Assembly (NCBI GenBank): GCA_964611385.1
Contig: CAZSXS010000001.1
Span: forward strand, 31,058 to 95,057
Length of the DNA: 64,000 nucleotides
DNA from: an uncultured Defluviitaleaceae bacterium
GTDB taxonomy: Bacteria > Bacillota > Clostridia > Lachnospirales > CAYPQA01
Reading direction: 5' to 3'
The notes beneath the pieces are model-generated. The model saw only the letters and a program-made list of their open reading frames with translations. It was not told the origin of the DNA and searched no databases. Of this stretch, positions 1 to 64,000 are shown piece after piece. A program made the position numbers and the translations under genes. Positions within the stretch are counted from its first letter, which is position 1, and the number at the start of each line of letters is the position of its first letter.

Positions 1-10
1 GGGGGTTAAT

Positions 11-493
11 ATGATTATTTTTGAAAATAGCACAGACACAGCACTGACGGAAGCCTTGCAAAACCAGATGGAAAAAGTGATTTTGCTGAGCTTGCAGGAT
101 TTTCCAGATAGTGAAGTTTGCGTCAGTTTTGTTTCAGAGAAAGATATTCAAGTTTTAAACAAGGATTATAGAGGAATCGACCGTGTGACAGACGTGCTTT
201 CCTTTCAGCAGTATGTGGGGGAAGAGCTAGACGCGATCAGCAAAACTAAAAGCCAAGAACCTATCTTGTTGGGCGATATCGTCATTTGCCTGGATGTGGC
301 AAAGCGTCAAGCGGAGAATTATGGTCACAGCTTAGAAAGAGAGCTTTGCTTTTTATGTGTTCATGGAACACTTCATCTTTTGGGCTACGACCATGAGGAT
401 AACCACGGCGAGGAATCCCAGGAAGAAAATGAAAACTGTGAAATGTTTCAGCTTCAGGAAAGAATTTTGAAAACGGCAGGTGTTAGCAGATGA
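11..493 (+). CDS. ybeY: rRNA maturation endoribonuclease YbeY
   Basis: 160-aa ORF with the YbeY zinc-site signature HGTLHLLGYDH. Its stop overlaps the next start (ATGA). It sits in the classic ybeY...era...recO neighbourhood. Confidence 0.9.
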   Translation: MIIFENSTDTALTEALQNQMEKVILLSLQDFPDSEVCVSFVSEKDIQVLNKDYRGIDRVTDVLSFQQYVGEELDAISKTKSQEPILLGDIVICLDVAKRQAENYGHSLERELCFLCVHGTLHLLGYDHEDNHGEESQEENENCEMFQLQERILKTAGVSR

Positions 494-1644
494 AAAGATT
501 TTTAAGTAAAGCAGTTCAAATGGGCTTGATTCTGACCCTTATTTTTTCAGTCGGTTGTAAGAAGACACCAACCAGTTCTATTGACCAACCTGTAAATTCA
601 GAAACGGTAAGCGGAACCAGCAAGCCCTCTTCCTCAAAGAACCCTAGCTCTGCAAGTCCTTCGCCTTCTGCAAGCCCCAAAATTACTTCACAGCTTTCAG
701 TTTATACCACAGAGGTGCCGGAGGAAACGGTTCCCAGTCTCTTTACCGGTATTCCGATTTATAAGAGCTTTCTGAACAAAAGGCCTGTTGCCGTGGTCAT
801 CAATAACCTGCCGAAAGCCCTGCCCCAAAGTGGAATTTCCCAAGCCGACATCATCTATGAAGTGCTAGTAGAAGGGGACATCACTCGGCTTGTTGCAGTT
901 TTTCAGGACTACAACTCTGGAAAAATCGGACCTGTTCGAAGTACCAGAGAGTATTTTGCTGACTTTGCCTTGGATAACAGTGCCATCCTTGTTCATCATG
1001 GGGGCAGCGAAACCGGCAAAGCAGCTATAAAAAATTATAGCGTTAATAATCTGGACGGAATGCAACTGGAGGGAAAGACCTTTTGGCGGGATCCGGAGCG
1101 GATGAAACAAAGCGGTATGTATGAACATAGCTCCTACACCGATACTCAGCGCTTGAATGCGGCCATTGCCCAGTACAAGTATGCGGATACGATCAATGAG
1201 GAACCGAGGTTTCTGTTTTATGACAAGCTCACGGAGCTAAACAACTCGGAATCAGCCAATACAGTGCGGGTCACTTATTCCGCTTCTCAAAACGGCGTAT
1301 TTGAATACGATAAAAGCACTGGCCTTTACCTACGATATCAAGGAAAGGGCAGCGATGTGCATGTGGATGAGGAGACTGGAAAGCAGCTTAGTGTTGCCAA
1401 TGTTATTGTCCAGCTGGTGAGCATGAAAATCGTTGACAATGAGGGGCGGCGCTCCTTGACGCTCGTTAGCGAGGGGAAGGGTTATCTGGCCACTGCCGGT
1501 ACTGTTGTGCCTATTACTTGGAAAAAAGGTAGCCACAAAGCACCCACCGAGTGGTATTTTGAAGATGGAACCCCCATTACCTTAAACAAGGGAAAAACCT
1601 GGATCAATGTTTTTCAAAGCAATGGGAAGGTTAGTTTTGAATAA
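490..1644 (+). CDS. DUF3048-family lipoprotein (YerB-like)
   Basis: Signal peptide with lipobox (LIFSVGC) followed by an S/P-rich linker. The conserved block PVAVVINN...QSGISQADIIYEVLVEGDITRLVAVF looks typical of DUF3048 proteins. Confidence 0.7.
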   Translation: MKRFLSKAVQMGLILTLIFSVGCKKTPTSSIDQPVNSETVSGTSKPSSSKNPSSASPSPSASPKITSQLSVYTTEVPEETVPSLFTGIPIYKSFLNKRPVAVVINNLPKALPQSGISQADIIYEVLVEGDITRLVAVFQDYNSGKIGPVRSTREYFADFALDNSAILVHHGGSETGKAAIKNYSVNNLDGMQLEGKTFWRDPERMKQSGMYEHSSYTDTQRLNAAIAQYKYADTINEEPRFLFYDKLTELNNSESANTVRVTYSASQNGVFEYDKSTGLYLRYQGKGSDVHVDEETGKQLSVANVIVQLVSMKIVDNEGRRSLTLVSEGKGYLATAGTVVPITWKKGSHKAPTEWYFEDGTPITLNKGKTWINVFQSNGKVSFE

Positions 1645-1675
1645 TAAATAGCAGCTATGGCTGTTTGGAGGAAAA

Positions 1676-2587
1676 ATGTCTAACAAAAGTAAATTTTATT
1701 CCGGTTTTATATCCATCATCGGGCGGCCCAATGTTGGAAAATCCACGCTTATGAACAGCCTGATTGGAGAAAAGCTGGCCATCGTGTCCGACAAGCCCCA
1801 AACCACAAGAAACAAGATTCAATGTATACTGACCACAGAGGATTTTCAGGCTGTTTTCATTGATACGCCGGGGATACACAAGCCCCATTCCAAGCTGGGA
1901 AGCTTTATGGTGAATACAGCCTTGGAGGCCCTTAACGAAGTGGATATTATTCTGTATGTAGTAGAGCCGGAAAACAAGGTTTTGGCTATGGATAAGGGAA
2001 TCATTGAGCGTCTAAGCCAGATCGACACCCCCGTATTTTTGTTGATCAACAAGATCGACAAAACGGACAAGCCAGCCCTTTTAAATGTGATTGAAACCTT
2101 CCGCAATGAAACGCCCTTTGAGTATGCCCAAATCATTCCTATTTCCGCTGCAAAGGGGGAGAACATGGAGGCGCTCTTGACGAGCATTAAGACGTATCTG
2201 CCAGAGGGTCCTCAGTACTTTCCCGAGGACAGCATTACCGATCAGCCAGAGCGACAGTTGGTTGCAGAGCTGATCCGAGAAAAGGCTTTGCAACTTTTGG
2301 ATGAAGAACTTCCTCACGGTACAGCAGTGGAGATTTTGTCCATGAAAAAAAGGCCCAACAAGGACCTGGTGGATATTTCAGCGAACATCTATTGCGAAAG
2401 GGATTCACATAAGGGCATGATCATCGGCAAGGGCGGTAAACTGCTCAAAGAGCTGGGCACAAGAGCCAGAACCGACATCACTCGACTACTGGGCAGTCCG
2501 GTTTACCTGGAGCTTTGGGTAAAGGTCAAGAAAAATTGGCGTGATAATGAGTTTATGTTGAAAAACTTTGGCTATGAAAGAGAATAG
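1676..2587 (+). CDS. era: GTPase Era
   Basis: G1 GRPNVGKST, G3 DTPG and G4 NKID motifs with a C-terminal KH-like domain (GKGGKLLKELG). GGAGG RBS upstream. Confidence 0.95.
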   Translation: MSNKSKFYSGFISIIGRPNVGKSTLMNSLIGEKLAIVSDKPQTTRNKIQCILTTEDFQAVFIDTPGIHKPHSKLGSFMVNTALEALNEVDIILYVVEPENKVLAMDKGIIERLSQIDTPVFLLINKIDKTDKPALLNVIETFRNETPFEYAQIIPISAAKGENMEALLTSIKTYLPEGPQYFPEDSITDQPERQLVAELIREKALQLLDEELPHGTAVEILSMKKRPNKDLVDISANIYCERDSHKGMIIGKGGKLLKELGTRARTDITRLLGSPVYLELWVKVKKNWRDNEFMLKNFGYERE

Positions 2588-2626
2588 ATAATAGAGCTCT
2601 TTTAATTTCTGTGAAATAATATCTAA

Positions 2627-2734
2627 CCCACGTCCGGCTTTTTTGAAAGATGAGGATGGGGGGTGTGGGGGGAAGGAGAAGAAAACTTTTTCGCCGTTTG
2701 AAAAAAGTTTTCTTCTCCTTCCCCCCACGGTCTT
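2627..2734 (+). repeat. R2 repeat copy 1 (stem 2667-2691 / 2701-2726, loop CGCCGTTTG)
   Basis: CCCACGTCCGGCTTTTTTGAAAG...GGGGGGTGTGGGGGG AAGGAGAAGAAAACTTTTT CGCCGTTTG AAAAAAGTTTTCTTCTCCTT CCCCCCACGGTCTT. Lies between era and the thioesterase gene. Confidence 0.9.
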
Positions 2735-2769
2735 TAAATAAAATGCGCTAGACGCAAAGGGAGATTAGA

Positions 2770-3222
2770 ATGAAAACACCAAGAGATTCCCGTTCGGAAA
2801 CCACCCACCTGGTCATGGCCGGGGATACGAATCAAATGGGAAATTTGCATGGGGGAACCCTGATGCAATGGGTGGATATCATAGGGGCTGTGGCCGCCTC
2901 CCGCCATGCGGAAAGTATTGTGACCACAGCCGCCTTAGATAGTATGGATTTTAAAATGCCTGTCGCCCTAGGCGATATTGTGACATTGTATGCCCGGGTT
3001 ACTTGGACAGGGCGTAGCTCCATGGAAGTGCGGGTTGACGTGTACAAGGAACATCCGATCTGTCACAGAAAATCCTTGACCAACACGGCGTACTTGGTTT
3101 TTGTGGCTTTGGACGAAAACCGATTGCCCAAATCTGTCCCACCCTTCTACCCGGAAACGGAAGAGGAAAAAGTGGAATATGAGCAGGCAATCAAAAGACG
3201 TGAGATGAGGTTAAAGCGGTGA
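2770..3222 (+). CDS. hotdog-fold acyl-CoA thioesterase
   Basis: 150-aa ORF. The N-terminal block VMAGDTNQMGNLHGGTLMQWVD resembles the acyl-CoA hydrolase (YciA/BFIT-like) family. GGGAG RBS upstream. Confidence 0.65.
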   Translation: MKTPRDSRSETTHLVMAGDTNQMGNLHGGTLMQWVDIIGAVAASRHAESIVTTAALDSMDFKMPVALGDIVTLYARVTWTGRSSMEVRVDVYKEHPICHRKSLTNTAYLVFVALDENRLPKSVPPFYPETEEEKVEYEQAIKRREMRLKR

Positions 3223-4067
3223 CTTACAAAGCAAAAGGCCTTGTTTTAAAGGAGATTCCGGTGGGTGAAAACGATAAGGCTGTGATTTTGCTGCTGGAGC
3301 AGTACGGCAAGGTTTGGGTAAACTGCCGGGGGGCCCGCAAGCAAAACAGCCGCTTTTTGGCCGGAACCCAGGTGTTTACCTTCGGGGAATATGAGATCCA
3401 CAGCGGAATTACTAAAAATAATTTCGCTTTTTTTTCGTTGAGCCATGTACTGATTTTGGATAGCTTTTATGGGCTTAGGCTGGACTTTGACTGCCTGTAC
3501 GCTGCCCAGTACTTGCTGGGGCTTGCGGATTTCTATCTGGAGGATGGGGTGGCGGCTGATGGGGTTTTGTCTCTGTTGCTAAAAGCCCTCTCCTGCCTTG
3601 CCCGGCTTTATCAGTTTAAAAGCTACAAGGATCATGAACGCTTTACCCGCTTTGTTGATCAGGTGGCTTTGCTGAAGTTGATCCAGTGCTTCGGTTATGC
3701 GCCCGAGACAGGGTTTTGTACGGAATGTGGGAAGCCGATTCATGAGCTTCTTGCGGATACAAGCTATGGCCAGAAAAAATTGTTTTTCTTTTCTTCTGGT
3801 CTTGTTTGTAGGGAATGCAGGATGAACATGAAGAAGGATACTTTTATTGAGATTGCTGAAAATACGCTTTCTGTGGTAAGACGAATGCTGTATACGGATT
3901 TCAGAAGGTTGATTTGTACTTCTGCGGACTCGTTGGAAATGAATGACTATTATATAGAGGCAGATCGGATTCAGGCGATACTGGAGCTTTGTATAAGGCA
4001 GAATTTTGGATGGAATTATTTTAGCAAGTTCTATAATCTGCCTGTAAAAGGATCTGAACGTGACTGA
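3219..4067 (+). CDS. recO: DNA repair protein RecO
   Basis: GTG start overlaps the upstream stop (GTGA). RecO-like OB-fold N-terminus (GLVLKEIPVGENDKAVILL..GARK) and Cys4 zinc finger (CTECGKP...CRECR). The last codons and the stop lie in an R1 repeat fragment. Confidence 0.85.
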   Translation: MTYKAKGLVLKEIPVGENDKAVILLLEQYGKVWVNCRGARKQNSRFLAGTQVFTFGEYEIHSGITKNNFAFFSLSHVLILDSFYGLRLDFDCLYAAQYLLGLADFYLEDGVAADGVLSLLLKALSCLARLYQFKSYKDHERFTRFVDQVALLKLIQCFGYAPETGFCTECGKPIHELLADTSYGQKKLFFFSSGLVCRECRMNMKKDTFIEIAENTLSVVRRMLYTDFRRLICTSADSLEMNDYYIEADRIQAILELCIRQNFGWNYFSKFYNLPVKGSERD

Positions 4068-4069
4068 GG
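4038..4069 (+). repeat. R1 repeat, right-arm fragment inside the recO 3' end
   Basis: CTGCCTGTAAAAGGATCTGAACGTGACTGAGG. The last 16 nt are identical to the 14574-14589 copy, and it contains the recO stop codon. Confidence 0.7.
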
Positions 4070-4077
4070 ATAGATTA

Positions 4078-4113
4078 CAAAAACCCACGCATTTTTGAAT
4101 GCGTGGGTTTTTG
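4078..4113 (+). terminator. rho-independent terminator after recO
   Basis: AAACCCACGC-ATTTTTGAAT-GCGTGGGTTT followed by a T-run. Confidence 0.85.
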
Positions 4114-4118
4114 TATAT

Positions 4119-4206
4119 ATGGATTTTATCAATATGGATTTTATCAATATGGATTCTTTCAATATAGATTCTTTTAACATGGGTCTATCAATGTGGATTT
4201 AGCAAC
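4119..4206 (+). repeat. six degenerate tandem ~15-bp repeats (ATGGATTTTATCAAT)
   Basis: Units: ATGGATTTTATCAAT x2, then ATGGATTCTTTCAAT, ATAGATTCTTTTAAC, ATGGGTCTATCAAT and GTGGATTTAGCAAC. Lies between the recO terminator and the DUF2087 regulator gene. Confidence 0.85.
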
Positions 4207-4314
4207 TTGGGTTTTATTTAAGTAGAACTTTCATTTACTTGACAAACGCTTTAACATAGACTATTATCAAATGCGTTTGTAAATTAAATAAACAAATTAA
4301 CTGGAGGTTTGAGT

Positions 4315-5097
4315 ATGGACGCTACTGATTCTTTTTGGAGTGCTTCGGTCAAGGAACTGAAGCAAGGATACTTTTTTAATAAGGGTGTATACACCTGCCT
4401 TATTTGTGGTCAGACCTTTGAAAAAGGCATTGTGTATCCCATGAACGAGCAACTGTATACGGCCAAACGAGCCGTGCGTGCTCATATTAGTGAAGCGCAC
4501 GGGTCCGTGTTTGAGTTTTTTATTCAGATGGGGAAGGTTTACACAGGTTTGACCGAGCATCAGAAAGCTTTGATGCAGATGTTGTATCAGGGCTACAGCG
4601 ATAAGGAGATCGTAAACAGGACAGAGGCTACCAACACTTCCACCATTAGAAATCAGCGCTTTGTTTTTAAGGAGAAATATAAACAGGCCAAGATTATTGT
4701 TGCTATGACGGAGTTACTTGAAGAAAAGAGAAGGGATAGAAAAATGAACATCAACACAGAACAGAACGATACGCTTGTTGACATCCACAGGACAGCCACC
4801 ATGATAGACCAACGATATGCGATCACCCAAGCAGAAAAGGACGAGGTATTGGACAGATACTTTGACAAGGAGAATCATCTGCTAATTAAGAACTTTCCTG
4901 TCAAGGAAAAGAAGAAAATTATTATCTTGCAGCAGATCGTTAAATCCTTTGAGCCTAACCGAACCTATACGGAAAAGGAGGTAAATGCCATTATCGGGAG
5001 CTTTTACGAAGATATTCCGACTATACGACGCTATATGATTCAATATGGGTTCTTGGATAGGCAATCTGATGGGAAGGCTTATTGGGTTAAGCAGTAG
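4315..5097 (+). CDS. DUF2087-type putative transcriptional regulator (zinc ribbon + HTH + DUF2087)
   Basis: ATG lies 7 nt after GGAGG, so the ORF-track TTG at 4309 is too close to the RBS. Contains C2H2-like CLICG...HISEAHG, a LuxR-like HTH (YQGYSDKEIVNRTEATNTSTIRNQ) and a C-terminal block YTEKEVNAIIGSFYEDIPTIRRYMIQYGFLDR. Confidence 0.6.
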   Translation: MDATDSFWSASVKELKQGYFFNKGVYTCLICGQTFEKGIVYPMNEQLYTAKRAVRAHISEAHGSVFEFFIQMGKVYTGLTEHQKALMQMLYQGYSDKEIVNRTEATNTSTIRNQRFVFKEKYKQAKIIVAMTELLEEKRRDRKMNINTEQNDTLVDIHRTATMIDQRYAITQAEKDEVLDRYFDKENHLLIKNFPVKEKKKIIILQQIVKSFEPNRTYTEKEVNAIIGSFYEDIPTIRRYMIQYGFLDRQSDGKAYWVKQ

Positions 5098-5116
5098 TGT
5101 TTTGCTTCATCCTTTC

Positions 5117-5953
5117 TTACCTGTTTGCCGATTGAGCATACAACTCTTTTTTCAAATACCCAAAGCCATTCCCCATTTGCTTCCCTTCCAATAAGTATTT
5201 CTTTAAATTTCTTTGAAGGGAAGTATGCTCCGGCAATTGCTCAAGGGGTAGGTCTTTATTTTTATAGACCCAAAGCATATACGATTGACTACCGTAGTCC
5301 ACTTGGGTTATGTTGAAGTCGGTTTGAAATCTCAGAATCTTTGATCCTTCTGGCAGAACTGCTTTTAAGTCGGGGCAAAGGAGCCAGGTATGTAAGCTCC
5401 AATCGCAGTCAGCATAATCTGGATAAAATTGATCCACAAATTGCTTTGCGGCTTTGTAGGATTGAAGGCACTTGGACTCGGACAAATCTGCGTCAGAAGG
5501 AATGTGCAGCGATATCGCATTTTTACCTTCAACAGAGCGTAATTCGTACTCAATAGAGCCGATACGAAACAATTGAATCGATAACTGCCTTGTAGTCCAC
5601 CATTCCCGATCAAATCCATAGCTGTGAAAGCTCTCCATGTGCTCGTTGACAAATCTGGAGAAACAGCCCATAGTATCAAAGAACACTTGTTCTGGGATAC
5701 CCAGTGCCTTGTATTTTTCGTAGGTACGGCAGGCGGTTAGCAGGCATAGACAAAGTTTACGAAGACCCCTTGGATCCTCGGAGGCAAAGTCGTGAATAGC
5801 CTCCAGTGCAGCCTTACTTTGTTGGGAATTCCAAAGACCCTCTATAATAGACTTGATGAGCTCTGGGTTTACTGGTTCCGCAATGCGTAGTACTTCTGCG
5901 CTTACTTCCCCAGGCATATTAATTTTGTTACAAAGTTCACTTACTGTCACCAT
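5117..5953 (-). CDS. hypothetical protein (possibly DUF5596/GNAT-like acyltransferase family)
   Basis: Long clean ORF. I chose the internal ATG preceded by AAGGAG. The family call comes only from general resemblance and no catalytic motif was verified. Confidence 0.45.
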   Translation of the reverse strand: MVTVSELCNKINMPGEVSAEVLRIAEPVNPELIKSIIEGLWNSQQSKAALEAIHDFASEDPRGLRKLCLCLLTACRTYEKYKALGIPEQVFFDTMGCFSRFVNEHMESFHSYGFDREWWTTRQLSIQLFRIGSIEYELRSVEGKNAISLHIPSDADLSESKCLQSYKAAKQFVDQFYPDYADCDWSLHTWLLCPDLKAVLPEGSKILRFQTDFNITQVDYGSQSYMLWVYKNKDLPLEQLPEHTSLQRNLKKYLLEGKQMGNGFGYLKKELYAQSANR

Positions 5954-6271
5954 GATACTCAAATCTCCTTTTATTAAATTAATTAAGTTAAGCAAGTCCC
6001 GTCTTTATTATACGCCATTATAAGGGGCTATACAACGCGCATCTTTTTAAAGCATATCCTGAGACAAAGGCAGAATATGCTTTAAAGAAAGCAACCCAGG
6101 TGTTCTGTTTCTTGATGAACGTTGAGAGCGCTTGACGCAAAGTACATCCACTCTCCATTCTTAAATCGGTGGTTTACAACACGTTCTACCTGAGTCGAAA
6201 TTCAAAACCGTCAAGAACTGTAAGTGTACATTTTGGGAAATTTGGTAAACAGAATAAAAACGGAGGTTTTT

Positions 6272-7387
6272 ATGAACTTGAATCTGGAAAAATTTTGGGA
6301 AGAGGATGAAATCGCACATCAAGAAAACTGCTTTTGCGAAAAAGCAAATCAGGTCGCTTTGGGTATACGAATGAGTGATGAATGTGTCTTTGCGGAGTTG
6401 GGCGTCGAAGGAAAGCCTTGGGGACACACAGAACGTGAGGAAAGGATAAGGCTGAATAAGAAATACAACGATTTGGCCCAGGAAATTGTGGGGATACGCC
6501 TGCTAGAGGAGGACCTTCCGACGCTTGAGCAGCTCTTCCCAGAACACAAGCAAATAGGCGAGATTTTCGGAGGCGAGTACATATATGACGGCAACACAAC
6601 CTGGCTCAAGGGCAACTGCCATACGATTTCCGAGCTGGAAAAGCTGCTTGACCGAGTTGAGCGGATGAACATCCGAGAGTTCATTCTTCCACCCAACTGG
6701 GAAAGTGAGAAACGTAGGCTTTATGAACAGTTTGGCTTGAAACCGCAAAGATGGCAGCATGTACGAGGGCCTGTTACCTTGGCCACTTCCATTTTCGGTA
6801 TTGAAAACCTGATATTTCTGAATTATGATGAGCCTGATTTGTTTAAGCGCTTCTCTCAAACGATTCAAAAGGTAATCCTAGAGTACATCAGTATCTTTAA
6901 TGAAGAAGCCGGATATTCAGAAGAAAACTTCCCCAGGGGCTTTGCCTTTTCTGATGACGATTGCAACCTGCTGACTCCTGAGATGTATGAAGACTTTGGC
7001 TATCCCATCTTAAAAGCGGTCTTTGAGCGTTGCTCCCCAGGGGAAAATGACCTCAGATATCAACACTCAGACTCGGCTATGGCGCATCTACTGCCGATTT
7101 TGGGAAGATTGAACCTAACACGCTGCAACTTCGGACCTACCCTGAGCGTGACGGAAATCAGAGCCCATCTGCCCAAGGCCAGAATTGATGGTCAACTTGC
7201 GCCCTTTACCTTCATGAGAAACAATGAGGAAGACATCCTCTGGGAGGTAAGACGGGATTGCGAAATGGCAATCAGGGGAGGATTCAGAGGCCTCAACATT
7301 ACTACCGCAGGCTCCATTAACAACGGAAGCCTACTGACCAGCATGAGAACAGTCATGCAAGGGATACAGTTATACGGAAGATACTAA
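6272..7387 (+). CDS. uroporphyrinogen-decarboxylase-family (MtaA/CmuA-like) protein
   Basis: ATG at 6272 follows GGAGG. The central block RGFAFSDDDCNLLTPEMYEDFGYPILKAVFE resembles URO-D family enzymes. A strong terminator follows. Confidence 0.5.
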   Translation: MNLNLEKFWEEDEIAHQENCFCEKANQVALGIRMSDECVFAELGVEGKPWGHTEREERIRLNKKYNDLAQEIVGIRLLEEDLPTLEQLFPEHKQIGEIFGGEYIYDGNTTWLKGNCHTISELEKLLDRVERMNIREFILPPNWESEKRRLYEQFGLKPQRWQHVRGPVTLATSIFGIENLIFLNYDEPDLFKRFSQTIQKVILEYISIFNEEAGYSEENFPRGFAFSDDDCNLLTPEMYEDFGYPILKAVFERCSPGENDLRYQHSDSAMAHLLPILGRLNLTRCNFGPTLSVTEIRAHLPKARIDGQLAPFTFMRNNEEDILWEVRRDCEMAIRGGFRGLNITTAGSINNGSLLTSMRTVMQGIQLYGRY

Positions 7388-7432
7388 AAAAACACGGATT
7401 GATCAGAGAACCTGATCAATCCGTGTTTTTTT
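7386..7432. terminator. bidirectional terminator between URO-D-like gene and radC
   Basis: 15-bp perfect stem ACACGGATTGATCAG / CTGATCAATCCGTGT, flanked by an A-run and a T-run. Confidence 0.9.
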
Positions 7433-8123
7433 ATTTCAGCAAGCCTAATAAGCGCATAGAAACAACTGTATTATCAGCGACGATGAGATGATCCTGCAAG
7501 GTGATGTTTATACGGGCAAGATAATTCCTGATGGTTTTCGTCAATTCAATGTCATCATCCGAGGGCACAGTTACACCGCTGGGATGATTGTGAGTCAGAA
7601 CGACCTTTACGGTGGAGGTATTCGCTACTGCATCCGTAATGTGCCTTAACTCCACATGGGCTTGAGTCGGCGTTCCAAATCCGATTCGACATTCTTTTTT
7701 AATCAGGCGGTCACCAGCGTTTAAGCAGAGGATGTACATTACTTCATATTCATCCATTAAATGGATTGTCATGCTGAACTCCTTGAGCTTCTCGATGGTA
7801 TCTAAAATCGGATACTCGCCCAGCCTTTTGCGAAACAAATAGGGTATAAACATGCTCATCATGGCAAAATGCTGATCTGTCAGATCCGTTAAGCCTGGGA
7901 TGCTTTTTCTTTCTCTGGAGGATGCCTTGATCATCCGGTGAAGGGTACCAAACCGATTAACCAATTCTTGCGCAATAGGACGAACATCCTTTCTTGGTAT
8001 GGTATAGTAGAGCATGAGCTCTACCACTTCAACAAGCGGCATTCCCTGCAAGCCATTTTCCATCATGTATTGCCTTAGGTCATTCCGTCTTTCCTTTAAA
8101 GTCTGAGTTCTTTTACTTCTCAT
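7431..8123 (-). CDS. radC: RadC-family JAB/MPN domain protein
   Basis: C-terminal JAMM-like motif LTHNHPSGVTVPSDDD with an N-terminal helix-hairpin-helix-like region. AAGGAG RBS. Confidence 0.8.
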   Translation of the reverse strand: MRSKRTQTLKERRNDLRQYMMENGLQGMPLVEVVELMLYYTIPRKDVRPIAQELVNRFGTLHRMIKASSRERKSIPGLTDLTDQHFAMMSMFIPYLFRKRLGEYPILDTIEKLKEFSMTIHLMDEYEVMYILCLNAGDRLIKKECRIGFGTPTQAHVELRHITDAVANTSTVKVVLTHNHPSGVTVPSDDDIELTKTIRNYLARINITLQDHLIVADNTVVSMRLLGLLK

Positions 8124-8229
8124 TTTGCATTCTCCTTTTGGTTATCATATTGTTGAGTGCGTCGAAGGATTCAATAAAATGTCGATTGGCGTTAACTTCC
8201 CAAGATTTTTCGTACATTTCGTTGTTAAG

Positions 8230-8253
8230 TATAACATGTTCCCACATGTTATA
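8230..8253. promoter_or_regulatory. perfect 9-bp inverted repeat upstream of radC
   Basis: TATAACATG-TTCCCA-CATGTTATA. Confidence 0.35.
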
Positions 8254-8297
8254 CAAGATTTTGTCTTCTTTTCTTCGCTTTTTCGACTTTAATTGCC

Positions 8298-8496
8298 TTT
8301 TTACTATTTGTCTGTTTTAATGTAAAGCCGCCAAGCAAATAGATAGAGGCTTTCAGGAATGGATATTGGCAGCTCGGGGGAGCTTGAGGGTCTGTTCAAC
8401 TCAGATTGAGTATCGTATAAGGAGAACAAATTTGTTGAAATCATTCATTTGCTTGCTTATAATAGTGGTGAGTGCGGCAGTTTGCATTCATAAATA
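8298..8496 (+). repeat. R1 repeat, degenerate copy
   Basis: Left arm TTTTTACTATTTGTCTGTTTTAATGTAAAGCCGCCA and right arm GTGAGTGCGGCAGTTTGCATTCATAAATA resemble the family arms. About 130-nt interior. Confidence 0.4.
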
Positions 8497-8532
8497 AAAA
8501 AAGCGTAATGCCTTTGAATAAGGCATTACGCT
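8495..8532 (-). terminator. terminator downstream of the alpha/beta hydrolase gene
   Basis: Stem AGCGTAATGCCTT / AAGGCATTACGCT, with the U-run on the minus strand (A-run 8495-8501). Confidence 0.75.
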
Positions 8533-8614
8533 CAATATAAGTATTGGCTTTTTTGAAACTGCGTGGGATATTTCCCCTTCTCCCATGGTTTTGCAATGCC
8601 CTATGGGTATTAAA

Positions 8615-9364
8615 CTATTGGATTGCTTTTAGAAAATCAAGCATCAGAGTATTGACTTCCTTTGCTTGTTCAGTAGGCATGTGAGGCCGATGGCTACCAT
8701 TTGGGATTGAGACTATTTGGGCATGTGGACAACGTTTTTGCACATCCTCCAAACGCTTTGGAGAGGCAAAAGGATCCTTTTCGCCCCCCAAGAATAGCAA
8801 GGGCATGGTGAGTTTTCGCCAGTCATCATCCGATAACTTTGGATACAAGCGCCAATCTTGAACGCTCTGCCTCATGTGCTGTTTCCAATCTCCACCATGT
8901 GCATCAAGGTGCAGCGATTTTATGCGATCAATAAAGTCAAATTGATTTTTTCTGATAAGCGCTTCTGGTTCATATTCATCTGCACCTGTTGGATCAGCCA
9001 CGCCTGAACAGCCAATAGTTATTATACTTCGCACAATTTCAGGCTGTTTTGCAGCCATATGAAGAGCAACGCCGCCACCCAAGCTATAGCCAATCAGGTG
9101 AACTTTTTCTATGCCTAGTGAATCCAAAAAATCGGTCATGTCATCGGCTATGCTTGGCGTATCCCACTCTTTTGAATCGCTGTGCGTTCGCCCATGTCCG
9201 CGAAAATCAGGGAGTAAGCAGCGATAGCGATGGAAAAATGGCTGTATCTGTCCAGAAAAAGCAAGAATACCCCGACTGAATCCGCTATGTAGAAAGAGAA
9301 TCGCTTCACCTATGCCGACATCTTCATAAAAGATAGAGCAATCTCTTACTTGTTGGTACGGCAT
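8615..9364 (-). CDS. alpha/beta hydrolase
   Basis: Nucleophile elbow GYSLGG, an HSGF oxyanion region, and a C-terminal GSHRPH histidine. Confidence 0.85.
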   Translation of the reverse strand: MPYQQVRDCSIFYEDVGIGEAILFLHSGFSRGILAFSGQIQPFFHRYRCLLPDFRGHGRTHSDSKEWDTPSIADDMTDFLDSLGIEKVHLIGYSLGGGVALHMAAKQPEIVRSIITIGCSGVADPTGADEYEPEALIRKNQFDFIDRIKSLHLDAHGGDWKQHMRQSVQDWRLYPKLSDDDWRKLTMPLLFLGGEKDPFASPKRLEDVQKRCPHAQIVSIPNGSHRPHMPTEQAKEVNTLMLDFLKAIQ

Positions 9365-9368
9365 TCAC

Positions 9369-9800
9369 CTATTCCTCCAAATCCCTTACTTGAAACAAGT
9401 GCTTCTGTAGCCCATGGTAATAGTTGCCTTCCTCGGCAGTAAAACGAAGTATGCAGTAGTCTGGGTCTGTAGCGCCAAGAGGGTAATATTGCTTGTCTTC
9501 TTCCTGCCAAAAAGCCTGCTTTGTTTCTTTGTCAGTGCATACCTGCATATGTCCTGTCAACATCAATCCATGAAAATCTTTTGGATCAACAAAATAAATA
9601 CAGGCTTGCGGGCGCTCAAGCCATTGCCCTGTACGTATGGCTGAAACATTGGTTGAAAACCAAAATTCTTTCAGACCATCTTGTTTACGAACCAGCATCG
9701 TTTTAGCATTCGGAAACCCCTTATTGTCAATAGAACAAACAGTTGCGTCCCTGCTCCCTTTAACCAAATGAATAATGTCTTGTTTTACTTGCGTGTTCAA
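9369..9800 (-). CDS. pyridoxamine 5'-phosphate oxidase family (split-barrel flavoprotein) protein
   Basis: 143-aa ORF with a TTG start 7 nt after GGAGG. General PNPOx-like pattern (NKGFPNAKTM...FSTN...). Tightly packed after the marR gene. Confidence 0.55.
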   Translation of the reverse strand: MNTQVKQDIIHLVKGSRDATVCSIDNKGFPNAKTMLVRKQDGLKEFWFSTNVSAIRTGQWLERPQACIYFVDPKDFHGLMLTGHMQVCTDKETKQAFWQEEDKQYYPLGATDPDYCILRFTAEEGNYYHGLQKHLFQVRDLEE

Positions 9801-9802
9801 CG

Positions 9803-10237
9803 TCAGACCTCCTCGTTTTCTAAGTTTTTTATGATTTTTCTAAGGTGCTGCTCAAAGATAGTAATTTCATCTTCACTAAAATCAAGATAGAACAAGGCAT
9901 TCATTCGTTCTGACACTGCATCGTACTGTTCACGATACTGCTTCGCCTTTTCTGTGATCGTAACAAAAATTTGTCGCCGATTTTGCTTGTCAGGAATACG
10001 CTCAATAAGTCCGCTGGCTTCCATCCGATCCAACATGCTTGTAAGTGTGGTTTTTGCCAAAGAAGTTAGCTGACCGATTTGGGAAATCGTAAGCTTCTCA
10101 TATTCCCAAAGCACGTAAAGTATTCTGCCCTGTGCGCCGTTAAAGGCTTCAATGTTGCTCTCCTTTAGCATCTTTTCAAAAACCCTGCCTTGAAGCTGCC
10201 GTATTTGAGAAATTAAAAATCCACCATATGTTTTCAT
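9803..10237 (-). CDS. MarR family transcriptional regulator
   Basis: 144 aa with a winged-HTH core (LTISQIGQLTSLAKTTLTSMLDRMEASGLIERIPDKQNRRQ). A palindromic operator lies in its promoter. Confidence 0.85.
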   Translation of the reverse strand: MKTYGGFLISQIRQLQGRVFEKMLKESNIEAFNGAQGRILYVLWEYEKLTISQIGQLTSLAKTTLTSMLDRMEASGLIERIPDKQNRRQIFVTITEKAKQYREQYDAVSERMNALFYLDFSEDEITIFEQHLRKIIKNLENEEV

Positions 10238-10262
10238 AGCATCACCTCTCTATGTAGTATAG

Positions 10263-10317
10263 TACCATATGGTATAATCGTCAAGCACTTTGCCTAAGTT
10301 TTTAGTGGATAGGCAAA
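10263..10317. promoter_or_regulatory. putative MarR operator palindromes in the marR / 10343-gene divergent region
   Basis: Perfect 12-bp palindrome TACCATATGGTA (10263-10274) overlapping a TATAAT. Second inverted repeat TTTGCCTA...TAGGCAAA (10289-10296 / 10310-10317). Confidence 0.5.
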
Positions 10318-10342
10318 ATAGAATGAAAATAATGAGGTCAAT

Positions 10343-11401
10343 ATGAAAGAGCAATCGGTCTTTGTACTGTTTTTCCTCGCTATCCTTTTCATGAACAAAG
10401 TAAATACTACAGCCTCAGATTATGTCTATGACTATGAGGCGTATTCCACGCGCTTAGAAGCAATCAACACAATTGCAGACGCAAAAAAAGCCGGATATGA
10501 ACTGTCAAGTATGACTTTAAAAATTGGGGATTTTGTATTCACTGAAAAAGAGAATGAATGTACGATCTATGCGACAGTAAACAAGCAGTTTGGCAGAGTG
10601 GCATTGTTTATTGCAGATGAAACGGATAAGGTGCTGTATAAAACAGAGGATATTGAGTGCAATTATTTCTATAGGGATTCTATCAACCAACCCAATATCA
10701 ATATTGCCGCAATTGCGATAAGAGATATCAATGATGATGGGCTTCAAGATATCGTCATCATCAGCCGTTGCTTGGTGGATGGGATTCAATTTAAAATCGG
10801 TGAGATTTTGTTTCGGGGAGAAGACCGGTTTTACCGCGACTGGCGTATCAGTGACAAGATCAACCGCTTTAGCATGAACAAGGACTTGGACATGATGACG
10901 GCCTTTGCACGTGATCAACAATCTGCTGAATTTTTATACCGTGCTTCAACCTTGGAAGAGCTTACTAGGAGCGGTTTCGTTTCACTTGTTGATCAGACAT
11001 TTGACGCTGATTTTGAGAAGTTTGGTACAGTGAAGGTTGTTCCTGGGACGTATACGATGGGAGGGCATCACATTTTTATGATCTACCTTGTCAACAGCGA
11101 TGGGCGTGTCATTTGGAATTTCCAATGTATGCGGGACTATGACAATTTCAGTACGATGACTGGGATCTCCTTTAAGGATGTTGACGGAGATGGCTGGGCC
11201 GATCTCTCAGTCCTTGCAAAGTATAAATTTCTTGGAGATGACAACCAAACCTATTCTGCCACAGATTTTTCGATTTACTATCAGCGGAATGGATATTTTT
11301 TTGAGGACAAGGATTTCCATTCTTCATTCTTTCAGGAACTGACAAGGAAAGAGCTTATGGATGATATCGTGCAGGCAGCACGCAGATATTGGGGGTGGTA
11401 G
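10343..11401 (+). CDS. exported protein with FG-GAP/VCBS-like calcium-binding motifs
   Basis: N-terminal signal sequence and two DxDxDG-type loops (DINDDGLQD, DVDGDGWAD). It is the first gene of the two-component operon. Confidence 0.5.
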   Translation: MKEQSVFVLFFLAILFMNKVNTTASDYVYDYEAYSTRLEAINTIADAKKAGYELSSMTLKIGDFVFTEKENECTIYATVNKQFGRVALFIADETDKVLYKTEDIECNYFYRDSINQPNINIAAIAIRDINDDGLQDIVIISRCLVDGIQFKIGEILFRGEDRFYRDWRISDKINRFSMNKDLDMMTAFARDQQSAEFLYRASTLEELTRSGFVSLVDQTFDADFEKFGTVKVVPGTYTMGGHHIFMIYLVNSDGRVIWNFQCMRDYDNFSTMTGISFKDVDGDGWADLSVLAKYKFLGDDNQTYSATDFSIYYQRNGYFFEDKDFHSSFFQELTRKELMDDIVQAARRYWGW

Positions 11402-11406
11402 ATCAA

Positions 11407-12066
11407 ATGATAAAGGTATTAATTGTTGAAGATGAAAAGCCAATTCGAGACTTAATTGATATTCAGCTATCAAATGCAGGATATTCATGCACGGCCGTTG
11501 GTGATGGCATGGAAGCGGCTGATTTGATTGAAGCAAAGAAGTTTGATTTGATTTTGCTGGATATCATGCTTCCGGGGGTGAACGGATATGAGCTGATGGA
11601 ATATATACGCCCGACGGGTGTTCCTGTTATTTTTTTGACGGCAAAGCACGAGGTGCGTGATCGTGTGAAGGGCTTACGGCTGGGTGCGGATGATTACATT
11701 GTTAAGCCTTTTGATATTGTGGAATTATTAGCCAGAGTGGAAACTGTGTTGCGGCGTTATCATAAGTCCGATCACGTTGCGGAAATTGAAGGCATTCAGA
11801 TCAATTTGGATGCCCATATTGCGTATAAAAACGGGCAAAAAATTGATTTGACCGCTAAGGAGTTTGCCTTGTTAAGTTTGTTTATGCGGAATAAGAACAT
11901 TGCTCTATACCGTGAAACTTTATATGAAAAAGTGTGGGAGGGGGATTTTTGCGGGGATAGCCGAACCATTGATTTGCATGTGCAGCGCCTACGAAAAAAG
12001 CTTGGCTGGGAGCATTGCCTTGTTACCGTATACAAAATCGGATACCGACTAGAGGTGCCTAAATGA
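11407..12066 (+). CDS. OmpR-family response regulator
   Basis: Receiver domain (VEDE...LLDIMLPG..K) plus a winged-helix trans_reg_C domain (LTAKEFALL...VYKIGYRL). The ATG at 11407 gives the canonical MIKVLIVEDE N-terminus. Confidence 0.9.
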   Translation: MIKVLIVEDEKPIRDLIDIQLSNAGYSCTAVGDGMEAADLIEAKKFDLILLDIMLPGVNGYELMEYIRPTGVPVIFLTAKHEVRDRVKGLRLGADDYIVKPFDIVELLARVETVLRRYHKSDHVAEIEGIQINLDAHIAYKNGQKIDLTAKEFALLSLFMRNKNIALYRETLYEKVWEGDFCGDSRTIDLHVQRLRKKLGWEHCLVTVYKIGYRLEVPK

Positions 12067-13523
12067 AGTTTTCATGGAAGCTGTTTATGTGTACAATTTC
12101 AATCGTGGCAATCACCTTGGCATTTGGAGGGAATTATATCGTTAATTCCTTCTTCAGATCGGCCCTATCAAGAGAAACCAAGCAAGCGCTTGATGAAAGC
12201 GGCATGATTCGCTTTGCCTTCGAGACTGCAACGCTGAATATTCCTTCGAAATATGAACATCTTCAAGACCAGACCATTGCGCAAATTGGAGCGACCCTAG
12301 ATACAGGAGCGCAGAATCGATACATCAGAATCAGCGCGGAAAATGCGGATATGCTTTATGAAAGTGATGCATTTTGCGTGGATGATACTATTTTGAGTTC
12401 TGCTTCCAGCAAAGAGATCGCCTATAAAATTACAGCTGTAAATGAGAATTATTACATACAAACTGCCCTTAAGGTGAATACAGTCGACCGTGAAATTTAT
12501 CTTGAAACGCTAAAAAACATAACGACTATATTTGATGAACGTGCAGCCGGTTTTTTGGTCTATAAACAGCTTTGCATCATTGTGCTGTTATGCGAGGGCT
12601 TAATCATCTTCTTGCTTTCACGCTGGCTAACGCATCCGGTTCGATTGATTTCAACTGCAACAAGAAATATGGCCAAGGGGGAGTATAGTTATCGGGCTAA
12701 AAAGGTCAGTAATGATGAGCTTGGCTGGCTGACAGATAACTTTAATCAAATGGCGGGGGCCTTAGAAGAGCAGGTCGAGAAACTAAAGGAAGCGGCGCGG
12801 TCACAAGAGGAATTTGTTGGGGCGTTTGCGCATGAATTAAAGACCCCACTTACTGCAATCATAGGATATGCGGATATGCTTCGTTCTCAAAAACTAGATG
12901 AGGAAAAACTCATGCTATCGGCAGATTATATTTACCAAGAAGGCCGAAGGCTTGAAAAATTATCCTTCAATCTACTTGACATTATCGTTTTAAAACATGT
13001 CAATAAGCCCTCGTCCATATTCCTTGCCAGTACGCTATTTGAATATATAAAGGATACGTTTTCGAAAAGCAAGATTCGATTGACCTTAGCGTATGAGGAG
13101 AGCCCGATTGTTGGGGATTTGGTTCTGATTAAAACGTTATTAACGAATCTAATTGATAATGCCATTAAGGCCTCGAAGCCAGAAGACGCGATCCTGTTAA
13201 ACGGAGGGACAAGCCACAATCAATATATCTTTACCGTCAAAGATCATGGCTGCGGCATTTCGCCTGAGGATTTGGATAAGGTGACAAAAGCCTTCTACAT
13301 GGCGGACAAATCGCGCTCTCGAAGCCGCCATGGTGCTGGGCTTGGTCTTACCTTATGCCTTGAAATTGCGCGTTTGCACGGAAGTGAGTTAAAGATCGAA
13401 AGCGTAGTGGGTCTTGGAACCAGCATAAGCTTTGCGCTTGACATGGGCTTGCTTGACACAGGCTTTCTTGATATGGGCTCTTTTGATACAGACGGCACAA
13501 GGGAGAAGGGAGGACGGCATTGA
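12063..13523 (+). CDS. sensor histidine kinase (HAMP-HisKA-HATPase)
   Basis: Two TM segments and a HAMP domain. H-box FAHELKTPLT, N-box LIDNAIKAS, G-boxes DHGCGI and GAGLGL. ATGA overlap with the regulator gene. Confidence 0.9.
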   Translation: MKFSWKLFMCTISIVAITLAFGGNYIVNSFFRSALSRETKQALDESGMIRFAFETATLNIPSKYEHLQDQTIAQIGATLDTGAQNRYIRISAENADMLYESDAFCVDDTILSSASSKEIAYKITAVNENYYIQTALKVNTVDREIYLETLKNITTIFDERAAGFLVYKQLCIIVLLCEGLIIFLLSRWLTHPVRLISTATRNMAKGEYSYRAKKVSNDELGWLTDNFNQMAGALEEQVEKLKEAARSQEEFVGAFAHELKTPLTAIIGYADMLRSQKLDEEKLMLSADYIYQEGRRLEKLSFNLLDIIVLKHVNKPSSIFLASTLFEYIKDTFSKSKIRLTLAYEESPIVGDLVLIKTLLTNLIDNAIKASKPEDAILLNGGTSHNQYIFTVKDHGCGISPEDLDKVTKAFYMADKSRSRSRHGAGLGLTLCLEIARLHGSELKIESVVGLGTSISFALDMGLLDTGFLDMGSFDTDGTREKGGRH

Positions 13524-14359
13524 GTAAACAAATTGCGGCTTTGCTATTGGTCATAACGGTGATCCTGCTGTCTATATTCTTACCGGCAGAATTAGCAAGG
13601 GTTTATGACCATTCCATACTTGACACAGTTCAAAAAGAAAATGGCGACAACTCCCCTGAGAGCTTCCGCTATTCCTTAACAAGCCCACAGCGTCTTTACG
13701 TTCTATCAATGGCGCTTAATAATCATAATATTTTGCAAAGCGATTACGCTGCCTCCTTACGTGAAAAGGCCATCCGAACCAATCGAAATGATACCGTGGC
13801 CTCCTTTGCTTATGTTGAAAACGGATATGGCTTGCTGAAAAATGAATTGGATGCCGAAAAGGCTATGGAAATCTGTACTTCTGAATTGTCTTTCATCTTA
13901 AAGGACGGACTTGGAATGGATGACTTTGAAATGGATCGCTTTGAAATCAAAAATCCTTGTCGGCAAACGCTCTACTCTGCCGTGGATATGCTCGAGCCTC
14001 AGAAAAGCGTATCAGTATGGCAAATCGAATATGACAGCGTTCTGCCCCCTGATGCTTCTCCCTTTTCTTTGATCGAAGCCCATGTCGATGCGGAAACAGG
14101 AAAGCTGTACAGCTTTTCTTTCCGTACAGATACCCTTATCAAGACCCTTACCGATTTTGATGCCGACAAACTTGCAAAAGCGTGGTTAAGCCGCCTTAAC
14201 ATTACAGCGTTCAGCGATATAACCGAAAACAGCCCTCTTGCCGAAACAGCCAAGCAGTATAAGAAGTTTGCAACAGAGGGAATGAATACTGAAAAGACGG
14301 TCTTTACAGTGGGCTTTTACGAAGGGATAAATGAGGTTTTTGTTCGGATAACCAATTAG
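13520..14359 (+). CDS. membrane-anchored PepSY-like protein
   Basis: TTG start after GGGAGG overlaps the kinase stop. N-terminal TM anchor. A VDAETGKLYSF segment resembles PepSY-type domains. Confidence 0.45.
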   Translation: MSKQIAALLLVITVILLSIFLPAELARVYDHSILDTVQKENGDNSPESFRYSLTSPQRLYVLSMALNNHNILQSDYAASLREKAIRTNRNDTVASFAYVENGYGLLKNELDAEKAMEICTSELSFILKDGLGMDDFEMDRFEIKNPCRQTLYSAVDMLEPQKSVSVWQIEYDSVLPPDASPFSLIEAHVDAETGKLYSFSFRTDTLIKTLTDFDADKLAKAWLSRLNITAFSDITENSPLAETAKQYKKFATEGMNTEKTVFTVGFYEGINEVFVRITN

Positions 14360-14413
14360 CATAGAATTCAGATAACCAATTAACATGATAAAAAAGGGCA
14401 ACAAGCTGGAAAC

Positions 14414-14455
14414 CAAAAAAAGAGTAGCGCAGAGGAATGCACTACTCTTTTTTTA
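14414..14455. terminator. bidirectional terminator after the two-component operon
   Basis: AAAAAAAGAGTAG...CTACTCTTTTTTT. Confidence 0.8.
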
Positions 14456-14487
14456 GTTTCTTTATAAAGACAACCGATAGCATGGAG

Positions 14488-14590
14488 GTTATACTCAGTC
14501 TCTTAAGCACTTACCAAACCGCCATCATTCGACCTGCTTAAATTATATTTTTTTGTGTGGCGGCTTTGCAAAGCTGAACGTGACTGAGGT
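14488..14590 (+). repeat. R1 repeat, compact full copy
   Basis: Left arm GTTATACTCAGTCTCTTAAGCACTTACCAAACCGCCA, 33-nt interior, right arm TGGCGGCTTTGCAAAGCTGAACGTGACTGAGG. The outer 8 bp and inner 6 bp pair perfectly. Confidence 0.85.
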
Positions 14591-15343
14591 TAAATAGAAT
14601 GAAACTGTGCTTACTAAACATACAAAAAATACGATTTGTGCATAGGCCAGAAATCCTTCGGCGTTATTGTTATACGCTCTATTGAGCAGGGGGATGCCCA
14701 GCCCAATCAGTAAATACCAAAACAGAACGGGTATGAGCTTAAAGCCAGAGCGAAACCCTTTGTTCGTTATTCCACTTCCCGCAAAGATTTTGGTGATATA
14801 GTTCACAATTTTATAAATCAAGCATAAGCATACAAAATAAACGGAAGTTCCGATGAGGGTGTGAAGCCTTTCAGGGCTAAGCAACTGGCTGTAAACGGCT
14901 GTTTGTTGAAAATAAGTCGGAAGATAAACCTCAAGATAAATTGGAAGGTAGATCGAAAGCACAATTCTAAAGCCATTGACAAAAATAGTAGCCAGAAACG
15001 AAAGCCCAATACTGAATATCGTCCAATAAATTCGCTTTGCCATTGTCCCCATCCGATGGACAAACGAGTAAAGCAGCGTTGCAAAGGTAATGAGCATAAA
15101 TTGAACGCCCGAGCAGGATGTTGCAAGTATAAACCGAAAGGAATGGTTGACATATCCGATGTGGGTTTCCTTTTCAAAGCCTATGCCGCTTATGATTTTG
15201 ACCCACCATGCTGTGGGAGCCAAAATCCATTCAAGATCCTCACTGCTGGCATTGCTGCATTGATATTTTATTCCAAACAGGAGGATAAAGCCAAGCAGAT
15301 AGAATACCCAATTTTGCTTGAGGAATGACTGAACTTTAAGCAA
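14543..15343 (-). CDS. exosortase/archaeosortase-family transpeptidase-like membrane protein
   Basis: Polytopic membrane protein with the ordered Cys/Arg/His signature of the family: ATSCSGVQF, NGFRIVLS and ERLHTLIG. The start is translationally coupled to the upstream VIT-vWA gene. The last 15 codons are encoded by an R1 repeat. Confidence 0.7.
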   Translation of the reverse strand: MLKVQSFLKQNWVFYLLGFILLFGIKYQCSNASSEDLEWILAPTAWWVKIISGIGFEKETHIGYVNHSFRFILATSCSGVQFMLITFATLLYSFVHRMGTMAKRIYWTIFSIGLSFLATIFVNGFRIVLSIYLPIYLEVYLPTYFQQTAVYSQLLSPERLHTLIGTSVYFVCLCLIYKIVNYITKIFAGSGITNKGFRSGFKLIPVLFWYLLIGLGIPLLNRAYNNNAEGFLAYAQIVFFVCLVSTVSFYLTSVTFSFAKPPHKKI

Positions 15344-17345
15344 TTTTCTTTTTCCTCCTCAACAGCATACCCGCCATAATCATTGCCAAAACAGGAACGA
15401 TCCTTCTAGGCTCAGAGCCTGTCTTATAGCTGCCACCGACGGCAAGGTTTGACACATTGGAGGGTAAGGGCAACGCTTGCTTAACGTCTGTGCTGCTTTT
15501 ATCTTCATTTCGAATGGTTTCAGACACAGCGATAAAGGAGGTATAGGGTGTTATCATGCTGTATTTGAGTCCAATAGCGGTGACTTGTATCTTTGTTGCA
15601 TCCGCATCATTCGGATTATTATGTAACCCATAATCCGTAAGTCTTTCTACGCTTGTTCTTGCCCAAAGATACTGAATCGACGAATTTTCCTCCGAAGGCG
15701 TAACATCAGAAAACTGGAAACTTTGGTTATACGCTTGATCCCCTTGCTTTCCAGATACCTCTATGGAGCCAGTAGGCTCACCACGCCACTTTCCATATAC
15801 AAGGATTGGTTTTTGCGCAAAAAGAGTAGGCACATTTGAAGGCACTACATCGTACACTTGCAAACCATTATACTTTACTTTGATATCTGTCAAAACCGGA
15901 TACTGTATGTATGTGCGGAACCGTTCAGCCGTGCTTGCTGCCTCTTCCGAATCTATTACCACAAAGGACTCACCCATCCCAGCTTTCGCAATCCCTTCAA
16001 CAAGATAACGGTTTACCGACGAGCCTATGCCGAATGAAAAGAAATTGGTTATGCCAAGGTTATTATTGATTAGTTCAAATATTTCTTTTTCGGCGCTAAT
16101 ATAGCCGTCGGTTATCACAATTATGCTCCGAGAAATGCCCTCTTTACTTGGTATATTGATGGCTCTTTTAAGGGCAGGCGCAAGCTCTGTTCCACCGCCT
16201 CCGGGCTCTTCGTTGATCAAATTGATCGCTGCTTGTATGTTTTCCTTTGTCGCCGGTACGGATAGAGGCGACATTTGTTGTGCTGCCCCCGAAAAGAGGA
16301 TTAAATTAAAGCTGTCTGTTTCCCTGAGCTTTGAAACGAGATTTGTTATCAGTTCTTTGGCCGTGTCAAGCGGGTAGCCATACATAGAACCTGACACATC
16401 TAAGACAAAGATATATTCCCGATCGGGTACATCTTCCGTCCGGACCTGCTCCGGCGGCTGAACCATCAGCATAAAGAAGTTTTCCTTCGCCCCCTTGTTC
16501 AGCATAAGCCCGCTGCTCACTTCTTGCCCTGTCAATTTATACCTGAGTATAAAATCGCGGTTGCCAGCAAATTCTTCGGGATTGGAAAGCGTGACCTGGG
16601 CTGTTGATTCGCTGTTTCTATGTACCTCAACTTGATGGGATTTGCAACTCAAATCCCTTATAGGAACAGCGGTTGAGAGATTGACCGTAATAGTGTAGCT
16701 TCCCGAAGGTGTCTTTCCATCTTTCAGATAAGCACTTTCCACCCATTGATTCGATTCGTTTTTTGCCGCCTGACCGGCATAACGAGGCCCGACTACCGTT
16801 GGAAAAACAAATTCATATAGACCATCCGTTTGAGTAATCAACTCCGTGTAGTGTAATTCAATACGAACAGTGTCCCCCGGCATAATATTGGACACGTTCA
16901 TCGTGAACACATTCGGTCTTTCTTGTTCAAGCAATGAGGCGCTCTTTCCGTCCTTTTTGGCTTGTTCAAAGGTCTTCTTTGCTTCCTTACGCTCTTCGAT
17001 TTGGGCGGTGATTACTTCATTTCCGATTTCCATTTTCATTCCATGAACGGAAACTTTTGTTGAAGCCGGAAAAACATAGCTGGCATTGATGGGATCTTTT
17101 CCTTCATTTGCATAGGTTTGAGTAACATAGGTTTCTGCAATGACACCGTTTATGTTTGTCGAAACCTTTGTATCCTTTAAAGGAAAGCTGTCAAGCGAAG
17201 TGTTTTTTCCCTCAACAAAAAAATAGGGTGATAGGGTGGAATCTTCGGCACTACTGTTCATTTCCTTGCCATAAATGGTTGCAGATGATACAAGCAAGAT
17301 CATCACGGTTAAAAGCACACATAACCATTTCTTATTTCTTTTCAT
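15336..17345 (-). CDS. VIT + von Willebrand factor A protein with C-terminal sorting signal
   Basis: Signal peptide, VIT-like N-terminal region and a vWA MIDAS motif (LDVSGSM). The C-terminal tripartite tail is TGSEP + hydrophobic IVPVLAMIMAGMLL + RRKKK. Confidence 0.75.
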   Translation of the reverse strand: MKRNKKWLCVLLTVMILLVSSATIYGKEMNSSAEDSTLSPYFFVEGKNTSLDSFPLKDTKVSTNINGVIAETYVTQTYANEGKDPINASYVFPASTKVSVHGMKMEIGNEVITAQIEERKEAKKTFEQAKKDGKSASLLEQERPNVFTMNVSNIMPGDTVRIELHYTELITQTDGLYEFVFPTVVGPRYAGQAAKNESNQWVESAYLKDGKTPSGSYTITVNLSTAVPIRDLSCKSHQVEVHRNSESTAQVTLSNPEEFAGNRDFILRYKLTGQEVSSGLMLNKGAKENFFMLMVQPPEQVRTEDVPDREYIFVLDVSGSMYGYPLDTAKELITNLVSKLRETDSFNLILFSGAAQQMSPLSVPATKENIQAAINLINEEPGGGGTELAPALKRAINIPSKEGISRSIIVITDGYISAEKEIFELINNNLGITNFFSFGIGSSVNRYLVEGIAKAGMGESFVVIDSEEAASTAERFRTYIQYPVLTDIKVKYNGLQVYDVVPSNVPTLFAQKPILVYGKWRGEPTGSIEVSGKQGDQAYNQSFQFSDVTPSEENSSIQYLWARTSVERLTDYGLHNNPNDADATKIQVTAIGLKYSMITPYTSFIAVSETIRNEDKSSTDVKQALPLPSNVSNLAVGGSYKTGSEPRRIVPVLAMIMAGMLLRRKKKIA

Positions 17346-17691
17346 AGGAAAACCCCCTGTTTTATTTTTTTACACTATACAAAGGGAATTCATCAAAATG
17401 GTATCTAAGATGTATCAAATTTGTATCAGAACTTATTTTTTTGCAAATTTCTCAGATACTTGAAAAAATCCGCCAAATAGTATATAAATAGTTTGTCGTA
17501 CCGAAAGTTCAACAAGCAAGTGGATGAACTCAAAAGGATGGTGAACTCATGAAGAGGCATCAACGAGATAACTACTCAGTATGGTTGAGAAACCTACCGC
17601 AGGCTATACTGAGTAAAATGCACTAAATTGCGGACAGTCTCAACCGTACTTTTCAATACCCCTACCAATAATGATGAAAAGGAGTACGGTT

Positions 17692-19377
17692 ATGAAACAT
17701 TTGCAAAAGGTCGCAGAAAAGTATAAGGCCCTTATCACCGTTTATCTCATGATGGGATTGACCCAAACTTTCCTGCAAAGTTTTAACGCGAATTATTTTC
17801 AAAAGGTCGTTGACAATTTTACAGAGGGTGTCTTGACAGCAGGAAACATTATGATATATGGCTCAGTGATGCTGCTGCTTATCATCGTTTGTTATTTGAT
17901 TGAATATCCACAACGCAAACTGGAAAATGGCATGAGATTAAGTCTAAAAATGTCCGCCTTGCAGAAGGTAGCAGTAATGGACTATCTATCCTATGTGAGG
18001 CTTGGTACAGGCTCGCTGATACAACGAATTGAAAACGGCGCATCTGCGGGCGAGAATATACTTTTCGGATATTGCTTACGGCTTGTGTGTGAATTGCTAC
18101 CGGCAATGCTGTTCAGTATCTTTTTTGTCTTCCTCATTAGTCGCACTGTAACGATAGCTATTCTGTCGGGCTATATTGTCGTGTTTATCATCACGAAGCT
18201 TTTGTTAAAAGTCTTGTATAAGGTCAAGGAGAACATTCTTGTCAACGAGGAAAAATTCAACCATCTTCTTGTACGAGGCTTTATGGAAATGGTAGTTTTT
18301 CGCGTGAATCGACGTTTCGGATCTGAACTAAAAAAAGTTGAGGAAGCTTCCGATGAAATTATCTCATCAAAGGTTAGGATGAAGTTAATCCACGAAGCCT
18401 TTTTTACCATTTTTGCGGTGCTTATTGGCTTTGTAAAAATCGGAATCGTCGTATATGGCTGGAAAACAAGAACACTAAGCATAGGCCAGATTGTTGCGCT
18501 TGTCGCGCTTGTGGACAACGCATATTATCCAATAGCCATCTTCAATGTCATATACGTCGATTTCAAATTAGATAAGATCGCTTTCGCTCGCTATACGGAG
18601 TTTTTGGATGCAGAAGAAGATACTCGACTTACGCATGGAGAGCTTATTTCAGAATTAAGTGGGAATATATCGTTTACCAAAACAGGATTCCGCTATAATG
18701 AGCGAGAGATATTCAACGACTTTTCTGTTGATATTGAGCAAGGCAAAGCCACAGCCTTTGTTGGAGAAAGCGGCTCGGGCAAATCAACGGCCGTCAAACT
18801 CATAGCCGGGCTGTTGCACCCACACAGCGGATATATAAAAGTAGGGAACCATGACTTAAGTAAAATTAACTTGAACAGTTACTACGAGAACATCGCATAT
18901 CTTCCACAAGAGCCGTCTGTATTTGATGGAACCCTGCGTGAAAACCTAGTCTTTGATGAACCCGTGGAGGATGCTGCGTTGATTGAGGCGATCAGGAATG
19001 TGGGGCTCGAAAGCCTGTACGCCAAGCTTGAAAGCGGCTTGGATACGCCGCTTGGCGAAAGAGGAGTCAGTCTATCCGGAGGAGAACGTCAACAGCTTGC
19101 ACTAGCCCGGCTTTGGTTTACCAATGCAAAAATTATCATTTTAGATGAAGCCACGTCAGCAATTGATAATCTTACAGAGGAAGCCGTAATGAAAAACGTA
19201 ATGGCGCTGCTTGCCAATAGGACCGTTATTGCCATCGCGCATCGTCTTGATTCTATTAGGCCATTCGATATCATCATGGTCTTTAAGGATGGAAACATTG
19301 TGGAGAAAGGTACGTTTGATGAGCTGATTGAAAAGCACCTGTATTTTCAGGAACTGTACAATAGAGCTTCGGTATAA
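17692..19377 (+). CDS. ABC transporter, fused permease/ATPase (exporter type)
   Basis: N-terminal multi-TM domain. Walker A GESGSGKST, signature LSGGERQ, Walker B IIILDEATS. The ATG at 17692 lies 7 nt after AAGGAG. Confidence 0.9.
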   Translation: MKHLQKVAEKYKALITVYLMMGLTQTFLQSFNANYFQKVVDNFTEGVLTAGNIMIYGSVMLLLIIVCYLIEYPQRKLENGMRLSLKMSALQKVAVMDYLSYVRLGTGSLIQRIENGASAGENILFGYCLRLVCELLPAMLFSIFFVFLISRTVTIAILSGYIVVFIITKLLLKVLYKVKENILVNEEKFNHLLVRGFMEMVVFRVNRRFGSELKKVEEASDEIISSKVRMKLIHEAFFTIFAVLIGFVKIGIVVYGWKTRTLSIGQIVALVALVDNAYYPIAIFNVIYVDFKLDKIAFARYTEFLDAEEDTRLTHGELISELSGNISFTKTGFRYNEREIFNDFSVDIEQGKATAFVGESGSGKSTAVKLIAGLLHPHSGYIKVGNHDLSKINLNSYYENIAYLPQEPSVFDGTLRENLVFDEPVEDAALIEAIRNVGLESLYAKLESGLDTPLGERGVSLSGGERQQLALARLWFTNAKIIILDEATSAIDNLTEEAVMKNVMALLANRTVIAIAHRLDSIRPFDIIMVFKDGNIVEKGTFDELIEKHLYFQELYNRASV

Positions 19378-19390
19378 ATCGAAATAACAA

Positions 19391-19435
19391 AAGACGGGGC
19401 TGCTTGCTTTTTAGCAAGACAGCCCCGATTTTTTA
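19391..19435. terminator. terminator between the convergent ABC and pmbA-like genes
   Basis: CGGGGCTGCTTGC-TTTTTA-GCAAGACAGCCCCG followed by TTTTTT. Confidence 0.85.
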
Positions 19436-19455
19436 TCCATTTTTAACTTATGTTG

Positions 19456-20700
19456 CTACACCCAATCCCCAATCCGCTTCACATCCAGCTCCAGGGCCAA
19501 GAATGTAAAAGGATTATGCACAGAGATACCGTCTGTAGAAACGCCGATGTAGTCTTTGCCAAACATATCATACATATTGGAGCTGATAGAAAGCTGCGGG
19601 AGTCTTCCGTATAGTTGATCTCCATCAAAGAGATATGCCGATTGCACAGGAGAGGCAAATTCTCCCTGGGAGGTGAAGTCCCCGCCGCTCGCAAATTCCA
19701 CCAAGATCGCCTTCCGTCCCCCTAAGAGTTGCCGTATGGTTTTTCCGGAGGTCTTGAAATCAATGCCTCGGGCGCTGACATCGGGCACGGAATCGTATTC
19801 CCCTCCGGCTGAACCGCTTTCAGCAAACTGAAATTGCTTTGCGATCCGTTTTGAGGTAAAGGGAGACTTTAACACGCCGTTCTCGATCAGCATAAAGCGA
19901 TCGTCGACAAGGATCGTGCCCTCATTGTCAAAGAAGCAACCATATGTGCTTGGAACATCTCTGTCTACAAGCAAGCTAAAATCCTCGCTAAAGAGCTTTT
20001 GTCCGATTTTGCCTGCAAAAATAGAAGCCTTTGTTCCCATGCTTTTGCCGTTTAAGTCGCTGTAAAACTTGTTCAGCAACGCACTTCTGTCTGACAGAAA
20101 GACAACAGGCATTTTCCCGTCTGGTATTTCTACCTTCTCCTCATAAAAGGGCAGCAGCAGAGAGACTGTTTTCAAGGCATCCTCATAGTCGTATAGGCGT
20201 GAAAGATTTAAGCCAAAGCCGTCCATGATGTTTTTGGAGTGTTTGTATTTGACCAGCAGTTCTACCGAAACATGCTGATCCCGGTTCAGCAGATCCGTCC
20301 CCAGATCATTATTTAGGCTGACTTCCGTCTCAGTCAGGATAATCTTGTGGCTAAAGGCAAACTGAGGAAAGCGCTGTGTCAAGGTTTCAAGCAGGTGTTT
20401 TGAGGTTTCGATAAACCCTTCCTCATTCAGCTTGAGGGTTTTGGATAAATCAACTGTTCGTATGCTGTTTTCTGCGGGCTTACAGTCGTAGGGGATTTTA
20501 AAGCCAAGCATGTGCTTTGCGCCTGAAATCAGGTCGTTTTCGTCATAGCTGCCGATTGCGCCGGATATGCCAATACAGCCCTGATCATATAGCCTCAGTC
20601 CGGTTTGAGTTATATTGGATTTCAACACAGCATTGATTTTATTGTTTACTATGGAAAGGGAAGTGATTTTCTTTTTTTCGCTATAGATTTCTTTAATCAT
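19456..20700 (-). CDS. TldD/PmbA-family protein (PmbA/TldE-like, no HExxxH)
   Basis: Family-typical glycine-rich C-terminal half (GGEY...GGDF). The start was moved to MIKEIY, which has GAAGGAG 7 nt upstream. The ORF-track extension runs through an R1 fragment. Confidence 0.6.
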   Translation of the reverse strand: MIKEIYSEKKKITSLSIVNNKINAVLKSNITQTGLRLYDQGCIGISGAIGSYDENDLISGAKHMLGFKIPYDCKPAENSIRTVDLSKTLKLNEEGFIETSKHLLETLTQRFPQFAFSHKIILTETEVSLNNDLGTDLLNRDQHVSVELLVKYKHSKNIMDGFGLNLSRLYDYEDALKTVSLLLPFYEEKVEIPDGKMPVVFLSDRSALLNKFYSDLNGKSMGTKASIFAGKIGQKLFSEDFSLLVDRDVPSTYGCFFDNEGTILVDDRFMLIENGVLKSPFTSKRIAKQFQFAESGSAGGEYDSVPDVSARGIDFKTSGKTIRQLLGGRKAILVEFASGGDFTSQGEFASPVQSAYLFDGDQLYGRLPQLSISSNMYDMFGKDYIGVSTDGISVHNPFTFLALELDVKRIGDWV

Positions 20701-20718
20701 CTCAAAGCTCCTTCTTTG

Positions 20719-20739
20719 GAAGTTCATGACTGAGTATAG
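20719..20739 (+). repeat. R1 repeat, right-end fragment
   Basis: GAAGTTCATGACTGAGTATAG lies in the 50-bp gap between the tldD and pmbA-like genes. Compare GCTGAACATGACTGAGTATAT at 49614-49634. Confidence 0.5.
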
Positions 20740-20750
20740 CACGCATTCAC

Positions 20751-22091
20751 TCACTGAACATTCATATTCTTTACACGGATATAAGGGCCACCAAAGCCTA
20801 CAGGCAACGGAAATTGATCCATCTTGCCGCAGCCGCCTGTAACAAAGGATGATAATTCCAGCTTGTCTGAAATGCCATCAATATCAGCCAAGGCTTGAAA
20901 TACATTGCCCGAGATTACCGACACCCGGACGGGCTTGTCGATTTTACCGTTTTTAATTGAATATGCAAGGGAAGGCGCCAGTGTAAAGGTAGACATGCCG
21001 GAACCGTGATAATAGCCCTTCACAAAAATGCCGTCTGCGGTTTCCGAAATCAGTTCCTCAAAAGTTTTTGAGCCTTTGTCAATATAAGTGGTGGTCATGC
21101 GGACGATGGGTTCAAAGCGGAAATTGATGGCTCTTCCGTTTCCGCTGACTTCCTCGTCTAAGTCGGCTGCACTACTTGCATGATGCAAGCGACCAGTCAG
21201 CAGACCATTTTTAACCAGATAGGTATCCGTAGCCTTGTTCCCCTCATCGTCATAAAGCGTATAGCCATTCCCCATCAGCGCACCAGATTCCCGAATGCTG
21301 AGTTCATCGCAGCCCACTCTTTTACCAAGACACCATTCTTTTTTTGTTTCCACATCTCCAACCATAAAGTCCGACTCACTCTTGTGACCGAAACATTCAT
21401 GGGCAAAAACGCCCGTAGCCATAGGTGATAAAATCACCGGATAAATTCCCTTTTCAACCGATTCAGAATGTAGCATAAATTGCTCGCATTCTGTCAAGTA
21501 GGTTTCAAGCTCGCTTTCAAAGTCCTTCAAGTCGGAAAAGACTGTTTTTCCCTTTTGATAGGATTCTCTGAACTGCCGTTCACCCTCCGAAAGGATAAAG
21601 CCAAACTGAAAGCCTGATCGTTGGAAATCGTGCTTTAATTCGGCACCCTTGCTGTTATAGAATTCCTTTACCTTATACTCGTCCACATAGAGAAGTTGCC
21701 ACAACTTGACATAGGGGCTTTTTTCTGCGTAAGGTATAATGGATTGCAGTAATTCAATTTTGTCGTTCAGCCCTACCTTGCTGACTTCCTGCCCAGCGAA
21801 GGCCAGAAGCTCATCCTGATGAGACGCCAGCTTCGAATAAAGCTTGGTCTTTTCAATCTGCTCGTTTTTCTCTGCCAACTGCGCCAGACTGTCGATTTCA
21901 GATTGTATTGAGGCTAAATCAGAGGTGCTGGCATAGTACCAGATCTGACCATCATACAATCGAATAAATGCTGCGCTGTATCTTTTTTCTTTGCATTCGT
22001 CCAGATTGCGCATGGTGTATTTGACATTGGTCGAAAACACATGCTCAATACGAACGTCGGTGTAAAAACCCTTTGGAAAGATATACTTCAC
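20751..22091 (-). CDS. tldD: TldD-like metalloprotease
   Basis: HExxxH zinc site inside FAHECFGHKSE plus a glycine-rich C-terminal domain. GTG start 6 nt after GGAGG. Paired with the PmbA-like gene. Confidence 0.7.
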   Translation of the reverse strand: MKYIFPKGFYTDVRIEHVFSTNVKYTMRNLDECKEKRYSAAFIRLYDGQIWYYASTSDLASIQSEIDSLAQLAEKNEQIEKTKLYSKLASHQDELLAFAGQEVSKVGLNDKIELLQSIIPYAEKSPYVKLWQLLYVDEYKVKEFYNSKGAELKHDFQRSGFQFGFILSEGERQFRESYQKGKTVFSDLKDFESELETYLTECEQFMLHSESVEKGIYPVILSPMATGVFAHECFGHKSESDFMVGDVETKKEWCLGKRVGCDELSIRESGALMGNGYTLYDDEGNKATDTYLVKNGLLTGRLHHASSAADLDEEVSGNGRAINFRFEPIVRMTTTYIDKGSKTFEELISETADGIFVKGYYHGSGMSTFTLAPSLAYSIKNGKIDKPVRVSVISGNVFQALADIDGISDKLELSSFVTGGCGKMDQFPLPVGFGGPYIRVKNMNVQ

Positions 22092-22280
22092 TTTACGCCT
22101 CCTTCATGTTGTCCTTTTATCGTGACGCTTTGAAGTATAACATAGCCAAAAAGTCAAGTCAAATAGAGGACTCATTAGGAAAATTGACGAAGGATAAAAA
22201 GGCAAGAGATATTTTCACGCCCTTTTGCTTGCAATCTCGATTACTAACTGTTACAATAAGTGGAAGAATGGAGGTTTCGA

Positions 22281-24635
22281 ATGGATACAGATATCATTCT
22301 TTTTATAGTCAGTTTTGTTTTTCTTCTTATTTTTCTTTCTTCAACAATTTATATGCTGTATACCCAACGCTTAAGTCAGGAATATCGAAACGTACAGGAT
22401 GAAGAAACAAAGGTTTTTGATGCCTATACAGCAAGCGCAAAGCTTATTCCAACTGGCAAGAGTAGCCTGCAAGCGAAAGCGTTACCTACGTTTAGGAACG
22501 CACTGGAAAAGATACTGGAAGGCAAATATGTGTTGGAAAGCGAAATCCCAGGCAGTGGTATGAGTCGGGTTTTCGTGGCCAGAAGTATCAAGCTTGGGAA
22601 TCAATGGCTAATCAAATGCATTCCAAAGGGAGATCGTGATCTAATCAAGGAGGCGGATATACTCAAGCGCTTAAATCATCCGAATCTACCCAGGATTGTT
22701 GATATCCTTTCGGATGAAAAGGGAACCTATCTTATTGAGACCTTTATAGAGGGCTTGCCCTTATCAAAGGTACTGGAATCCGGACGGCGTATCAACCAGC
22801 CTATGCTTTTAGATTTTGCTGAGCAGCTCTGTGAAGTACTATGTTATCTTCATGAGTTGCAGCCAAAACCCGTTTATCATCTGGATTTAAAGCCTTCCAA
22901 TATCATGGTAACACATGGAAATAAGCTGGTGCTGATCGACTTTGGTATCTCCAAAATGGAAGGGGAGGTCGAGTGTTCTCAGAACGCTGCCACCTATCGC
23001 TACGCAGCCCCAGAACAAATCAAAGGAGAGTTGCACGAATCATTGAAGTCCTTGATAGAAGCTCGGTTTCAGAATTTGCCCTATGAGCGCTTTATGTGGG
23101 AGCTGGATGCAAGGACGGATATTTACTGTTTGGGTAGCGTTTTATTTGAGTTAGCAACGGACAGAGCGCATACGGTTAATAATATGGATTTACTGAAGCT
23201 GTATGTATCCGAGGACTTGGCGCAGATCATCTGTAAGTGCCTGGAGCTTTACCCCCATAAGCGCTACGGCTCTGCTCGAGAGTTATTGAAGGAGATTCAG
23301 AAGTTAAAAGAGCGAAAGTCTCGAGTCATTCACCGTCTGTCTTTGCGAAAAGTAGCAGCCTGGACCCTGGGTTGCAGCCTTCTATTCTCCACAGTTGCCT
23401 TTGGAGGGGCAGGGTATGCCTTTATCATTGAACAGAATTCCATTTACGATGTAAACCCTGATGCGGTTACCATCAGTCTTCAACAGACCACGGAGCTTCA
23501 AATCCGCAAGTTGGACAGTAAAGGCAATGTGGCAGATATTGATCCCTATTCTGTGCGTTGGATTAGCACGGGTGAAGGCATTGCAAAGATTGACGGGCGC
23601 TGGTTGGCCGGTTTAAATATAGGTACAACCACGATTAACGGCACTCGTCGGGGGAAAGCCATCAATGTGGCTGTAAAGGTGGTCGAACCTCTTCATGATA
23701 CAGTTCCGGTTGTACAGCGCTTTGCCTCGGCTCGTACTGCCAGTGTACTTTTAGGCACCACCTTGCGGGAACATATTTATGGGCAGAGACCTGAATTGGT
23801 TTCACCTGAAAGCATGGCGCTGTCAGAGGACGGCAGTATATACTTCTGTGATGCAGGTGTATTGAAGCGAATCCAACAAAGCCAGGTCGAGCCTCTCTCC
23901 TTGGGTGCTCCCTATCTAGAGGCAAAAATAGTCCGAACCTTCAAGGATAGCCTTTATGTACTTACCTATGAGTGGGAAAAAGATGGAAGCTTTTATCGAA
24001 GCCTTCTTCAAGAGAAGGATGGGCGCTTCGAGACTTTACTTACTGATAGCGCAATTTTTTCTAGTATTGAGGACTTTGTGGTAACAAAGGACTATCTGTA
24101 TTACATAGAGTACAACATCGCCACAGATAGCACCTACTTAAGCCAACTTACTCTGGAAGATGGAACGATACTCCGTCACGAAATCAAACAAGGCGCTAAG
24201 GCCATTACAGCAGATGAGAAGGGGAATATTTACTTTTCAAATACCGAATTGGGAACGATCAGCCGCTTCAAGAACGGAAAGGTCTTTAATCTAGCGGGAA
24301 TTGAGAAGGAAAAAGCCTTTGTCGATGGGGAGCTGCCAAGATTTTATTCTCCTACCCGCTTGCACTGGGTTCAGGGAGCGATCTATGTATGGGACTTTAA
24401 TGTGCTTCGAAAATTGAACTTAAACAACGATATTATGCTGTCTGCCGAAACGATCGCTGGAGAGGTTTCGACCGATTTTTCACAAGCACAGATTGGTAGC
24501 AGTCCAGCTGAAGACCTGATCTGGCCAAACAGCCTGCTTACAGACTTTATTGTTGAAGAGCATAGTTTTATCGTAAGCGACCCCAAGCACAGTCTGCTTT
24601 GGGCGGTACGACCATCTATACCTGGTATCCAATGA
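22281..24635 (+). CDS. Ser/Thr protein kinase with extracellular Big_2-like and beta-propeller (NHL-like) region
   Basis: N-terminal TM segment. Hanks kinase motifs HLDLKPSNIM, DFGIS and APE. A second TM segment, then an Ig-like segment (VTISLQQTTELQIRKLD...INGT) and repeated beta-strand units. No PASTA repeats. Confidence 0.85.
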   Translation: MDTDIILFIVSFVFLLIFLSSTIYMLYTQRLSQEYRNVQDEETKVFDAYTASAKLIPTGKSSLQAKALPTFRNALEKILEGKYVLESEIPGSGMSRVFVARSIKLGNQWLIKCIPKGDRDLIKEADILKRLNHPNLPRIVDILSDEKGTYLIETFIEGLPLSKVLESGRRINQPMLLDFAEQLCEVLCYLHELQPKPVYHLDLKPSNIMVTHGNKLVLIDFGISKMEGEVECSQNAATYRYAAPEQIKGELHESLKSLIEARFQNLPYERFMWELDARTDIYCLGSVLFELATDRAHTVNNMDLLKLYVSEDLAQIICKCLELYPHKRYGSARELLKEIQKLKERKSRVIHRLSLRKVAAWTLGCSLLFSTVAFGGAGYAFIIEQNSIYDVNPDAVTISLQQTTELQIRKLDSKGNVADIDPYSVRWISTGEGIAKIDGRWLAGLNIGTTTINGTRRGKAINVAVKVVEPLHDTVPVVQRFASARTASVLLGTTLREHIYGQRPELVSPESMALSEDGSIYFCDAGVLKRIQQSQVEPLSLGAPYLEAKIVRTFKDSLYVLTYEWEKDGSFYRSLLQEKDGRFETLLTDSAIFSSIEDFVVTKDYLYYIEYNIATDSTYLSQLTLEDGTILRHEIKQGAKAITADEKGNIYFSNTELGTISRFKNGKVFNLAGIEKEKAFVDGELPRFYSPTRLHWVQGAIYVWDFNVLRKLNLNNDIMLSAETIAGEVSTDFSQAQIGSSPAEDLIWPNSLLTDFIVEEHSFIVSDPKHSLLWAVRPSIPGIQ

Positions 24636-24685
24636 TTGGAAGTGATGGGATCGGAAATGATGGGATAGAATGGGAAATAATCAGA

Positions 24686-24705
24686 AATGAATGAATGAAT
24701 GAATG
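24686..24705 (+). repeat. (AATG)5 microsatellite upstream of the SLH-protein RBS
   Basis: aatgaatgaatgaatgaatg ends 5 nt before GGAGG (24711-24715). Confidence 0.9.
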
Positions 24706-24722
24706 AACTAGGAGGATTTCCA

Positions 24723-26996
24723 TTGAAAAACAAAATTGCTTTATTTGCAGTTATTTTTGCTGTTCTTGCGCTCTTTACATCCATTTATGCAGCCACTTTG
24801 TTGGACAATGCGGCTATACAGCAAAAGATAAACGAATTAAACAGCCTTTCTGGAAAAATAGCAAGCTTGTCCAGAGTGGAGGATTTTTATGCCGCACTGG
24901 TTAGCCCCACGGGAAGCAGCGCTTTAAGTGTAGGAAATGTAAGCACAATTGGGATCAGCTCAGAGCTTTCGGCAAACCCGATTTCTGCTCAACAAACCTT
25001 GGCTTATCTCCTGGGGTATGACGGAAGCACAAATTATTCCGCTTTTAAACAAGCCACGACGTACATAACCTCCTGCGCTGGGCTCGCCCTTCAAGCCCCT
25101 GTAAGTATAAGCTATGATTCTGCCAATCAACAAGCTTCCGTAGCTGCAGCACAGTACTTGAATCAAATGAGCTTTACGAATCCAGCTCCGGCCACCCCCT
25201 CAACAGCAGAGCTTACAAGCCTACGGAACCAAGCTACACAGGCCATACAGGCAGCCATTCAGACTTATCAAAGCTTTCTTACAGTGCAGTCCCCGGTGGC
25301 GCCCCCTGTAAGTGTTGCACCGACACCACCCCTACCTATACCCGACCCGACACCCGAAGTTACTCCGGAACCCACTCCTGAGCCTACGCCGGAACCCACG
25401 CCACAACCTACACTGCAAGCAAAGCCTGTAACGACCCCAACGCCAACATTGTCGTCCACTCCTGCTGTCAGTCCTTCCAAGCCTGCCCCATCGACGCAAG
25501 CTTCTGCTCTCCCTAGTGCTTCCAAAGCACCTTCCCCCTCTGCTTCGACTTCCCCTTCCACTCCTGCTTCTTCCCCTGCCTCTAGTTCGGTCTCTTCCGG
25601 CGCACCTGCCGCAGCGAATGCCTCGGCTGCACCCAATACTGCAAGCAATCCAAGCTCAAGTACGCAGCCTCCCCAAGCGGTACCATCAGCCTTAACGCTT
25701 ACAGTAAGCTTATCCAATGAGAAAATGGAAGCTATCCAGTCTGTATCAGATTTCCAATCGGCAAGCAAGGTGCTTACAGAAGAACTGAACAAACTCACAC
25801 CTGAGAAAAAGGTCTCTAAGGAAGCAGTGGATGAATTTACCCTGTTTGTTGAGGAAGCCTTAGCTAAGGCAAGCACGATTGCCATTGATTCGGGGGATAT
25901 ACGTATTGATGCCTCGCTGCTTGCACCAATGGAAGCGGCTTACAACGATGCTTTGGATGGGGTCATGCAATCGCTATCCGAAAATGGGCTTGAACCCACC
26001 CGTGAAATTAGAAAAAAGCTTACCCTAACCTTAAACGAGGGTGACGCCGTAAATATGGTCTTAGATATGCCAGAGTCTGGCGGCGAAAAGGTGAATATTA
26101 AGATCGTGGCTCCGGAATTTTCACTTGAGATTCTACCTCAGCCCGTGGGTGGAGAGCCTCTATCCATTAGTGCCAAGATTATTAATACCCTGTCCTACAA
26201 GACTTCTAGGCGTCCGACATTTGTAAGCGGAAACTTTCATCCGTCTATAGAAGTCAGCTTGAATCGGGAGCGCTTGGAGGAACCGATCATTCTTTCCTTA
26301 CCAGCTGTGGAAGGGAATGTAGCCTTTCAGGCGCTCAGCCTGTCTGATGATCCTCTGCCCAGCCGCTATAACCCAATGAGTCATACAATTGATGCAAGAA
26401 TCGGCACGGGCGGAGTCTACACCGTAAAGGAAAGTCAGCTTGACTTCAAAGATATAGAACACAAATCTGAAGAAATCCAATATGCAATCCGCTACCTAGC
26501 CTCCAGGGGTCTTATGCTGGGAACCTATGAAAAAATATTTGAGCCTGATGCGGAGATTACAAGAGCAGAGATTGCAGCGGTTATCCTTCGCTGCATGGGA
26601 AAGTTGGATCCCAATGCAGATGGCCACTATAAGGATGTAACCCGCCAGGTTTGGTATTTTGGTTCAGCCGGTTCGGCCAAGCAGCAAGGGCTAATGCTGG
26701 GATATGAAGACGACACCTTCAGAGGAGAAGTTGCGGCTTCCAAGGAGCAGATTTTTGCCGTTATGGCAAGAACCCTTCAATTGGAAATGGACTACAAATA
26801 TCCCTCCAACCCTGACCAGTACATAAGCTTCAATGATGCCTCCAGCATCAGCCCTTGGGCCAAACAAGACCTTGCCTTAGCCTCCAGAGAAAAATTAATC
26901 GTGGTCTCCGAAAGCGGTTCCTTCGAAGGAATGAAAGCTATGACCCGAGGTGAGGCGTCCATTGCTTTTGTTCGGATGTTTGAAAAATTATGGTAG
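24723..26996 (+). CDS. cell-wall-anchored protein with three C-terminal SLH domains
   Basis: TTG start 7 nt after GGAGG gives the signal peptide MKNKIALFAVIFAVLALFTSIYA. About 130 aa of P/T/S/A-rich linker. Three SLH-like repeats (FKDI...AIRYLASRGLM.G; YKDV...; FNDA...). Confidence 0.8.
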   Translation: MKNKIALFAVIFAVLALFTSIYAATLLDNAAIQQKINELNSLSGKIASLSRVEDFYAALVSPTGSSALSVGNVSTIGISSELSANPISAQQTLAYLLGYDGSTNYSAFKQATTYITSCAGLALQAPVSISYDSANQQASVAAAQYLNQMSFTNPAPATPSTAELTSLRNQATQAIQAAIQTYQSFLTVQSPVAPPVSVAPTPPLPIPDPTPEVTPEPTPEPTPEPTPQPTLQAKPVTTPTPTLSSTPAVSPSKPAPSTQASALPSASKAPSPSASTSPSTPASSPASSSVSSGAPAAANASAAPNTASNPSSSTQPPQAVPSALTLTVSLSNEKMEAIQSVSDFQSASKVLTEELNKLTPEKKVSKEAVDEFTLFVEEALAKASTIAIDSGDIRIDASLLAPMEAAYNDALDGVMQSLSENGLEPTREIRKKLTLTLNEGDAVNMVLDMPESGGEKVNIKIVAPEFSLEILPQPVGGEPLSISAKIINTLSYKTSRRPTFVSGNFHPSIEVSLNRERLEEPIILSLPAVEGNVAFQALSLSDDPLPSRYNPMSHTIDARIGTGGVYTVKESQLDFKDIEHKSEEIQYAIRYLASRGLMLGTYEKIFEPDAEITRAEIAAVILRCMGKLDPNADGHYKDVTRQVWYFGSAGSAKQQGLMLGYEDDTFRGEVAASKEQIFAVMARTLQLEMDYKYPSNPDQYISFNDASSISPWAKQDLALASREKLIVVSESGSFEGMKAMTRGEASIAFVRMFEKLW

Positions 26997-27043
26997 TATA
27001 TCTTATAATTAGTTTGATGAAAAAGATTCACCGTGGTTGAATT

Positions 27044-27095
27044 AAAAAAACGTGGCCGAATGATGTGATATCATTTTGCCACGTTTTTGTTTTTA
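27044..27095. terminator. terminator between SLH gene and convergent kinase gene
   Basis: AAAAAACGTGGC ... GCCACGTTTTTGTTTTT. Confidence 0.8.
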
Positions 27096-28388
27096 AAACA
27101 TAACTTTAAACACAATATGATTCTTTCCATTCGTTGTTCGATTGAAAGCAAGCACGGAGGCGTTGAAGTCCTCGACTATTCGGCGGAGGCTATAAAGACC
27201 CAAGCCCCGGTCGCTGCCTTTTTTTGTGCTGTATCCTTTTTTAAAGAGTCTTTGTAGCACTTCATCTGAAAGCAGGGGGCAGGCGTTGCTCACCTCAATG
27301 ACCAGAGCTTCATACTGACGATAGATACGCACCAGTACCATCTCTGGCTCTTGATCCTGTGCTCTTTCCTGTACGGCTTCGACAGCATTATCGATCAAGA
27401 TGCCAAAGATTTCAGACAAGTGATAGTCATCAATATCAGCCGCCAAGCCATAGTCCCCTAGCTCAACCTCTACTCGTATCCCCAGGTTTTCTGCATCCAT
27501 GACCTTGGAGGCAATAAGTGCGGAAACAAAGGGGCGTTTGATGTCCAAAAAGCGGGAAAGATATTTGTTTTCGCCGGAAACCTTAGTATATTCAGCAATG
27601 GCAGCCGACAGGCTTTCGTGGGTATGGAACATATTAGGGAGCATGGATATAGCTTGCGTGCGGTTTTTTTCTTCATGAAGGCGGTTCCGCAGCCGGGCAA
27701 TGGATTCGTTAAACACCTCCATAAAGCGGGCGTCTCCCGTACTTTTTTCCTTGCTTGAAAGCGAACTTGATTCATAAAGCAGGCCATTCAATAGGTTTAG
27801 TAAAATCAGAAAGGGAAGAAGGGCAAAAATGAGATAAGAGGGAAGCAAGGCTCCCATGCGATGACTAAGGATAAGCAAAAAAAGGAAGATGAAAAGGTTA
27901 AAGAGAATTCGCTTTGTAAGCAGGGGTTTTTTCGTCATGAGCCCAAAAAGCCGATCCAGAGGTAAGCCAAGTAGTAGTACTCCTACCAAGCCGGTACAGA
28001 TCCCCCTTAGCAGCAGTTCCCGTTGAAATACCTCCATGTCTTCCAGGGGGAGCAGAAAATGAAGGGCAAAAAAACGAAGCCCCAGCCAAAGAGCGCCCAC
28101 AATGCAAACAGAAACGAGGCACACATGAAAGGCATCCGTCCACTTGAGCTTGAACAGCCCCTTTAGGCTGAGGAGCAGAATGAGTAGGTAAACCATCTCA
28201 TCAATGGTTGTTTCTGTTCGTACACAAAGTGTATAAAGCAAGGTGGCCATCAGTACAGAGCCTAAAAGCTTCACTACTCGTGCTACTGAGGGCCTTTGTA
28301 GGCTGTAGCCTGTCATTTTGGCAGCCACAAGCACGGGCAACAGAACGTCAAAGAAATTGCCAGCATAGGATTGTAAAAGGATATACAT
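27093..28388 (-). CDS. AgrC/ComD-like (HPK10-type) membrane sensor histidine kinase
   Basis: About 6 N-terminal TM helices and a GHKL ATPase domain (ILIDNAVEA, GSDRGLGLYSLRRIV). Overlaps the upstream LytTR regulator stop (TAATG). Confidence 0.8.
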   Translation of the reverse strand: MYILLQSYAGNFFDVLLPVLVAAKMTGYSLQRPSVARVVKLLGSVLMATLLYTLCVRTETTIDEMVYLLILLLSLKGLFKLKWTDAFHVCLVSVCIVGALWLGLRFFALHFLLPLEDMEVFQRELLLRGICTGLVGVLLLGLPLDRLFGLMTKKPLLTKRILFNLFIFLFLLILSHRMGALLPSYLIFALLPFLILLNLLNGLLYESSSLSSKEKSTGDARFMEVFNESIARLRNRLHEEKNRTQAISMLPNMFHTHESLSAAIAEYTKVSGENKYLSRFLDIKRPFVSALIASKVMDAENLGIRVEVELGDYGLAADIDDYHLSEIFGILIDNAVEAVQERAQDQEPEMVLVRIYRQYEALVIEVSNACPLLSDEVLQRLFKKGYSTKKGSDRGLGLYSLRRIVEDFNASVLAFNRTTNGKNHIVFKVMF

Positions 28389-29101
28389 TATTTTCCACCT
28401 GTCAGATTGGGCTTGAAGGCTCGGCCAATGGGTAGATTTTTATGCGGCTTTCGTAATAAGAGCTCTGAACCCGAGGCATCCACCTTGATGACATAATTCA
28501 TGTTAACGATGTAACTTTTGTGGCATTGCACAAAGGGTTCACTTAGCTTTTGCAGGAGTTGTTTTAAGGAATAATTTTTGATCACAAGCACATCGTCTGC
28601 CAGCCACACCGTTATATCATGGGACATGCATTCGATGTACACGATATCCTCCTTAATCAGCCGATATCGCTTCCCTCCGGCTTCAAGCTCCAGAATGCTT
28701 CCCTTTTTCACCGACTTGTTGGCAAAGATCGTCTTTAGGGCTTCCACCAGGTCTTGTTTTCGGAAGGGTTTTTCCAAAAATTGATAACAGTGGGTTTCGT
28801 TGATCGCCTCAAAGACGGTTCCGGGATTGGCGGTTATGTAAATAATGGGGGCATCAGCATAACGGGGATGATGCAGTGCATATTTTCCCACCTCTATACC
28901 AGCCTTATTATTTTTCGGAATGGCAATATCCAGCAAAAACAGGTCAATATACCCCTTGTCAATATGCTCTATGGCTTCCCGTACCGTTCCGGCGTTATAA
29001 ATATGCACTACCCGCCCCAGCTCGGCAAAGGCGTCGGTGACAATCTGCCCCACCCCCTTTTGGATAATCAGGTCATCCTCAAATATCAGAACACTAAACA
29101 T
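28388..29101 (-). CDS. LytR/AlgR (LytTR) family response regulator
   Basis: Receiver domain (MFSVLIFEDD...LLDIAIP) plus a LytTR DNA-binding domain (IVYIECMSHDITVW...CHKSYIVNMNYV). The ATG at 29101 lies 6 nt after AAGGAGG. Confidence 0.9.
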   Translation of the reverse strand: MFSVLIFEDDLIIQKGVGQIVTDAFAELGRVVHIYNAGTVREAIEHIDKGYIDLFLLDIAIPKNNKAGIEVGKYALHHPRYADAPIIYITANPGTVFEAINETHCYQFLEKPFRKQDLVEALKTIFANKSVKKGSILELEAGGKRYRLIKEDIVYIECMSHDITVWLADDVLVIKNYSLKQLLQKLSEPFVQCHKSYIVNMNYVIKVDASGSELLLRKPHKNLPIGRAFKPNLTGGK

Positions 29102-29166
29102 TTCGTCCTCCTTATTGTATGAAAGCTGCTCGCAAGCTGTTTCGGGTGGTATCCCGTCTGTTGCTT

Positions 29167-29931
29167 TCATCGGATCGTTTTATGCAACTTGTGTCCGCTC
29201 ATAGTATAGACGGCTAACAGGACAAGAACGAGATACCACAAGCGTATCACTGACCAACCAACGAAGGGCTGCATTCGGTAGCTGTCGGCAGTAAACTTCA
29301 AGCAATCTGATACCATAGATACGATGGGTCTTTCATAGCTATGCCACAGGGATTCATGCGATTTTAAATAAACCGGCTTCCCAGGTAGCAGGTGTTCCAG
29401 TTGTAGCTTGGTATAGAGAGCAAGGGTAGCGCTTAGACTGATCTTTTGATTCTGGGTGTTATACAGCATCAGGATCGGAAAGGAAAATTTGCTGCCAAAC
29501 CCCAGACTTTGCGTATCTGTGCGGCAGTCAATCAAAATCAACATGTCCACTACTTTATAATTTGTAAGGCTTTGTAGCAGGGGGATCGCTTGCATTTCCA
29601 CCGCAACCAATCCCAGAGTCTTTTGCTCAGCAAAGACAGCTTGGAGTGGCGTGAGATTCGTATCATAGGCAACATAAACACTAAAGCCTTGCTGATAGTA
29701 AGAACGCAGCAGGGCTTTTCCCATTTCGTTCTCTTTGTCCGGCACCAGCAGTAGGATCGCGCGCTCCCCGTTTTTATAATAACTAAAGGTTTCAGTAGCA
29801 AGCGTGGGTCTAAAGGGAAGCATGCCCAGGATGTAAAGTCCTAACCATATCAATAGAAGCACCAGGCCTATAAGCCAGGATGTTTTAACTTTTTTAATAA
29901 GACATTCCCCTTTCCTGTTATCCACCACCAA
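29167..29931 (-). CDS. hypothetical membrane protein (N- and C-terminal TM segments)
   Basis: 254-aa ORF that heads the kinase/regulator operon. It has TM helices at both ends. It is not similar to AgrB by eye. Confidence 0.5.
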   Translation of the reverse strand: MVVDNRKGECLIKKVKTSWLIGLVLLLIWLGLYILGMLPFRPTLATETFSYYKNGERAILLLVPDKENEMGKALLRSYYQQGFSVYVAYDTNLTPLQAVFAEQKTLGLVAVEMQAIPLLQSLTNYKVVDMLILIDCRTDTQSLGFGSKFSFPILMLYNTQNQKISLSATLALYTKLQLEHLLPGKPVYLKSHESLWHSYERPIVSMVSDCLKFTADSYRMQPFVGWSVIRLWYLVLVLLAVYTMSGHKLHKTIR

Positions 29932-30033
29932 ATATACCGGCAGTAGTATAGCAAACCCAGTGTTTCTGTGTCAATCTTGCACTTTTTTTCTCGCCTTTTC
30001 TCCATTTGACTGTATACCGTTCAAAAGTTTTCA

Positions 30034-30064
30034 GTTGTTCGTGCTGTATATGGGTTGTTTGTGC
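30034..30064 (+). promoter_or_regulatory. putative LytTR-type direct-repeat binding site
   Basis: GTTGTTCGTGC (30034-30044) and GTTGTTTGTGC (30054-30064) are 11-bp direct repeats with 20-bp periodicity. They lie about 80 bp upstream of the 30142 gene and face the LytTR operon. Confidence 0.4.
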
Positions 30065-30141
30065 AGCGCGTCTTGAAGGATGAGCTTTGATGGCGTATTG
30101 TTGTTTCAAAGGAAATGACAACAATAAGGGGAGGGAAAAGA

Positions 30142-30657
30142 ATGAAGAAAAATTGGAAGAAAAAAATAATGTGGGTGGCTGGGGTCTGCTCGGCTTTAGC
30201 ATTGGCTTTCTTTCTGTATAACTACCTAAAACCCGCCGCTGTGGAAACGGTAGCCGGATTAGAGTTTGAAAACGCTACCCTGGGTATCTTGCCGGGAATT
30301 GATTTGGATGCCAGACAGAAAGAACTGCAAGAGATCCTGGATAAAAGCATGATTGCCTTTTCCATCAATACCAACCCAACCTTTGCCGACGGAGAGGCTC
30401 TGGGCAATCTGATGATTGAAAACCCGGAGAACAATGCAAAGCTTTTGGTGGTTGAGGTCTACTTGGATCTCACGAAGGAACTGGTCTACAAATCTAAAGC
30501 CATTAAACCGGGCTACTTCATTGAGGAAGTCAAGTTGGACACAAAGCTTTCTGAGGGCACCTATCCTGCAACCGCTTTCTTTAAGGGTTATACAGAGGAT
30601 ACCCAGGAATTTATCGGGCAGGCCGGTATGGAAATACTATTGCACATTATGAGTTAA
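30142..30657 (+). CDS. hypothetical exported protein
   Basis: ATG after GGGGAGGG. N-terminal signal/anchor (MKKNWKKKIMWVAGVCSALALAFFL). Divergent from the LytTR operon. Confidence 0.6.
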   Translation: MKKNWKKKIMWVAGVCSALALAFFLYNYLKPAAVETVAGLEFENATLGILPGIDLDARQKELQEILDKSMIAFSINTNPTFADGEALGNLMIENPENNAKLLVVEVYLDLTKELVYKSKAIKPGYFIEEVKLDTKLSEGTYPATAFFKGYTEDTQEFIGQAGMEILLHIMS

Positions 30658-30732
30658 ACGCTCTTGAAACCGGCTTGTGGCAGTGTTAGGCCAAGTTCAA
30701 GAGAGAGGAAAAAAGAACAAGGAGGATTCAGT

Positions 30733-31335
30733 ATGAAAAGAAAGATTATTGCTGTTTTGGCTGCACTATCACTCAGCAGTGGCTTGGTGTATGCCTCGAA
30801 CTACAACAGTGTGGATGTTACGGTGGGAGAGGGGCGGGAGATGACCATGATCGGTTCTGTCCTTCCTTCTATAGTCTCTGTAACCATCCCCACCACCGTT
30901 CCCTTTGATATGAGTAAGAATTTGAGCGGCGAAAACAAAGCCGTGTCCCCGGTTGTTCCCTTCCGGAACAATTCAGCCTCTACCCTGTATGTTTCCATTC
31001 GGCAAACTACCATTGATATCAGCAAGTTTCCTGGAACGGCCTGGAGTGACGATGGCGTTGTGTATGAAAATGATAACAGTATCGCCGTGGGCTTTATGCG
31101 AGTGACCTCTGATTCAGCCTTGCGTCCCACAGACATTGAAGACAACAAGACCACTTGGCTGATTAAAGGCGCCTTTAGCCAAGGCTTGGTGGAAATTCCC
31201 AAGAACTCATCCAAATTTACTTATGTAGTCGGTAAAATCGGTAAGTCAGTACCCGAAACCGGCGGTACAAACTTTACCGTTGTTCCAACCTTTGTGGTAA
31301 CCACAACGACAGCAGGGCTTAGCTATAAAGAGTAA
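30733..31335 (+). CDS. hypothetical secreted protein
   Basis: ATG 7 nt after GGAGG. Cleavable signal peptide (MKRKIIAVLAALSLSSGLVYA) on a beta-rich protein. A terminator follows. Confidence 0.6.
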   Translation: MKRKIIAVLAALSLSSGLVYASNYNSVDVTVGEGREMTMIGSVLPSIVSVTIPTTVPFDMSKNLSGENKAVSPVVPFRNNSASTLYVSIRQTTIDISKFPGTAWSDDGVVYENDNSIAVGFMRVTSDSALRPTDIEDNKTTWLIKGAFSQGLVEIPKNSSKFTYVVGKIGKSVPETGGTNFTVVPTFVVTTTTAGLSYKE

Positions 31336-31423
31336 GCTTGCTATATTACAAACGAGCATTAGTATCACAGCACGTGCCAAAAGAGCCATTACGGTACAAT
31401 CTCCTTGAACCTTAATTGGATAC

Positions 31424-31477
31424 CAAAAAACAGCCAAACTCGAAAGCGAGACTCGCTTCGTGTTTGGCTGTTTTTTG
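31424..31477. terminator. bidirectional terminator at the left edge of the metal-resistance cluster
   Basis: AAAAAACAGCCAAAC...GTTTGGCTGTTTTTT with an inner CGAAAGCGAG/CTCGCTTCG hairpin. Confidence 0.85.
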
Positions 31478-31512
31478 TGGTGTAGCTTTCAACTCGCTGT
31501 TGTATAAGCTAC

Positions 31513-32646
31513 CTAATGACTATGTACATGATGCAAATCCGGCGTATGAGGATGAGCATGGCAGACTTCCTCATGCGTGTGCATATGGCTATGTTCTATT
31601 ATAGAAGATGTACGCCTTTTCGCATGAGTAAGGTTTTGTTTGGCCGTATGATGGAGACGATCCTCCTTTTGCGTTTGGTTAAAATCATCATGCTTATGTG
31701 TATGATGCAAATCATCATGCCTGTGCTTATGCTCGTGTTTCATTCTTTCGTGGGTGTGCTCGTGGTCATGGGTTTCTACGGTGCCAAAATAAGTGCCAAT
31801 CAGCATAAGGCCAAAAGCAACTCCAAAGGACAGTGAAGGTTGCGCCTTAAAGAGCAAAAAGGAAATCAACACACCGATAAAGGGTGCAACAGCGTAATAC
31901 GCACTGGTTCTGGCGGCCCCCAGTTCCCGTTGTGCGAGTATGTAGAAATAAATGCTCAACCCATAAGCGACGAAGCCAAGCAGCAGGGCAGCAAGTATAT
32001 GCAGAGCCGTAGCCTGGTATTCTTTCAAAAAAACAGCGATCAACAATGCACCAAAGCCTGAGCCAAAACCCTTGATAACCACAATTTGCATAGGATCCTT
32101 TAAGGACAGCATTCTTGTACAATTGTTTTCAAATCCCCAGCACAAGCAAGCTAAAAGAACGAAAACAGAGCCCATGGAAAAGCGAATGTTCACAATGGAA
32201 TCCACTGAGAGAATTGTAGTCGATATGGTGACTAAAGCTATGGCAATCCACATTCGTTTACCGATGGCTTCTTTAAAGATCAGCAGCGCAATCAGCGAAG
32301 TAACAACGATTTCGAAGTTGTTCAGCAAAGCGACACTGGCTGGGCTGGATGTGGAAATGCCCAACATTAAAAAGATTGGGGCGGCAATGTCTAAGATTAT
32401 CATGGACAAAACAAAAGGAAGCTCCTTTTTTGTGATTCGAGCTTCCTTTTGTTCCGGCTGCTCTGCCTTGGACTTGCTTGTCAAAACTTGAATGGCAAGC
32501 ATACCCAGTCCGACCCCCAAGTAAAGCAGAGCCGCCAAGAGCGTAGGCGATAGACGCTGTAATAAAACCTTAGAGAAGGGTGCGGATATTCCGTAAAAGA
32601 CTGCGGCCAGTATAGCAGTAACGATCCCTATATTTTTCCCCTTCAA
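31513..32646 (-). CDS. DMT/EamA-family transporter with histidine-rich C-terminal tail
   Basis: 10-TM EamA-type duplication. About 90-aa tail rich in H/D/E/K (HDHEHTHERMKHEHKHRHDDLHHTHKHDD...HMHTHEEVCHAHPHTPDLHHVHSH). I propose the TTG start at 32646, 7 nt after AAAGGAG. The ORF-track start is 32697. Confidence 0.7.
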   Translation of the reverse strand: MKGKNIGIVTAILAAVFYGISAPFSKVLLQRLSPTLLAALLYLGVGLGMLAIQVLTSKSKAEQPEQKEARITKKELPFVLSMIILDIAAPIFLMLGISTSSPASVALLNNFEIVVTSLIALLIFKEAIGKRMWIAIALVTISTTILSVDSIVNIRFSMGSVFVLLACLCWGFENNCTRMLSLKDPMQIVVIKGFGSGFGALLIAVFLKEYQATALHILAALLLGFVAYGLSIYFYILAQRELGAARTSAYYAVAPFIGVLISFLLFKAQPSLSFGVAFGLMLIGTYFGTVETHDHEHTHERMKHEHKHRHDDLHHTHKHDDFNQTQKEDRLHHTAKQNLTHAKRRTSSIIEHSHMHTHEEVCHAHPHTPDLHHVHSH

Positions 32647-32746
32647 AATCTCATCTCCTTTTAGCCAAAGGCCTTCGGAACAAGCTATCAGAGGCAACCC
32701 TCTGAAAATCTAACAAAGGTTGCCTTCAAAAAACTTTTCCAAAGGC

Positions 32747-33340
32747 CTAATGGCTTAACGTTATATATCGATTTACCCGACGGATATAGTCAGCATACTG
32801 CTGTTTAAAGACAGACAACAAATATTTTTCTTCATTTAAGATCTGCCGATGAAAGATCAGCAGGCCACATATAGCAAAGACAAGGTTCAACAGATTGGAG
32901 AAGCAAAAAGCTATGCCTACATATAAAAGATCAAAACCCACGAAAGCCGGATTCCTACTGATTTTGTAAATTCCATTCGTTACCAGTTCAGTTTTTTGTG
33001 AGCTGTCAATTCCAGCACGCCAATTTGATTTCATTGTGATTGTGGAAACGGTGAAAAAGAGAACGCCGATGAATGCCAGCGCAAGCCCCGTAGGCCGTAA
33101 GTAGCGAATCTCAAACAGGAGTGGTACAGTCGGCAATAAAATACTGCCGACCTGCACAACTGCCATGCTATAGGTAAAGAGCAGCGCTATCCGTTCAAAG
33201 CGCCTGACCTCTTCTGGCTTTTCACCTTTGCCAAGTCTGTTTGCTTTTATTCCTATGTTCTTTAAGTTCAGTGCTTTTATAAAGTATGTTATATAAAAAA
33301 ATCCAACGATGAATAAGGCGATCATTTGAAAATAATCCAT
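32747..33340 (-). CDS. isoprenylcysteine carboxyl / phospholipid methyltransferase-family membrane protein
   Basis: Multi-TM protein with the family-like block GIYKISRNPAFVGFDLLYVG. ATG 7 nt after AAGGAG. Confidence 0.55.
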   Translation of the reverse strand: MDYFQMIALFIVGFFYITYFIKALNLKNIGIKANRLGKGEKPEEVRRFERIALLFTYSMAVVQVGSILLPTVPLLFEIRYLRPTGLALAFIGVLFFTVSTITMKSNWRAGIDSSQKTELVTNGIYKISRNPAFVGFDLLYVGIAFCFSNLLNLVFAICGLLIFHRQILNEEKYLLSVFKQQYADYIRRVNRYITLSH

Positions 33341-33344
33341 ACAG

Positions 33345-35213
33345 TTACTCCTTAATGTCAATTGTACTCTTTTTTATATTCATCACTCGCATGGCATTCA
33401 AAATCGCAAGCACAGATACGCCCACATCTGCAAAAACAGCCTCCCACATGGAAGCCATCCCACCAGCCCCCAGAACCAGGACAAGCACCTTGATGACCAG
33501 TGCAAACCAAATGTTCTGCTTTACAATCCCCAGCGTTCTTTTGGATAGCTTGATGGCCGCTGTCAGCTTGGACGGCTCGTCGGTCATGATCACAATATCA
33601 GCAGCCTCAATGGCAGCATCTGAACCTAGACCGCCCATGGCAATCCCGATATCAGCACGGGCAAGCACCGGGGCATCATTAATCCCATCACCCACAAAGG
33701 CAAGCTTTCCTTTTTTGGACTTCTCAGTCAAAAGCTTTTCCACCAGGGTCACCTTATCGGTTGGCAAGAGTTCAGTGTACACAGCATCCAGTTCTAGTTC
33801 CTTGGCAACCTTGGCCCCAACGCTTTTCGAATCACCAGTCAGCATAACGGTCTTCTGTATGCCCGCATTTTTTAGGCTGCGAATGGCCTCAGCAGCATCT
33901 TCCTTGATTTCATCGGATATAACGATATAGCCTGCAAATATTCCATTTATTGCAACATAAACAAGGGTTCCGACTTGCTCTGCATGGGGAAACGGAATGC
34001 TCATTGTTTGCATAAGCTTTTGGTTCCCAGCATAGATTGTTTTGCCGTCTATCACGGCCTTGACCCCGTGTCCAGCAATTTCCTCTACTTCTGTGATTCT
34101 TGTGCTGTCTATTGTTGCGCCAAAGGCCTTTTTGAGGGAAACAGAGATCGGATGAGTGGAATAGCTTTCTGCCATTGCTGCCAGCTCAAGGAGCTTTTGG
34201 GAAGGTAAGGTTTCCGAATGAATTTCTGTGACCTCAAATACACCCTTGGTCAGTGTGCCCGTTTTATCAAACACTACAATCTCAGTAGAAGAAAGCGCCT
34301 CCAGATAATTGCTTCCTTTCACCAAAATCCCTTGCCGAGACGCTCCTCCGATTCCGCCGAAAAAGCCAAGAGGAATCGAAATCACCAAAGCACAGGGGCA
34401 AGATATGACCAGAAAGGTTAGCGCCCGATAAATCCACTCAGAAAAAGTTGCGCCGCTGATCAGCAGTGGAGGGACCACAGCTAGACAGGCTGCGATAATT
34501 ACAACAGCAGGGGTATAGTATCTGGCAAACTTGGTAATAAAATTTTCGGAATTTGATTTTCTGGAGCTTGCATTTTCAACCAAGTCAAGGATTTTTGTAA
34601 CCGTTGATTCGCCATATTCCTTTGTGACTTCCACGGTCAGCAGACCGTTTATATTAATACAGCCGCTTAAAACCTCTGTTCCAGCCGAAACATCACGAGG
34701 TAAGGATTCACCGGTTAGGGCGGAGGTGTCAATGACACCATTCCCTTCAAGGACTTTGCCGTCAAGAGGAACCCGTTCGCCGGGCTTGATGAGGATGACC
34801 TCGCCGATCCGAACCTCATCAGGGTCTAACTGGATCACTTCACTGCCGCGTTTCACATTTGCATAGTCGGGACGTATGTCCATCAGGCTTGCAATGGACT
34901 TTCTGGACTTATTCACGGCATAGTCCTGAAAAAATTCCCCAAGTTGGTAAAACAGCATGACCGCAACCGCTTCGGGATATTCCCCGATCAGGAAAGCTCC
35001 AATGGTAGCGATTGTCATCAGAAAATTTTCATCCAGTACATTACCACGGAAAATATTTTGAATCGCACTTACAAGCACATCTCCACCAATAATGAGATAT
35101 CCCACAAGAAAAATCAAAAGTGGAAGGAAAGCTGAATCCGTTTTCCAAAGCAGCCCAAGGGCAAAAAACAGGCCACCGCCGACAATTTTTGCAACTCTAA
35201 GTTTGTTTGTCAC
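33345..35213 (-). CDS. cadA: heavy-metal (Cd/Zn/Co-type) P1B-type ATPase lacking an N-terminal metal-binding domain
   Basis: Motifs TGES, transmembrane CPC (SCPCALV), DKTGTLT and GDGINDAP. The HMA domain is encoded as a separate upstream gene. Confidence 0.8.
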   Translation of the reverse strand: MTNKLRVAKIVGGGLFFALGLLWKTDSAFLPLLIFLVGYLIIGGDVLVSAIQNIFRGNVLDENFLMTIATIGAFLIGEYPEAVAVMLFYQLGEFFQDYAVNKSRKSIASLMDIRPDYANVKRGSEVIQLDPDEVRIGEVILIKPGERVPLDGKVLEGNGVIDTSALTGESLPRDVSAGTEVLSGCININGLLTVEVTKEYGESTVTKILDLVENASSRKSNSENFITKFARYYTPAVVIIAACLAVVPPLLISGATFSEWIYRALTFLVISCPCALVISIPLGFFGGIGGASRQGILVKGSNYLEALSSTEIVVFDKTGTLTKGVFEVTEIHSETLPSQKLLELAAMAESYSTHPISVSLKKAFGATIDSTRITEVEEIAGHGVKAVIDGKTIYAGNQKLMQTMSIPFPHAEQVGTLVYVAINGIFAGYIVISDEIKEDAAEAIRSLKNAGIQKTVMLTGDSKSVGAKVAKELELDAVYTELLPTDKVTLVEKLLTEKSKKGKLAFVGDGINDAPVLARADIGIAMGGLGSDAAIEAADIVIMTDEPSKLTAAIKLSKRTLGIVKQNIWFALVIKVLVLVLGAGGMASMWEAVFADVGVSVLAILNAMRVMNIKKSTIDIKE

Positions 35214-35226
35214 ACGCCCTCCCCCT

Positions 35227-35448
35227 TTAAACCTTTTTCAGTACAACTGAAGGAGAAAGCTTTTTCACAACAAGCTCAATCTCCTTTATTAAGCCATCCA
35301 CTTTTTCTTCACTGGTTTCAAAAGAAAGCTTGGTTGTCATAAAGTTCACCGTCGCTTGCTCAATCCCTTCTATTTTATTAATTGCCCGCTCAATTTTTGC
35401 TGCACAGTTTGCACAGTCTAATCCCTCAAGTTTAAAATTCTTTTTCAT
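35227..35448 (-). CDS. heavy-metal-associated (HMA) domain metallochaperone
   Basis: 73 aa with the metal-binding loop GLDCANCAAKIE. Sits immediately upstream of the P-type ATPase. Confidence 0.8.
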   Translation of the reverse strand: MKKNFKLEGLDCANCAAKIERAINKIEGIEQATVNFMTTKLSFETSEEKVDGLIKEIELVVKKLSPSVVLKKV

Positions 35449-35474
35449 TGTAAAAATTCCCCCTCAAATGAATG

Positions 35475-35891
35475 TTATTCTTCTAAATGTTCCAAGCCTT
35501 GATTTAGAATGGACTTGATGTGATGATCTGAAAGCGAATAAAACACAACCTTCCCTTCTCGCCTAAATTTAACAAGTCTGTTCGATTTTAGGACTTTGAG
35601 CTGATGAGAAATTGCGGATTGACTCATATTCAGTATACTAGCAATATCGCACACGCACATCTCCGATTCAAACAGAACATACAAAATCTTGATGCGAGTC
35701 GTGTCGCCAAAAACCTTATAAAGCTCAGCCAGATCATACAGTATCTCATCATCCGGCATCTTCTCGTTTACGCTTCTTACAACATCCTCATGAACACAAA
35801 GGCGCTCGCAGGTCGGTAAGCTGCTCTTATCATTTGTTTTGTTCGTTTCGTTTGTTTCGTTCGTTTCGTTTGTTTCGTTTGTTTCGTTCAT
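35475..35891 (-). CDS. cadC: ArsR/SmtB-family metalloregulator (CadC-like) with N-terminal (NET)n repeat
   Basis: alpha3 CVC site (SEMCVCDIA), N-terminal Cys pair (PTCERLC) and a winged HTH (SQSAISHQLKVLK). I prefer the ATG at 35891 (AGGTGA 8 nt upstream). The ORF-track GTG is at 35903. Confidence 0.7.
   Translation of the reverse strand: MNETNETNETNETNETNKTNDKSSLPTCERLCVHEDVVRSVNEKMPDDEILYDLAELYKVFGDTTRIKILYVLFESEMCVCDIASILNMSQSAISHQLKVLKSNRLVKFRREGKVVFYSLSDHHIKSILNQGLEHLEE
35839..35889 (-). repeat. in-frame 9-bp tandem repeat encoding (NET)4-NKT at the cadC-like N-terminus
   Basis: The plus strand reads GTTTCGTTT/GTTTCGTTC units. The peptide is MNETNETNETNETNKTND. Confidence 0.85.
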
Positions 35892-35992
35892 TTTTATTTT
35901 CACCTAACCTTTCTACGAATTTATATATGAGCAATCGTTCATATGAACTATACAGGATTCTCTAGATTCTGTCAAGATCAAAAATTTGGGCC

Positions 35993-36187
35993 TTATTGGT
36001 TTTTCCTCGCCGTCAGATTTCTTGCTATGTAGCGCCTTAATTCTTTCTTGGATATATGCAAACAGCATCTCATCCGCCCGTCATTGACTATATCCGCGCC
36101 TTGACTTTTACAAAACTCGTACAGGCTGAGGTCTGCTTGCGCGTACACGGGATTCCGCAAGAGGAATGACAATGTTGCCCCGTCTAT
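35993..36187 (-). pseudogene. internal fragment of a large serine recombinase (integrative-element recombinase remnant)
   Basis: The minus-strand frame reads IDGATLSFLLRNPVYAQADLSLYEFCKSQGADIVNDG.... This matches the conserved LRNPVY.QAD...YEFFK.G..IVND block of large serine recombinases. It has no start codon and no catalytic domain, and begins right after the sigma-gene stop. Confidence 0.55.
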
Positions 36188-36220
36188 ATAAAGAGAGGAA
36201 AAGTACCTCTCATATATAGG

Positions 36221-36399
36221 TCACTTTATGGGTGTTTCACAAGGCTGTTTTGAAAAATATTTTTTCATTGCCTTTAATCCCCGGTCAATGCTTTGATTTA
36301 CCGCACTTTCGCTCACACACTCGGCTTCGGCAATTTCCTTTGCGCTCTTGCCAAGCAGATAATGAGCTTCGACCCTGCGCCCCTGTATTTCGGGCAGGG
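36221..36399 (-). pseudogene. C-terminal half of an element-borne sigma-70-like factor, split by IS607 insertion
   Basis: Encodes ...LPEIQGRRVEAHYLLGKSAKEIAEAECVSESAVNQSIDRGLKAMKKYF (region-4 HTH). It joins in frame with 38311-38572 once the IS is removed. Confidence 0.8.
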
Positions 36400-36449
36400 T
36401 GGACACAGTTTTCTTGACAACTATTTAAATCTATGCAATAATATCTAAT

Positions 36450-37076
36450 ATGGATAGATTGATAACCATAGGTGAAGCGTCAAAAATATTAGGCGTATCT
36501 ATATCGACATTGAGAAGATGGGATAGAGAAGGAAGGCTCACACCTGAAAAAACAACGTCAGGACATCGCCGTTATGATATTTCTAAGCTAAAACCTGAAA
36601 TGTATAAAGAGCAAATAAAAGAGGCACGCAAAACAATAGCGTATGCGAGAGTATCAAGTCACGACCAAAAAGCTGATTTAGAAAGGCAAAAGCAAGTATT
36701 AGAACTTTATTGTGCAAAACAGGGTTGGATTTTTGAAATAATAAGTGATTTAGGCTCAGGAATGAATTACCATAAAAAAGGCTTGAAACGCTTATTGAAT
36801 GACATTTTGGCTGAGAAAGTCGGGCGGCTTGTTATTTCGCATAAAGACAGACTTTTGCGTTTTGGTGCAGAATTGATTTTTGCCATATGTGAAGCAAAGC
36901 AAGTCGAGGTTGTTATACTCAACCAAGGCGAAGATACAACTTTTGAAGAAGATTTGGCAAAAGATGTGTTGGAGATTATCACTGTCTTTTCTGCTCGTCT
37001 TTATGGTTCAAGGAGTTGTAAGAACCAAAAATTACTTGAAGATGTAAAAAAAGCAGTAGAGGCGGTGAGCGAATGA
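36450..37076 (+). CDS. tnpA: IS607-family serine recombinase/transposase TnpA
   Basis: MerR-like HTH (ITIGEASKILGVSISTLRRWDREGRL) followed by a resolvase catalytic domain (IAYARVSSHDQKADLERQ). Confidence 0.9.
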   Translation: MDRLITIGEASKILGVSISTLRRWDREGRLTPEKTTSGHRRYDISKLKPEMYKEQIKEARKTIAYARVSSHDQKADLERQKQVLELYCAKQGWIFEIISDLGSGMNYHKKGLKRLLNDILAEKVGRLVISHKDRLLRFGAELIFAICEAKQVEVVILNQGEDTTFEEDLAKDVLEIITVFSARLYGSRSCKNQKLLEDVKKAVEAVSE

Positions 37077-38266
37077 TTTTAGCTCACAAAATACAACTTG
37101 ACCCGAATAATGTTCAAGCAACCTATTTTGCCAAAGCTTGTGGTGTTGCTCGTTTTGCTTATAACTGGGGACTTGCTGAATGGAAAAGACTTTATGAAGC
37201 AGGTGAAAAGGTAAACGAAGGAATATTAAGAAAAAATCTAAACGCTATAAAAGGTGAGGAATTTCCTTGGATGCTTGAAGTCACAAAATGCGCTCCACAG
37301 TTGGCAATTAAAGACGGCTTAAACAAAGCGTTCCAAAACTTTTTTCGTGGATTAAAACAGGGTAACCCAGTCGGTTTTCCTAAGTTTCATAAAAAAGGTG
37401 TACACGACAGTTTTGCGTTGTCTAACGATCAATTTAGAATAGATGGCTTAAAAATCAAAATCCCTAATCTCGGTTGGGTTAGACTGACAGAAAAATTACG
37501 TTTTATCGGGAAAATAATAGGGGCCACAATTAGTCGTAAAGCAGATAGACGGTTCGTATCCGTGCAAGTAGAAATATCTGACCCTACACCAATTCATACA
37601 ACTGTTAGCGAAAACCAAGCAATAGGTGTTGATTTAGGCGTTAAGGATTTGGCAGTTTTATCAGACGGAACAAAGATAACAGGAACAAAACCACACAAAG
37701 CTTTACTATCACGATTACGTCGCCTTAATCAATCTCTTTCAAGAAAACAAGGTGCGAAAAAAGGCGAAAAGAAGTCTAAAAACTTCAAAAAAACACAAAT
37801 GAAGCTGTCAAGATTACACGCAAGAATAGCAAACATACGAGGCGATGAAACTCACAAGCTAACTACAATGCTAACTGATAATTATAGCCTTGTAGGTATT
37901 GAGGATTTGAATGTGTCGGGTATGGCTAAAAATCACAAATTGGCTCGTGCTGTCCTTGATATGAGTTTCTTTGAATTTCGCAGACAATTAGAGTATAAAA
38001 CAAAAATGAAGGGAGGGCACGTTATCATTGCGGATAGGTTTTATCCGTCCAGCAAAGCCTGCTCTTGTTGCGGTTATAAAAACAATGAATTGACTTTATC
38101 TGTACGTGAATGGATGTGTCCTAATTGCAAAACAACGCACGACAGAGACATTAATGCTGCAACAAATTTAAAGAATTACGCCGTGAGTTACACGGTGTCA
38201 GCCTGTGGAGAGTTAGTGGAAACAATCACCTCGAAGAAGCAGGAACTCAACATCACTGCCGAATAG
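37073..38266 (+). CDS. tnpB: TnpB (OrfB_IS605-type RNA-guided endonuclease family)
   Basis: RuvC-I GVDLGVKDLAVLSDG, zinc finger CSCCGYKN...CPNCKTTHDRDINAATN with RuvC-III. ATGA overlap with tnpA. Confidence 0.9.
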   Translation: MILAHKIQLDPNNVQATYFAKACGVARFAYNWGLAEWKRLYEAGEKVNEGILRKNLNAIKGEEFPWMLEVTKCAPQLAIKDGLNKAFQNFFRGLKQGNPVGFPKFHKKGVHDSFALSNDQFRIDGLKIKIPNLGWVRLTEKLRFIGKIIGATISRKADRRFVSVQVEISDPTPIHTTVSENQAIGVDLGVKDLAVLSDGTKITGTKPHKALLSRLRRLNQSLSRKQGAKKGEKKSKNFKKTQMKLSRLHARIANIRGDETHKLTTMLTDNYSLVGIEDLNVSGMAKNHKLARAVLDMSFFEFRRQLEYKTKMKGGHVIIADRFYPSSKACSCCGYKNNELTLSVREWMCPNCKTTHDRDINAATNLKNYAVSYTVSACGELVETITSKKQELNITAE

Positions 38267-38310
38267 CTTTAGTTATCTATAGGTAGATATGAGTAGGTTT
38301 GAGATAACGG

Positions 38311-38572
38311 AGTTCAACGCTTGGCACAGTTGGCAATGCCTTTCCATCACTGCGAATATCGCTTCCGGGTTATCGCCGTGACTGGCGATTGCCGCCATTT
38401 CCATATCCGCGTCAATATCAAGCGAATACGCCTTGTTTCTTCTCATGGGGCGGTCGTGCGCCTTGTGATACCGCCTGTCAGCGAAAAGCTCCGCCGCTAT
38501 CTCGTCGGACACTTCCGCAAACTCGTCATGCGTATACCACGGGTAAAAGTCTCGTAAATTGATAGTTGCCAT
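38311..38572 (-). pseudogene. N-terminal half of the same sigma-70-like factor
   Basis: MATINLRDFYPWYTHDEFAEVSDEIAAELFADRRYHKAHDR...ERHCQLCQALNS, preceded by GGAGG. The reading frame runs into the IS sequence after ...ALNS. Confidence 0.8.
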
Positions 38573-38971
38573 TAAATAGTTCCTCCATTCGATTTTTGGT
38601 GTGGATTGAGTGAATCGAATGGAGGGCGGCGGCGAACGGCAACGTGGTCTGCCGCCGCGACTTCGGGTCAATTTGACCCGAAGTGCGGGAGGCTTGTCCG
38701 AAAAAGAGGTACAAAAAAAGCCCGACTGGATAAAATCCAACCGGGCAAACCTCACATCACAGCTAATATGCCGTCATTGACTGTTTTAATCATTGTTATA
38801 GATACAATCTATGATTTGCATTATCTGTTTTTTGATAACAGTTTTACCGTATCATTATGCTGTCGATAATCTCGATAATGACGAAACAGCGGAATTATAT
38901 GTCATTCGCGTCACATTGCTTATACTGCTCCTATTATCAACGCAACATTTTATAAGTTATCTTTTTGTTTT

Positions 38972-39424
38972 TCATTTTTTTTGAAAAGTTACTATTAGGC
39001 TGAACAGTAGCGGTTGCAACGTTATTTCAAGAAGGCTTAATAAAGTATTAACAGGCACATCAGCAGAATTAGATAGGTCAAGATAAATCATTCCTTCGAT
39101 AGAACCCGAATTGGGTCCGTAAGTGTTTAAGATACCAAGTATTAAAAGAATACCCCATAACTTTAACCAACCCCGCTTTTTACCAATAATGCTATCTTTA
39201 ATCCACCAAATAACAAATCCGAATAAAAGACCTCTAATTATTTGCCCGAATATAATCGTTGCCGGAGTGATTTCTTCCATAGGTCTAAAACCTATGAGTT
39301 CTACAAAATCTCCGTAATCAAATAGATTGTAAGCGATTAGTCCGCAGACAAAGTAAGTAATAACGTGTGATATCGTTACTTTGGTAAAAAACCTTAATTT
39401 TTCATTTGATAATAGTTTACGCAT
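38972..39424 (-). CDS. hypothetical membrane protein (4 TM)
   Basis: The ATG at 39424 lies 10 nt after GGAG and overlaps the MerR stop by 8 nt, so the two are co-transcribed. Hydrophobic helices run throughout. Confidence 0.6.
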   Translation of the reverse strand: MRKLLSNEKLRFFTKVTISHVITYFVCGLIAYNLFDYGDFVELIGFRPMEEITPATIIFGQIIRGLLFGFVIWWIKDSIIGKKRGWLKLWGILLILGILNTYGPNSGSIEGMIYLDLSNSADVPVNTLLSLLEITLQPLLFSLIVTFQKK

Positions 39425-40454
39425 CGTTTCCATTCTCCTTTTGTAAGTTTGCAAAATAAATTTGCAATGATGAACCCATAAAAAGTTGTGACTTTTTAGA
39501 GATTTCGTCGTTGTCTGCCGCGCTGCTTCCAAACTGCTCATTCATCTCTTGTAGCTTTGCCATATCACCGCCAGTAAGCTCCATAAGCCATTTCCAATAT
39601 CTCTTTGCAAAATCTTGTCCTTTCTCACTTTCGGGCGGTACACCATCATCGTGCAGTTTAGCCGCCTCAGCAATGAAACCATTGTTAAAATACATTCCAA
39701 GTGATGATTTCATAAATAGGATTGCTTTTTCCATTCTTTCATCATGTTTTTTATCCGACGTGCTTTTTGTCGCTTTTTCGGATATTCTTTTCACCAAATT
39801 CATGTCGCCGCCTGTCACTTCCATAATCCACTTCCAATATCTTTCTGCAAAATTTCTCCCTTGCTCACTTTCGGGAGATACCCTGTCAAAATGAAGTCTT
39901 GCCGCTTCGTTAATAAAACTATTTGTAGCTTCAATCATCTTTTCTGCGTTTTCTTCGTTCCATGCTTCGTTATGTGTTATTAGCGTATCAAGTACATCGT
40001 TATCAAGATATTTTACAAGCCAATAGCGCTCATTTTTCATTTGTAAATGTGCGAGAATATCTGCAAATTTTTTGAAGTCAACAGAATCCACTTGTATAAT
40101 TTCTTCCTTTAACGATTCAAGGGCGTTAAGCGATTCCGTCAAGTGGTCAATCTCCTTACGGATATTAGTTGCGTGTTCCGTAAGAACATTTATAACTTCA
40201 AAAGTAGTGTCCATAGCGACAATTCTCTTTTTTATCTCGTTAAGCGTAAACCCCAGTCGCTTCATCATCAAAATTTGTAACAACTTCACCAAATCCTTGT
40301 CGGTATAAAGCCGATACCCGCCTTCGCTTTCCGCTGATGGTGTGAGTAAGCCTTCTTTATCGTAATATGACAGAGCACGAACGGTGATACCCCCTTTTTT
40401 AGCCATTTCACCGATTCGCATATAGCCCCCCGGTATTGCACGGTATTTTTCCAT
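39417..40454 (-). CDS. MerR-family regulator with duplicated TipAS-like effector domain
   Basis: MerR HTH (MRIGEMAKKGGITVRALSYYDKEGLL) and a coiled coil. Two copies of an AERYWKWIMEVTGGDM / AKRYWKWLMELTGGDM module. ATG at 40454 after AAGGAGG. Confidence 0.8.
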   Translation of the reverse strand: MEKYRAIPGGYMRIGEMAKKGGITVRALSYYDKEGLLTPSAESEGGYRLYTDKDLVKLLQILMMKRLGFTLNEIKKRIVAMDTTFEVINVLTEHATNIRKEIDHLTESLNALESLKEEIIQVDSVDFKKFADILAHLQMKNERYWLVKYLDNDVLDTLITHNEAWNEENAEKMIEATNSFINEAARLHFDRVSPESEQGRNFAERYWKWIMEVTGGDMNLVKRISEKATKSTSDKKHDERMEKAILFMKSSLGMYFNNGFIAEAAKLHDDGVPPESEKGQDFAKRYWKWLMELTGGDMAKLQEMNEQFGSSAADNDEISKKSQLFMGSSLQIYFANLQKENGNDA

Positions 40455-40478
40455 TTGTTCTGCACCTCCTTGATTATT

Positions 40479-40510
40479 ATTATAAACCAAGACGTATACG
40501 TCATGGTCAA
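40479..40510 (-). promoter_or_regulatory. MerR-type promoter with long spacer and operator palindrome
   Basis: The minus strand reads TTGACC - 19 nt (ATGACGTATACGTCTTGGT, containing the palindrome GACGTATACGTC) - TTATAA(T), about 25 nt upstream of the merR-family start. Confidence 0.6.
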
Positions 40511-40878
40511 GACTTTTATAAAAAAAATTGTAAATTTTTTATGAACGGCATATAACAAGCACAGTAAATCACGCATATAATAGCAACATGCTTTATATAA
40601 TGTGCTTCTACCACATATCACGACATTCCAAGTACACTATGATATATACAATGTATATGGAGGTGATCCTTCTTATCCTCCCCGGTTTGATTGTTCTTCC
40701 TGTTCCTCTGGAAAAATGCAGCCTGTTTATTATGTGAATCATGATGGTATTGTTTATAAACTGTAGCGTTAAAACTAATGACATTTAGCCTCAATTGTTT
40801 TCCTAGGGGTACTATACACTTTTATGTTTACTTATTATTTTATAATATTATCAACTATCATGAAGTTTCCTAGTATAC

Positions 40879-40918
40879 AAAAAAGCAGACACCTCAATCT
40901 CAGGTGTCTGCTTTTTTG
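40879..40918. terminator. bidirectional terminator downstream of yaiI / right edge of AT-rich island
   Basis: AAAAAAGCAGACACCT-CAATCTC-AGGTGTCTGCTTTTTT. Confidence 0.85.
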
Positions 40919-40952
40919 TTTGACGTATTTATCGGTTTTATTACACGGGCAT

Positions 40953-41381
40953 TCACATCAACAGTTCCCTCAACTTTTTCTCGAAGGATTTATCCTGCTC
41001 TACTGTTCGCTTGGCGTTTCCTTTCAAACGACCACCATTCATTCGAATTTTCTTGGCCATATGTCGCTGCATAAGCAAACTGTCGATATTGCTTTCATCA
41101 TAAAGCATACCATTTTGGTTGACCACTACCCCTTGGCGAGCAATGCACATAGCGGCAAGCCCGTAATCCTGAGTTATAATCACATCGCCTTTTTGAACCA
41201 TGTTCACAAGTACAAAGTCTACACCATCTGCACCCCTAGAAACGGTTATTGTTTCCGCTCCATCCTTTTCAAAAATATGCGAGGTGTCACAAAGAATGAT
41301 GCACTCTATGCCGTTTTGTTTTGCCAGTCGAACGGCTATATCCACCACGGGACAGCCATCTGCATCAATAAGTATTCTCAT
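40953..41381 (-). CDS. yaiI: YaiI/YqxD family protein (UPF0178)
   Basis: 142 aa beginning MRILIDADGCPVVD, which is characteristic of the family. Confidence 0.75.
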   Translation of the reverse strand: MRILIDADGCPVVDIAVRLAKQNGIECIILCDTSHIFEKDGAETITVSRGADGVDFVLVNMVQKGDVIITQDYGLAAMCIARQGVVVNQNGMLYDESNIDSLLMQRHMAKKIRMNGGRLKGNAKRTVEQDKSFEKKLRELLM

Positions 41382-41382
41382 G

Positions 41383-41772
41383 TCAAAGTGCCTTCACATA
41401 AAATTTGCGGTTTCTGGGTCCGTCAAATTCGCAGAAATAGATCCCTTGCCATGTGCCGAGTAAGAGCCGCCCATTTTGTACGATGAGTGTCTGGCTTGCA
41501 CCAACGCAGCTTGATTTAAGATGAGCCGCGGAATTGCCTTCAGCGTGGTGGAATTCTGAACGGTTCGGAAATGCCTTATCTAGACCGATCAGTAAGTCAT
41601 GAATTACATCAGGGTCTGCATTTTCGTTGATCGTAATTCCAGCTGTGGTGTGAGGGCAGTAAACAATGCAGAGGCCATCTTTTATGCCACTTCGGGTGAC
41701 AAGTTCCTGAACCTTATTGCTTATGTTATAAAAGCCTTCCTTTTCTGTTTTCAATGTGTATTCTTGTACCAT
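41383..41772 (-). CDS. yjbQ: YjbQ-family protein (secondary thiamine-phosphate synthase-like)
   Basis: 129 aa with the family blocks CPHTTAGITINENADPDV and GNSAAHLK. Confidence 0.75.
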   Translation of the reverse strand: MVQEYTLKTEKEGFYNISNKVQELVTRSGIKDGLCIVYCPHTTAGITINENADPDVIHDLLIGLDKAFPNRSEFHHAEGNSAAHLKSSCVGASQTLIVQNGRLLLGTWQGIYFCEFDGPRNRKFYVKAL

Positions 41773-41984
41773 TGATCTCTCTCCCTTTTAAATCCTCTCG
41801 AATAAGCCTATAAGTCTCGCGCTTTACTGAGTATATCCAAAATTTTCCGCTGTTTATCTTATCCCAAACGATTCACTCTTTCAAGTAATGAAAGCAAATT
41901 TTTCTGAGTCCTTCTAAAATCGTGTGAGGAAGGTCTAATCCCTCGTGAATTTTGAAGTCGCAGTTTTCTAAGGGTTTGTTAAAC

Positions 41985-42028
41985 GAAAAAAGCCCATGAA
42001 CCAGTCGTGTTCATGAGCATGCATTTTT
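41985..42028 (-). terminator. terminator of the fumarate hydratase transcript (after R2 copy 2)
   Basis: The minus strand reads GCTCATGAAC-ACGACTG-GTTCATGGGC TTTTTT. Confidence 0.7.
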
Positions 42029-42065
42029 TCGGCACTTACAAAATTTAAAATGATAAAACTCCAAC

Positions 42066-42175
42066 CCCACGTCCGGCTTTTTTGAAAGGTGGAGGAAGGG
42101 GGTGTGGGGGGGAGGAGGAGGAAAACTTTTTTCGCCGTTTGAAAAAAGTTTTCCTCCTCCTCCCCCCACGGTCTT
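42066..42175 (+). repeat. R2 repeat copy 2 (stem 42107-42132 / 42142-42167)
   Basis: Same architecture as copy 1, with stem GGGGGGAGGAGGAGGAAAACTTTTTT and a perfect complement. Lies just downstream of the minus-strand fumarate hydratase stop. Confidence 0.9.
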
Positions 42176-42180
42176 TCTCT

Positions 42181-43023
42181 CTACAAAATCACCGACTTGT
42201 GCCGAACCACATGACAGCAGACGTTCATCGCCACGGGGAAACCGGCAATGTGCGTTGGGAAGGACTCTGCGTGAACTGCCAGCGCTGTGATGCGCCCGCC
42301 TAGCCCCATGGGTCCTATGCCGGTTTGGTTGATTTTTCCTAGTAGCTCCTCTTCTAACTGTTGTAGAGAGGATTCGGGGGAGGCTTGTCCTATGGGGCGT
42401 AGTAGTGCTTTCTTGGCCATGATGGCGCACTTCTCAAAGTCGCCCCCAAGCCCTATCCCTACTAAAATGGGTGGACAGGGATTCCCGCCTGCTTCCACAA
42501 TGGCGCTTAGTATGAGTTCTTTGGCAGCCTCTATCCCCTGCGAGGGGGAAAGCATGAAGATGCGGCTCATGTTTTCGCTGCCAAAGCCTTTGGGGGCTAC
42601 CGTGAGCTTTAGATTGTCGCCCTTGACCAATTCATAGTGGATGATGGCTGGCGTGTTGTCGCCGGTGTTTTTGCGCTCATGAATGCCTTCTACTACAGAC
42701 TTGCGTAAAAAACCATCCCTATAGCCTTCACGTACGCCCTGGTTGATCAGATCCCCTATGAAGCCGCCTTCTATCCTTAAATCGGAACCGACTTCCGCAA
42801 ATACAACAGCCATGCCTGTGTCCTGGCAGATGGGGCATTGCTGTTGACGTGCCAGCTCTGCGTTTTGAATCAGGCTTTGTAGAATGTTCTTCCCGATTTC
42901 TGATTCCTCCGCAGCCAGCGCCTTGGATAAGGCCTCCTCGCCGTCTGGATTCAAAGCGCAGTTGGCCTCTATGCATAGCCTTTTGACGGCCTGAACGATG
43001 AGATCTGCTTTAATTGTTTTCAT
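42181..43023 (-). CDS. class I (Fe-S) fumarate hydratase / tartrate dehydratase, alpha subunit
   Basis: 280 aa with the family blocks CQDTGMAVVF and GIGLGGDFE, and C-terminal CCHVVRH. No beta-subunit gene follows. Confidence 0.75.
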   Translation of the reverse strand: MKTIKADLIVQAVKRLCIEANCALNPDGEEALSKALAAEESEIGKNILQSLIQNAELARQQQCPICQDTGMAVVFAEVGSDLRIEGGFIGDLINQGVREGYRDGFLRKSVVEGIHERKNTGDNTPAIIHYELVKGDNLKLTVAPKGFGSENMSRIFMLSPSQGIEAAKELILSAIVEAGGNPCPPILVGIGLGGDFEKCAIMAKKALLRPIGQASPESSLQQLEEELLGKINQTGIGPMGLGGRITALAVHAESFPTHIAGFPVAMNVCCHVVRHKSVIL

Positions 43024-43072
43024 GTAAGCACCTGCTTTTCTTGATGAAAATATAATTTTTGATGATCTTGTT

Positions 43073-43285
43073 TTAAAATTGCCCCTTGATGTTACCTATG
43101 ATGGCAAAAACAATAATGGCAATGCCAATGATACCGTAAAAAACTCTTGCTCCGTTTCTTCCAAAGATACTTACTATTATTTTTGTCTTTCTGTTTTCCA
43201 TAAACCAGTCAACATTTAATGCTGCACAGGCAATAGAAAATATACCCATTAAGATAACAACCACCATTAATCCTAAACCTTGCAT
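43073..43285 (-). CDS. small membrane protein (2 TM)
   Basis: 70-aa ORF with two hydrophobic helices. GGGGGA RBS. Lies between the G1PDH-like gene and the fumarate hydratase gene. Confidence 0.5.
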   Translation of the reverse strand: MQGLGLMVVVILMGIFSIACAALNVDWFMENRKTKIIVSIFGRNGARVFYGIIGIAIIVFAIIGNIKGQF

Positions 43286-43302
43286 GAGAGCTATTCCCCC
43301 TT

Positions 43303-44661
43303 CTAACTATAGACCTCAGCGCATTCCTTTGCGTAGGCCTCAATTACGCCAAAATCCCAAAGCATCTGCAAAATGGCATAGCGGAAGCGCATTTCCTTGG
43401 AATAAAGAATCGCATTGTAAATGTCTTCTTTGCTCAAGCCCAACTGTAGAGGCTTTGTTTCCCCATTCAGCTTTCGGAGGGCTTCTATGACCTTGGAGGA
43501 CTCGGGAAGGTTTTTTGCCAGCTCTTTGATTTGCTCCCAACACTCTATGGTTTTTTGTAGCCTTTCCAGGGCCGCTGTTGGCTCGTTCTTCTTGTATTCG
43601 TTTTCAAGGCGGATTACGTCCTCGGCACCGCTTTTGTAGAGTTCTTTCATCTTCTCTTCCCAGGCAGCCTTATCCCAGGCCTCAATATAGGCCTTTCCTT
43701 TTTCAAAGTCCGGAGTGTAGGTCATAAGTTTTTTGTAGATGTCACAGACAATAGCCGTAGCAATGCCAACCTTTGTGCCATGAAGAACGGCTTTTTTGTT
43801 GTTCAAAAGAAGCATAAGCTCCCAGAAGTGCGCAATGTGATGCTCGCTGGAGGAGGCTGGGCGGGAGTTGCCTACATAGCTCATGGCGATCCCGGCAAGC
43901 ACGAGGGCTTCCATAGCTTTGGCCACAGCTCCCGGCTCCCTTTTATAAAGGCCATCCAAATTGACAAGGCAAATCTCTACAGAACGGATGATCAGCTTGG
44001 CTACATCTTCGCAATAATATTCTTTGTTTAGGAGCTTGCTGATTTTCCAATCGCAAATACTGGTATACTTTCCGATTAAATCCCCCAGACCGGCTGCCAT
44101 CATCTCCATGGGAGCCTCCTTGAGAATGTCAATATCTCCGATAATAGCAAGGGGACCCACCGCTTCGTATGCATATTTAAAGCCGTTAAAGACCAGAGGG
44201 GCAACCGTGGAAGAGTAACCGTCCATGGAAGGGGCAGTCGCCACTACAAAATAGGGAATCTTCGTCAGAAAGCTTACATACTTGGTTATGTCGTTCAGGG
44301 TACCGGAGCCGACGGCGATTAAAAGTCCCGTATCATCGCCGACCTTGGCCTTGATGGTTTCAATGTTCTCTTCAGACGCTATGAGTTCCGGGTCGTCAAA
44401 ATAACACTCCCGCACACGGAAACCTTCCTTTTTTAATAGGGCTGCAACACGCTCTCCGGCTACCCGCTTAGTATTGAGGTCAAATACAAGTAAGATGCTT
44501 TGCTTCGGGTGATTTAATTCAGTATGTACAAGGTTTGGGAGCTGAAAGACGGCTCCGCTTTCAATGATAATGTTTTTGATATCGGTTTTGTGCCTTTGTC
44601 CGCAAGCACAGATAAAGTCTAAGTTTGCCAATTCCTGTAAGGTGTAGTTACAAAGATTCAT
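43303..44661 (-). CDS. iron-containing alcohol dehydrogenase family, sn-glycerol-1-phosphate dehydrogenase (AraM/EgsA)-like
   Basis: GSGTLND nucleotide-binding loop and a metal site region (SEHHIAHFWE...HG.KVG). The ATG at 44661 lies 6 nt after GGGAGG. Confidence 0.55.
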   Translation of the reverse strand: MNLCNYTLQELANLDFICACGQRHKTDIKNIIIESGAVFQLPNLVHTELNHPKQSILLVFDLNTKRVAGERVAALLKKEGFRVRECYFDDPELIASEENIETIKAKVGDDTGLLIAVGSGTLNDITKYVSFLTKIPYFVVATAPSMDGYSSTVAPLVFNGFKYAYEAVGPLAIIGDIDILKEAPMEMMAAGLGDLIGKYTSICDWKISKLLNKEYYCEDVAKLIIRSVEICLVNLDGLYKREPGAVAKAMEALVLAGIAMSYVGNSRPASSSEHHIAHFWELMLLLNNKKAVLHGTKVGIATAIVCDIYKKLMTYTPDFEKGKAYIEAWDKAAWEEKMKELYKSGAEDVIRLENEYKKNEPTAALERLQKTIECWEQIKELAKNLPESSKVIEALRKLNGETKPLQLGLSKEDIYNAILYSKEMRFRYAILQMLWDFGVIEAYAKECAEVYS

Positions 44662-44672
44662 TGTTACCTCCC

Positions 44673-47600
44673 TCATTTCTTCTTCCAATTTATCTTACAA
44701 ATCCCGCTGTAGTCGCAATAATCGCAGGCCGACTTGTTGCCCTTCCGAAAAGGCTTAACGGGAATTTTTCCGCTTTTAATATCGCTGCCCAAGGCTTTAA
44801 TCTTTTCCAACACAGTCTCCCGCAGTTGATTAAAGCTGTCTAAATCCATGGCTTTGGAAACAGCACCCATGTCTCCGTCTTTTTTGAGGCTGACGGGGAT
44901 AATGGCTGACTTGCCTCCCTTGTCTATGGAGGAATCCAGAGCCAGAAAGACATCCTTGTCTGATAAAGTAAGGCCGCTCATTTTATAGGCCTCCAGGCGC
45001 TTTTGTTCAATGTCCAGGTCTTCCTTATAGTGAATGTAAGGGTCTTTGATGTTAAAGTAAAAGACACCCCCAGGAAGTACCCGAACCTGTATGCTGTTCT
45101 TGTCATAATAAGCCTGTAAGGACTTGATAAAGGCATCCAGGTACAGAATTAACTGTAACTGCATCCCTAAATAAATATCTTCCAAATCAAATTTTGTATT
45201 GCCTGATTTATAATCAATAATCTTGACGTATTTGTCCTGCCCGTCGTCCCAGATATCCACCCGGTCTATCCGTCCGGTCAGGATTAACTTTTGCTCTCCC
45301 TCTAAGGCAATGCTAAGGCCGGTTAAGGGTTCTGCCAGATTAAACTGATATTCAGAAGAAATGGGTTCAAAGGTACCGGCCTTTACGTGGGTGACTAAGG
45401 TCTCCAAGGAGGCTTTGGCGATTCGTTTGACCCTCTCCAGCAGGTATTGATTAGCGGGGTTTCCAGAAAACACATCAATGTCTGCTGTGCTGCTTACACT
45501 TCGGTCTACATATTCATCAATTTCCAAGGCTGTAACCCCTCGCCAACTTTTTTGGGCTTCATTCAATTCCTTAGAAAAACCTTCCAAGATGTAATGAAAA
45601 ATATTGCCTAAGTCAACGGCTTCCACTTCGTAGATCTTCCGTTTTTTTGCTTTCAAATTATATTGAATAAAGTAGGCAAAGGGGCAGCGGGCATAGTTTT
45701 CCAGCATGGAAGCCCCGGTTACCAGCTCCTTGCCGTAAAGGTTGTTGAGCAGGCGGGGAGGTAGGCTGTACTTGCCGGAATCCAAGGCTTCACTACGCCA
45801 AGCCAGAGGTTGAGTGGAGCTTGCACTGGTTGAAGACGCTCCCGAACCAAAGTCATATTTCCACGCTACTTGTCCTTTCCTTGCTGCTTGTACTTTGCTT
45901 ACTTCTTGATTGTTTGAAAGCTCCTCTTCTTGAATTTGCGGAAACAGCTTCTTAATGCGATTGATGATCCAAGAAGGGCGCAGTTGCTTTCCGTCAAAGC
46001 TTCCCAGGCTATAGCTGAGAGATAAAAGCTCTGAGGGCTTTGACAAGGCGGAATAGACCTGAAACTGCTCTAAGGAGAGTTTGGTTTTGATGTCTGCTGC
46101 AAGGCTTGCACCTGTGGCTCTGAGATGGCTTCTTTCGTCATCGGTAAATAAGTCTGTGGCTTCCTTTTTCTCCGGTAGGATGCCTTCGTTGGCGCCTAAT
46201 ACAAACAGGGCTTTTATTTTTGGGAAGCGAGAGCGGTTAAAGTCTCCCACCAAGACCTGATCCTGAGTCGGAGGTAGAATGCCCAGGTCTATGGATTGAA
46301 GCCCTACCTGAACAACGGAAGAAAATTCCGAAATTTGCATTTTAGTGCTTCCCAAAATCTCCACAAGCTTGTCAAAGAGTTCAACTAGTTTGTTCCAAAT
46401 GAGATTGTTCATGGAGGAAGCTTTTTGCTGGTAGTCCTTTTGTTGAAGAGCCTGTTGATCCAAGGCCTCAATCATATCCATACCCTCCAAGCATTGAAAC
46501 AGCTTGGTGGAAAGTAAGCGAAGTTCAAATTCTCGAGTGTTGTCCAGCTTGGCACAGAAGGGCTGCACCAAGGCCAGAAAGCGTTCCTTCGTTTCATTCA
46601 AAGCATTTAGGTCGTATAGCTTTTCGCCGTAGCGGAAGCGCAGCTTCCATTTGCTGCCTTTGATACCGTAGGCCAAGACATAGTTTTCCAGAATGTCGAT
46701 TTCGTCCCGGCTGAGTCCGGTCAAGCCGGTCTTTAAAAAGCGGAACACGCTTTCATAGGAAAAGTGATAGGCCACCATGTCAATCAGAGCAGAAACCAGC
46801 TCTGTCAGGGGGTGGTAGACGGGCTTAGTCTCGTCAATAAAGACGGGGATACCAGCCATCGCGAAAAGACTGTGGAGGCTTTTGTTGTAAGCTGAGCTGC
46901 TTAGGACACCGATATCCCTGTAGCGGTAGCCTTGTCGCAACAGCTGATGAATGCTGTCTGCGGTCTGTTTGATTTCATCGTATTTATTGGCTGCCTGACA
47001 AATCTTAATCTTATGCACTGGCTTTGGATAAGACAGGCCGCTGAAATAAGCAGCCGCCAAAAATTCTGTTTCCTGGGACAGATAGCCCTGGGGCTTTGAC
47101 AGAAAAACAGGATCTTCAATGTTAAGGCCATGACTCCGGCACAGGCTTGTCAAGTGGTTGATTGTTTTTTTCAGTTCAAAAAAAGGGTCTGTCTCGCGTA
47201 GCTCCGGGTAAAACAAGTCCTTTTTCAATAGGGGCAGGGTTAGGTTGACCTTTGCGGTTTTGATGAGTTTAAAGAGGATACGCTCCTCCTGGGGGGTGAA
47301 GCCGGTAAAAGAATCAATCCAAATTTCCGCATTTTTTAAGTAGCTCCCCTCATCCATCCGGCTAAAGAGTATGTCTAGGCTGTCAAAGTCAAATAAGTAT
47401 TTATCCTTTACATAAAGCTCATATTCCTTATAAATCAAAGCTATGTCTTTCAGCTTAAGCCGCAGGCTTTCGTTTTTGGTATTGAGAGCTATATTTAAAA
47501 GAGCCTCCGGGCTAAGGGCATAGCGGCGAAACTCTGTTAAATTCCCGTTCAGCTTTTCGATGAAGCCTTCTTTTTTAGCGACTCTGCCGTAATAATTTAA

Positions 47601-47909
47601 AGAGGCAAGGTTGTCGTTGACGACCTTTTTCAGCAGCATATGCTTCCCGGTATCGTCTAAAAAGCTGCCCTTGGATTTACCGATTTCTGAAAACATAAAA
47701 TACGCCAAGCGCTGAAAGCTCAAAACCAAAACCTTGGTTAAGGACTGACCCTTGGAACGGTTTACCAAGTCATGCTCTGACTGAAGAGAATACTGTTCTG
47801 GGATAAGATAAATCAAGTGCCGACCACTTTTGTATCTAGTAAGAATCTCTGTAAAGCAGAGCTGGGTTTTGCCAGTGCCTGCGCCGCCTAAAATATATCG
47901 AAGGGACAT
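44673..47909 (-). CDS. addB: helicase-nuclease AddB (RexB) subunit
   Basis: N-terminal Walker A (YILGGAGTGKTQ). C-terminal PD-(D/E)xK nuclease with Fe-S cysteines (C...CDYCDYSGIC). I chose the ATG at 47909 (GAGGTG RBS). The ORF-track extension to 48065 runs into an R1 repeat. Confidence 0.85.
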   Translation of the reverse strand: MSLRYILGGAGTGKTQLCFTEILTRYKSGRHLIYLIPEQYSLQSEHDLVNRSKGQSLTKVLVLSFQRLAYFMFSEIGKSKGSFLDDTGKHMLLKKVVNDNLASLNYYGRVAKKEGFIEKLNGNLTEFRRYALSPEALLNIALNTKNESLRLKLKDIALIYKEYELYVKDKYLFDFDSLDILFSRMDEGSYLKNAEIWIDSFTGFTPQEERILFKLIKTAKVNLTLPLLKKDLFYPELRETDPFFELKKTINHLTSLCRSHGLNIEDPVFLSKPQGYLSQETEFLAAAYFSGLSYPKPVHKIKICQAANKYDEIKQTADSIHQLLRQGYRYRDIGVLSSSAYNKSLHSLFAMAGIPVFIDETKPVYHPLTELVSALIDMVAYHFSYESVFRFLKTGLTGLSRDEIDILENYVLAYGIKGSKWKLRFRYGEKLYDLNALNETKERFLALVQPFCAKLDNTREFELRLLSTKLFQCLEGMDMIEALDQQALQQKDYQQKASSMNNLIWNKLVELFDKLVEILGSTKMQISEFSSVVQVGLQSIDLGILPPTQDQVLVGDFNRSRFPKIKALFVLGANEGILPEKKEATDLFTDDERSHLRATGASLAADIKTKLSLEQFQVYSALSKPSELLSLSYSLGSFDGKQLRPSWIINRIKKLFPQIQEEELSNNQEVSKVQAARKGQVAWKYDFGSGASSTSASSTQPLAWRSEALDSGKYSLPPRLLNNLYGKELVTGASMLENYARCPFAYFIQYNLKAKKRKIYEVEAVDLGNIFHYILEGFSKELNEAQKSWRGVTALEIDEYVDRSVSSTADIDVFSGNPANQYLLERVKRIAKASLETLVTHVKAGTFEPISSEYQFNLAEPLTGLSIALEGEQKLILTGRIDRVDIWDDGQDKYVKIIDYKSGNTKFDLEDIYLGMQLQLILYLDAFIKSLQAYYDKNSIQVRVLPGGVFYFNIKDPYIHYKEDLDIEQKRLEAYKMSGLTLSDKDVFLALDSSIDKGGKSAIIPVSLKKDGDMGAVSKAMDLDSFNQLRETVLEKIKALGSDIKSGKIPVKPFRKGNKSACDYCDYSGICKINWKKK

Positions 47910-48061
47910 GGAACACCTCATAATCATTGGTAAGGGTACTGAGTATACGAATAAAAATATCAGAGCATACAAAAATTGAGCATGGGAAAAGGCATTCGGA
48001 AAGAAAGGATACCGAATCCCTAACCGCTCACGCTCAAGGTTAAACTGCGTTATCAGCCTAT

Positions 48062-48160
48062 TCACAATTTTCTAAAACATTTTCAAGCCGCTACCTTGCA
48101 GTATGGAAGACTTTACAGGGTTTGCATAGCGGCTCTGTAAAGTTGAACGTGACGGAGCAA
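48062..48160 (+). repeat. R1 repeat copy between DUF1292 gene and addB
   Basis: Left arm TTCTAAAACATTTTCAAGCCGCTA, right arm TAGCGGCTCTGTAAAGTTGAACGTGACGGAGC. Confidence 0.65.
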
Positions 48161-48161
48161 A

Positions 48162-48749
48162 TTATTTTTTGCTTCGAGAACCGTTTGTGCTGCTGTCATC
48201 CGCATCATCGTCAAAGTCGTCGTCTTCAAAATCGTCGTCGTCAAAGTCCTCATCATCGAAGTCCTCGTCATCAAAATCCTCATCGTCGAAATCGTCCTCA
48301 TCGAGTTCTTCTTCATCGTAGTCCTCATCGTCGAAATCGTCGTCGTCAAAGTCTTCATCGTCATCGTCTTCATCATCTTCATCGTCTACGTCATCTTCGT
48401 CGAACTCTTCGTCATCATCAAAATCATCCAGATTTTCATCCAAGTCTTCGAACAGCTCATTAAAAACCTTAAGAACAGCGTCGTATTCCTCATCGCTTTC
48501 GATGTTGTCAAGTTCCACATCCTCGTCCTTCTCAGTGTATCTGAAAATAAGCACGTGATCTTCCTGTAAAGGCAGCAGGGCAATATAGCTCCTTGCACCG
48601 ATTTCGAAATCCACGTCAAAAACGCCAAGAACATTACATTCAAGGTTGTCGTTTCCTTCCACCGAAATGATAACTGTTTCATTTCCTCCGCATCCGCAGC
48701 CGTCGTGACTGCATCCGCCGTTGCAACCATCATTGCAATGATCAGCCAT
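48162..48749 (-). CDS. DUF1292-family protein with Cys-rich N-terminus and poly-acidic C-terminal tail
   Basis: DUF1292-like core (LECNVLGVFDV..RSYIALLP...VLIFRY). N-terminus HCNDGCNGGCSHDGCGCGG. About 95-aa D/E/F tail (DEDFDD repeats). ATG at 48749 after GAGGTG. Confidence 0.7.
   Translation of the reverse strand: MADHCNDGCNGGCSHDGCGCGGNETVIISVEGNDNLECNVLGVFDVDFEIGARSYIALLPLQEDHVLIFRYTEKDEDVELDNIESDEEYDAVLKVFNELFEDLDENLDDFDDDEEFDEDDVDDEDDEDDDDEDFDDDDFDDEDYDEEELDEDDFDDEDFDDEDFDDEDFDDDDFEDDDFDDDADDSSTNGSRSKK
48165..48440 (-). repeat. low-complexity GAT/GAC/GAA-rich coding repeat (acidic tail)
   Basis: The plus strand shows reiterated TCGTCGTC/TCATCATC units. It encodes the D/E/F-rich tail of the DUF1292 protein and spawns shadow ORFs in other frames. 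Confidence 0.85.
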
Positions 48750-48869
48750 GATATTCACCTCATTATAAATTATCGTATGCATCCATTTCCATTCTGTTTT
48801 AAGTTACTGATATATCCTTGCATTATACCACAGGAATGAAAAATTGTAATCATTTTTTCAAAATATTTT

Positions 48870-49004
48870 TTATCGTACAAACCAATAAAAAATTGTTGTC
48901 AATAAGCCGATAGCCAGCAGGAGCTTGAATAAAAATCGCATCAAGCCCGGCATGGCCATCAGAAAAACAGAAAAAATACAAATCCCGATAAAAACGCGAA
49001 TCAT
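48870..49004 (-). CDS. putative 44-aa hydrophobic peptide
   Basis: Not in the ORF track because it is under 60 aa. Sequence MIRVFIGICIFSVFLMAMPGLMRFLFKLLLAIGLLTTIFYWFVR. Its ATG overlaps the DUF2508 stop (ATGA), which suggests translational coupling. Confidence 0.35.
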   Translation of the reverse strand: MIRVFIGICIFSVFLMAMPGLMRFLFKLLLAIGLLTTIFYWFVR

Positions 49005-49261
49005 AAGAGTTCCGCCGCCAAACCCTTTTCCTTGCAAAGTTTTAAATAAAAGCTGTATTTTAGGTTGGTTGCTTTCAGCTCATAGATACAGCTTTCCACC
49101 AGCAAAGGCTCTGTAACATGATCAATCATGTTGTGCAGGCAGTCGATTTCTGACTTTAGACTCTGTAAGCTATTGAGTATGCTCAGGTCTTCTTGTGAAA
49201 CCGGTATTTTTTTTTTCGTAGTGATTTTCCTGCTTTGTATTAAACTTGTTTCAGTTTTCAT
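49001..49261 (-). CDS. DUF2508 (YaaL-like) family protein
   Basis: 86 aa. The pattern ...EIDCLHNMIDHVTEPLLVESCIYELKATNLKYSFYLKLCKEKG resembles YaaL-like proteins. GGGAGG RBS. Confidence 0.55.
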   Translation of the reverse strand: MKTETSLIQSRKITTKKKIPVSQEDLSILNSLQSLKSEIDCLHNMIDHVTEPLLVESCIYELKATNLKYSFYLKLCKEKGLAAELL

Positions 49262-49283
49262 ACATTCCCTCCCAAAAACGTTT

Positions 49284-49636
49284 GTACTCAGTCAAGTCTT
49301 GCTTGGCAATTATTTAGGAGACTGAGTAATTTTCACTTTGTTCACTTTGTTCGACTCTGCTTATCATGGCCAGCGCGGACAGGATTGTCCAATACTGGAG
49401 ATTGTCACTTCGGGGATAGTTCATTGTTTGAGGAGCATCCGTTCTCTCATTATAATATAGTCATGAAATTGGTAATTTATACCAACTTTTTAAAAAGGCA
49501 TTGCAAGTGAAGACTTTTATGCTGTTGGCTTCGTTTAAAATTAAGGAATATTTTAGGTGCTCGCTTAATAAAGTGTTTATGTACTTATCTTGTTTTGTGC
49601 GGGGGCTTTGCAACGCTGAACATGACTGAGTATATA
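49284..49636 (+). repeat. R1-related arms separated by ~290 nt
   Basis: Left GTACTCAGTCAAGTCTTGCTTGGCAA (49284-49309) and right GTGCGGGGGCTTTGCAACGCTGAACATGACTGAGTATATA (49597-49636). Whether they form one element is uncertain. Confidence 0.45.
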
Positions 49637-49684
49637 AAATAAACCCTGTTGGGTTATAAAATAATATTTTAGGAGATGAAGACG

Positions 49685-50302
49685 ATGCCGAACTACAACC
49701 TGAACATTTCATTCGAAGCAGCAGATCTTTCAACGATTATTTCGGCCAATCAGAAGGTCACCTTGGTCAAACAAAATAACCAAGGGATCAACCTTGCTTG
49801 GGTTGCATTCCAACCCTTCCAGCACAACACCTTGGAATGGAAAAGCGATTATGCCCTCTATTGCTCAAACAGTGAGCTTCAATCGGGTGTTCAGATTAAC
49901 AAACTGTCCGATGTAATGGCCACAGCTGCCTTGAAGTACATTTTCAAAAACGCCTGTTTTTCATCCACCAAGGATGCCGGTGAACTCCTTTTGCCCGATT
50001 CCTATTATGTGAGAAACGAAATGGATGGCTATGACGCTTTGACCTTTGGTCTTGCTCAAGGGATTTATGTAAACGGCAAGGCCATTCCAAATCGCCCCAT
50101 CAATGCGGTTATGGTTCCCTTCATGCACAACACTTCCTTTACGCCGTATGAAATTGTGAATGTTTACTTGGAGGCTAACATAAAGGAGTCCATGGTCGTT
50201 ACCAATGTCAGTACCAATCCCATTACTCTGGTGTTTGGCGGCGGCATTGACACCATTAATATCAAGTACAATAGAGCTTCCGGATCCTTCTATCAAGAGT
50301 AA
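49685..50302 (+). CDS. hypothetical protein with internal two-fold repeat
   Basis: ATG 9 nt after AGGAG. No signal peptide. The two halves share the pattern IN.A.V.F.PF.HNT...W/F......Y (AWVAFQPFQHNTLEW / NAVMVPFMHNTSFTPY). A strong terminator follows. Confidence 0.6.
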   Translation: MPNYNLNISFEAADLSTIISANQKVTLVKQNNQGINLAWVAFQPFQHNTLEWKSDYALYCSNSELQSGVQINKLSDVMATAALKYIFKNACFSSTKDAGELLLPDSYYVRNEMDGYDALTFGLAQGIYVNGKAIPNRPINAVMVPFMHNTSFTPYEIVNVYLEANIKESMVVTNVSTNPITLVFGGGIDTINIKYNRASGSFYQE

Positions 50303-50341
50303 AAGGTGAACTACTCTGGAATCAGAACATAGTGCAAACAG

Positions 50342-50383
50342 CAAAAAAAATACCCCTCGGTCGTAACCGGGGGGTATTTTTTG
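50342..50383. terminator. bidirectional terminator between the convergent hypothetical gene and the PI-PLC-like gene
   Basis: AAAAAAAATACCCCTCGG-TCGTAA-CCGGGGGGTATTTTTT. Confidence 0.9.
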
Positions 50384-50406
50384 CGCTGCGGCAAAAGGAA
50401 TCCTTT

Positions 50407-51897
50407 CTACTCCGTCAAGATATCAACCCAACTCTTTGCATGAACACTAAATGGTTGGGGATAGCGGTTCAGTCCAAAATTTGAATCAATAATCACTGCC
50501 ACCACATCCATCTGGCCATAGGTAGGTGAGGTATAGACAGTATCCTCATAATCTAACAGGATCCATCCGATTCGATGCCTTTGGTCTGTTGGAATACAGT
50601 TGAAGCTTAACGGATCCCCTATATAGTTGATTATGGCATCCATAACATAAATTCCCGTGATTCCACAGGTCGCTGTTGCACTGGCAAAGTTAAGAACAAT
50701 ACAGGTGGGCACTAGAGTTTGCTTTCGTTGAAACGCCGCTGTTACTAGGTTTATTTTTTCACTTCGATCCTGTAAGCTCTTAAATTGATCCTGGACATAG
50801 AGCAGATTCAATTGGCGATTTTGGGCTGTGTCGATGGCAAAGGAGCCGTTTGTATTTTCTCTCCAACTTATAGGATAGCCGAAGCGAAAGCTGGTATCAA
50901 TTCGGTTGAGTAAAAAAATACGACCCCGAACATCATCTAGGGTGCTGTTTAAGCCTCCGACAAAAACAGGATAGCCAGTCAATACAGCATTCAAGGCATT
51001 TAAAACATTGACTGCATCATTTTCGTAGCTGGACCAATCGTCCATCTTCAAGGTCATGATGAGGCATTCTGTAGGGTTGGTCTGTAAAAAGGTTGCGCAG
51101 GTATTCAAAACAGTAAGAAAGGGTTCATACTCGTTGATTCTGATCAAAGAACCAATGCTGCCGTGACAGGTACTGAAGGTGTAAGCGTTTGTGGCAGGAT
51201 CTACATTGACCCGCAGCCGGATATCCAGGATCCGAATGCCGCTGTTTAATTGTTGAAGGATGCTTGTCTTGTGGCAGGCGTACAAGGAATGTGCCGTTAT
51301 GGGTAGTAAATCCGAAGGGAAATAATTGGTGCGTATGGCGGCAGCATCATGGGTTCCGGGAATGTTGATATCCCCTATGTAAACATCATCGTTTAGATAA
51401 CTCATCCAATGTGCCCGGTCTATGGGCGTATAAAAATCCATGCAAATGCTCTTAATCAAAAGCTTGGTATAATCGGATACGTTTATGAGCCTTAAGTGAT
51501 TTTTATCAGGCCTTACTAAATCCAGGTGAATCGTCAAGGTAATCACAAAGAGCTTCTGAGGCCTACTGCCTTTTACCAGCGCAAGGTTTTCAACTATAGC
51601 CAGCTCTTTTTCAAGGGGCTGCTCATTTACAAAAACACTTATTTGATTTTGGACTGCTGCTGTTTCGGAGGGGATGATCACTTCAAAGCTTATGGTAGCT
51701 TCCATCCCTTCTGGATAACGAAAATCAAAGTCCAGGGTACTAATATCCTCCGCATTGTTATTCATGGAAAGACATGCAAATGCAGGCTCATAGCTACAGT
51801 TGTCAAAGACAAAATCACTGATGCCTTCATCCATTCTTGCCGAAATTTCTGAAAAGTCAATTTTGAGTGTCTCATGTTTACTATCCACTTTTCCCAT
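50407..51897 (-). CDS. PI-PLC X-domain-like phosphodiesterase with unknown ~160-aa N-terminal domain
   Basis: The blocks INIPGTHDAAA, ILDIRLRV and TCHGS match the catalytic His regions of bacterial PI-specific phospholipase C-like enzymes. No signal peptide. Confidence 0.6.
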   Translation of the reverse strand: MGKVDSKHETLKIDFSEISARMDEGISDFVFDNCSYEPAFACLSMNNNAEDISTLDFDFRYPEGMEATISFEVIIPSETAAVQNQISVFVNEQPLEKELAIVENLALVKGSRPQKLFVITLTIHLDLVRPDKNHLRLINVSDYTKLLIKSICMDFYTPIDRAHWMSYLNDDVYIGDINIPGTHDAAAIRTNYFPSDLLPITAHSLYACHKTSILQQLNSGIRILDIRLRVNVDPATNAYTFSTCHGSIGSLIRINEYEPFLTVLNTCATFLQTNPTECLIMTLKMDDWSSYENDAVNVLNALNAVLTGYPVFVGGLNSTLDDVRGRIFLLNRIDTSFRFGYPISWRENTNGSFAIDTAQNRQLNLLYVQDQFKSLQDRSEKINLVTAAFQRKQTLVPTCIVLNFASATATCGITGIYVMDAIINYIGDPLSFNCIPTDQRHRIGWILLDYEDTVYTSPTYGQMDVVAVIIDSNFGLNRYPQPFSVHAKSWVDILTE

Positions 51898-52195
51898 CTT
51901 GATCCACCTTTCTAAGCATTATATTGTGATGACTGCATTTGAAAAATCCAGTTATAAACAGATCTACATATTTTATGAGCGATACTATGGAATATTCTTT
52001 GAAAATATGCCCTGTGTTCCGTTGGAATTTTTTTTATCCCTTCGGGAAACCTATATATTCGGCAAAGAGTTTCTCAAATTCTCCGTTCGCTCATGAACAG
52101 GAAACTTGCCTCTGCAAGTTTCCATTCGCTCCGGACAATTTGGAAACTCTACTGCCGAATATATATTTAAAAATGTCAACTATTTGAGGTGGAGC

Positions 52196-54007
52196 ATGGA
52201 AACGGAATATGACATAAGCAAACGATACGAAAAAAACAGAGCGGCAGTAAAAGCATACCCAAACCTCTACAGCGGCAACTTACCGCCTTTTGAAGCGGTT
52301 TCCGAGCGCATTCTTTGGAAGGATGATTACTGTGTGACCTATACATCCCTTTCACAAACAGATGCGCCCTTTGAGAACAAAACGATTTTTCTGGAACGCT
52401 TTCATTTGCTCAGCCCATATGGCAAGGTTCTTCTGTTTATCAATGTAATTCACTATAGCGCCCTAGCAGATCTGGAAAAAGCATCAAGAATAGAAAACGA
52501 CTTACCCAATTGTCTACTTCCCTTTTATTTATATTTCGATGAGCCTGTTTTTCATGTTTTTTTGCAGCTTTATGATTTGGAGACGCTGCTTGATTCTTCT
52601 CGGGTTGTTTTCTTGGTAGGAAGGACTCACTTTGAGACGTTTTTCAGTGACTTTGATGCGATTGCTCCAGATTTTCTTTTGGGGGCAGACCTCGAACGGA
52701 TTAACGGTCTGCTAAAAAAAATCGATGAGCAGAAACAAAATCGATTGGCAGAAGCCCAAGCAGAGGTCATGCGCTACTATGGCCAGAATGCAGACAAGAT
52801 TCGGGAACGGGTAAAAGAAGGCCGCCCCAGACTTTTATTCATAACTACCCTGTTCAGCACAGCGATCCAGTACCACTGCCAAAATGCATATCAAGCCGCC
52901 CTTGCCCTAGGCCTGGAGGCAAGCTTTGTGATTGAAAAGTCTCCTATACACCGGAAGATGTATTATGAAATTGAATTGCAAGCCTATAAACCAGACTTGG
53001 TTTTTGTTGTTGACCATCTGCGCTTTGAATACCCCTTATTCTCCCTTCTTGAATCGCTTTATTATATCTGCTGGGTGCAGGATCCCATGCCGCATATTTT
53101 TTCCAAGGACAGCCCAGCCAAGTTAGTCCGGCGGGATTTTATTTGCAACCATTACACCAGCTGGCAGGATTTTTTTGAAATCGGCTACCCGCCGGAAAAA
53201 GTAATCAAAGCACCCATTCCCGCCAACGAAACGATTTATAGACCCCTGCTTCTTTCCGAAGGGGAGCAGCAGTATGCTTGCGAAGTCTGCCTGCTCTGCC
53301 ATGACTGCAATTTTGACCGCTATGTCCGGGAGGTATCCGAAACCTTCGCTGCCTACAAAGATGACATAAAAGACCTTTTTAACGAATATGCTACAATAGC
53401 GGTTGAGCAAGAGGAATTCAGATGGCCTGGGAAAAGAATCGCCGACTTTATTGCTGCGTTTCTGAATGAAAGAGGGATCGTATTCAGCGAAGAAGTGCTT
53501 TCCAAGCTAAATAAAGGCCTTGGGATCAGCGCAGCCCAGAAACTCTACAGACTTTGCTTGGCTCGGTGGCTGATTGAGGCTGGATTTGATGTCAAGCTTT
53601 GGGGGAAGGACTGGCTTGAACTGGAAGAATTTAAAGACTATGCCTGCGGGATTGCAGAAAACGGAGAATCCTTATCCAAAATCCTGCAAGCAGCCAAAAT
53701 TGTTCTGGGCAACAATGTACACATGACAGGAGCCGCCCGAGCCTGGGAAAGTATGCTGAGCGGGGCTTTTTACCTATCCAACCGAATTAAAACGGAACTG
53801 GACATGGCAAATCTTTGGGAAATCATAGGGGAAGCAGTGGCTTCCTTTCAAAGCAAAGAGGACTTGATCCCAAAAGTTCACTATTACCTACAAAATGAAG
53901 AAGAAAGACTGCGACTAGCCAAGATCGGGCGAGAAGCCGCCCTAAGTAAAATGACCTTTAAGTCCTTCATTGAAAGATTGATTCAAGAGCTAGCGGATAG
54001 GGTGTAG
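52196..54007 (+). CDS. CgeB-family glycosyltransferase-like protein (DUF3880 / Glyco_trans_1_2-like C-terminus)
   Basis: ATG after GAGGTGGAGC. The C-terminal block NNVHMTGAARAWESMLSGAFYLSN...FQSKEDLIPKVHYYLQNEEERLRLAKIGREAAL is typical of CgeB/YkvP-type domains. Confidence 0.55.
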   Translation: METEYDISKRYEKNRAAVKAYPNLYSGNLPPFEAVSERILWKDDYCVTYTSLSQTDAPFENKTIFLERFHLLSPYGKVLLFINVIHYSALADLEKASRIENDLPNCLLPFYLYFDEPVFHVFLQLYDLETLLDSSRVVFLVGRTHFETFFSDFDAIAPDFLLGADLERINGLLKKIDEQKQNRLAEAQAEVMRYYGQNADKIRERVKEGRPRLLFITTLFSTAIQYHCQNAYQAALALGLEASFVIEKSPIHRKMYYEIELQAYKPDLVFVVDHLRFEYPLFSLLESLYYICWVQDPMPHIFSKDSPAKLVRRDFICNHYTSWQDFFEIGYPPEKVIKAPIPANETIYRPLLLSEGEQQYACEVCLLCHDCNFDRYVREVSETFAAYKDDIKDLFNEYATIAVEQEEFRWPGKRIADFIAAFLNERGIVFSEEVLSKLNKGLGISAAQKLYRLCLARWLIEAGFDVKLWGKDWLELEEFKDYACGIAENGESLSKILQAAKIVLGNNVHMTGAARAWESMLSGAFYLSNRIKTELDMANLWEIIGEAVASFQSKEDLIPKVHYYLQNEEERLRLAKIGREAALSKMTFKSFIERLIQELADRV

Positions 54008-54057
54008 CCACCCAGCGGGGCATATTTTAGAAAGATTTTAAAAAGTGAGAGGTTTCT

Positions 54058-55116
54058 ATGTCTGATTTAAGGCTGGATTCACAAAAGCTGATTTACCATC
54101 CGGAGGCTGTGGCTGCTTGGCTTTTGGGGAAAGAGATAAGCCCCCTTGAGCTGGAAATCGGCTTAAGCGGGGCTTGTAATCATCGTTGTATTTTTTGTGC
54201 GGTGGACTATTGCGGCTACCAGCCTCGGATGCTAGACACGGGTATTTTGCTTAAAAACGTAAAGGCCCTGTCCAAGCGAGGCTTGAAAAGTATCAATTAC
54301 TCTGGTGAGGGTGAGCCTTTGATTCATAAAGAGGCACCCTATATTTTTAATGAGACCAAGGCTCTTGGGATTGAGATTGGCATGTCCACCAATGGGGTAC
54401 TCTTTGGGGAGGAACAATGTAAGGCTTGCTTGAAATCCTTCTCTTGGGTGCGGTACAGCATTGGGGGCATACGGGATAGCAGTTATAAAAAGATACACCG
54501 CTGCAAGGAAGGGGACTTAAGCAAGGCCTTGGCCAACCTACAGACTGCCGTGGATGAAAAGCACAGGCAACAATTAAAGGTGATCATCGGGGTACAGTTG
54601 ATTTTATTGGAGGAAAACAAGGCTGAGGTCATTGAGATGGCGCAGACCCTTCGAGGAATCGGAGTTGACTACTTTACGGTAAAGTCCTATTCGTGGCATC
54701 CTCAAAGTTTGAATAAGCTGGATATAAGCTATGAGGATTTGCAGGAGATGGAGCAGGAACTCAAAAGCTTGGAGACGGATCGATACAAAATTTATTTTAG
54801 AACCAACTCCATGAAAAAAATAAACGGCATAAAGCCATATGATTGCTGTTATGGCCTGCCCTTTATGGTTTACATAGATGCCGCTGGGAATTTGTATCCC
54901 TGCATTGTATTTCTGGGCAGAAAAGAGTTTGCCTACGGGAATCTTTATGAAAAGGATTTTACCGAAATTTGGAGCAGTGAGCGAAAGAGAGAAGTAATGG
55001 CTCTGTTTCAAAAAGACTTCCTGAATCAAAATTGCCGAGATGCCTGCCGCCTGGATGAAATCAACCGTTATTTGCACCGGCTTCGGCAACCGGAGGAGAA
55101 TGATAACTTTATTTAA
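54058..55116 (+). CDS. radical SAM enzyme (paralog 1)
   Basis: CxxxCxxC cluster motif ACNHRCIFC, GGEP-type motif SGEGEP, C-terminal Cys-rich region. Ends in ...NDNFI, like paralog 2. Confidence 0.85.
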   Translation: MSDLRLDSQKLIYHPEAVAAWLLGKEISPLELEIGLSGACNHRCIFCAVDYCGYQPRMLDTGILLKNVKALSKRGLKSINYSGEGEPLIHKEAPYIFNETKALGIEIGMSTNGVLFGEEQCKACLKSFSWVRYSIGGIRDSSYKKIHRCKEGDLSKALANLQTAVDEKHRQQLKVIIGVQLILLEENKAEVIEMAQTLRGIGVDYFTVKSYSWHPQSLNKLDISYEDLQEMEQELKSLETDRYKIYFRTNSMKKINGIKPYDCCYGLPFMVYIDAAGNLYPCIVFLGRKEFAYGNLYEKDFTEIWSSERKREVMALFQKDFLNQNCRDACRLDEINRYLHRLRQPEENDNFI

Positions 55117-55126
55117 AGGGGTTGCT

Positions 55127-55993
55127 ATGGCGTATTGTAATCAAGTTTCAACGCCCACTAAGGAAGAACCGCTCTACTACACCGAATGCTGCAAGGCCAT
55201 CCGAAGGAAGATTTTTAAGCTGGGCTATGCAGCAAAGGGGGCGCACCTGGGAGGCTGCTTTTCGGCGGTGGAGATTTTGACTGCGCTGTATCTGGGCGGC
55301 GTATTGAAGCTGACGCCGGAGAACCTGAGCAGCCCCGCGCGGAATCGCTTTGTCCTCAGTAAGGGTCATGCGGGGCTTGCTCTTTATGCTGTCTTGCATG
55401 AATGCGGACTGATCGGCGAGATCATACAGTCCTATTGTCAAGAAAGCGGCTGCCTTGGGGTTCACCCCAAGCGAAACGAGTTGCCCGGCATTGAGGCCAC
55501 AACAGGCTCTTTGGGACATGGGCTTTCTTATGCGCTGGGCCTGGCCCTGGGGGCTAGACTTGCCGGGCTTTCCTTCCAGGTATACTGCCTGTTGGGGGAC
55601 GGGGAATGCCAAGAGGGGAGCGTGTGGGAGGCAGCCTTGTTTGCAGGGCAGCAGCGCATTGGGAATCTGACGGCTATCATTGATTCCAACCGACTGCAAG
55701 CCATGGATCGCCTGGAAGCCATAGTGGACATGGAACCTTTCGAAAGCAAGTGGAAGTCCTTTGGCTGGGACTGTCGCCGCGTGGATGGGCACAATGTGCC
55801 GGAGTTGGTGGAGGCGCTTACAGACAAAAACCCAGCAAAGCCCACCGTGCTGATTGCCGATACCGTGAAGGGAAAAGGCGTTTCCTTTATGGAAGGCAAG
55901 GCCCTGTGGCATTACCGTATGCCGGACGAAAGCGAGCTGGACCTTGTATGCCTGGAGCTTGGGCTGTCCAAAAAGGAGCTTGTGTATCCATGA
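55127..55993 (+). CDS. transketolase, N-terminal (TPP-binding) subunit
   Basis: Blocks GGCFSAVEIL, SKGHAG and the TPP motif GDGECQEGSVWEA. ATG at 55127 after AAAGGGG. Confidence 0.85.
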   Translation: MAYCNQVSTPTKEEPLYYTECCKAIRRKIFKLGYAAKGAHLGGCFSAVEILTALYLGGVLKLTPENLSSPARNRFVLSKGHAGLALYAVLHECGLIGEIIQSYCQESGCLGVHPKRNELPGIEATTGSLGHGLSYALGLALGARLAGLSFQVYCLLGDGECQEGSVWEAALFAGQQRIGNLTAIIDSNRLQAMDRLEAIVDMEPFESKWKSFGWDCRRVDGHNVPELVEALTDKNPAKPTVLIADTVKGKGVSFMEGKALWHYRMPDESELDLVCLELGLSKKELVYP

Positions 55994-56919
55994 GAAATGC
56001 CTTTATTCAAGCACTCTACGAACTGGCTGCCCTGGATCCCAGGATTTGCGCACTGATTTCCGACAATGGGGCCATTGTGTTTGACCGCTTCAAGGCGGAC
56101 TTTGGAGATCGGCTGATCAATTTCGGGATCTCTGAGTGCAATATGATCGCTGCCGCTGCGGGGATGGCCTCCTTGGGACTTATTCCCTTTGCCTATACCA
56201 TTTCGAACTTTCTAAGCATGAGGGCCTTTGAATTTATCCGCAACGATATTTGTATCAACAAAGCCAATGTAAAGCTGGTGGGGATCGGAGCCGGGTTTTC
56301 CTACAGTGCGCTGGGCACCACCCATCACGGCACGGAGGATATGGCCATCCTGCGCCCTTTGCCTTCTCTGTACATTGTTTCTCCAGCCTCAGCTGCTGAG
56401 ACAAAGGCAGCGGTTCAGGCTATGGCTTCCATTGAGGCCCCTGTTTATTTACGGCTGGGAGGGGGCGGGTTAATGGATGCCGACAGTACAATCCTTTCGG
56501 ATCGCTTTGCGCTTGGAAAGGGTGTCCGAATCAAAAACGGGAAGGACTTAAGCCTTCTTTCTACAGGCTCTATCCTTACAGAAGTCATACAGGCTGCTAA
56601 GGACTTGGAGGCCTTGGGGATTGAAGCCGGAGTCGTACATATACACACCGTCAAGCCCATTGACGAAGAACTCATTCTTTCCGTGGCCACGGAATCAGCC
56701 GCTCTTGTCACCATAGAGGAACATTCCGTTACCGGGGGACTTGGGGATGCGGTCTTGGAGCTCTGCGCAAGGAAGGGCTGCTTACCCAAGCGCTTTCTCA
56801 AAATCGGCCTGGAAGGTTTTGCTGTGGGCTACGGATCCTATGCTTATCTGAAAAAAGCAAACGGACTGGATGCAGAGGGAATCGTAAAGCGAATTTTACG
56901 TGTAGGGGGGGCTTTATGA
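55991..56919 (+). CDS. transketolase, C-terminal (pyrimidine-binding) subunit
   Basis: MRNAFIQAL..., FGISECNM and GTTHHGTEDMA blocks. Its start overlaps the N-subunit stop (ATGA). Confidence 0.85.
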
Positions 56920-57626
56920 GCGAGAAAATCGAAAAGACCGAAAAAACACTTTGGGATTTTTACGGAGCGATCCAAAAAGAAAAGCCGATTGAACTGGGGC
57001 CGTACACCTCGTATCGCTTCCTTAACTCCCCCAGGCAGCTGCTCTTTTCCATTGCCAGATATAAATTTGCCGCCAAGCTCTTTGGGAGTAAGCAAAGAAT
57101 CCTAGAGCTTGGCGGGGGGGACGGCCTGGGGGCTTACTACCTGTCTGAGTTTGAGCATGAGGTAAGCTGTGTTGACTTTGACGGGACTTCCATCGGCTGG
57201 GCAAAGGAGAATCCTGTCCTTTCCCACATTCACTTTATTGAGGATAATTTTTTGGGTCAAAGCTATGGTGTGTTTGACGGCGTGGTTTCCTTTGATGTGC
57301 TGGAACATATTTATCCGCGTAACGAAGGTCTCTTCATGCACACGATCAAGAAAAACCTCTCGGAACACGGGGTCTTGATCCTGGGGACACCTTCCCTGGA
57401 AAGCCAGCAGTATGCCGGTAAGGACATCGGAGGCGCTCATGTCAATCTCTATACCGGCGAAGGCCTAAGGGAATTGCTCTCCGAGCATTTTCACCATGTT
57501 TTCTTGTTTACACAAAACGACGAAATCATCCATACAGGCTTTTTCCCCATGGCCAATTATCTCATTGCCCTTTGCTGCGGGAAAAAGGAATCTACGGACG
57601 GAGGTATTCATGAGCCAAGCCCATAA
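56916..57626 (+). CDS. class I SAM-dependent methyltransferase
   Basis: Motif I ILELGGGDGLG and post-I VDFD. ATGA overlap with the transketolase C subunit. Confidence 0.8.
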   Translation: MSEKIEKTEKTLWDFYGAIQKEKPIELGPYTSYRFLNSPRQLLFSIARYKFAAKLFGSKQRILELGGGDGLGAYYLSEFEHEVSCVDFDGTSIGWAKENPVLSHIHFIEDNFLGQSYGVFDGVVSFDVLEHIYPRNEGLFMHTIKKNLSEHGVLILGTPSLESQQYAGKDIGGAHVNLYTGEGLRELLSEHFHHVFLFTQNDEIIHTGFFPMANYLIALCCGKKESTDGGIHEPSP

Positions 57627-58698
57627 GCCGGAAGCCACACCTTACAGCCGATTAAAAATATTTCACCACGAGGAACTAATCAAAAAGCTGGGAACAGGAC
57701 AACGCTGTGCGCCTCTTCGTATCCGCATAAAGCCTACCAATCGCTGCAACCATAACTGTACCTTTTGCCACTACCTGAATCCCTACTTAACCTTGGATCA
57801 CTTCAAGCCCGATGACTTTATTGACCGCGAAAGAATGCTGTCCACGCTGCGGTCGATCCAAAAAGCCGGAACCAAGGCCATTGTCTTTTCCGGCGGCGGC
57901 GAACCGCTTCTTTATCCCTATATGGAAGACAGTGTGGAACTCGCCAAGAGCTTGGGTCTTGAATATGCCTTAATCACCAACGGAACCCTGCTGAAAGGGC
58001 GGCTGGCGGAACTGTTTGCGGAAGCCAAATGGGTAAGGATCTCCATCAATTCTGTCCGAGACGAGGTATACTGCAAAAGCCGGGACATCAAAGCGGGTGA
58101 ATTTACCAAGCTGTGCAGTGTGATTGAGTCCTTCGGCAAACAGAAAAAATCAGGCTGCGAACTGGGTATCAACTTTGTAATTGGGCCGGAAAACTACGCT
58201 GAGATCATTGAAGCCGGACTATTACTAAAATCCCTGGGCGTCAATCACATCAAATTCTCCGCCCAATTCAGCAACACCTTTCAGGAAGACCACGCTCCCT
58301 TTAAGGACGAAGCCCTACAACAGCTGGCAGAACTAAAGCAAGAGCAAACAGAAGCCTTCAAAATCATCAACTTATATGAAGGTGACCTGCAAGCCCACGG
58401 CACCTGCGCAACCTTCCGGCGCTCCTACTCACACTGTTACGCCAAGGAATTTTCCTGCGTGATCGGTGCAGACTCCAGGGTGTACTTCTGCCACGATAAG
58501 GCCTACCTCAAAGACGGCGTAGCCTTCGACCTGAAAGACGGTTCCTTTCACGAGCTTTGGGCAGCCCCCGAAATCCTCCAAAAGTACCAAGCCTTCCAAG
58601 CCGATCAGGTCTGCCCCCACCACTGTACATACGATGAATTAAATGCACTCCTTCATGCCTTTTTCGGGATAAAAAAAGAACATATCAATTTTATATAG
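57610..58698 (+). CDS. radical SAM enzyme (paralog 2)
   Basis: CNHNCTFCHY cluster motif and SGGGEP. N-terminal KIFHHEEL parallels KLIYHPEA of paralog 1. Ends ...HINFI. ATG at 57610 after GGAGG. Confidence 0.85.
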   Translation: MSQAHKPEATPYSRLKIFHHEELIKKLGTGQRCAPLRIRIKPTNRCNHNCTFCHYLNPYLTLDHFKPDDFIDRERMLSTLRSIQKAGTKAIVFSGGGEPLLYPYMEDSVELAKSLGLEYALITNGTLLKGRLAELFAEAKWVRISINSVRDEVYCKSRDIKAGEFTKLCSVIESFGKQKKSGCELGINFVIGPENYAEIIEAGLLLKSLGVNHIKFSAQFSNTFQEDHAPFKDEALQQLAELKQEQTEAFKIINLYEGDLQAHGTCATFRRSYSHCYAKEFSCVIGADSRVYFCHDKAYLKDGVAFDLKDGSFHELWAAPEILQKYQAFQADQVCPHHCTYDELNALLHAFFGIKKEHINFI

Positions 58699-58700
58699 AA

Positions 58701-58808
58701 GTTATACTCAGCTTCTTTAACAATTACCAAGCCCGCCATCATTCACCCCAAATGGATTCCACTGTTCTGCGTGGCGGCTTTGTAAAACTGAACGTGATAA
58801 CTATAACT
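58701..58808 (+). repeat. R1 repeat, compact full copy
   Basis: Left arm GTTATACTCAGCTTCTTTAACAATTACCAAGCCCGCCA, 33-nt interior, right arm TGGCGGCTTTGTAAAACTGAACGTGATAACTATAAC. Starts 3 nt after the radical-SAM stop. Confidence 0.85.
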
Positions 58809-58809
58809 C

Positions 58810-58914
58810 CCCACGCCCGGCTTTTTTGAAAGGGATAGGAGGGGTTTGGGGGAGGGAAGGGAAAACTTTTTTCGCCGTTTGAAAAAAGTTTCCCCTTCCC
58901 TCCCCCAAGGTCTT
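58810..58914 (+). repeat. R2 repeat copy 3 (stem 58848-58872 / 58882-58906)
   Basis: Same architecture, with stem GGGGGAGGGAAGGGAAAACTTTTTT and one A-C mismatch. Directly abuts R1 copy 58701-58808. Confidence 0.9.
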
Positions 58915-58934
58915 GTCCTTATAAAGGAGGTTTT

Positions 58935-59597
58935 ATGCCGCAAATAACCCTTGTCTCACAACTTCATTGCCTAACAGGGCGAAATTATACTGAAAGAGTC
59001 GTAAAGTATGATAAGCCCGCCTGTGCGGAGGTGGCTAAACAGTTCGGGAAAGACTATTGGGATGGCGAAAGAAAGTTTGGCTATGGTGGCTATCGCTATG
59101 ACGGAAGATGGAGTCCAATAGCGGCTGCCCTGAGCGAACGGTATCAGCTCTGCGGCCAAAAGAAAGTCCTGGACGTGGGCTGTGGTAAGGGCTTTTTGCT
59201 CTATGAATTGACCCAACATAATCCTCAGCTTTCCGTGACTGGCCTTGACCCTTCTGTCTATGCCCTTGAACATGCCAAGGAGGAAGTTAAACCCTTCCTG
59301 CAAGTCGGTCGAGCCGAAGCCCTGCCCTTCCCTGATCATTCCTTTGACTTGGTCATTTCTGTAATGACCTTGCATAACCTCTACCTGTATGACCTCAAAA
59401 AAGCAGTCGAAGAAATCATTCGAGTCTCAAAGAAAGACGCCTACATCTGCGTTGAATCCTACCGTAACGAGCGGGAAAAAAATAACCTACTGTGCTGGCA
59501 GCTTACTTGTGAGGCTTTTTTTACTCCAGAGGAATGGGAGTGGCTCTTTGCCCAGTGGGGCTATGCGGGTGATTATGAGTTCCTTTATTTTGAATAA
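58935..59597 (+). CDS. class I SAM-dependent methyltransferase
   Basis: Motif I VLDVGCGKGFL. AAGGAGG RBS. Preceded by the R1+R2 composite repeat. Confidence 0.8.
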   Translation: MPQITLVSQLHCLTGRNYTERVVKYDKPACAEVAKQFGKDYWDGERKFGYGGYRYDGRWSPIAAALSERYQLCGQKKVLDVGCGKGFLLYELTQHNPQLSVTGLDPSVYALEHAKEEVKPFLQVGRAEALPFPDHSFDLVISVMTLHNLYLYDLKKAVEEIIRVSKKDAYICVESYRNEREKNNLLCWQLTCEAFFTPEEWEWLFAQWGYAGDYEFLYFE

Positions 59598-59609
59598 GCG
59601 GAGGTTTGT

Positions 59610-60590
59610 ATGCTGTCTCTTGTAACTGGGGGCGCTGGCTTTATCGGCTCTCACCTTGTGGATTTGTTGTTGGAAAAAGGCCACCATATCCGAGTGCTGG
59701 ATAACTTGTGCTGCGGTAGACCCTCAAATATTCCCCAACATCCATACATAGAATTGATTCAACAGGACATTCGTGATCAAAAGGCCATCGAAGCCTGCTT
59801 CAATGGCGTGGACTATGTCTTCCACCTGGCAGCCCTGGCAGATATCGTGCCCTCTATAGAAAAGGCTCAGGCCTATTACGAAACCAATGTAACGGGTACC
59901 TTTAATATCCTGGAATGTGCTCGTAAATACGAGATCAAAAAGCTGGTCTATGCCGCCTCTTCTTCCTGCTATGGTATTCCCAAGGAATACCCCACTCAGG
60001 AAAGCGCGGAAATAAAACCCCAATACCCCTATGCCCTGACCAAGCGCCTGGGCGAGGAGCTAGTACTTCATTGGGGAAAGGTCTATGGCCTGCCCGTACT
60101 CAGCCTTCGCCTCTTTAACGTGTATGGCCCTCGTGCAAAAACCTCTGGTACATACGGGGCAGTCTTTGGCGTATTTCTGGCACAAAAATTAAAAGGCCTG
60201 CCCTTTACCGTTGTGGGGGACGGTGAGCAGACCCGAGACTTTACTTATGTTACTGATGTAGCAAACGCTTTTTATAAGGCGGCTATATCAGATGTAGAAG
60301 GAGAGATTTTTAACGTGGGCAGCGGAGGTACTTATTCCGTCAATGAGCTAGTGAGGCTCTTGGGCGGCGAGGCCGTGCAGATCCCCAAGCGCCCCGGAGA
60401 GCCGGACTGTACCTTTGCCGATATCCAAAAGATTAGACGCATGTTGCACTGGGAGCCCTTGGTTCGCTTTGAGGAGGGCGTAGGCCATGTGCTAAAAAAT
60501 ATTGACTACTGGAAGGAAGCACCTGTCTGGACTCCTGAGTTAATCGAAGGAGCCACTAAGGACTGGTTTCGTCATCTGAGATTCGAATAA
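59610..60590 (+). CDS. NAD-dependent sugar-nucleotide epimerase/dehydratase (extended SDR)
   Basis: Rossmann motif VTGGAGFIGSHL and catalytic YxxxK (YALTK). Confidence 0.85.
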   Translation: MLSLVTGGAGFIGSHLVDLLLEKGHHIRVLDNLCCGRPSNIPQHPYIELIQQDIRDQKAIEACFNGVDYVFHLAALADIVPSIEKAQAYYETNVTGTFNILECARKYEIKKLVYAASSSCYGIPKEYPTQESAEIKPQYPYALTKRLGEELVLHWGKVYGLPVLSLRLFNVYGPRAKTSGTYGAVFGVFLAQKLKGLPFTVVGDGEQTRDFTYVTDVANAFYKAAISDVEGEIFNVGSGGTYSVNELVRLLGGEAVQIPKRPGEPDCTFADIQKIRRMLHWEPLVRFEEGVGHVLKNIDYWKEAPVWTPELIEGATKDWFRHLRFE

Positions 60591-60608
60591 TTCTGAGATT
60601 CGAGTAAT
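60575..60608 (+). repeat. tandem 17-nt duplication spanning the epimerase stop codon
   Basis: TCTGAGATTCGAATAAT / TCTGAGATTCGAGTAAT (one mismatch), immediately before the R1 left arm. Confidence 0.85.
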
Positions 60609-60854
60609 ATTCTCAGTCTCCTAAGCTGTTGCCAAGCCACCATAATCATAAAGCACACTCTACTCGGGCAAAATGCAAGTAAAGCGATCCGATGAAAGCC
60701 CCGAAAGGGATACCGCCCCAAACGTCTTACGCCCAGTACAAGTGTAGGGCGGTGTCCCTTTCGGGGCTTGGACGTGAATAACGATGTTGCTTGATACGTG
60801 TGTATCGCTTGTCATAGTACGTGGCAGCCTTGCAAAGCTGACAGTGACTGAGCA
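60606..60854 (+). repeat. R1 repeat, expanded copy enclosing a 22-bp GC-rich hairpin
   Basis: Left arm AATATTCTCAGTCTCCTAAGCTGTTGCCAAGCCACCA, right arm GTGGCAGCCTTGCAAAGCTGACAGTGACTGAGCA. Interior hairpin 60697-60718 / 60747-60768. Confidence 0.8.
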
Positions 60855-60875
60855 TGAAAGGTAAAAAGGAGATCT

Positions 60876-62405
60876 ATGGGCAGAATTTTAAGCAAACAGG
60901 AATTTTTACCGATAGGGGAAGGCTTGAAAAACGAAGGGAAAAGGATTGTTCTTTGTCATGGCGTTTTTGACTTGGTGCATCCTGGGCATTTAATACATCT
61001 GGAAGAAGCAAAAAGCCTGGGCGATGTGTTGGTTGTTTCGGTTACCGCCGCAAGGTTTGTGCGAAAGGGGCCGGGGCGACCTTTTTTTGATGACGAGCTG
61101 CGGCTGAAATTTTTATCCTCCCTGGAGCCGGTGGATTTTGTGCTTTTGTCGGAAAGCGACACGGTGGAGGATATCGTAGAGCTTGTAAAACCCAGCTTTT
61201 ATGTCAAGGGGGAGGAGTATGCCACCACAGAGGACTTGACCGGGAAAATCGGCTTTGAAGCGGAGCTGGTAAAGAAATACGGCGGCGATTTGTATTTCAC
61301 TAAGGGGCAATGTTTCAGTTCTACCAAGCTGATCAACAATGCCCTACCAGCTCTGACACCAGAGGTCAAGGCGTTTTTGAACCGGCTGCGGGAGCAGTAT
61401 AGCTTTGAGAAGATCAAGGGCTATGTGGACAAGATGAAGGGTCTATCCCTGCTGGTGGTGGGGGATATCATTATCGACGAGTATGTGTACTGTAAGCTTC
61501 AGGGGCTGATGCACAAGGATACAGGCTATTCGGCTCGCTATGTGGACTCGGAGCAGTTTTTGGGGGGCGCCTTGGCCATAGCCGGACATGCGGCAGAATT
61601 TTCGGAGAACGTAAGCCTGTTATCCGTGGTGGGCACTGAAAGTCCTCTGCACAGCCTCATCTTAAATGGCTTAAGCAATAAGATGCGGGTGCTGCTTGAG
61701 TCCGGCGAACAATATCAAAGCATTGTAAAGAAGCGCTTCATTGTCAGAAACGAAAAAAGAGCAGAACTGAACAAAATTTTTTCCATCAACAATCTTCCCA
61801 CCGATCCGCGTATAGATGAGGGTCTCATGCGGCGCTTCAAAAGCAGGCTGAACGATATCATTTCTGGCTTTGATGCTGTTCTATTGGCCGATTTTGGTCA
61901 TGGGCTTATTGACCGGGAAGTCATGGAAATCATACAAAAGAAGGCCAAATTTTTGGCCCTCAACTGTCAGACCAACTCCTCCAACGCAGGGCTCAATCTC
62001 ATCACCAAATACCATAGAGCCGACACCTTTGTTCTGGATCAAAAGGAGCTGCGGCTTGCCTTTGGAGACTACAGCCTCGGTGAGCGGGAAGGGCTTTTAA
62101 AGCTGCAAGCTCACTTCAAGACCAAGGGCTGGCTTACACAAGGTTCCTTAGGCACTACGGCAGTGGATGAGGATGGGGAGCTGCTTCACTGCCCCGCTTT
62201 CACCTTGAATGTGGTGGACACCATAGGGGCGGGTGACGCCTTCTATACCTTGGCGGCACTTTCTACTCTTTCCGGCGTACCGGTTTTACCCGGAACCTTC
62301 TTGGCCAACGTAGCGGGGGCCTTGGCGACCAACTTTGTGGGTAACAAGGAGAGCGTGGGAAGGGTTGATTTATTGAAGTATGCAAACACTTTGATGAAAG
62401 GTTAA
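60876..62405 (+). CDS. bifunctional cytidylyl/adenylyl-transferase-like + PfkB sugar kinase (domain order reversed relative to RfaE/HldE)
   Basis: N-terminal HxGH nucleotidyltransferase motif (GVFDLVHPGHLIHL). C-terminal PfkB signature DTIGAGDAF. Confidence 0.75.
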   Translation: MGRILSKQEFLPIGEGLKNEGKRIVLCHGVFDLVHPGHLIHLEEAKSLGDVLVVSVTAARFVRKGPGRPFFDDELRLKFLSSLEPVDFVLLSESDTVEDIVELVKPSFYVKGEEYATTEDLTGKIGFEAELVKKYGGDLYFTKGQCFSSTKLINNALPALTPEVKAFLNRLREQYSFEKIKGYVDKMKGLSLLVVGDIIIDEYVYCKLQGLMHKDTGYSARYVDSEQFLGGALAIAGHAAEFSENVSLLSVVGTESPLHSLILNGLSNKMRVLLESGEQYQSIVKKRFIVRNEKRAELNKIFSINNLPTDPRIDEGLMRRFKSRLNDIISGFDAVLLADFGHGLIDREVMEIIQKKAKFLALNCQTNSSNAGLNLITKYHRADTFVLDQKELRLAFGDYSLGEREGLLKLQAHFKTKGWLTQGSLGTTAVDEDGELLHCPAFTLNVVDTIGAGDAFYTLAALSTLSGVPVLPGTFLANVAGALATNFVGNKESVGRVDLLKYANTLMKG

Positions 62406-62414
62406 GAAAGGTAA

Positions 62415-63110
62415 TTAGAACGGACGTTTTGTGAAATATCCTTTTTCGCTCCAATATTTGTATGGATATGCATCCTTGCCAATATATTTTTTCAAGATAA
62501 ACTTTGCGCTGTAGTACATGAATATTGTTGCAATATAAGGATGTCCTTTAGGAGCAAAGTGAAATCTGATTGCAGCCTGACGAAGTTTTCTTTCAAACCG
62601 TTTTTGCTTCGACTCTATCATCTTATCCCATTTGTCGGTGAACATCCTAATACCAAGGGAATAAACACGATTTATCCCCCAATTTTTAAGATACTCCTTG
62701 AGTGGTTTTATTGCAGCAACAGAGCCCGCACCTGTTGTAAGGATAAATGCTTTTTTGTTAAACATTTCTGCTCTCGGCGCAATATTTAGTGTTAGAAAAT
62801 CCAAGTGATCCAACAGGTTCTTCATACAAGATGACATGCTGCAAGCTCCGTAATGCGGAGTGGTGAAAATCAGTGCGTCAGAATTGAGTATTGCGTTTAA
62901 AATCGGAGTGACATATTGGGAATGAGGGCATTTTTCGTTTGGGTTACTCAAACAGAGCTGGCATCCAGTGCAAAATGTAGGCAAGGCTTCAGGCAGAAAA
63001 AACGCTGCGTATTGTATATCACCTTGTTTTGATAATTCATCTATAAAGATTTTTGTTGCCTTATACGTATTCCCTTTTCGAGGGCTTCCATGAAAAACTG
63101 TAACCTTCAT
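62415..63110 (-). CDS. flavodoxin-like FMN reductase / iron-sulfur flavoprotein-like protein
   Basis: MKVTVFHGSPRKGNTY N-terminus and a compact Cys motif CTGCQLC...C. The ATG at 63110 follows GGGGAG. Confidence 0.6.
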   Translation of the reverse strand: MKVTVFHGSPRKGNTYKATKIFIDELSKQGDIQYAAFFLPEALPTFCTGCQLCLSNPNEKCPHSQYVTPILNAILNSDALIFTTPHYGACSMSSCMKNLLDHLDFLTLNIAPRAEMFNKKAFILTTGAGSVAAIKPLKEYLKNWGINRVYSLGIRMFTDKWDKMIESKQKRFERKLRQAAIRFHFAPKGHPYIATIFMYYSAKFILKKYIGKDAYPYKYWSEKGYFTKRPF

Positions 63111-63300
63111 TATTCTCCCCTTCTTTCCTATTGGGTTATATATAGTATACCATAAAATGCGCAAAATTTAAAGACTTGTAATTGTTCTTTACTTCAATTA
63201 CTATTCGATACAATTATATATGAAAGGGGTGTAAGCATTTTATAGGTTTCAATAACGGATAGAAACGGCAATTATCATTAGGGTAATGGAGGGATTTTAA

Positions 63301-64000
63301 ATGTCGAAAATGTATGGCGGAAACTTAGCAAGAACAGGGGAGTATAGCGGTACAGGAATTTCTGAGCTTAAGAAAGTATTGTGGAAGTTTACGACAGGAG
63401 GCAAACTATGTTCGACACCAGTATTGGCAGATGGCTTCCTATATTTTGGAGGACAAGACGGTTTTATTTATTCACTTACTGCTAGTCACGGCGTAGTGTG
63501 CTGGAAATATGATACTAAAAGTGTAATTCATTCGTCACCTGCATATAATAACGGAATCGTATACATAGGCTGCACAGATGGCGCTATATATGCACTGAAC
63601 GCAAAAAGCGGTTCTGTGATCTGGAGATATCAAACGGGTGGCCACGTTGATAGCTGCCCTGTTGTTGATAATGGAATCGTTTATGTTGGAAGTTGCGATT
63701 CATATGTATATGCTCTAAATGCAGAAATCGGAGAACTCGTTTGGAAATTCAAGACGGAAAATGGCGTAACATCCTCTCCAGCTATCAACCATGATAAAAT
63801 ATTCTTTGGTAGCCAGGACCACAAGGTCTACGCTTTAAATAAAACGAACGGAGAGCATGTTTGGCATTTTAAAACAGATGGCATGGTTATGTCTACCCCC
63901 GCAGTGGCGAATGATTTAGTATACATAGGAAGCTTAGATGAGAATCTTTACGCGATATCTGAGACAGATGGTTGTTTGAAATGGAACTATAGAACCAATG
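63301..64000 (+). CDS. PQQ-like beta-propeller repeat protein (5' partial, runs off window)
   Basis: My own translation from the ATG at 63301 (GGAGGG RBS) is open to the window end. Repeating units carry the G.(V/I)Y(V/I)G..D...YAL......(W/V)W(K/R/H)(Y/F) pattern typical of PQQ/BamB-like propellers. Confidence 0.7.
   Translation, partial: MSKMYGGNLARTGEYSGTGISELKKVLWKFTTGGKLCSTPVLADGFLYFGGQDGFIYSLTASHGVVCWKYDTKSVIHSSPAYNNGIVYIGCTDGAIYALNAKSGSVIWRYQTGGHVDSCPVVDNGIVYVGSCDSYVYALNAEIGELVWKFKTENGVTSSPAINHDKIFFGSQDHKVYALNKTNGEHVWHFKTDGMVMSTPAVANDLVYIGSLDENLYAISETDGCLKWNYRTN

Follow-up and report, generated by a model that had tools for sequence, protein, structure and literature searches.

A short intergenic repeat family of uncultured Defluviitaleaceae with a predicted alternate-strand DNA triplex fold

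Three copies of a short repeat, here called R2, are present in a 64-kb stretch of DNA from an uncultured Defluviitaleaceae bacterium (the window), and they raise the question of which structure is kept constant in a repeat whose arms differ from copy to copy, and whether this structure belongs to DNA or to RNA. The copies are about 108 nt long and are located at 2627-2735, 42065-42176 and 58809-58914, all on the + strand, as had been seen in the initial annotation of this DNA. With up to three mismatches allowed, a search of the window for each of the conserved blocks TTTTCGCCGTTTGAAAAAAG and CCACGTCCGGCTTTTTTGAAAG gave three matches and no more (shuffles: 0.01). All three copies are intergenic. 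Copies 1 and 3 are found in operon spacers just 5′ of genes, copy 1 ending 35 nt before the start codon at 2770 and copy 3 ending 20 nt before that at 58935, in agreement with the 20-35 nt reported earlier. Copy 2 had been placed antisense in the 3′ region of a gene; it actually starts 5 nt past the stop codon (42181-42183) of the - strand ORF for fumarate hydratase alpha, which ends at 42181 and in which the Pfam Fumerase domain reaches the C-terminus, and it lies between this stop codon and the gene's own terminator (42018-41992, - strand). On balance, the sequences lead us to read R2 as a group of non-coding DNA repeats, short (about 85-110 nt) and intergenic, constrained so that the unpaired purine-rich strand folds into a three-stranded helix, which would act at the DNA level, be read by a protein and spread.

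On the + strand, R2 is composed of a 5′ block, a third arm U, a 3-nt turn (3-4 nt among the copies), a left arm L, a loop, a right arm R and a tail, which reads AAGGTCTT in most relatives. In copy 1, the 5′ block CCCACGTCCGGC (2627-2638), conserved in all three window copies, is followed by U (TTTTTTG AAAGATGAGGATGGGGGG, 2639-2663), the turn TGT (2664-2666) as centre of the mirror symmetry, the purine strand L (GGGGGGAAGGAGAAGAAAAC TTTTT, 2667-2691), the loop CGCCGTTTG (2692-2700), which is the same in all three window copies, R as the Watson-Crick partner of L (AAAAAAG TTTTCTTCTCCTTCCCCCC, 2701-2726) and the tail ACGGTCTTT (2727-2735), which is conserved in the window type and in subfamilies A, B and C. 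Copy 2 contains the 5′ block CCCCACGTCCGGC (42065-42077), U (TTTTTTG AAAGGTGGAGGAAGGGGG, 42078-42102), the turn TGTG (42103-42106), L (GGGGGGAGGAGGAGGAAAAC TTTTTT, 42107-42132), the loop CGCCGTTTG (42133-42141), R (AAAAAAG TTTTCCTCCTCCTCCCCCC, 42142-42167) and the tail ACGGTCTTT (42168-42176), 5 nt from the stop codon of the fumarate hydratase gene. Copy 3 contains the 5′ block CCCCACGCCCGGC (58809-58821), U (TTTTTTG AAAGGGATAGGAGGGG, 58822-58844), the turn TTTG (58845-58848), L (GGGGAGGGAAGGGAAAAC TTTTTT, 58849-58872), the loop CGCCGTTTG (58873-58881), R (AAAAAAG TTTCCCCTTCCCTCCCCC, 58882-58906) and the tail AAGGTCTT (58907-58914). For copies 2 and 3, the left arms were assigned by folding, triplet register and de novo scan, the right arms by folding, own-copy pairing and triplet register. 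The CGGC of the 5′ block, of which Defluviitaleaceae copies retain only TTCGGC, is complementary to the GCCG of the hairpin loop, and one may speculate about a pseudoknot, which is geometrically possible; this contact shows no covariation and is mismatched in two relatives (L002 and L005).

The arms L and R of the window copies form a hairpin with a mixed stem of 25-28 bp and the 9-nt loop. Duplex folding, which is all that ViennaRNA models as it has no triplex, resulted in -62 to -73 kcal/mol for the hairpins as RNA (z -5.4 to -7.9 vs shuffles) and in -32 to -42 kcal/mol as DNA (z -5.0 to -9.2). Between any two copies, the 14-nt purine cores show four transitions, every one of which is mirrored on the pyrimidine arm; this confirms, as does the invariant loop, what had been noticed at first. 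The stems of copies 1 and 2 had been described as perfect and that of copy 3 as having one A-C mismatch; the single A·C mismatch of copy 3 is present, with U following the purine arm at this position, whereas copy 1 has a one-nt A bulge (T5 vs A6) and copy 2 has G7 vs C6. In copy 1, L pairs with its own R at 19/19 positions in Watson-Crick geometry, compared to 13-15 in cross-copy pairings. Across 14 family members, 12 of 21 modelled stem pairs have changed on both sides with 99.7% of the cells paired, a level of covariation reached in 0/500 shuffles, so that the covariation test proposed in the initial annotation gave compensated stem changes above chance. A G·T pair in + sense occurs in two copies (L004, L009).

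Selection on pairing had been suggested from these changes, and the compensation bears this out; the simple hairpin as the constrained structure does not stand, three strands taking its place. What had been taken as a purine-rich spacer 5′ of the hairpin is the third arm U, which is a mirror of L and covaries with L and R. If U is reversed and compared ungapped to L, the triplex rules are followed at 24/26, 22/26 and 20/24 positions in copies 1, 2 and 3, respectively. Under one register rule, canonical DNA triplets, counted as G·G-C, A·A-T and T·A-T, amount to 25/25, 24/25 and 22/23. In this register, U begins with T5-6 G1-2, which is aligned parallel to A5-6 G1-2 of R and matches these purines as T·A-T and G·G-C, in the window as T6-G on A6-G; one A-T pair is skipped after the T/G block, constant at the junction, and beyond it U is aligned antiparallel to L, its bases matching the L purines as G·G-C, A·A-T and T·A-T. 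After subtraction of the 7-triplet T6-G block, the purine-reading block alone has 18/18, 17/18 and 15/16 triplets. The same register rule gives 17-18/18 triplets in the A-type Defluviitaleaceae variants (n = 6) and 13/13, 13/13 and 12/13 in the B-type copies (n = 3), and the junction block itself covaries (G/C/G in the window type vs GG/CC/GG in the A type). The mirror symmetry of U and L is centred on the TGT/TTT turn, as required of an H-DNA-forming homopurine·homopyrimidine mirror repeat in duplex DNA, and the complementary arm R is present on the same strand. These patterns somewhat favour the prediction that R2 forms a class I purine-motif alternate-strand intrastrand triplex of up to 25 triplets. 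Watson-Crick pairing of U with R or with the 5′ CCCCACG block was rejected as, judged by eye, only the G/C runs pair and the A/G pattern is mirrored, not direct; the CCCCACG block, unlike U, does not vary. In K+, G-quadruplex-type self-association is a competitor of G-rich purine-motif triplexes.

The third strand was compared across nine distinct long copies, in which 9 of 12 core positions alternate between full G·G-C and full A(T)·A-T triplets, with about six cells of the three-way comparison incomplete. The own-copy pairing of U and L has the top score of 362,880 permutations (P = 5.5e-6), a value that overstates independence because the copies are related by descent, and the covariation sample is small, consisting of these nine copies and a few forms of the B and mini types. 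Whereas the purine core varies across all three arms, the loop, T/A block and 3′ tail are fixed. When class I triplexes with a purine arm of 10 nt or more were searched de novo, only the three R2 copies were recovered in the window, with nothing on its - strand and nothing in 200 shuffles. Two relatives depart from the three-way pattern: L005:3368-3438 retains an intact hairpin with a decayed U, and in L011:6681-6767 another hairpin is found in place of U, and R alone compensates a G-to-T change in L. The generalisation that L is never the odd arm out holds for A-type and window copies and fails in the B-type copies L011:4968 and L005:1752.

Three MAGs of uncultured Defluviitaleaceae and viral contigs contain relatives of R2, which obey the same register rule. 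Each of the 16 loop-matched copies is located between genes and the flanks are unrelated between copies, so the copies are not internal parts of one larger mobile element, a possibility the initial annotation had raised. The loop is identical in 13 Defluviitaleaceae copies, an invariance that outside the window is partly circular because the loop served as genome search key. Near-identical copies occur at different loci of two MAG species, e.g., L003 and L016 vs L005 and L015, and in L009 and L017 an inverted mini form lies beside a long copy. The loop 20-mer had 0 matches in the viral contigs. The key AAAACTTTTT N4-10 AAAAAGTTTT, which contains neither U nor core, yielded one hit with a purine-extended stem in the viral contigs (L223), for which a hand count by this register rule gave 19/19 triplets, two of them T·A-T. 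In metagenomes, the gapped key GGCTTTTTTG N25-55 TTTGAAAAAAG gave no new R2 copy among the matches listed; these matches represent an unrelated abundant repeat (GGCTTTTTTGAGGCCAAATTTGTAATTTTTGGCC...).

The surroundings of the copies bear on how R2 acts and whether it moves. The element and its downstream gene are on the same strand in 8/16 copies and on opposite strands in 8/16; the stop codon of a convergent gene directly precedes copy 2 and five relatives, and in 6/16 copies the start of the element is no more than about 10 nt away from the stop codon of a gene on its - strand. Genes downstream of R2 have their own ribosome-binding sites, located after the element. R2 occurs about once in 20 kb, at intergenic sites of housekeeping genes. 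Logan contigs from the window genome end exactly at copy 1, and R2 repeats interrupt short-read assemblies of this lineage. Among orthologous loci, which had been named as a place to look for empty sites, one such site was found: in the nearest relative (Era 69% identical), era and the thioesterase gene overlap by 4 nt at the place of copy 1, this sole empty site belonging to a distant relative. No target-site duplication is visible at the boundaries of any copy, and neither defined ends nor an associated transposase were found for R2. The sole insertion sequence in the window, an IS607-type tnpA/tnpB element (36429-38263), is unrelated to R2 and has no R2-like ends, in line with the earlier failure to recognise R2 as an IS end. 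Taken together, these observations weakly support mobility of R2. A promoter just 5′ of R2 was also considered; no consistent -35 was found and the resemblance was taken as coincidence. TAATAT-like hexamers are located 6-8 nt upstream of copies 1-3, and a 12/13 match to the IS607 tnpA promoter region is found 5′ of R2.

If the constrained structure is three-stranded, a foldback-copied palindrome is insufficient and an RNA hairpin becomes unlikely as explanation. In the purine-reading part of U, 7/8 T residues face A, and T opposite A is permitted only in the antiparallel purine/GT motif (PMC2532714). It was reported that the purine-motif triplex does not form in RNA, while pyrimidine-motif intrastrand triplexes are possible in RNA (PMC4666352, its refs. 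43 and 42, respectively). By their sequence, the T-for-A substitutions in U would fit DNA, not RNA. Of the two options left by the initial annotation, an orientation-independent function or an action at the DNA level, the latter is the better one. We regard it as improbable that R2 is an RNA element, i.e., a stable transcribed stem-loop acting in cis on mRNA by stabilisation, processing, termination or occlusion of the ribosome-binding site. The predicted RNA hairpins are very stable, A-G transitions can proceed via G·U as in the two copies with G·T in + sense, and the position of copies 1 and 3 just 5′ of genes and of copy 2 and five relatives after a convergent stop would suit such a role; however, transcription orientation is 8:8 and therefore half of the copies would present the other strand as RNA, a hairpin leaves the mirroring of the stem by the 5′ arm unexplained, and the + strand would need just that purine-motif triplex that was reported not to form in RNA (PMC4666352). 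No Rfam family matched, the window having 0 hits in gathering mode and only sub-threshold generic hairpin and miRNA models in E-value mode, so the initial failure to recognise a named RNA family stands. An intrinsic terminator was rejected since the A(A/C)GGTCTT after the stem contains no adjacent T run and the terminator scan was silent on R2; the scan did call the real terminator at 42018-41992. Likewise, the pairing of Shine-Dalgarno with anti-Shine-Dalgarno motifs proposed earlier is a by-product, as these strings arise because the arm is all purine, the downstream genes have their own ribosome-binding sites and the orientation is mixed. An RNA triple helix of the pyrimidine motif (C+·G-C, U·A-U) on the minus strand, protecting transcripts from within 3′ UTRs as a bacterial analogue of ENE/MALAT1-type elements, is very improbable: on the - strand the arms follow one another as in class III (purine, pyrimidine, Hoogsteen), this motif can form in RNA and the 6/16 copies near a - strand stop codon would be placed suitably, but C+·G-C, which needs protonation (PMC2532714), would account for more than half of the triplets, including runs of 5-7, the T residues of U turn into A mismatches in the Hoogsteen strand and half of the copies are in the wrong orientation.

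Two further explanations remain at the DNA level. Foldback copying can homogenise long perfect inverted repeats and purine tracts are low in complexity, from which one could argue that intrastrand template switching keeps R2 perfect as a plain palindrome or cruciform, with the likeness of the 5′ arm as a low-complexity accident. This we give hardly any credence, as mirror repeats, i.e., same-strand reversals, are not produced by any copying mechanism, the own-copy match of U and L lies above every permutation, the independent L223 hit has 19/19 triplets and shuffles contain no class I motifs. It is unlikely, yet deserves more weight, that the same three-stranded DNA architecture serves the host or a retroelement as a supercoil-driven cruciform or triplex that signals recombination, priming or fork pausing, similar to the hairpin/cruciform that is required by diversity-generating retroelements (DGRs) 3′ of their variable repeat. 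Mini relatives (GGGGG-TTT-GGGGG..CCCCC-AAGGTYTT) are found directly after the stop codon of the DGR target gene, by the variable repeat, in the viral loci L153/L154 and L159, where repeat mismatches fall on A in the template copy in 13/14 and 19/22 cases and Rfam RT-4 / RT-18 RNAs are adjacent. R2 shows the same pattern as the DGR hairpin of BPP-1, in which the structure and not the sequence of the stem matters, the loop is sequence-specific and the action is orientation-independent (Guo et al. 2011, PMC3240598), and local variability is raised at TMECO loci (PMC4666352). Against this, the DGR link is found in only 2 independent of 16 viral mini-motif loci, and a repeat found about every 20 kb at intergenic sites of housekeeping genes is hard to square with a targeted signal. 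A DGR linkage of the long copies was rejected, as no variable or template repeat lies beside any of them and no YxDD-type reverse transcriptase ORF was found in the window or in the Defluviitaleaceae loci.

In the reading of R2 as a triplex-forming DNA repeat, L and R would form a Watson-Crick hairpin and U would fold back into its major groove, in DNA that is transiently single-stranded or extruded by supercoiling. A trans-acting protein might read the invariant loop and the tail, while of the triplex core only its geometry would be needed. R2 would spread, or would have spread, as a non-autonomous repeat of which only triplex-keeping copies stay competent, and it is proposed that the three-way compensation arises because only these copies remain. 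Polymerase stalling and local instability, which have been reported for triplex repeats of E. coli, might be side effects. We infer that R2 probably functions as a structure-defined, protein-read, mobile DNA repeat. A more far-reaching proposal, which we consider possible rather than probable, is that an alternate-strand DNA triple helix of approximately 25 triplets is kept by selection in bacterial chromosomes, that a new class of mobile or recombination elements, specified by structure, is recognised through this folded strand and that the mini relatives are the 'cruciform' signals of some DGRs.

The existence and role of bacterial intramolecular DNA triplexes in vivo have been in question for decades. 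Arms that change by triplet rules are rare evolutionary evidence for selection on such a fold in bacteria, of the kind that established RNA secondary structures and here extended to a third strand. If true, this would be the first comparative-genomic proof, by three-way covariation, that intramolecular DNA triplexes are functional in vivo. R2 further offers a testable system of short oligonucleotides with natural compensatory 'mutants', and triplex arms may have been overlooked beside the hairpins used by DGRs.

Compared with known systems, the DGR target hairpin resembles R2 in a stem defined by structure and not by sequence, a conserved loop, action at the DNA level and independence of orientation, and mini relatives of R2 occupy its position in two viral DGRs. 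In contrast to the window copies, it has a GC-rich stem of 7-10 bp and a 4-nt GRNA loop, no third arm being described, and it is located 4-34 bp 3′ of a variable repeat accompanied by template repeat and reverse transcriptase, an arrangement found only for the mini relatives in L153/L154 and L159. REP/BIME and MITE-type repeats are, like R2, short, structured, intergenic, multi-copy, assembly-breaking and present or absent between relatives, and lack its three-arm architecture. REP/BIME elements have a GTAG head, an imperfect palindrome of 20-40 bp and a RAYT; R2 has no GTAG and is longer than REP, and no RAYT gene was seen near it in the 64-kb window and the 8-kb loci. MITEs possess terminal inverted repeats, a target-site duplication and an autonomous relative; in R2, no terminal inverted repeats distinct from the hairpin and no target-site duplication are visible, and the only insertion sequence of the window is unrelated. 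Synthetic alternate-strand triple helices (de Bizemont et al. 1996, 1998, listed in PMC2532714) share with R2 a third strand that reads one duplex strand and then the other and combines parallel and antiparallel G/T/A motifs; these are designed oligonucleotides, whereas R2 occurs naturally and always skips one base pair at the junction.

A precedent is given by the intrastrand triplex repeats BoxC, PIT and TMECO, which fold as ssDNA in vitro and are intergenic without strand bias (PMC4666352). BoxC/TMECO, the best-studied case, is present in 23 intergenic copies in E. coli MG1655, some of which are paired in inverted orientation; as ssDNA it adopts the triplex in vitro, but no footprint of the fold was detected in vivo, and a function is not known for it (PMC4666352). 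Like BoxC/TMECO, R2 is a G-rich repeat with a purine-motif triplex, which for R2 is predicted, and the inverted pairing of some TMECO copies is reminiscent of the inverted mini form beside a long R2 copy. However, TMECO belongs to class II (pyrimidine, purine and reverse-Hoogsteen arm) with 9-nt arms and the consensus CCCTCNCCC-N3-6-GGGNGAGGG-N3-GGGNGAGGG, whereas R2 has the opposite block order and an unrelated sequence. TMECO copies are nearly identical and therefore carry no evolutionary signal on structure, in contrast to the variable arms of R2. With the class I purine motif of ITxF/PIT (Holder et al. 2015, PMC4666352; Hoyne & Maher 2000 cited there), R2 has the block order in common, as U, turn, L, loop and R correspond to a reverse-Hoogsteen arm, a purine arm and a pyrimidine arm in the window copies and their relatives. 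Both have G·G-C and A(T)·A-T triplets, an antiparallel third arm and isolated mismatches at most, and both are multi-copy, intergenic and without strand bias or coding capacity. The differences are that R2 arms comprise 18-25 triplets compared to the 6-15 searched by ITxF, that the 9-nt loop is beyond the 1-6 nt of ITxF and within the 0-10 nt of Hoyne, the 3-4-nt turn fitting both (PMC4666352), that the third strand of R2 switches duplex strands at the T/A block, unlike in the ITxF motifs, and that its core is hypervariable with three-way compensation, which was not reported for known intrastrand triplex motifs; its hosts, uncultured Lachnospirales, are outside the ITxF survey. R2 would be a new family of a known kind (BoxC/PIT/TMECO), which is longer, alternate-strand and hypervariable.

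The R2 repeat is present in three copies on the plus strand, as the initial annotation had stated, and these were confirmed at 2627-2735, 42065-42176 and 58809-58914. Copy 1 has era (1676-2587) on one side and a 4HBT thioesterase gene (2770-3222) on the other; the neighbours of copy 3 are a radical-SAM gene (57496-58698) and a methyltransferase gene (58935-59597). Copy 2, earlier described as antisense in the 3' region of a gene, is intergenic: it begins 5 nt past the stop of the fumarate hydratase alpha gene on the minus strand (42181-43023) and lies ahead of that gene's terminator (42018-41992). Each of the two conserved R2 blocks matches exactly three times in the window with up to three mismatches tolerated, where shuffles expect 0.01. 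Folding gave hairpins of 25-28 bp in each window copy, far beyond shuffled controls, and the four transitions between any two copies, compensated on the opposite arm, were borne out. At 41773-43023, no gene for a beta subunit adjoins that of the fumarate hydratase alpha subunit (Pfam Fumerase), and the 3' untranslated stretch before the terminator is the site of copy 2.

Relatives were searched with a loop 20-mer as key in one genome per species, which yielded, besides 4 chance matches, 13 true copies, all from three MAGs of uncultured Defluviitaleaceae (order Lachnospirales). These copies retain the loop, the T6/A6 block, the GGCTTTTTTG block and the AAGGTCTT tail; the purine/pyrimidine stem has 13 bp, fewer than in the window copies, and differences between copies are again matched on both arms. 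A covariance model built from them detected more diverged subfamilies within the same loci, namely B-type copies with the loops CTTCAG and CTCCGG and C-type "mini" forms (CGGGGG-TTT-GGGGGC-AGA-GCCCCC-AAGGTCTT). The covariation check used 14 members in a model-fitted alignment: both sides have changed in 12 of its 21 stem pairs and 99.7% of the cells are paired, which none of 500 shuffles equalled. The Rfam scan returned no match for R2. As a family, R2 is distributed over the window and its relatives, all copies are intergenic with the 3' end about 0-35 nt from a gene boundary, and orientation is mixed, the downstream gene being on the same strand in eight cases and on the opposite strand in eight.

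The purine-rich 5' stretch, which had been taken for a spacer, is a third arm (U) that mirrors the left, purine arm (L). In a loop-anchored, gapless alignment U, L and the complement of the right, pyrimidine arm (R) are in register in every copy. Among nine distinct copies, 9 of 12 core positions are seen both as G/G/G-C and as A (or T)/A/A-T, with about six incomplete triplet cells, and pairing U with L of its own copy outscores all other pairings among 362,880 permutations. A single register rule fits every subfamily: the start of U (T5-6 G1-2) matches, base for base and in parallel, the loop-proximal A5-6 G1-2 of R, exactly one A-T pair is skipped, and the remainder of U is set antiparallel against the purines of L. 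Canonical triplets amount to 25/25, 24/25 and 22/23 in window copies 1, 2 and 3, to 17-18/18 in A-type variants and to 13/13, 13/13 and 12/13 in B-type copies. By the textbook rules a third strand of G/T binds in either orientation, parallel or antiparallel, one of G/A binds antiparallel, and one of T/C requires protonated C (PMC2532714); alternate-strand designs, in which one third strand reads both duplex strands in turn, were described for synthetic oligonucleotides (references in PMC2532714). The three-arm architecture of R2 obeys these DNA triplet rules, with three-way covariation.

Two further tests were independent of how the copies had been found. When viral contigs were scanned with a key from which both U and the purine core were absent, one hairpin whose stem is extended by purines came up, at about 12525-12600 (+) of IMG/VR contig 3300027542_000092 (L223). 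Counted by hand with the register rule above, it has 19/19 canonical triplets, two of them T·A-T, in the arms T6 G AAAGGTTGGGGG / GGGGGAAGGAAAAC T6 / A6 G TTTTCCTTCCCCC; it is an independent long class I element, with a different loop and without the AAGGTCTT tail. Searching the window de novo for class I triplex architecture, with a minimum purine-arm length of 10 nt, recovered exactly the three R2 copies and gave no match on the opposite strand or in 200 shuffles.

Predicted hairpin energies range from -62 to -73 kcal/mol for RNA and from -32 to -42 kcal/mol for DNA (z -5 to -9). Where U reads purines, seven of its eight T residues face A, which favours DNA, since this substitution is permitted only in the antiparallel purine/GT motif. 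On the complementary strand the same T would become a mismatched A within a third strand of the pyrimidine motif, and a minus-strand pyrimidine motif would need protonated cytosines in runs of 5-7. The purine motif reportedly does not form with RNA strands (PMC4666352, its ref. 43), and several R2 copies are antisense to all surrounding genes. The T-opposite-A pattern, the chemistry of the purine motif and the mixed orientation thus favour DNA; R2 may still have a role as RNA, which fits less well.

R2 looks like a dispersed repeat that is, at least formerly, mobile. Sequences flanking different copies are unrelated, and near-identical copies occupy differing loci across two MAG species. In the nearest available relative (Era 69% identical, gene order ybeY-DUF3048-era-thioesterase-recO kept), the suggested empty-site comparison showed era and the thioesterase gene overlapping by 4 nt, versus a 182-bp spacer with copy 1 in the window. 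Contigs assembled from short reads for the window's genome (L138, L139, L143; Logan SRR10912415/6) stop at 2659 and 2728, inside copy 1 from both sides; R2 breaks up assemblies of this lineage. No target-site duplication, sharp ends or candidate transposase were found for R2 copies. At L005:3368-3438 and L011:6681-6767 the hairpin is kept and the matching third arm lost, so that this arm is dispensable for mere persistence. The sole insertion sequence in the window, unrelated to R2, is an IS607-type unit (36429-38263, +) encoding the serine recombinase TnpA (MerR HTH and Resolvase) followed by TnpB (OrfB_IS605 and Cas12f-like TNB domains). Thirteen nt around its putative -10 (CAATAATATCTAA) match 12/13 just upstream of copy 1, probably by chance.

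A second repeat family has five plus-strand copies (14519-14588, 48088-48157, 49561-49630, 58733-58802, 60821-60852), with the core GTGGCGGCTTTGCAAAGCTGAACGTGACTGAG preceded by a CCGCCA...TGGCGG hairpin. It has no Rfam match and may be a promoter, operator or leader motif; the copy at 58733-58802 is cut off at GTGA and directly adjoins R2 copy 3, and a weaker look-alike lies upstream of R2 copy 2. A 15-nt-periodic repeat at 48175-48458 (-), in ORF 48165-48803, encodes an acidic Asp/Glu-rich tract of a DUF1292 protein, and at 35830-35892 about 7 tandem units of 9 nt (TCGTTTGTT) overlap the 5' end of a minus-strand ArsR-type regulator ORF (35478-35903). An unrelated repeat of about 130 nt (GGCTTTTTTGAGGCCAAATTTGTAATTTTTGGCC...TTTTTGAAAAAAGGCCAAAT...) is very abundant in a few JGI metagenomes, with at least L020, L022, L023 and about 50 more loci among the matches listed.

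Many IMG/VR contigs carry the mini form, GGGG(G)-TTT-GGGG(G)N-loop-N'CCCC(C)-AAGGTYTT, and a hand tally of the listed sequences gives 13 of 17 mini copies in which U and L mirror each other at the base beside the G-run. In two independent diversity-generating retroelements (DGRs; L153:7118-7156 (-), the same element as L154:8010-8048 (+); and L159:4606-4638 (-)) it lies immediately 3' of the target-gene stop, at the end of the variable repeat, with the template repeat about 90-130 nt downstream, Rfam RT-4 / RT-18 RNAs adjacent, and 13/14 and 19/22 repeat mismatches at template adenines. This means that a G-run third arm adjoins the DGR "cruciform" there. For the BPP-1 DGR hairpin it was reported that stem structure but not stem sequence matters, that the loop is sequence-specific and that function is orientation-independent (PMC3240598). 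The main rival reading, by which R2 would be selected as a host or retroelement recombination signal, draws on this likeness, which is a functional analogy and not membership; the surroundings of the long R2 copies contain neither a variable or template repeat nor a reverse transcriptase. We prefer the reading that selection would act through R2's own propagation. The triplex fold would form in vivo on unpaired or extruded DNA, and the invariant loop and tail would be protein-recognition elements. R2 supplies evolutionary evidence for a DNA triple helix, hitherto lacking in the field.

Intrastrand triplex repeats were already described as PIT elements (Hoyne and Maher) and, in the ITxF survey (Holder et al.), in four classes (PMC4666352). 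The studied case is E. coli BoxC/TMECO, a class II repeat with 9-nt arms and 23 nearly identical intergenic copies without strand bias, which forms a triplex in vitro as ssDNA but was not detected in vivo; its function is not known and it is associated with local instability (PMC4666352). Two composite loci, L009:7444-7641 and L017:6419-6610, share 81% identity across 188 nt. In each, a C-type mini copy joined to an intrinsic terminator hairpin stands in inverted orientation some 50 nt upstream of a long A-type copy, which recalls E. coli TMECOs paired in inverted orientation. A literature search returned no paper with the characteristic sequences of R2. R2 belongs to the intrastrand triplex kind, as class I and outside the BoxC/TMECO family, from which it differs by reversed block order, unrelated sequence, arms 2-3 times longer, a larger hairpin loop, a third strand that switches duplex strands, and a hypervariable core with three-way compensation.

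Follow-up and report, generated by a model that had tools for sequence, protein, structure and literature searches.

A REP unit is a repeat of 20-40 bp that is itself palindromic and forms its own stem-loop. The Correia elements (NEMIS) of Neisseria and the pneumococcal RUP are bacterial MITEs with long terminal inverted repeats, and both duplicate TA on insertion; ERIC (IRU) is an enterobacterial imperfect palindrome of ~127 bp found in transcribed intergenic DNA, for which we know of no transposase. The attC sites of integrons have core sites of the form 5'-RYYYAAC...GTTRRRY-3' and lie in a cassette array next to intI, and IS200/IS605 elements carry separate subterminal hairpins at their left and right ends, which are recognized by the Y1 enzyme TnpA. 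The REP palindrome additionally carries an unpaired GTAG or CGTC tag at one end (PMC3733652), and a REPIN is composed of inverted doublets that, together with their spacer, fold into one hairpin (PMC3116915).

Here, we describe R1, a genuine, dispersed family of non-coding imperfect palindromes of ~105 bases that lie between, and extend slightly into, ordinary genes. It is a new, lineage-specific member of the short palindromic intergenic repeats, which are an ordinary kind of bacterial feature. The window, by which we mean the whole 64,000-nt stretch of DNA that was analyzed, has a G+C content of 44% and is ordinary chromosome of an uncultured, deep-branching Clostridia-like bacterium. It includes ybeY-era-recO, addB, two-component systems, and an hldE-bearing glycan-synthesis cluster, as well as an XrtK-type exosortase gene that adjoins the gene for a VIT-vWA protein. 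The nearest homologues outside the source genome are 63% identical for HldE and 46% identical for AddB, and the few that are named come from Lachnospiraceae or Clostridiales MAGs. Gene-strand use is ~53:47 by a tally of ORF coordinates, while GC skew tracks the genes across the window and the direction of replication is not readable from it. One IS607 element with TnpB is present at 36450-38266 (NF033518, 224 bits), which a preliminary description of this DNA had overlooked. The Logan assembly of run SRR10912415 is 100% identical to positions 58882-64000, including one full R1 copy (R1-D in Table 1), and the repeats are therefore not specific to one assembly; the 3.2 kb and 1 kb that 6-kb Logan contigs of this run add beyond the window edges contain no R1. 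The TnpB protein has no database record, and an SLH-domain search for paralogues from the source genome gave five unrelated hits.

The reality of the family is best seen in its arms. Within the window, the right-arm core CTGAACGTGACTGAG has five matches with at most two mismatches, all on the + strand, versus 0.03 expected, and a 27-nt left-arm core has three matches with at most three mismatches (two + and one -), versus 0.00 expected. In leave-one-out nhmmer searches, all right arms are recovered with E-values of 5e-5 to 8e-11, apart from the fragment in recO (fragment F, E 0.002-0.03), and the left arms of R1-A, R1-B, and R1-D are recovered with E-values of 1e-4 to 8e-8; the left arm of R1-C is not (E 2.5). 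With core counts this far above expectation and this recovery, chance is excluded, which bears out the preliminary description in calling R1 a repeat family. A repeat finder also places 14488-14598 in one group with sequences beginning at 58701, 48088, 49561, and 60600. Compared pairwise, left arms are on average 68% identical and right arms 73%, versus 37% for the centers and 25-33% for the flanks, and the boundaries are sharp. The unpaired middle blocks of the arms are conserved along with the arms, relative to the center. Because no two copies are more than ~80% alike, there is no sign of recent movement. These values describe a sample of four paired copies in 64 kb, with a density of roughly one R1 piece of any kind per 6-10 kb of the window.

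Table 1. R1 copies, arm fragments, and solo terminal motifs in the window (E-values from arm searches).
Feature	Position	Strand	Description
R1-A, full compact copy	14488-14598	+	left arm 14488-14530, variable center about 14531-14550, right arm 14551-14597
R1-B	58701-58797	+	left arm 58697-58744 (E 1e-4), right arm 58764-58797 (E 4e-7)
R1-C	48058-48165	+	good right arm 48120-48165 (E 3e-6); left arm degenerate
R1-D, expanded full copy	60604-60862	+	left arm 60604-60647, right arm 60816-60862
E-right, solo right arm	49593-49640	+	leave-one-out E 6e-7
Mini copy, center deleted	49284-49330	-	left arm on minus strand 49328-49301, E 2e-4
Right-arm fragment F	4043-4075	+	E 0.005 in arm search; in last codons of recO
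Mini palindrome TACTCAGTA-(25 nt)-TACTGAGTA, 43 nt	17573-17615		terminal motif only in common with R1
Solo terminal motif GACTGAGTATAG, read on +	20728-20741		14/14 match to E-right, E 0.009
Solo terminal motif TACTGAGTATA	41825-41835		leader of minus-strand yjbQ-like gene 41383-41772
Solo terminal motif with weak left-arm-like TTACCAA block	47927-47948	-	E 5.3 only

The four paired copies differ in completeness and setting. R1-A reads GTTATACTCAGTCTCTTAAGCACTTACCAAACCGCCATCATTC, then 27 variable nucleotides, then GTGGCGGCTTTGCAAAGCTGAACGTGACTGAGGTTAA, and its arms are recovered with leave-one-out E-values of 8e-8 (left) and 8e-11 (right). It follows a bidirectional terminator hairpin (14409-14460) and has the 3' end of a minus-strand exosortase-family gene on its other side; any transcription of this copy would be on the minus strand. 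R1-B is part of the 3' UTR of a plus-strand radical-SAM gene (57496-58698). Its outer right terminus is missing or replaced by sequence that is not R1-like, and it adjoins an unrelated repeat family, R2 (~58800-58908). R1-C occupies the spacer between a minus-strand DUF1292 gene and addB, and pairing of its left arm is confined to the inner CAAGCCGCTA, where a double change has replaced one C-G pair by U-A. In R1-D, which is found between a plus-strand epimerase gene and hldE, the center is 163 nt of unrelated sequence with its own 28-bp hairpin (60696-60769). Among the partial pieces, the solo right arm is 36 nt upstream of a + gene (49676-50302) and is preceded by no recognizable left arm, while in the mini copy, which occupies the 5' leader of a minus-strand DUF2508 gene, the left arm is fused directly to a terminal GACTGAGTA and a 9-bp hairpin results (-13.0 kcal/mol, z -3.9). 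Fragment F is followed by a terminator hairpin.

When compared to the list of at least eight copies and fragments in the preliminary description, this inventory is shorter, as that list was too generous: about half of its entries are not significant or consist only of the 10-nt terminal motif. The copy placed at 14488-14590 is indeed full and extends to about 14598, the expanded copy at 60606-60854 has both arms around its long center, and the right-arm fragment at 4038-4069 is found again at 4043-4075. For the copy at 58701-58808, both arms hold as far as 58797 and the outer right end does not, and of that at 48062-48160, the right arm is good and the left is degenerate. What had been suggested as a possible expanded copy at 49284-49636 is not one element but an opposite-orientation mini copy and a solo right arm. 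The look-alike at 17567-17615 does contain a palindrome, although one limited to the terminal motif, and only the terminal 10-14 nt are shared by the supposed right-arm fragment at 20719-20739 and the look-alike at 41826-41845. A further copy at 8298-8496 is unsupported (best arm match E 0.35), and the look-alikes at 22119-22145 and 42030-42065 have no significant arm match.

Each arm is ~35-40 nt long, and the two are diverged inverted copies of one unit, as is evident when the left arm, TATACTCAGTCTCTTAAGCACTTACCAAACCGCCA, is set against the reverse complement of the right, TATACTCAGTCACGTTCAGCTTTGCAAAGCCGCCA. From the outside in, this unit starts with a terminal (GT)TATACTCAGTC, continues through a middle block that is unpaired, and finishes with an inner CCAAGCCGCCA; the center varies in length from 0-33 nt up to 163 nt. 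In the alignment of R1-A to R1-D, pairing reaches 70% in the outer helix (13 pairs) and 92.5% in the inner helix (10 pairs), and the structure as a whole is 79% paired in register versus 23-37% once the 3' side is shifted by 1-3 columns, consistent with the earlier claim that the arms are partly complementary. Folding predictions show that R1 can adopt a long imperfect hairpin on either strand: the predicted RNA hairpin of R1-A has an energy of -28.4 kcal/mol on the + strand and -30.1 on the - strand (z -2.7 and -3.2, respectively), and the fold predicted for R1-D reaches -99 kcal/mol, mostly owing to its inserted hairpin.

A long hairpin with conserved arms raises the question of whether R1 serves the host. 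R1 and the isolated TACTSAGTA palindromes could be cis-acting sites, either as RNA hairpins in UTRs and operon spacers that determine mRNA stability or processing or as DNA sites for a dimeric protein, in which case each R1 would hold two such sites about 90 bp apart. Conservation of the arms, their unpaired middle blocks included, far exceeds that of the center; three copies have a stop codon on one side and a terminator-like hairpin on the other; and the double change in R1-C preserves its inner helix. The palindromic terminal motif also stands alone in four gene leaders, in two of them just downstream of promoter-like sites. However, covariation among R1-A to R1-D does not exceed that of shuffled controls (2 double-change pairs versus 1.6 expected, a value reached in 251 of 500 shuffles), and the outer helix is broken in R1-B and R1-C; from these four sequences, the palindrome is proven, whereas selection for pairing is not. 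Despite the asymmetry of the arms, R1-A and R1-C lie in minus-strand units and R1-B and R1-D in plus-strand units, such that the orientation of R1 DNA is uncoupled from the direction of transcription. The genes next to the copies have no evident common function among the Pfam-annotated ORFs of the window, nothing comparable is found at the orthologous spacers of relatives, and no Rfam family reaches its gathering score anywhere in the window, the only hit to R1-A at E up to 10 being a chance match of 10.9 bits. On balance, we consider a host cis-acting site unlikely. At the same relaxed Rfam threshold, generic hairpin (miRNA) matches are seen in R2 and in the hairpin inside the center of R1-D.

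The outermost part of the arm has a wider distribution than R1 itself. The terminal 10-mer TATACTCAGT occurs 13 times in the window with at most one mismatch, versus 2.07 expected, and is itself a near-perfect palindrome of 9-13 nt (TACT-S-AGTA). Motifs of this type are found without the rest of R1 at five places (17573, 17607, 20729, 41826, and 47938), with exact matches at the last three. The first two belong to the mini palindrome, which is predicted to form a DNA hairpin of -8.4 kcal/mol (z -3.1) upstream of an ABC-transporter gene (17671-19377). The motif at 20728-20741 is upstream of the likely start of a pmbA/tldD-like gene, and that at 47927-47948 is 29 nt upstream of the addB start at 47909. 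The site at 47938-47947 was missing from the preliminary list.

Because the terminus contains TATACT, it could be read as a promoter -10 box, with the R1 arms as dispersed promoter or leader modules. Four minus-strand start codons do have the 10-mer TATACTCAGT 29-60 nt upstream, directed at the start, and one site has a TGn extended -10. Yet in a consensus scan no solo site is paired with a -35 box, and in two cases a better promoter-like site upstream places the motif inside the leader. In full copies, moreover, both TATACT boxes face inwards, and R1-A has no gene downstream. With no -35 partners, better sites upstream, and inward-facing boxes, we reject this reading as highly improbable.

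The preliminary description stated that every recognizable copy reads in the same direction on the + strand, and took this as reminiscent of elements mobilized as single-stranded hairpins, such as REP/RAYT and IS200/IS605. We find six polar pieces on the + strand (R1-A, R1-B, R1-C, R1-D, the solo right arm, and the recO fragment) and one, the inverted mini copy, on the - strand, a split with a two-sided binomial p of 0.125. Orientation is set only by the asymmetric middle of the arms, as the outer inverted repeat ACTCAGT...ACTGAGT is the same when reverse complemented and hence carries no polarity. Given this split, uniform polarity, the main argument for single-strand mobilization, is not established.

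The corresponding explanation is that R1 is a REPIN-like inverted doublet, an ssDNA hairpin copied by a domesticated HUH/Y1 (RAYT- or IS200-like) enzyme encoded once elsewhere, which would give a strand or replication bias. The doublet hairpin with its variable spacer fits the definition of a REPIN (PMC3116915), singlet arms are also present, six of the seven polar pieces share an orientation, and R1 resembles REPs in lying mostly between genes or on their downstream side (PMC3733652). Against this, the orientation bias is not significant, with one inverted copy, and single arms do not fold alone: seven ssDNA arms have predicted energies of -0.6 to -5.2 kcal/mol, with z of -0.25 to +0.77 relative to shuffles, and are therefore neither REP units nor subterminal hairpins of the IS200/IS605 type. 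The arm ends of R1-A, R1-B, R1-C, R1-D, and E-right also have no unpaired GTAG or CGTC tag of the kind seen in REPs (PMC3733652). A Pfam search of every non-overlapping ORF of 140 aa or longer finds no Y1 domain in the window, as had been reported from the sequence alone. With arm stem-loops, the tag, and a Y1 gene in the window all lacking, we regard the REPIN-like reading as rather improbable and reject R1 arms as IS200/IS605 ends, as they are without hairpins of their own and the window is without a Y1_Tnp domain. That R1 could instead be the hairpin substrate of an unrecognized ssDNA mobilization system in a deep-branching Clostridia lineage, a Gram-positive counterpart of REPIN/RAYT with orientation tracking replication, is compatible with the 6-to-1 strand bias of the window and to us distinctly improbable; if true, the long arms of such a system would pair only with each other.

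R1 also enters coding sequence. It encodes the C-terminal ends of two proteins and, for one of these, provides the stop codon as well. The end of recO, GGA TCT GAA CGT GAC TGA, lies inside right-arm fragment F, with the TGA stop at 4065-4067 within CTGAACGTGACTGAG, such that RecO ends ...GSERD inside R1 as previously described. The second case is the minus-strand exosortase-family protein (XrtK model), which has the C-terminus TSVTFSFAKPPHKKI followed by the stop; the model match ends at residue 184 of 266, well before the stop, and the last 15 codons and the stop are taken from R1-A. The earlier claim that this tail is read from a right arm is correct for the last residues, while the stop codon falls in the variable center. 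For addB, the database protein is 1078 aa compared to 1130 aa for the ORF, from which it follows that the N-terminal extension of the ORF is read-through of the spacer, where the preliminary description had proposed read-through of R1. R1 and its fragments account for several ORF artefacts: the ORFs of addB and the pmbA-like gene are extended at their N-termini, and recO and the exosortase-family gene have acquired R1-derived tails. Masking of R1 is advisable ahead of gene calling in this lineage.

Outside the window, R1 appears to be restricted to this lineage, judging from searches of public collections that evidently do not hold the source genome. A right-arm pattern that fits three of the five right arms in the window gives only 13 chance matches, in coding sequence, among the GTDB genomes of 185,579 species (one genome each), in Pseudomonas, Acidobacteria, and other unrelated genomes, and a related pattern gives a single chance match in coding sequence in JGI metagenomes. 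The right-arm patterns have no match in IMG/VR, plasmids, phages, or E. coli genomes. In five relatives, the regions surrounding the orthologues of hldE and addB (~60 kb in all) contain no arm at E below 0.5 and only four look-alikes of the terminal motif. In the closest relative (AddB 46% identical), which alone keeps the DUF1292 gene next to addB, the stop of the DUF1292 gene overlaps the start of addB (TAATG), whereas in the window the spacer between these genes is 250 nt and holds R1-C and the motif at 47938. This junction may represent an empty site, consistent with insertion, in a comparison with a single, distant relative.

To account for these features, we favor, at about even chances, an old, lineage-restricted, non-autonomous palindromic family of the MITE or ERIC kind, in which the arms are sites of transposase recognition. 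The arms would in effect be terminal inverted repeats recognized by a transposase encoded elsewhere in the genome, and this role may explain why they and their unpaired blocks are conserved and the center and flanks are not. Copies would have inserted into intergenic DNA and the extreme 3' ends of genes, and later decay would have produced the full copies, solo arms, center-deleted minis, and bare terminal motifs. Arms could have stayed better conserved than centers for two reasons: a copy would need intact arms to leave descendants, and the centers of long palindromes would turn over fast.

MITE-like features are present in the terminal TATACTCAGTC and GACTGAGTATA, the imperfect arms of ~40 bp, and the four paired copies with their fragments. 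The contexts are unrelated (3' UTR, operon spacers, 5' leaders, and gene ends), and there is nesting with other repeats, as R1-D has a foreign center and R1-B adjoins R2. The sharp bounds, inverted arms, unrelated contexts, both orientations, truncated derivatives, nesting, and lineage restriction point to a small selfish palindromic element, and a dedicated RNA gene or an operator fits this signature less well. The present-day effects of R1 look passive, and from its position relative to genes, it is probably co-transcribed in an orientation set by the neighboring gene.

Several observations fit a MITE/ERIC-like element less readily. No consistent target-site duplication is found at the copies, whose exact ends are uncertain: the conserved bases outside ACTCAGT/ACTGAGT are inverted rather than direct, and R1-A alone has a 7-nt direct match (GAGGTTA), which may be chance. 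No cognate transposase or autonomous element with R1 ends is present in the window. The centers of R1-A and R1-B are equal in size and unrelated, which is not predicted by simple copy-and-paste from one master, and a deep genealogy or fast turnover of centers is needed. A host function could account just as well for the conservation of the unpaired blocks.

We rejected three further candidates for the origin of R1. The IS607 element was considered as a parent, and no significant similarity to R1 is seen at its ends. The sequence CAGTCTCTTAAGCAC visually resembles the Tn5 mosaic end, an identification that requires direct flanking repeats, which are absent. Finally, integron attC sites are rejected, as the core order is reversed (GTTATAC at the 5' side and GTATAAC at the 3' side) and the window contains no integrase and no cassette array.

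As a further case of short palindromic repeats in an uncultured Firmicute, a setting in which such elements are little catalogued, R1 could be useful as a strain or lineage marker and as a resource on the decay of palindromic repeats. It would gain more interest only if a genome-wide census shows replication-linked polarity or an unusual transposase partner.

When R1 is compared to the known systems, it resembles attC sites in being an imperfect palindrome with conserved ends, a variable center, and one apparent polarity, but it differs in its GTTATAC...GTATAAC order and in having housekeeping neighbors on both strands. Like REP, BIME, and REPIN sequences, it consists of inverted doublets with a variable spacer that form a hairpin, with singlets also present (PMC3116915, PMC3733652), and it is extragenic, often downstream of genes and occasionally in gene ends. 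Unlike in REP, the arm is not itself a palindrome or stem-loop, as arms of ~40 nt pair only mutually, and there is no GTAG or CGTC tag and no RAYT in the window. With ERIC/IRU, R1 shares a long imperfect palindrome in intergenic DNA, probably transcribed in the case of R1, that is found in either orientation and has no known transposase, with size variants that arise through internal insertions, although it comes from a different phylum, its centers are far more variable, and it has no similarity to any E. coli genome. It differs from Correia/NEMIS and RUP in that a target-site duplication was not found, no parent IS is present in the window, and its copies are only about 70% alike, with unrelated centers and no similarity in the searched collections. 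As in Correia/NEMIS and RUP, however, R1 comprises many dispersed intergenic copies of ~100-150 bp that are non-coding and bounded by terminal inverted repeats, with hairpins that in R1 are probably co-transcribed, internally deleted or expanded variants, and an occasional fusion to the end of a gene.

A second repeat family, R2, occurs in the window in three copies, each of which is laid out as CCCACGYCCGGCTTTTTTGAAAG followed by a G-rich tract and then by a 27-28-bp hairpin with the loop CGCCGTTTGA. The hairpin stem is perfect or near-perfect (96-100%). The stems of the copies are not alike (GGAAGGAGAAG, GGAGGAGGAGG and GGGAGGGAAGGG), yet self-complementarity is kept in every one of them, and because the stems vary in this way while remaining self-complementary, their sequences point to compensatory change or hairpin-templated correction. 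One R2 copy directly adjoins R1-B, a member of the imperfect-palindrome family R1, and two Logan contigs from the same sample have one end falling within an R2 copy.

Repeat and mobile-element features of the window
Feature	Position	Strand	Context
R2 copy	2601-2728
R2 copy	42040-42169
R2 copy	58784-58908
Five tandem 15-nt units, TTATCAATATGGATT-like	4111-4184		Just past recO terminator hairpin, upstream of DUF2087 gene
Two direct 20-nt repeats, TTCGGATAACCAATTAGCAT and TTCAGATAACCAATTAACAT	14343-14386		Start-to-start distance 24 nt
Array of five or more TCGTTTGTT-like 9-nt units in tandem	35830-35892		Overlap 5' end of ArsR-family ORF 35475-35903
IS607-type insertion sequence	36450-38266	+	TnpA then TnpB
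DUF1292 protein acidic tract, long	48175-48458	-	In gene 48162-48782

The foreign centre of R1-D, the expanded R1 copy between the epimerase gene and hldE, carries a 28-bp inverted repeat (89% complementary; 60680-60769). Its arm ATGAAAGCCCCGAAAGGGATACCGCCCC resembles 29126-29182 in inverted orientation, with 77% similarity over 57 nt, and the matching segment is the start-codon region of a LytTR response-regulator gene at 29170. Judged from this resemblance, the centre looks like a captured, inverted-duplicated piece of the 5' end of a gene. The epimerase-hldE spacer of L016 (approximately 9680-9800), a sequence from an unrelated AT-rich organism, contains a long hairpin unlike this one, AAGGGGCTGTCGCAT...ATGTGACAGCCCCTTTTTTT. 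This spacer corresponds to that of R1-D in the window, and it seems prone to gathering hairpin elements.

Shorter repeats are found close to genes. The tandem 15-nt units following recO possibly represent iterons or operators. The N-terminal part of the ArsR-family ORF overlapped by the 9-nt repeats may not be real coding sequence. The direct 20-nt repeats sit at the stop of gene 13520-14359, just upstream of the terminator that precedes the compact copy R1-A. Within coding sequence, the DUF1292 acidic tract repeats with a period of 15 nt, in 14 overlapping registers, and the orthologue in L018, the closest relative, also ends in a D/E/W-rich tail.

The preliminary description reported no transposase, naming only the Y1 type as absent; the window does contain an IS607-type element with both TnpA and TnpB. 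The assembly index holds no record of this exact TnpB protein, and the 3' end of the element gave neither HEARO nor any other Rfam match. TnpA combines a MerR-type HTH with a serine recombinase (NF033518, 224 bits), and the downstream TnpB has HTH_OrfB_IS605, OrfB_IS605 and Cas12f1-like TNB domains.

Follow-up and report, generated by a model that had tools for sequence, protein, structure and literature searches.

A putative nucleotide-sugar tailoring cluster built around a reversed HldE-like fusion in an uncultured Defluviitaleaceae bacterium

The nine genes at positions 52196-62405 of the window (the whole stretch of 64,000 nucleotides that was analysed) probably form a stand-alone copy of a modular cassette with a wide distribution, one that would make and transfer a decorated, nucleotide-activated sugar of the heptose type. 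We put the probability of this reading at about 55%. The evidence for it comes from gene content, paralogy, conserved linkage, active-site changes and fold similarity. A preliminary description of this DNA had seen in it a nucleotide-sugar tailoring cluster built around a fusion with HldE-like activities in reversed order, and our results support that view.

Gene content and layout

By ORF analysis, all nine genes are on the + strand:

52196..54007, + strand: glycosyltransferase (GT), 603 aa, with a GT-B-like C-terminal half (PF13524, residues 462-596)
54058..55116, + strand: radical SAM/SPASM-type enzyme 1 (rS1), 352 aa, with CNHRCIFC and a C-terminal NFI (Pfam Radical_SAM 62.9 bits, SPASM 38.3 bits)
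55127..55993, + strand: split transketolase-like ThDP enzyme, N subunit (TkN), 288 aa (PF00456, 117.6 bits)
55990..56919, + strand: split transketolase-like ThDP enzyme, C subunit (TkC), 309 aa (PF02779 and PF02780)
56916..57626, + strand: class I SAM methyltransferase of the Methyltransf_23 type (Pfam), 236 aa
57610..58698, + strand: radical SAM enzyme 2 (rS2), 362 aa, with CNHNCTFC and a C-terminal NFI (Radical_SAM 74.2 bits)
58935..59597, + strand: class I SAM methyltransferase of the Methyltransf_11 type, 220 aa (Pfam, 75.5 bits)
59610..60590, + strand: extended SDR of the GalE-like epimerase/oxidoreductase type, 326 aa (PF01370, 216 bits)
60876..62405, + strand: bifunctional fusion of a nucleotidyltransferase (N-terminal, HPGH) and a PfkB sugar kinase (C-terminal, DTIGAGDAF), 509 aa (Pfam CTP_transf_like and PfkB)

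The domain content first listed for these genes is borne out by HMM searches of Pfam and NCBIfam. The title of the preliminary description counted ten genes; the correct number is nine, and the spacers of the cluster hold no credible additional ORF. The genes are co-oriented, as described, but they are not mostly overlapping: only three of the eight junctions overlap (by 4, 4 and 17 bp); at three more the genes are 10-50 bp apart, and the remaining two are spacers 236 and 285 bp long. The starts and stops of eight genes correspond to exact gene products in a public protein collection; the exception is TkN, whose start (55127) is taken from a Logan gene call. A tandem duplication of 17 nt spans the SDR stop codon.

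Related loci and spread of the cassette

A check of gene-neighbourhood conservation, proposed earlier, was run on 73 non-redundant related loci, with neighbours taken within 10 kb of the fusion, and it revealed conserved linkage of the cassette genes. The fusion is linked to a ThDP enzyme in 50 loci, to the same SDR in 34 and to the same methyltransferase in 30, these counts being drawn from loci that often end at contig ends. Judged by gene order and content, the cluster is one arrangement of a modular cassette found in many Lachnospiraceae-type genomes. Gut Clostridia commonly carry the cassette, often adjoining flagellin genes. The radical-SAM paralogues occur mainly in Firmicutes (rS1 in 31/41 loci, rS2 in 24/41), and versions without radical-SAM genes are found in Verrucomicrobiota, Cyanobacteria, Alphaproteobacteria and others, a taxonomic split based on the titles of MAG records. 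It had been stated that no characterised pathway has this exact complement. The literature indeed yielded no characterised orthologous pathway and no study of the cassette product, but the complement itself is not unusual.

The glycosyltransferase and its acceptor

The sole Pfam match of the GT is the C-terminal PF13524, the N-terminal region being of no assigned fold; searches of NCBIfam and of PDB sequences gave no match. The protein aligns full length with proteins of 655-699 aa that head related clusters. The family has 134 representatives at E<=1e-30, and one of its members stands at the head of the cassette in 23 loci, 7 from genomes and 16 from metagenomes. Flagellin, Maf or NeuB genes are nearby in 12 of these 23, among them a minimal variant (L104) whose fusion, GmhA/B-like genes, SDR, methyltransferases and GT are directly upstream of flagellin. 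The flagellar target suggested earlier is plausible in view of these neighbours of the GT family in the relatives.

The chemistry could be as we propose and the acceptor something other than flagellin: an S-layer or spore protein, a wall polymer, or the product of an unannotated neighbouring ORF. We consider this possible, though not the likelier outcome. It suits the window, where tblastn found no homologue of flagellin, Maf or NeuB, no flagellar gene being found in the 64 kb, and where the cluster stands alone between housekeeping genes and is richer in GC (0.48-0.50 vs 0.39-0.46). The GT of the window also lacks the TPR-like N-terminus of about 90 aa seen in relatives. Some other Lachnospiraceae have, in place of this GT, a weakly TagF-like protein (f16; Glyphos_transf 20.9 bits, cut-off 22.1) at the head of the same sugar module, a replacement which gives a hint that the acceptors of the module may differ. 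What argues against it is the presence of flagellin, Maf or NeuB within 10 kb in 7/7 genome relatives and in 5/16 metagenome loci, the latter mostly short.

The fusion and heptose-type activation

The fusion has the HldE activities in reversed order, as first described: its halves best match HldE domains II and then I. The top NCBIfam matches are rfaE_dom_II (102 bits) and rfaE_dom_I (94 bits), both below cut-off; the E-values of the two halves for the HldE domains are 8e-27 and 2e-29, the next families following at about 1e-6 and 2e-9. Among solved structures, those nearest to the fusion are 4E84 (the heptose-7-P kinase HldA), 5X9Q (a putative cytidylyltransferase that we take to be HldC) and 3GLV. 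Relatives of the fusion number more than 3,000, with about 60% identity in Lachnospiraceae, and the catalytic motifs are invariant across 16 aligned sequences.

The neighbour most frequent beside the fusion is a GmhA-like isomerase gene, present in 38/73 related loci; a GmhB-like phosphatase gene is present in 24/73. The top NCBIfam matches of these genes are GmhA and GmhB, below the equivalog cut-off. Neither has a homologue in the 64-kb window by tblastn (52 kb upstream and 1.6 kb downstream of the cluster); for a further 1 kb or so of the contig (L001) beyond the window, the ORFs were scanned by Pfam only. The absence of GmhA and GmhB noted earlier holds for the window and not for the cassette, and it appears to be a peculiarity of this locus.

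Given how many related loci have the GmhA-like and GmhB-like genes, a heptose-type route is the default reading. Since all the heptose-pathway matches fall below the NCBIfam equivalog cut-offs, the sugar could instead be some other phosphate derived from a ketose. It is unlikely, in our estimate, that the fusion activates some other sugar or polyol, leading to another branched, methylated nucleotide sugar. The lack of GmhA and GmhB in the window would fit, as would the 35/73 related loci without a GmhA-like gene within 10 kb, but many of these are truncated contigs, and both domains of the fusion are specifically closest to those of HldE, and to 4E84 and 5X9Q.

A remodelled split transketolase

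The closest structures to the two subunits are those of the genuine split transketolase of C. hydrogenoformans, the N chain 6YAK for TkN (E 7e-61) and 6YAJ for TkC (E 1e-59). In the TkN family (E. coli numbering here and below), the ThDP/Mg residues and the donor-side H26 and H261 are kept in 39-40/40 sequences and H66 in 39/40, but H100 in only 28/40. TkC keeps the cofactor Glu411, Arg358 and His473. Relative to canonical transketolase, His461 is changed across the TkC family to Gly in 38/38 and Asp469 to Leu in 36/38, while Ser385 is replaced in 38/38 and Arg520 in 37/38. From these alignments the acceptor pocket of TkC looks remodelled, the phosphate-binding His, Ser and Arg and the Asp that reads the C2-OH being lost family-wide.

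The ThDP enzyme is a split transketolase in 38 loci, an E1 alpha/beta pair in 10 and an acetolactate-synthase/YerE-like enzyme in 4, two of the 50 loci holding two types. All three types keep the same partners: the fusion, the SDRs f9/f18, the Methyltransf_11 methyltransferase and a Zn-ADH. In the non-Firmicute loci there is an RmlB-like 4,6-dehydratase (f18, 192 bits), an enzyme of the kind that classically provides 4-keto sugars. The window is without the SDR1 or Zn-ADH ketoreductase partners that accompany the ThDP enzyme elsewhere. According to a recent review, exactly these three ThDP classes branch keto sugars, split-gene transketolases having been only proposed so far, with no biochemical demonstration (PMC12247030). 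The lost recognition residues, together with the swap for E1 alpha/beta or YerE-like enzymes, point to an enzyme that puts a two-carbon branch on a keto sugar linked to a nucleotide. The preliminary description had offered two roles for the transketolase, and of these the two-carbon-branched sugar is the better option; the same two observations disfavour a ketose phosphate made in situ.

An upstream role would have the split transketolase supply sedoheptulose 7-phosphate or a longer ketose phosphate (octulose 8-phosphate) for isomerisation, phosphorylation and nucleotide activation. It would be comparable to the part that the transaldolase LmbR plays in making the lincosamide octose, and the closeness of both subunits to 6YAJ/6YAK (E about 1e-60) and the retained cofactor residues and donor-side histidines (H100 with the reservation above) agree with such a role. 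We nevertheless think it quite unlikely. Ser385, His461, Arg520 and Asp469 are replaced in 36-38 of the 38 cluster-linked C subunits, the NCBIfam transketolase scores of the two subunits (238 + 175) fall short of the cut-off of 488, and the enzyme is interchangeable with types that do not make ketose phosphates. Moreover, the ThDP enzyme is missing from 23/73 loci, many of which have the fusion and a GmhA-like gene.

Radical-SAM paralogues, SDR and methyltransferases

The two radical-SAM proteins are clear paralogues, as had been recognised: they align over their full length with 27% identity (E 1e-35) and have in common CNHxCxFC, an N-terminal K-[LI]-x-[YF]-H-x-E and the C-terminal NFI. NFI, K10 and H14 show no variation in an alignment of 27 sequences. 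No NCBIfam model matches rS1 at cut-off, and its family (1,748 clusters at E<=1e-20) bears generic names only. For an AF2 model of rS1 (pLDDT 84), the top PDB fold match is DesII (8HZV; E 7e-16, TMq 0.61-0.67), a radical-SAM enzyme with TDP-sugar substrates; the match is modest (TMq about 0.6, 14-17% identity), with RiPP maturases nearly as high. In relatives the rS1 gene directly adjoins the fusion or the GT. The SPASM match of rS2 is sub-threshold (18.1 vs cut-off 21.5), and its nearest PDB sequences are BlsE and viperins (about E 5e-7). It is found together with rS1 and a ThDP enzyme in 20 of the 24 rS2-bearing loci. Few loci combine radical-SAM genes with the f9/f18 SDRs: 36 have only the former, 19 only the latter and 3 both. 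Three loci (L020, L022 and L081) have rS1 with an aminotransferase and an acetyltransferase and without a ThDP enzyme, an arrangement that fits a keto-sugar-forming step.

The SDR is a conserved partner of the fusion, with 57-70% identity across phyla and the family motifs ASSSCYG (35/38) and YALTK (33/38). It scores 184.8 against the NCBIfam GalE model (cut-off 262.3) and 127 against the heptose epimerase model (cut-off 274.6); in the PDB it comes closest to Pal (6BWL) and GalE enzymes. Assignment as an HldD heptose 6-epimerase or a 4,6-dehydratase was rejected on the GalE-like ASSSCYG...YALTK motifs and the profile scores. The Methyltransf_23-type methyltransferase is an optional module, occurring in only 9/73 related loci. 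The Methyltransf_11 enzyme is a conserved partner of the ThDP enzyme, which is present in 26 of its 30 loci; its identity across phyla is 50-61% in transketolase loci and 42-45% in E1 loci.

Spacers and integrity of the locus

Each of the two long spacers bears a strong hairpin that has no second copy in the window:

58846..58908, + strand: hairpin with 28-nt arms and a 7-nt loop in the 236-bp spacer that separates the rS2 gene from the Methyltransf_11 gene (-55.9 kcal/mol, z -6.7)
60696..60769, + strand: hairpin with 28-nt arms and an 18-nt loop in the 285-bp spacer that separates the SDR gene from the fusion gene (-55.1 kcal/mol, z -7.7)

These atypical spacers, the duplication across the SDR stop, the atypical GC content and the missing GmhA and GmhB might suggest that a cassette acquired by lateral transfer is decaying here and no longer functional, having lost its precursor genes and gained spacers. 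This is highly improbable, as none of the nine ORFs is interrupted or shortened, the catalytic motifs (CX3CX2C, the GDG...N ThDP motif, HPGH, DTIGAGDAF, YxxxK) are preserved and two sequencing runs gave the same assembled sequence.

Proposed pathway

We consider the cassette a good lead for enzymology, and we infer the order of its steps, the substrates, the nucleotide and the acceptor as follows. A GmhA-like isomerase, whose gene is adjacent in most relatives but absent from the window, would convert sedoheptulose 7-phosphate to heptose 7-phosphate, which the PfkB half of the fusion would phosphorylate at C1. A GmhB-like phosphatase, its gene likewise absent from the window, would remove the C7 phosphate, and the N-terminal half of the fusion would attach the nucleotide, ADP or CDP. 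The GalE-like SDR may then epimerise or oxidise the NDP-sugar, and rS1 would use radical chemistry like that of DesII/BtrN to produce a keto (deoxy) sugar. To its carbonyl the neofunctionalised split transketolase would add a two-carbon hydroxyacetyl unit, giving a C-branched nine-carbon sugar that rS2 and both methyltransferases would tailor. Finally, the leading GT would transfer the sugar to protein, in relatives most probably flagellin.

Comparison with known systems

Flagellin glycosylation islands (Campylobacter, Aeromonas, Clostridium botulinum, Geobacillus) combine Maf with nonulosonic-acid genes. The cassette of the relatives likewise directly adjoins flagellin, Maf (MptE-like), NeuB and CMP-sugar genes. 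The cluster differs in that its predicted sugar is not a nonulosonic acid, its transferase is of the PF13524 GT-B type rather than Maf, and the window has no flagellin or Maf gene.

DesII, BtrN, BlsE and viperin carry out radical-SAM oxidation, deamination, dehydration or decarboxylation of sugars and nucleotides. With rS1 and rS2 they have in common the CX3CX2C core and a C-terminal Cys-rich auxiliary domain, but at only 13-19% identity and with no NCBIfam equivalog met. The family-specific K-L-x-Y-H-x-E and NFI motifs and the two or three paralogues per cluster also set rS1 and rS2 apart.

Like HldE of the ADP-L-glycero-beta-D-manno-heptose pathway (GmhA, HldE, GmhB, HldD), the fusion has PfkB kinase and nucleotidyltransferase domains, and relatives of the cluster add GmhA-like and GmhB-like genes, both of which this locus lacks. 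Unlike in HldE, the domain order is reversed, and all scores are below the equivalog cut-offs. Only mono-domain, kinase/NT and isomerase/kinase/NT types appear in a commentary on the enzymes of NDP-heptose synthesis (PMC11573728). The known pathway uses HldD, whereas the partner SDR here is GalE-like and the host is of the Gram-positive type, with no LPS.

As with known ThDP keto-sugar branching enzymes, the ThDP enzyme of the cluster is embedded in a nucleotide-sugar tailoring cluster, and YerE-like lyases, E1 alpha/beta pairs and split transketolases all occupy the same slot in versions of the cassette. The E1 alpha/beta pairs are the alpha-KADH2 class of the review, exemplified by aldgamycin and kibdelomycin (PMC12247030). 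TkN/TkC have the same split architecture as the split-gene transketolases proposed for miharamycin and amipurimycin; the known and predicted branching cases of this kind are all from Streptomyces secondary metabolism, none characterised (PMC12247030). By comparison, the proposed substrate here is a heptose nucleotide, radical-SAM enzymes, not a 4,6-dehydratase, would provide the keto sugar, and the genes are carried by gut anaerobes and by members of diverse environmental phyla. With the C. hydrogenoformans split transketolase (6YAJ/6YAK), the cluster has in common the two-subunit architecture and a conserved ThDP/Mg site, cofactor-activating Glu and donor-side His. It departs from canonical transketolase in the apparent remodelling of the acceptor/phosphate pocket of TkC and in the placement of its genes in a glycan cluster, not in pentose-phosphate metabolism.

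Cluster organization

The preliminary description counted ten genes; there are nine, all co-oriented on the plus strand of the window between 52196 and 62405.

Genes and spacer hairpins of the cluster, in window coordinates. Domains were assigned with Pfam and NCBIfam.
52196-54007, +, glycosyltransferase (GT), 603 aa, with a PF13524 match in its last third only
54058-55116, +, radical-SAM/SPASM enzyme 1, 352 aa
55127-55993, +, transketolase N subunit (TkN), 288 aa, start from the Logan gene call
55990-56919, +, transketolase C subunit (TkC), 309 aa
56916-57626, +, Methyltransf_23-type methyltransferase, 236 aa
57610-58698, +, radical-SAM enzyme 2, 362 aa
58846-58908, hairpin with 28-nt arms in the 236-bp spacer, -55.9 kcal/mol, z -6.7
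58935-59597, +, Methyltransf_11-type methyltransferase (MT11), 220 aa
59610-60590, +, extended SDR, 326 aa
60696-60769, hairpin with 28-nt arms in the 285-bp spacer, -55.1 kcal/mol, z -7.7
60876-62405, +, fusion of a cytidylyltransferase-like domain and a PfkB kinase, 509 aa

Nor do the genes mostly overlap, as had been stated: three of the eight junctions are overlaps, three are gaps of 10-50 bp, and the other two are spacers, 236 and 285 bp long. No credible extra ORF was found in the spacers of the cluster. For all eight submitted genes (all but TkN), the chosen starts and stops agree exactly with gene products of the public protein collection, in which the eight proteins are singletons.

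The two hairpins sit in the only two long spacers, leaving three blocks: GT to radical-SAM enzyme 2, the methyltransferase with the SDR, and the fusion. The block breaks are also the points where the gene order departs from that of relatives. The hairpins could be processing elements, terminators, or scars of module shuffling. Each is unique, with no second copy elsewhere in the window, which is why we do not class them with REP- or MITE-like elements. No Rfam family matched anywhere in the window, and pattern scans for promoters and terminators gave nothing exceeding the shuffled background. The SDR stop codon is spanned by a 17-nt tandem direct repeat, TCTGAGATTCGA(A/G)TAAT (window 60575-60608).

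The GC content of the cluster (0.48-0.50 over window 54001-62000) is the highest of the window, neighboring sequence being at 0.39-0.46, and is consistent with lateral acquisition. The flanking genes on both sides are unrelated to the cluster. Upstream lie a 1,130-aa ORF, which we take to be AddB-like, and a DUF1292 protein (48162-48782, minus strand) with a long, strongly acidic, Asp/Glu-rich C-terminal tail. Two ORFs directly precede the cluster, one co-oriented with it (49676-50302, plus strand, 208 aa) and one not (50407-51897, minus strand, 496 aa); neither has a Pfam match or a homologue in the related loci examined. The downstream neighbors encode an FMN reductase and a beta-propeller protein. 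Farther upstream, some 14 kb from the cluster, lies a gene for an IS605 OrfB/TnpB-like transposase with a Cas12f-like TNB domain (37073-38266).

Conservation in relatives

Relatives of the fusion number more than 3,000. Those nearest to it, about 60% identical, are from Lachnospiraceae, Roseburia, Ruminococcus and similar MAGs. Around three fusion homologues on long contigs, a large PF13524 GT, two to three radical-SAM genes, an SDR, a thiamine-diphosphate (ThDP) enzyme and the fusion recur. The same contigs further share an orthologue of the window's SDR, a SIS_2 isomerase and a HAD phosphatase; genes for flagellin, a Maf (MptE-like) protein and NeuB then follow in two of the three.

Scanning the fusion alignment against one genome per species yielded 80 loci (L-numbers) from Firmicutes, Cyanobacteria (Microcoleus), Verrucomicrobiota, Planctomycetes, Alphaproteobacteria, Nitrospirota and others. 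Their ORFs were clustered into families (f-numbers) at no less than 35% identity and 70% coverage. The counts of neighbors, taken over 73 non-redundant loci, are lower bounds, since many of the contigs end early.

Genes beside the fusion in 73 non-redundant loci (lower bounds).
GmhA-like isomerase, 38
Transketolase N and C subunits, 36 and 34
Window-type SDR, 34
Radical SAM type 1, 33
MT11, 30
Radical SAM type 2, 24
GmhB-like phosphatase, 24

The commonest order in Lachnospiraceae is f16 (a weakly TagF-like protein), GmhA-like, GmhB-like, SDR, fusion, radical SAM types 1 and 2, TkN, TkC and MT11. The arrangements nearest to that of the window, in a Eubacteriaceae MAG (L083) and a metagenome locus (L093), read GT, radical SAM type 1, TkN, TkC, radical SAM type 2, MT11, a further position, and fusion. 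As the genes recur together in relatives from several phyla, the co-conservation on which the preliminary description depended holds. A literature search (flagellin glycosylation, radical SAM, heptose, transketolase, Lachnospiraceae) found no study of the cassette, in agreement with the earlier statement that no characterised pathway with this complement was known.

The fusion enzyme

Both halves of the fusion are closest to the domains of HldE (E 2e-29 and 8e-27, the next superfamily members being at 2e-9 and about 1e-6), and the nucleotidyltransferase (residues 27-133) precedes the kinase (about 185-490), the inverse of the HldE order. The protein is thus the reversed RfaE/HldE-like fusion that it had been taken for. 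The inverted order is common to all 16 aligned relatives, in which the HxGH motif (HPGH) and DTIGAGDAF are invariant. For the kinase half, the NCBIfam model rfaE_dom_I is the best PfkB match, at 94.2 bits where the cut-off is 345; rfaE_dom_II, the best match of the nucleotidyltransferase half, scores 102 against 181.5. Among solved structures, the closest are HldA, the heptose 7-phosphate kinase of Burkholderia (4E84, E 1e-13), the putative cytidylyltransferase 5X9Q, which we take to be HldC, and 3GLV. The (F/L)xxGRSTT motif reported for promiscuous enzymes (PMC11573728) is not present as such in the alignment of the fusion family, the consensus of which is GQVFSSTK.

The absence of GmhA and GmhB remarked on earlier extends to the whole 64-kb window, where tblastn found no homologue of either; the DNA inspected downstream of the cluster amounts to 2.6 kb. 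In relatives, the corresponding genes adjoin the fusion in 38 and 24 of the 73 loci. Their products have GmhA (105.8 bits, cut-off 265) and GmhB (143.8 bits, cut-off 178) as best matches, both below the cut-off. Judged from these sequences, the sugar activated by the cassette is most probably a heptose or one closely analogous to it, and the window locus would rely on isomerase and phosphatase genes located outside the window.

In six loci from Nitrospirota and others (L059, L062, L065, L069, L073 and L080), the region just upstream of the fusion homologue contains a cytidylyltransferase gene of its own (f30, 157 aa) and a gene whose product has a weak ArgZ-like C-terminal match (f24; PF21570, 28.7 bits), and the fusion match is longer by about 160 aa. 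The activating enzyme is therefore built differently in different phyla.

The split transketolase

TkN and TkC are both closest to the true split transketolase of Carboxydothermus hydrogenoformans (E about 1e-60), and score 238.1 and 175.5 bits with the transketolase equivalog NF004559, below its cut-off of 488. The parts of the protein that handle the cofactor are retained: the GDG...N ThDP/Mg motif is invariant in 40 sequences of the TkN family, and the cofactor-activating Glu is present in 38 of 38 of the TkC family. The donor-side His residues of TkN are also largely kept (H26 and H261 in 39-40 of 40, H66 in 39 and H100 in 28). At the TkC positions mapped through the 6YAJ alignment, the cluster-linked members have lost Ser385 (substituted in 38/38), His461 (Gly in 38/38), Arg520 (substituted in 37/38) and Asp469 (Leu in 36/38). 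The window TkC has Ile, Gly, Gly and Leu at the Ser385, His461, Arg520 and Asp469 positions, respectively. Residue numbers follow E. coli transketolase, in which Ser385, His461 and Arg520 bind the sugar phosphate and Asp469 reads the C2 hydroxyl.

The ThDP enzyme of the cassette is not always a transketolase. An E1 alpha/beta pair is found in 10 loci and an acetolactate-synthase/YerE-like enzyme in four, and the three classes interchange with the partner genes remaining constant (L046 versus L043, L050 and L069; L002 versus L004 and L006). The tightest partner of the ThDP enzyme is MT11, which accompanies it in 26 of 30 loci and is 50-61% identical across phyla. An RmlB-like 4,6-dehydratase SDR (f18) belongs to the cassette versions of non-Firmicute relatives only; 4,6-dehydratases are the usual source of 4-keto sugars.

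The preliminary description had allowed the transketolase two roles, supply of a ketose phosphate or formation of a two-carbon-branched sugar. The second part of the claim stands better than the first. Because the pocket residues are lost, the ThDP classes are swapped, and the f18 dehydratase occurs in the non-Firmicute versions, we favor the view that the ThDP enzyme would carry out two-carbon branching of an NDP-keto sugar. Supply of a ketose phosphate is disfavored by the lost pocket and the class swapping. Split-gene transketolase, E1 alpha/beta and YerE-like enzymes are the same three ThDP classes that, according to a 2025 review, add acyl branches to keto sugars (PMC12247030). Branching by a split-gene transketolase has so far been proposed only, for miharamycin and amipurimycin; 13 more cases were predicted, all in Streptomyces, and none has been characterised (PMC12247030).

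Radical-SAM enzymes and the SDR

The two radical-SAM enzymes are indeed paralogues, as had been noticed: they are similar over their full length (27% identity, E 1e-35), and the N- and C-terminal motifs are family-invariant. Both have the CX3CX2C motif (CNHRCIFC in enzyme 1 and CNHNCTFC in enzyme 2) and match PF04055 with 62.9 and 74.2 bits. Enzyme 1 passes the SPASM model PF13186 with 38.3 bits; enzyme 2, with 18.1, falls below the cut-off of 21.5. By eye, four to five C-terminal Cys are conserved, with C264, C282, C326 and C330 invariant. As the full SPASM motif has seven, this suggests that the enzymes may carry one auxiliary cluster and be twitch-like. A role as methylases was rejected, Pfam showing no cobalamin-binding or HemN-like domain in either.

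The radical-SAM genes and the SDR families f9 and f18 are nearly mutually exclusive: 36 loci have radical SAM only, 19 have these SDRs only, and three have both. Radical SAM belongs to anaerobic Firmicute-type loci and the f9/f18 SDRs are found elsewhere. In L020, L022 and L081, radical SAM type 1 directly follows the fusion with just an aminotransferase and an acetyltransferase, a combination that needs a keto sugar. The AlphaFold model of enzyme 1 (pLDDT 84, pTM 0.86) has DesII, a radical-SAM enzyme turning TDP-sugars into keto sugars, as its top PDB match (E 7e-16, TMq 0.61-0.67); next come RiPP maturases, BlsE, viperins and BtrN. With low to moderate confidence, then, enzyme 1 would generate a keto (deoxy) sugar and be the keto-forming step in the window.

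The best PDB sequence matches of enzyme 2 are BlsE and viperins. Its family accompanies the ThDP enzyme in 20 of 24 loci, and the f21 subfamily does likewise. Since both travel with the ThDP enzyme, we place enzyme 2 and f21 on or around the two-carbon branch, again at a confidence that is low to moderate. f21, the third radical-SAM subfamily, has proteins of about 370 aa with the NFI end and is found in L009, L011, L012, L059, L062, L073, L075, L076 and L080; it takes the place of type 2 beside the ThDP enzyme, and in Nitrospirota is found with E1 alpha/beta pairs.

The SDR of the window is GalE-like. ASSSCYG is present in 35 of 38 members of its family and YALTK in 33, and its nearest structures are Pal (6BWL) and GalE enzymes. 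HldD and 4,6-dehydratase were rejected as its identity, the Ser-Tyr-Lys motif being GalE-like and the Asp-Glu pair missing.

The glycosyltransferase and its acceptor

The GT passes Glyco_trans_1_2 (PF13524) with 48.7 bits against a cut-off of 25, which supports the CgeB-like assignment made at the outset, over residues 462-596 only. The rest of the protein has no Pfam, NCBIfam or PDB match. With 134 representatives at E<=1e-30 (HMMER), the family is of medium size, and the GT aligns over its full length with proteins heading related clusters, the window copy being without their TPR-like N-terminus of about 90 aa.

Flagellin, Maf or NeuB genes are within 10 kb in all seven genome loci that have the GT family. 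The flagellin-linked relatives are L002, L004, L008, L011, L102 and L104; others are linked to Maf or NeuB. A metagenome scan anchored on the GT gave 16 mostly short loci, with radical SAM type 1 directly after the GT in seven, flagellin in two, Maf in three and NeuB in five. In the 64-kb window, tblastn found no homologue of flagellin, Maf or NeuB, so that adjacency to a flagellin island is not seen here. Our best guess is that flagellin is the target of the GT family; the window itself offers no confirmation.

L104 (Ga0137308_100372, 5000-21800) has a minimal cassette directly upstream of flagellin, Maf and NeuB: fusion, GmhB-like, GT, two methyltransferases, SDR and GmhA-like. Radical-SAM and ThDP genes are both missing, and the locus would serve naturally as a control when the undecorated sugar is worked out. 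In the commonest Lachnospiraceae version (L021, L022, L026, L027, L032, L077 and others), the cassette is headed instead by f16 (453 aa), which is weakly TagF-like (Glyphos_transf 20.9 bits, cut-off 22.1). Because f16 replaces the GT there, the sugar module may be portable between acceptors. The similarity hints that f16 species might activate the sugar with CDP and pass it on, in the form of a sugar phosphate, to a polymer.

Conclusions

Four new points are the strongest: the linkage kept across phyla, the exchange of ThDP enzymes among three classes, a transketolase whose phosphate pocket is lost throughout the family, and the complementary distribution of radical-SAM enzymes and SDRs. Curated cut-offs were not reached for HldE, transketolase, GalE, HldD, every named radical-SAM equivalog, or, in relatives, GmhA and GmhB. 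Taken as a whole, the preliminary description was essentially right in what it observed and right in part in its interpretation, and the chemistry it proposed is still a matter of inference.

The boldest reading, to which we give roughly one chance in three, is that gut Lachnospiraceae and many other phyla have an undescribed route to a heptose-derived, C-branched, nine-carbon sugar. A re-tooled transketolase (phosphate pocket lost, His to Gly, Asp to Leu) would add a hydroxyacetyl group to an NDP-keto-heptose. In anaerobes, the paralogous radical-SAM family would replace NAD-dependent dehydratases in creating and reshaping the keto sugar. The product would be placed on flagellin, and Gram-positive commensals would thus also make NDP-heptoses.

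If this is true, keto-sugar branching by split transketolases would for the first time have a family that is tractable and widely distributed, with a clear sequence signature; such branching has so far been proposed just for two Streptomyces antibiotics. It would also mean a new family of radical-SAM enzymes whose substrates are nucleotide sugars; its more than 1,700 sequence clusters bear generic names only. Flagellins of abundant gut commensals are major immune antigens, and they would carry an unknown glycan. NDP-heptoses are agonists of ALPK1, a vertebrate sensor, and are usually attributed to Gram-negative bacteria; Gram-positive gut bacteria would become a source of the metabolites so sensed. 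The window copy is a more modest find, a divergent, isolated cassette without precursor genes or a visible acceptor.

The likeness to known systems is partial in each case. The fusion has both HldE domain types as best matches, yet under the cut-offs and in swapped order. Nor is its nucleotidyltransferase-kinase order among the three architectures listed for NDP-heptose enzymes (mono-domain, kinase/nucleotidyltransferase and isomerase/kinase/nucleotidyltransferase), the roles of which outside LPS are, according to a commentary, largely unknown (PMC11573728). Compared with canonical transketolase (EC 2.2.1.1), the split pair keeps the ThDP/Mg motif and the Glu without the residues that read the substrate phosphate and the C2-hydroxyl. 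Its genes lie inside a nucleotide-sugar tailoring cluster, as do those of the ThDP enzymes that branch keto sugars, but in the window the keto-forming enzyme expected alongside would have to be radical-SAM enzyme 1. The relatives adjoin flagellin, Maf and NeuB genes in the manner of flagellin glycosylation islands, whereas no such gene accompanies the locus in the 64-kb window. In sum, the cluster acts like a combination of an NDP-heptose pathway, ThDP-dependent branched-sugar biosynthesis, radical-SAM sugar tailoring and a flagellin glycosylation island.
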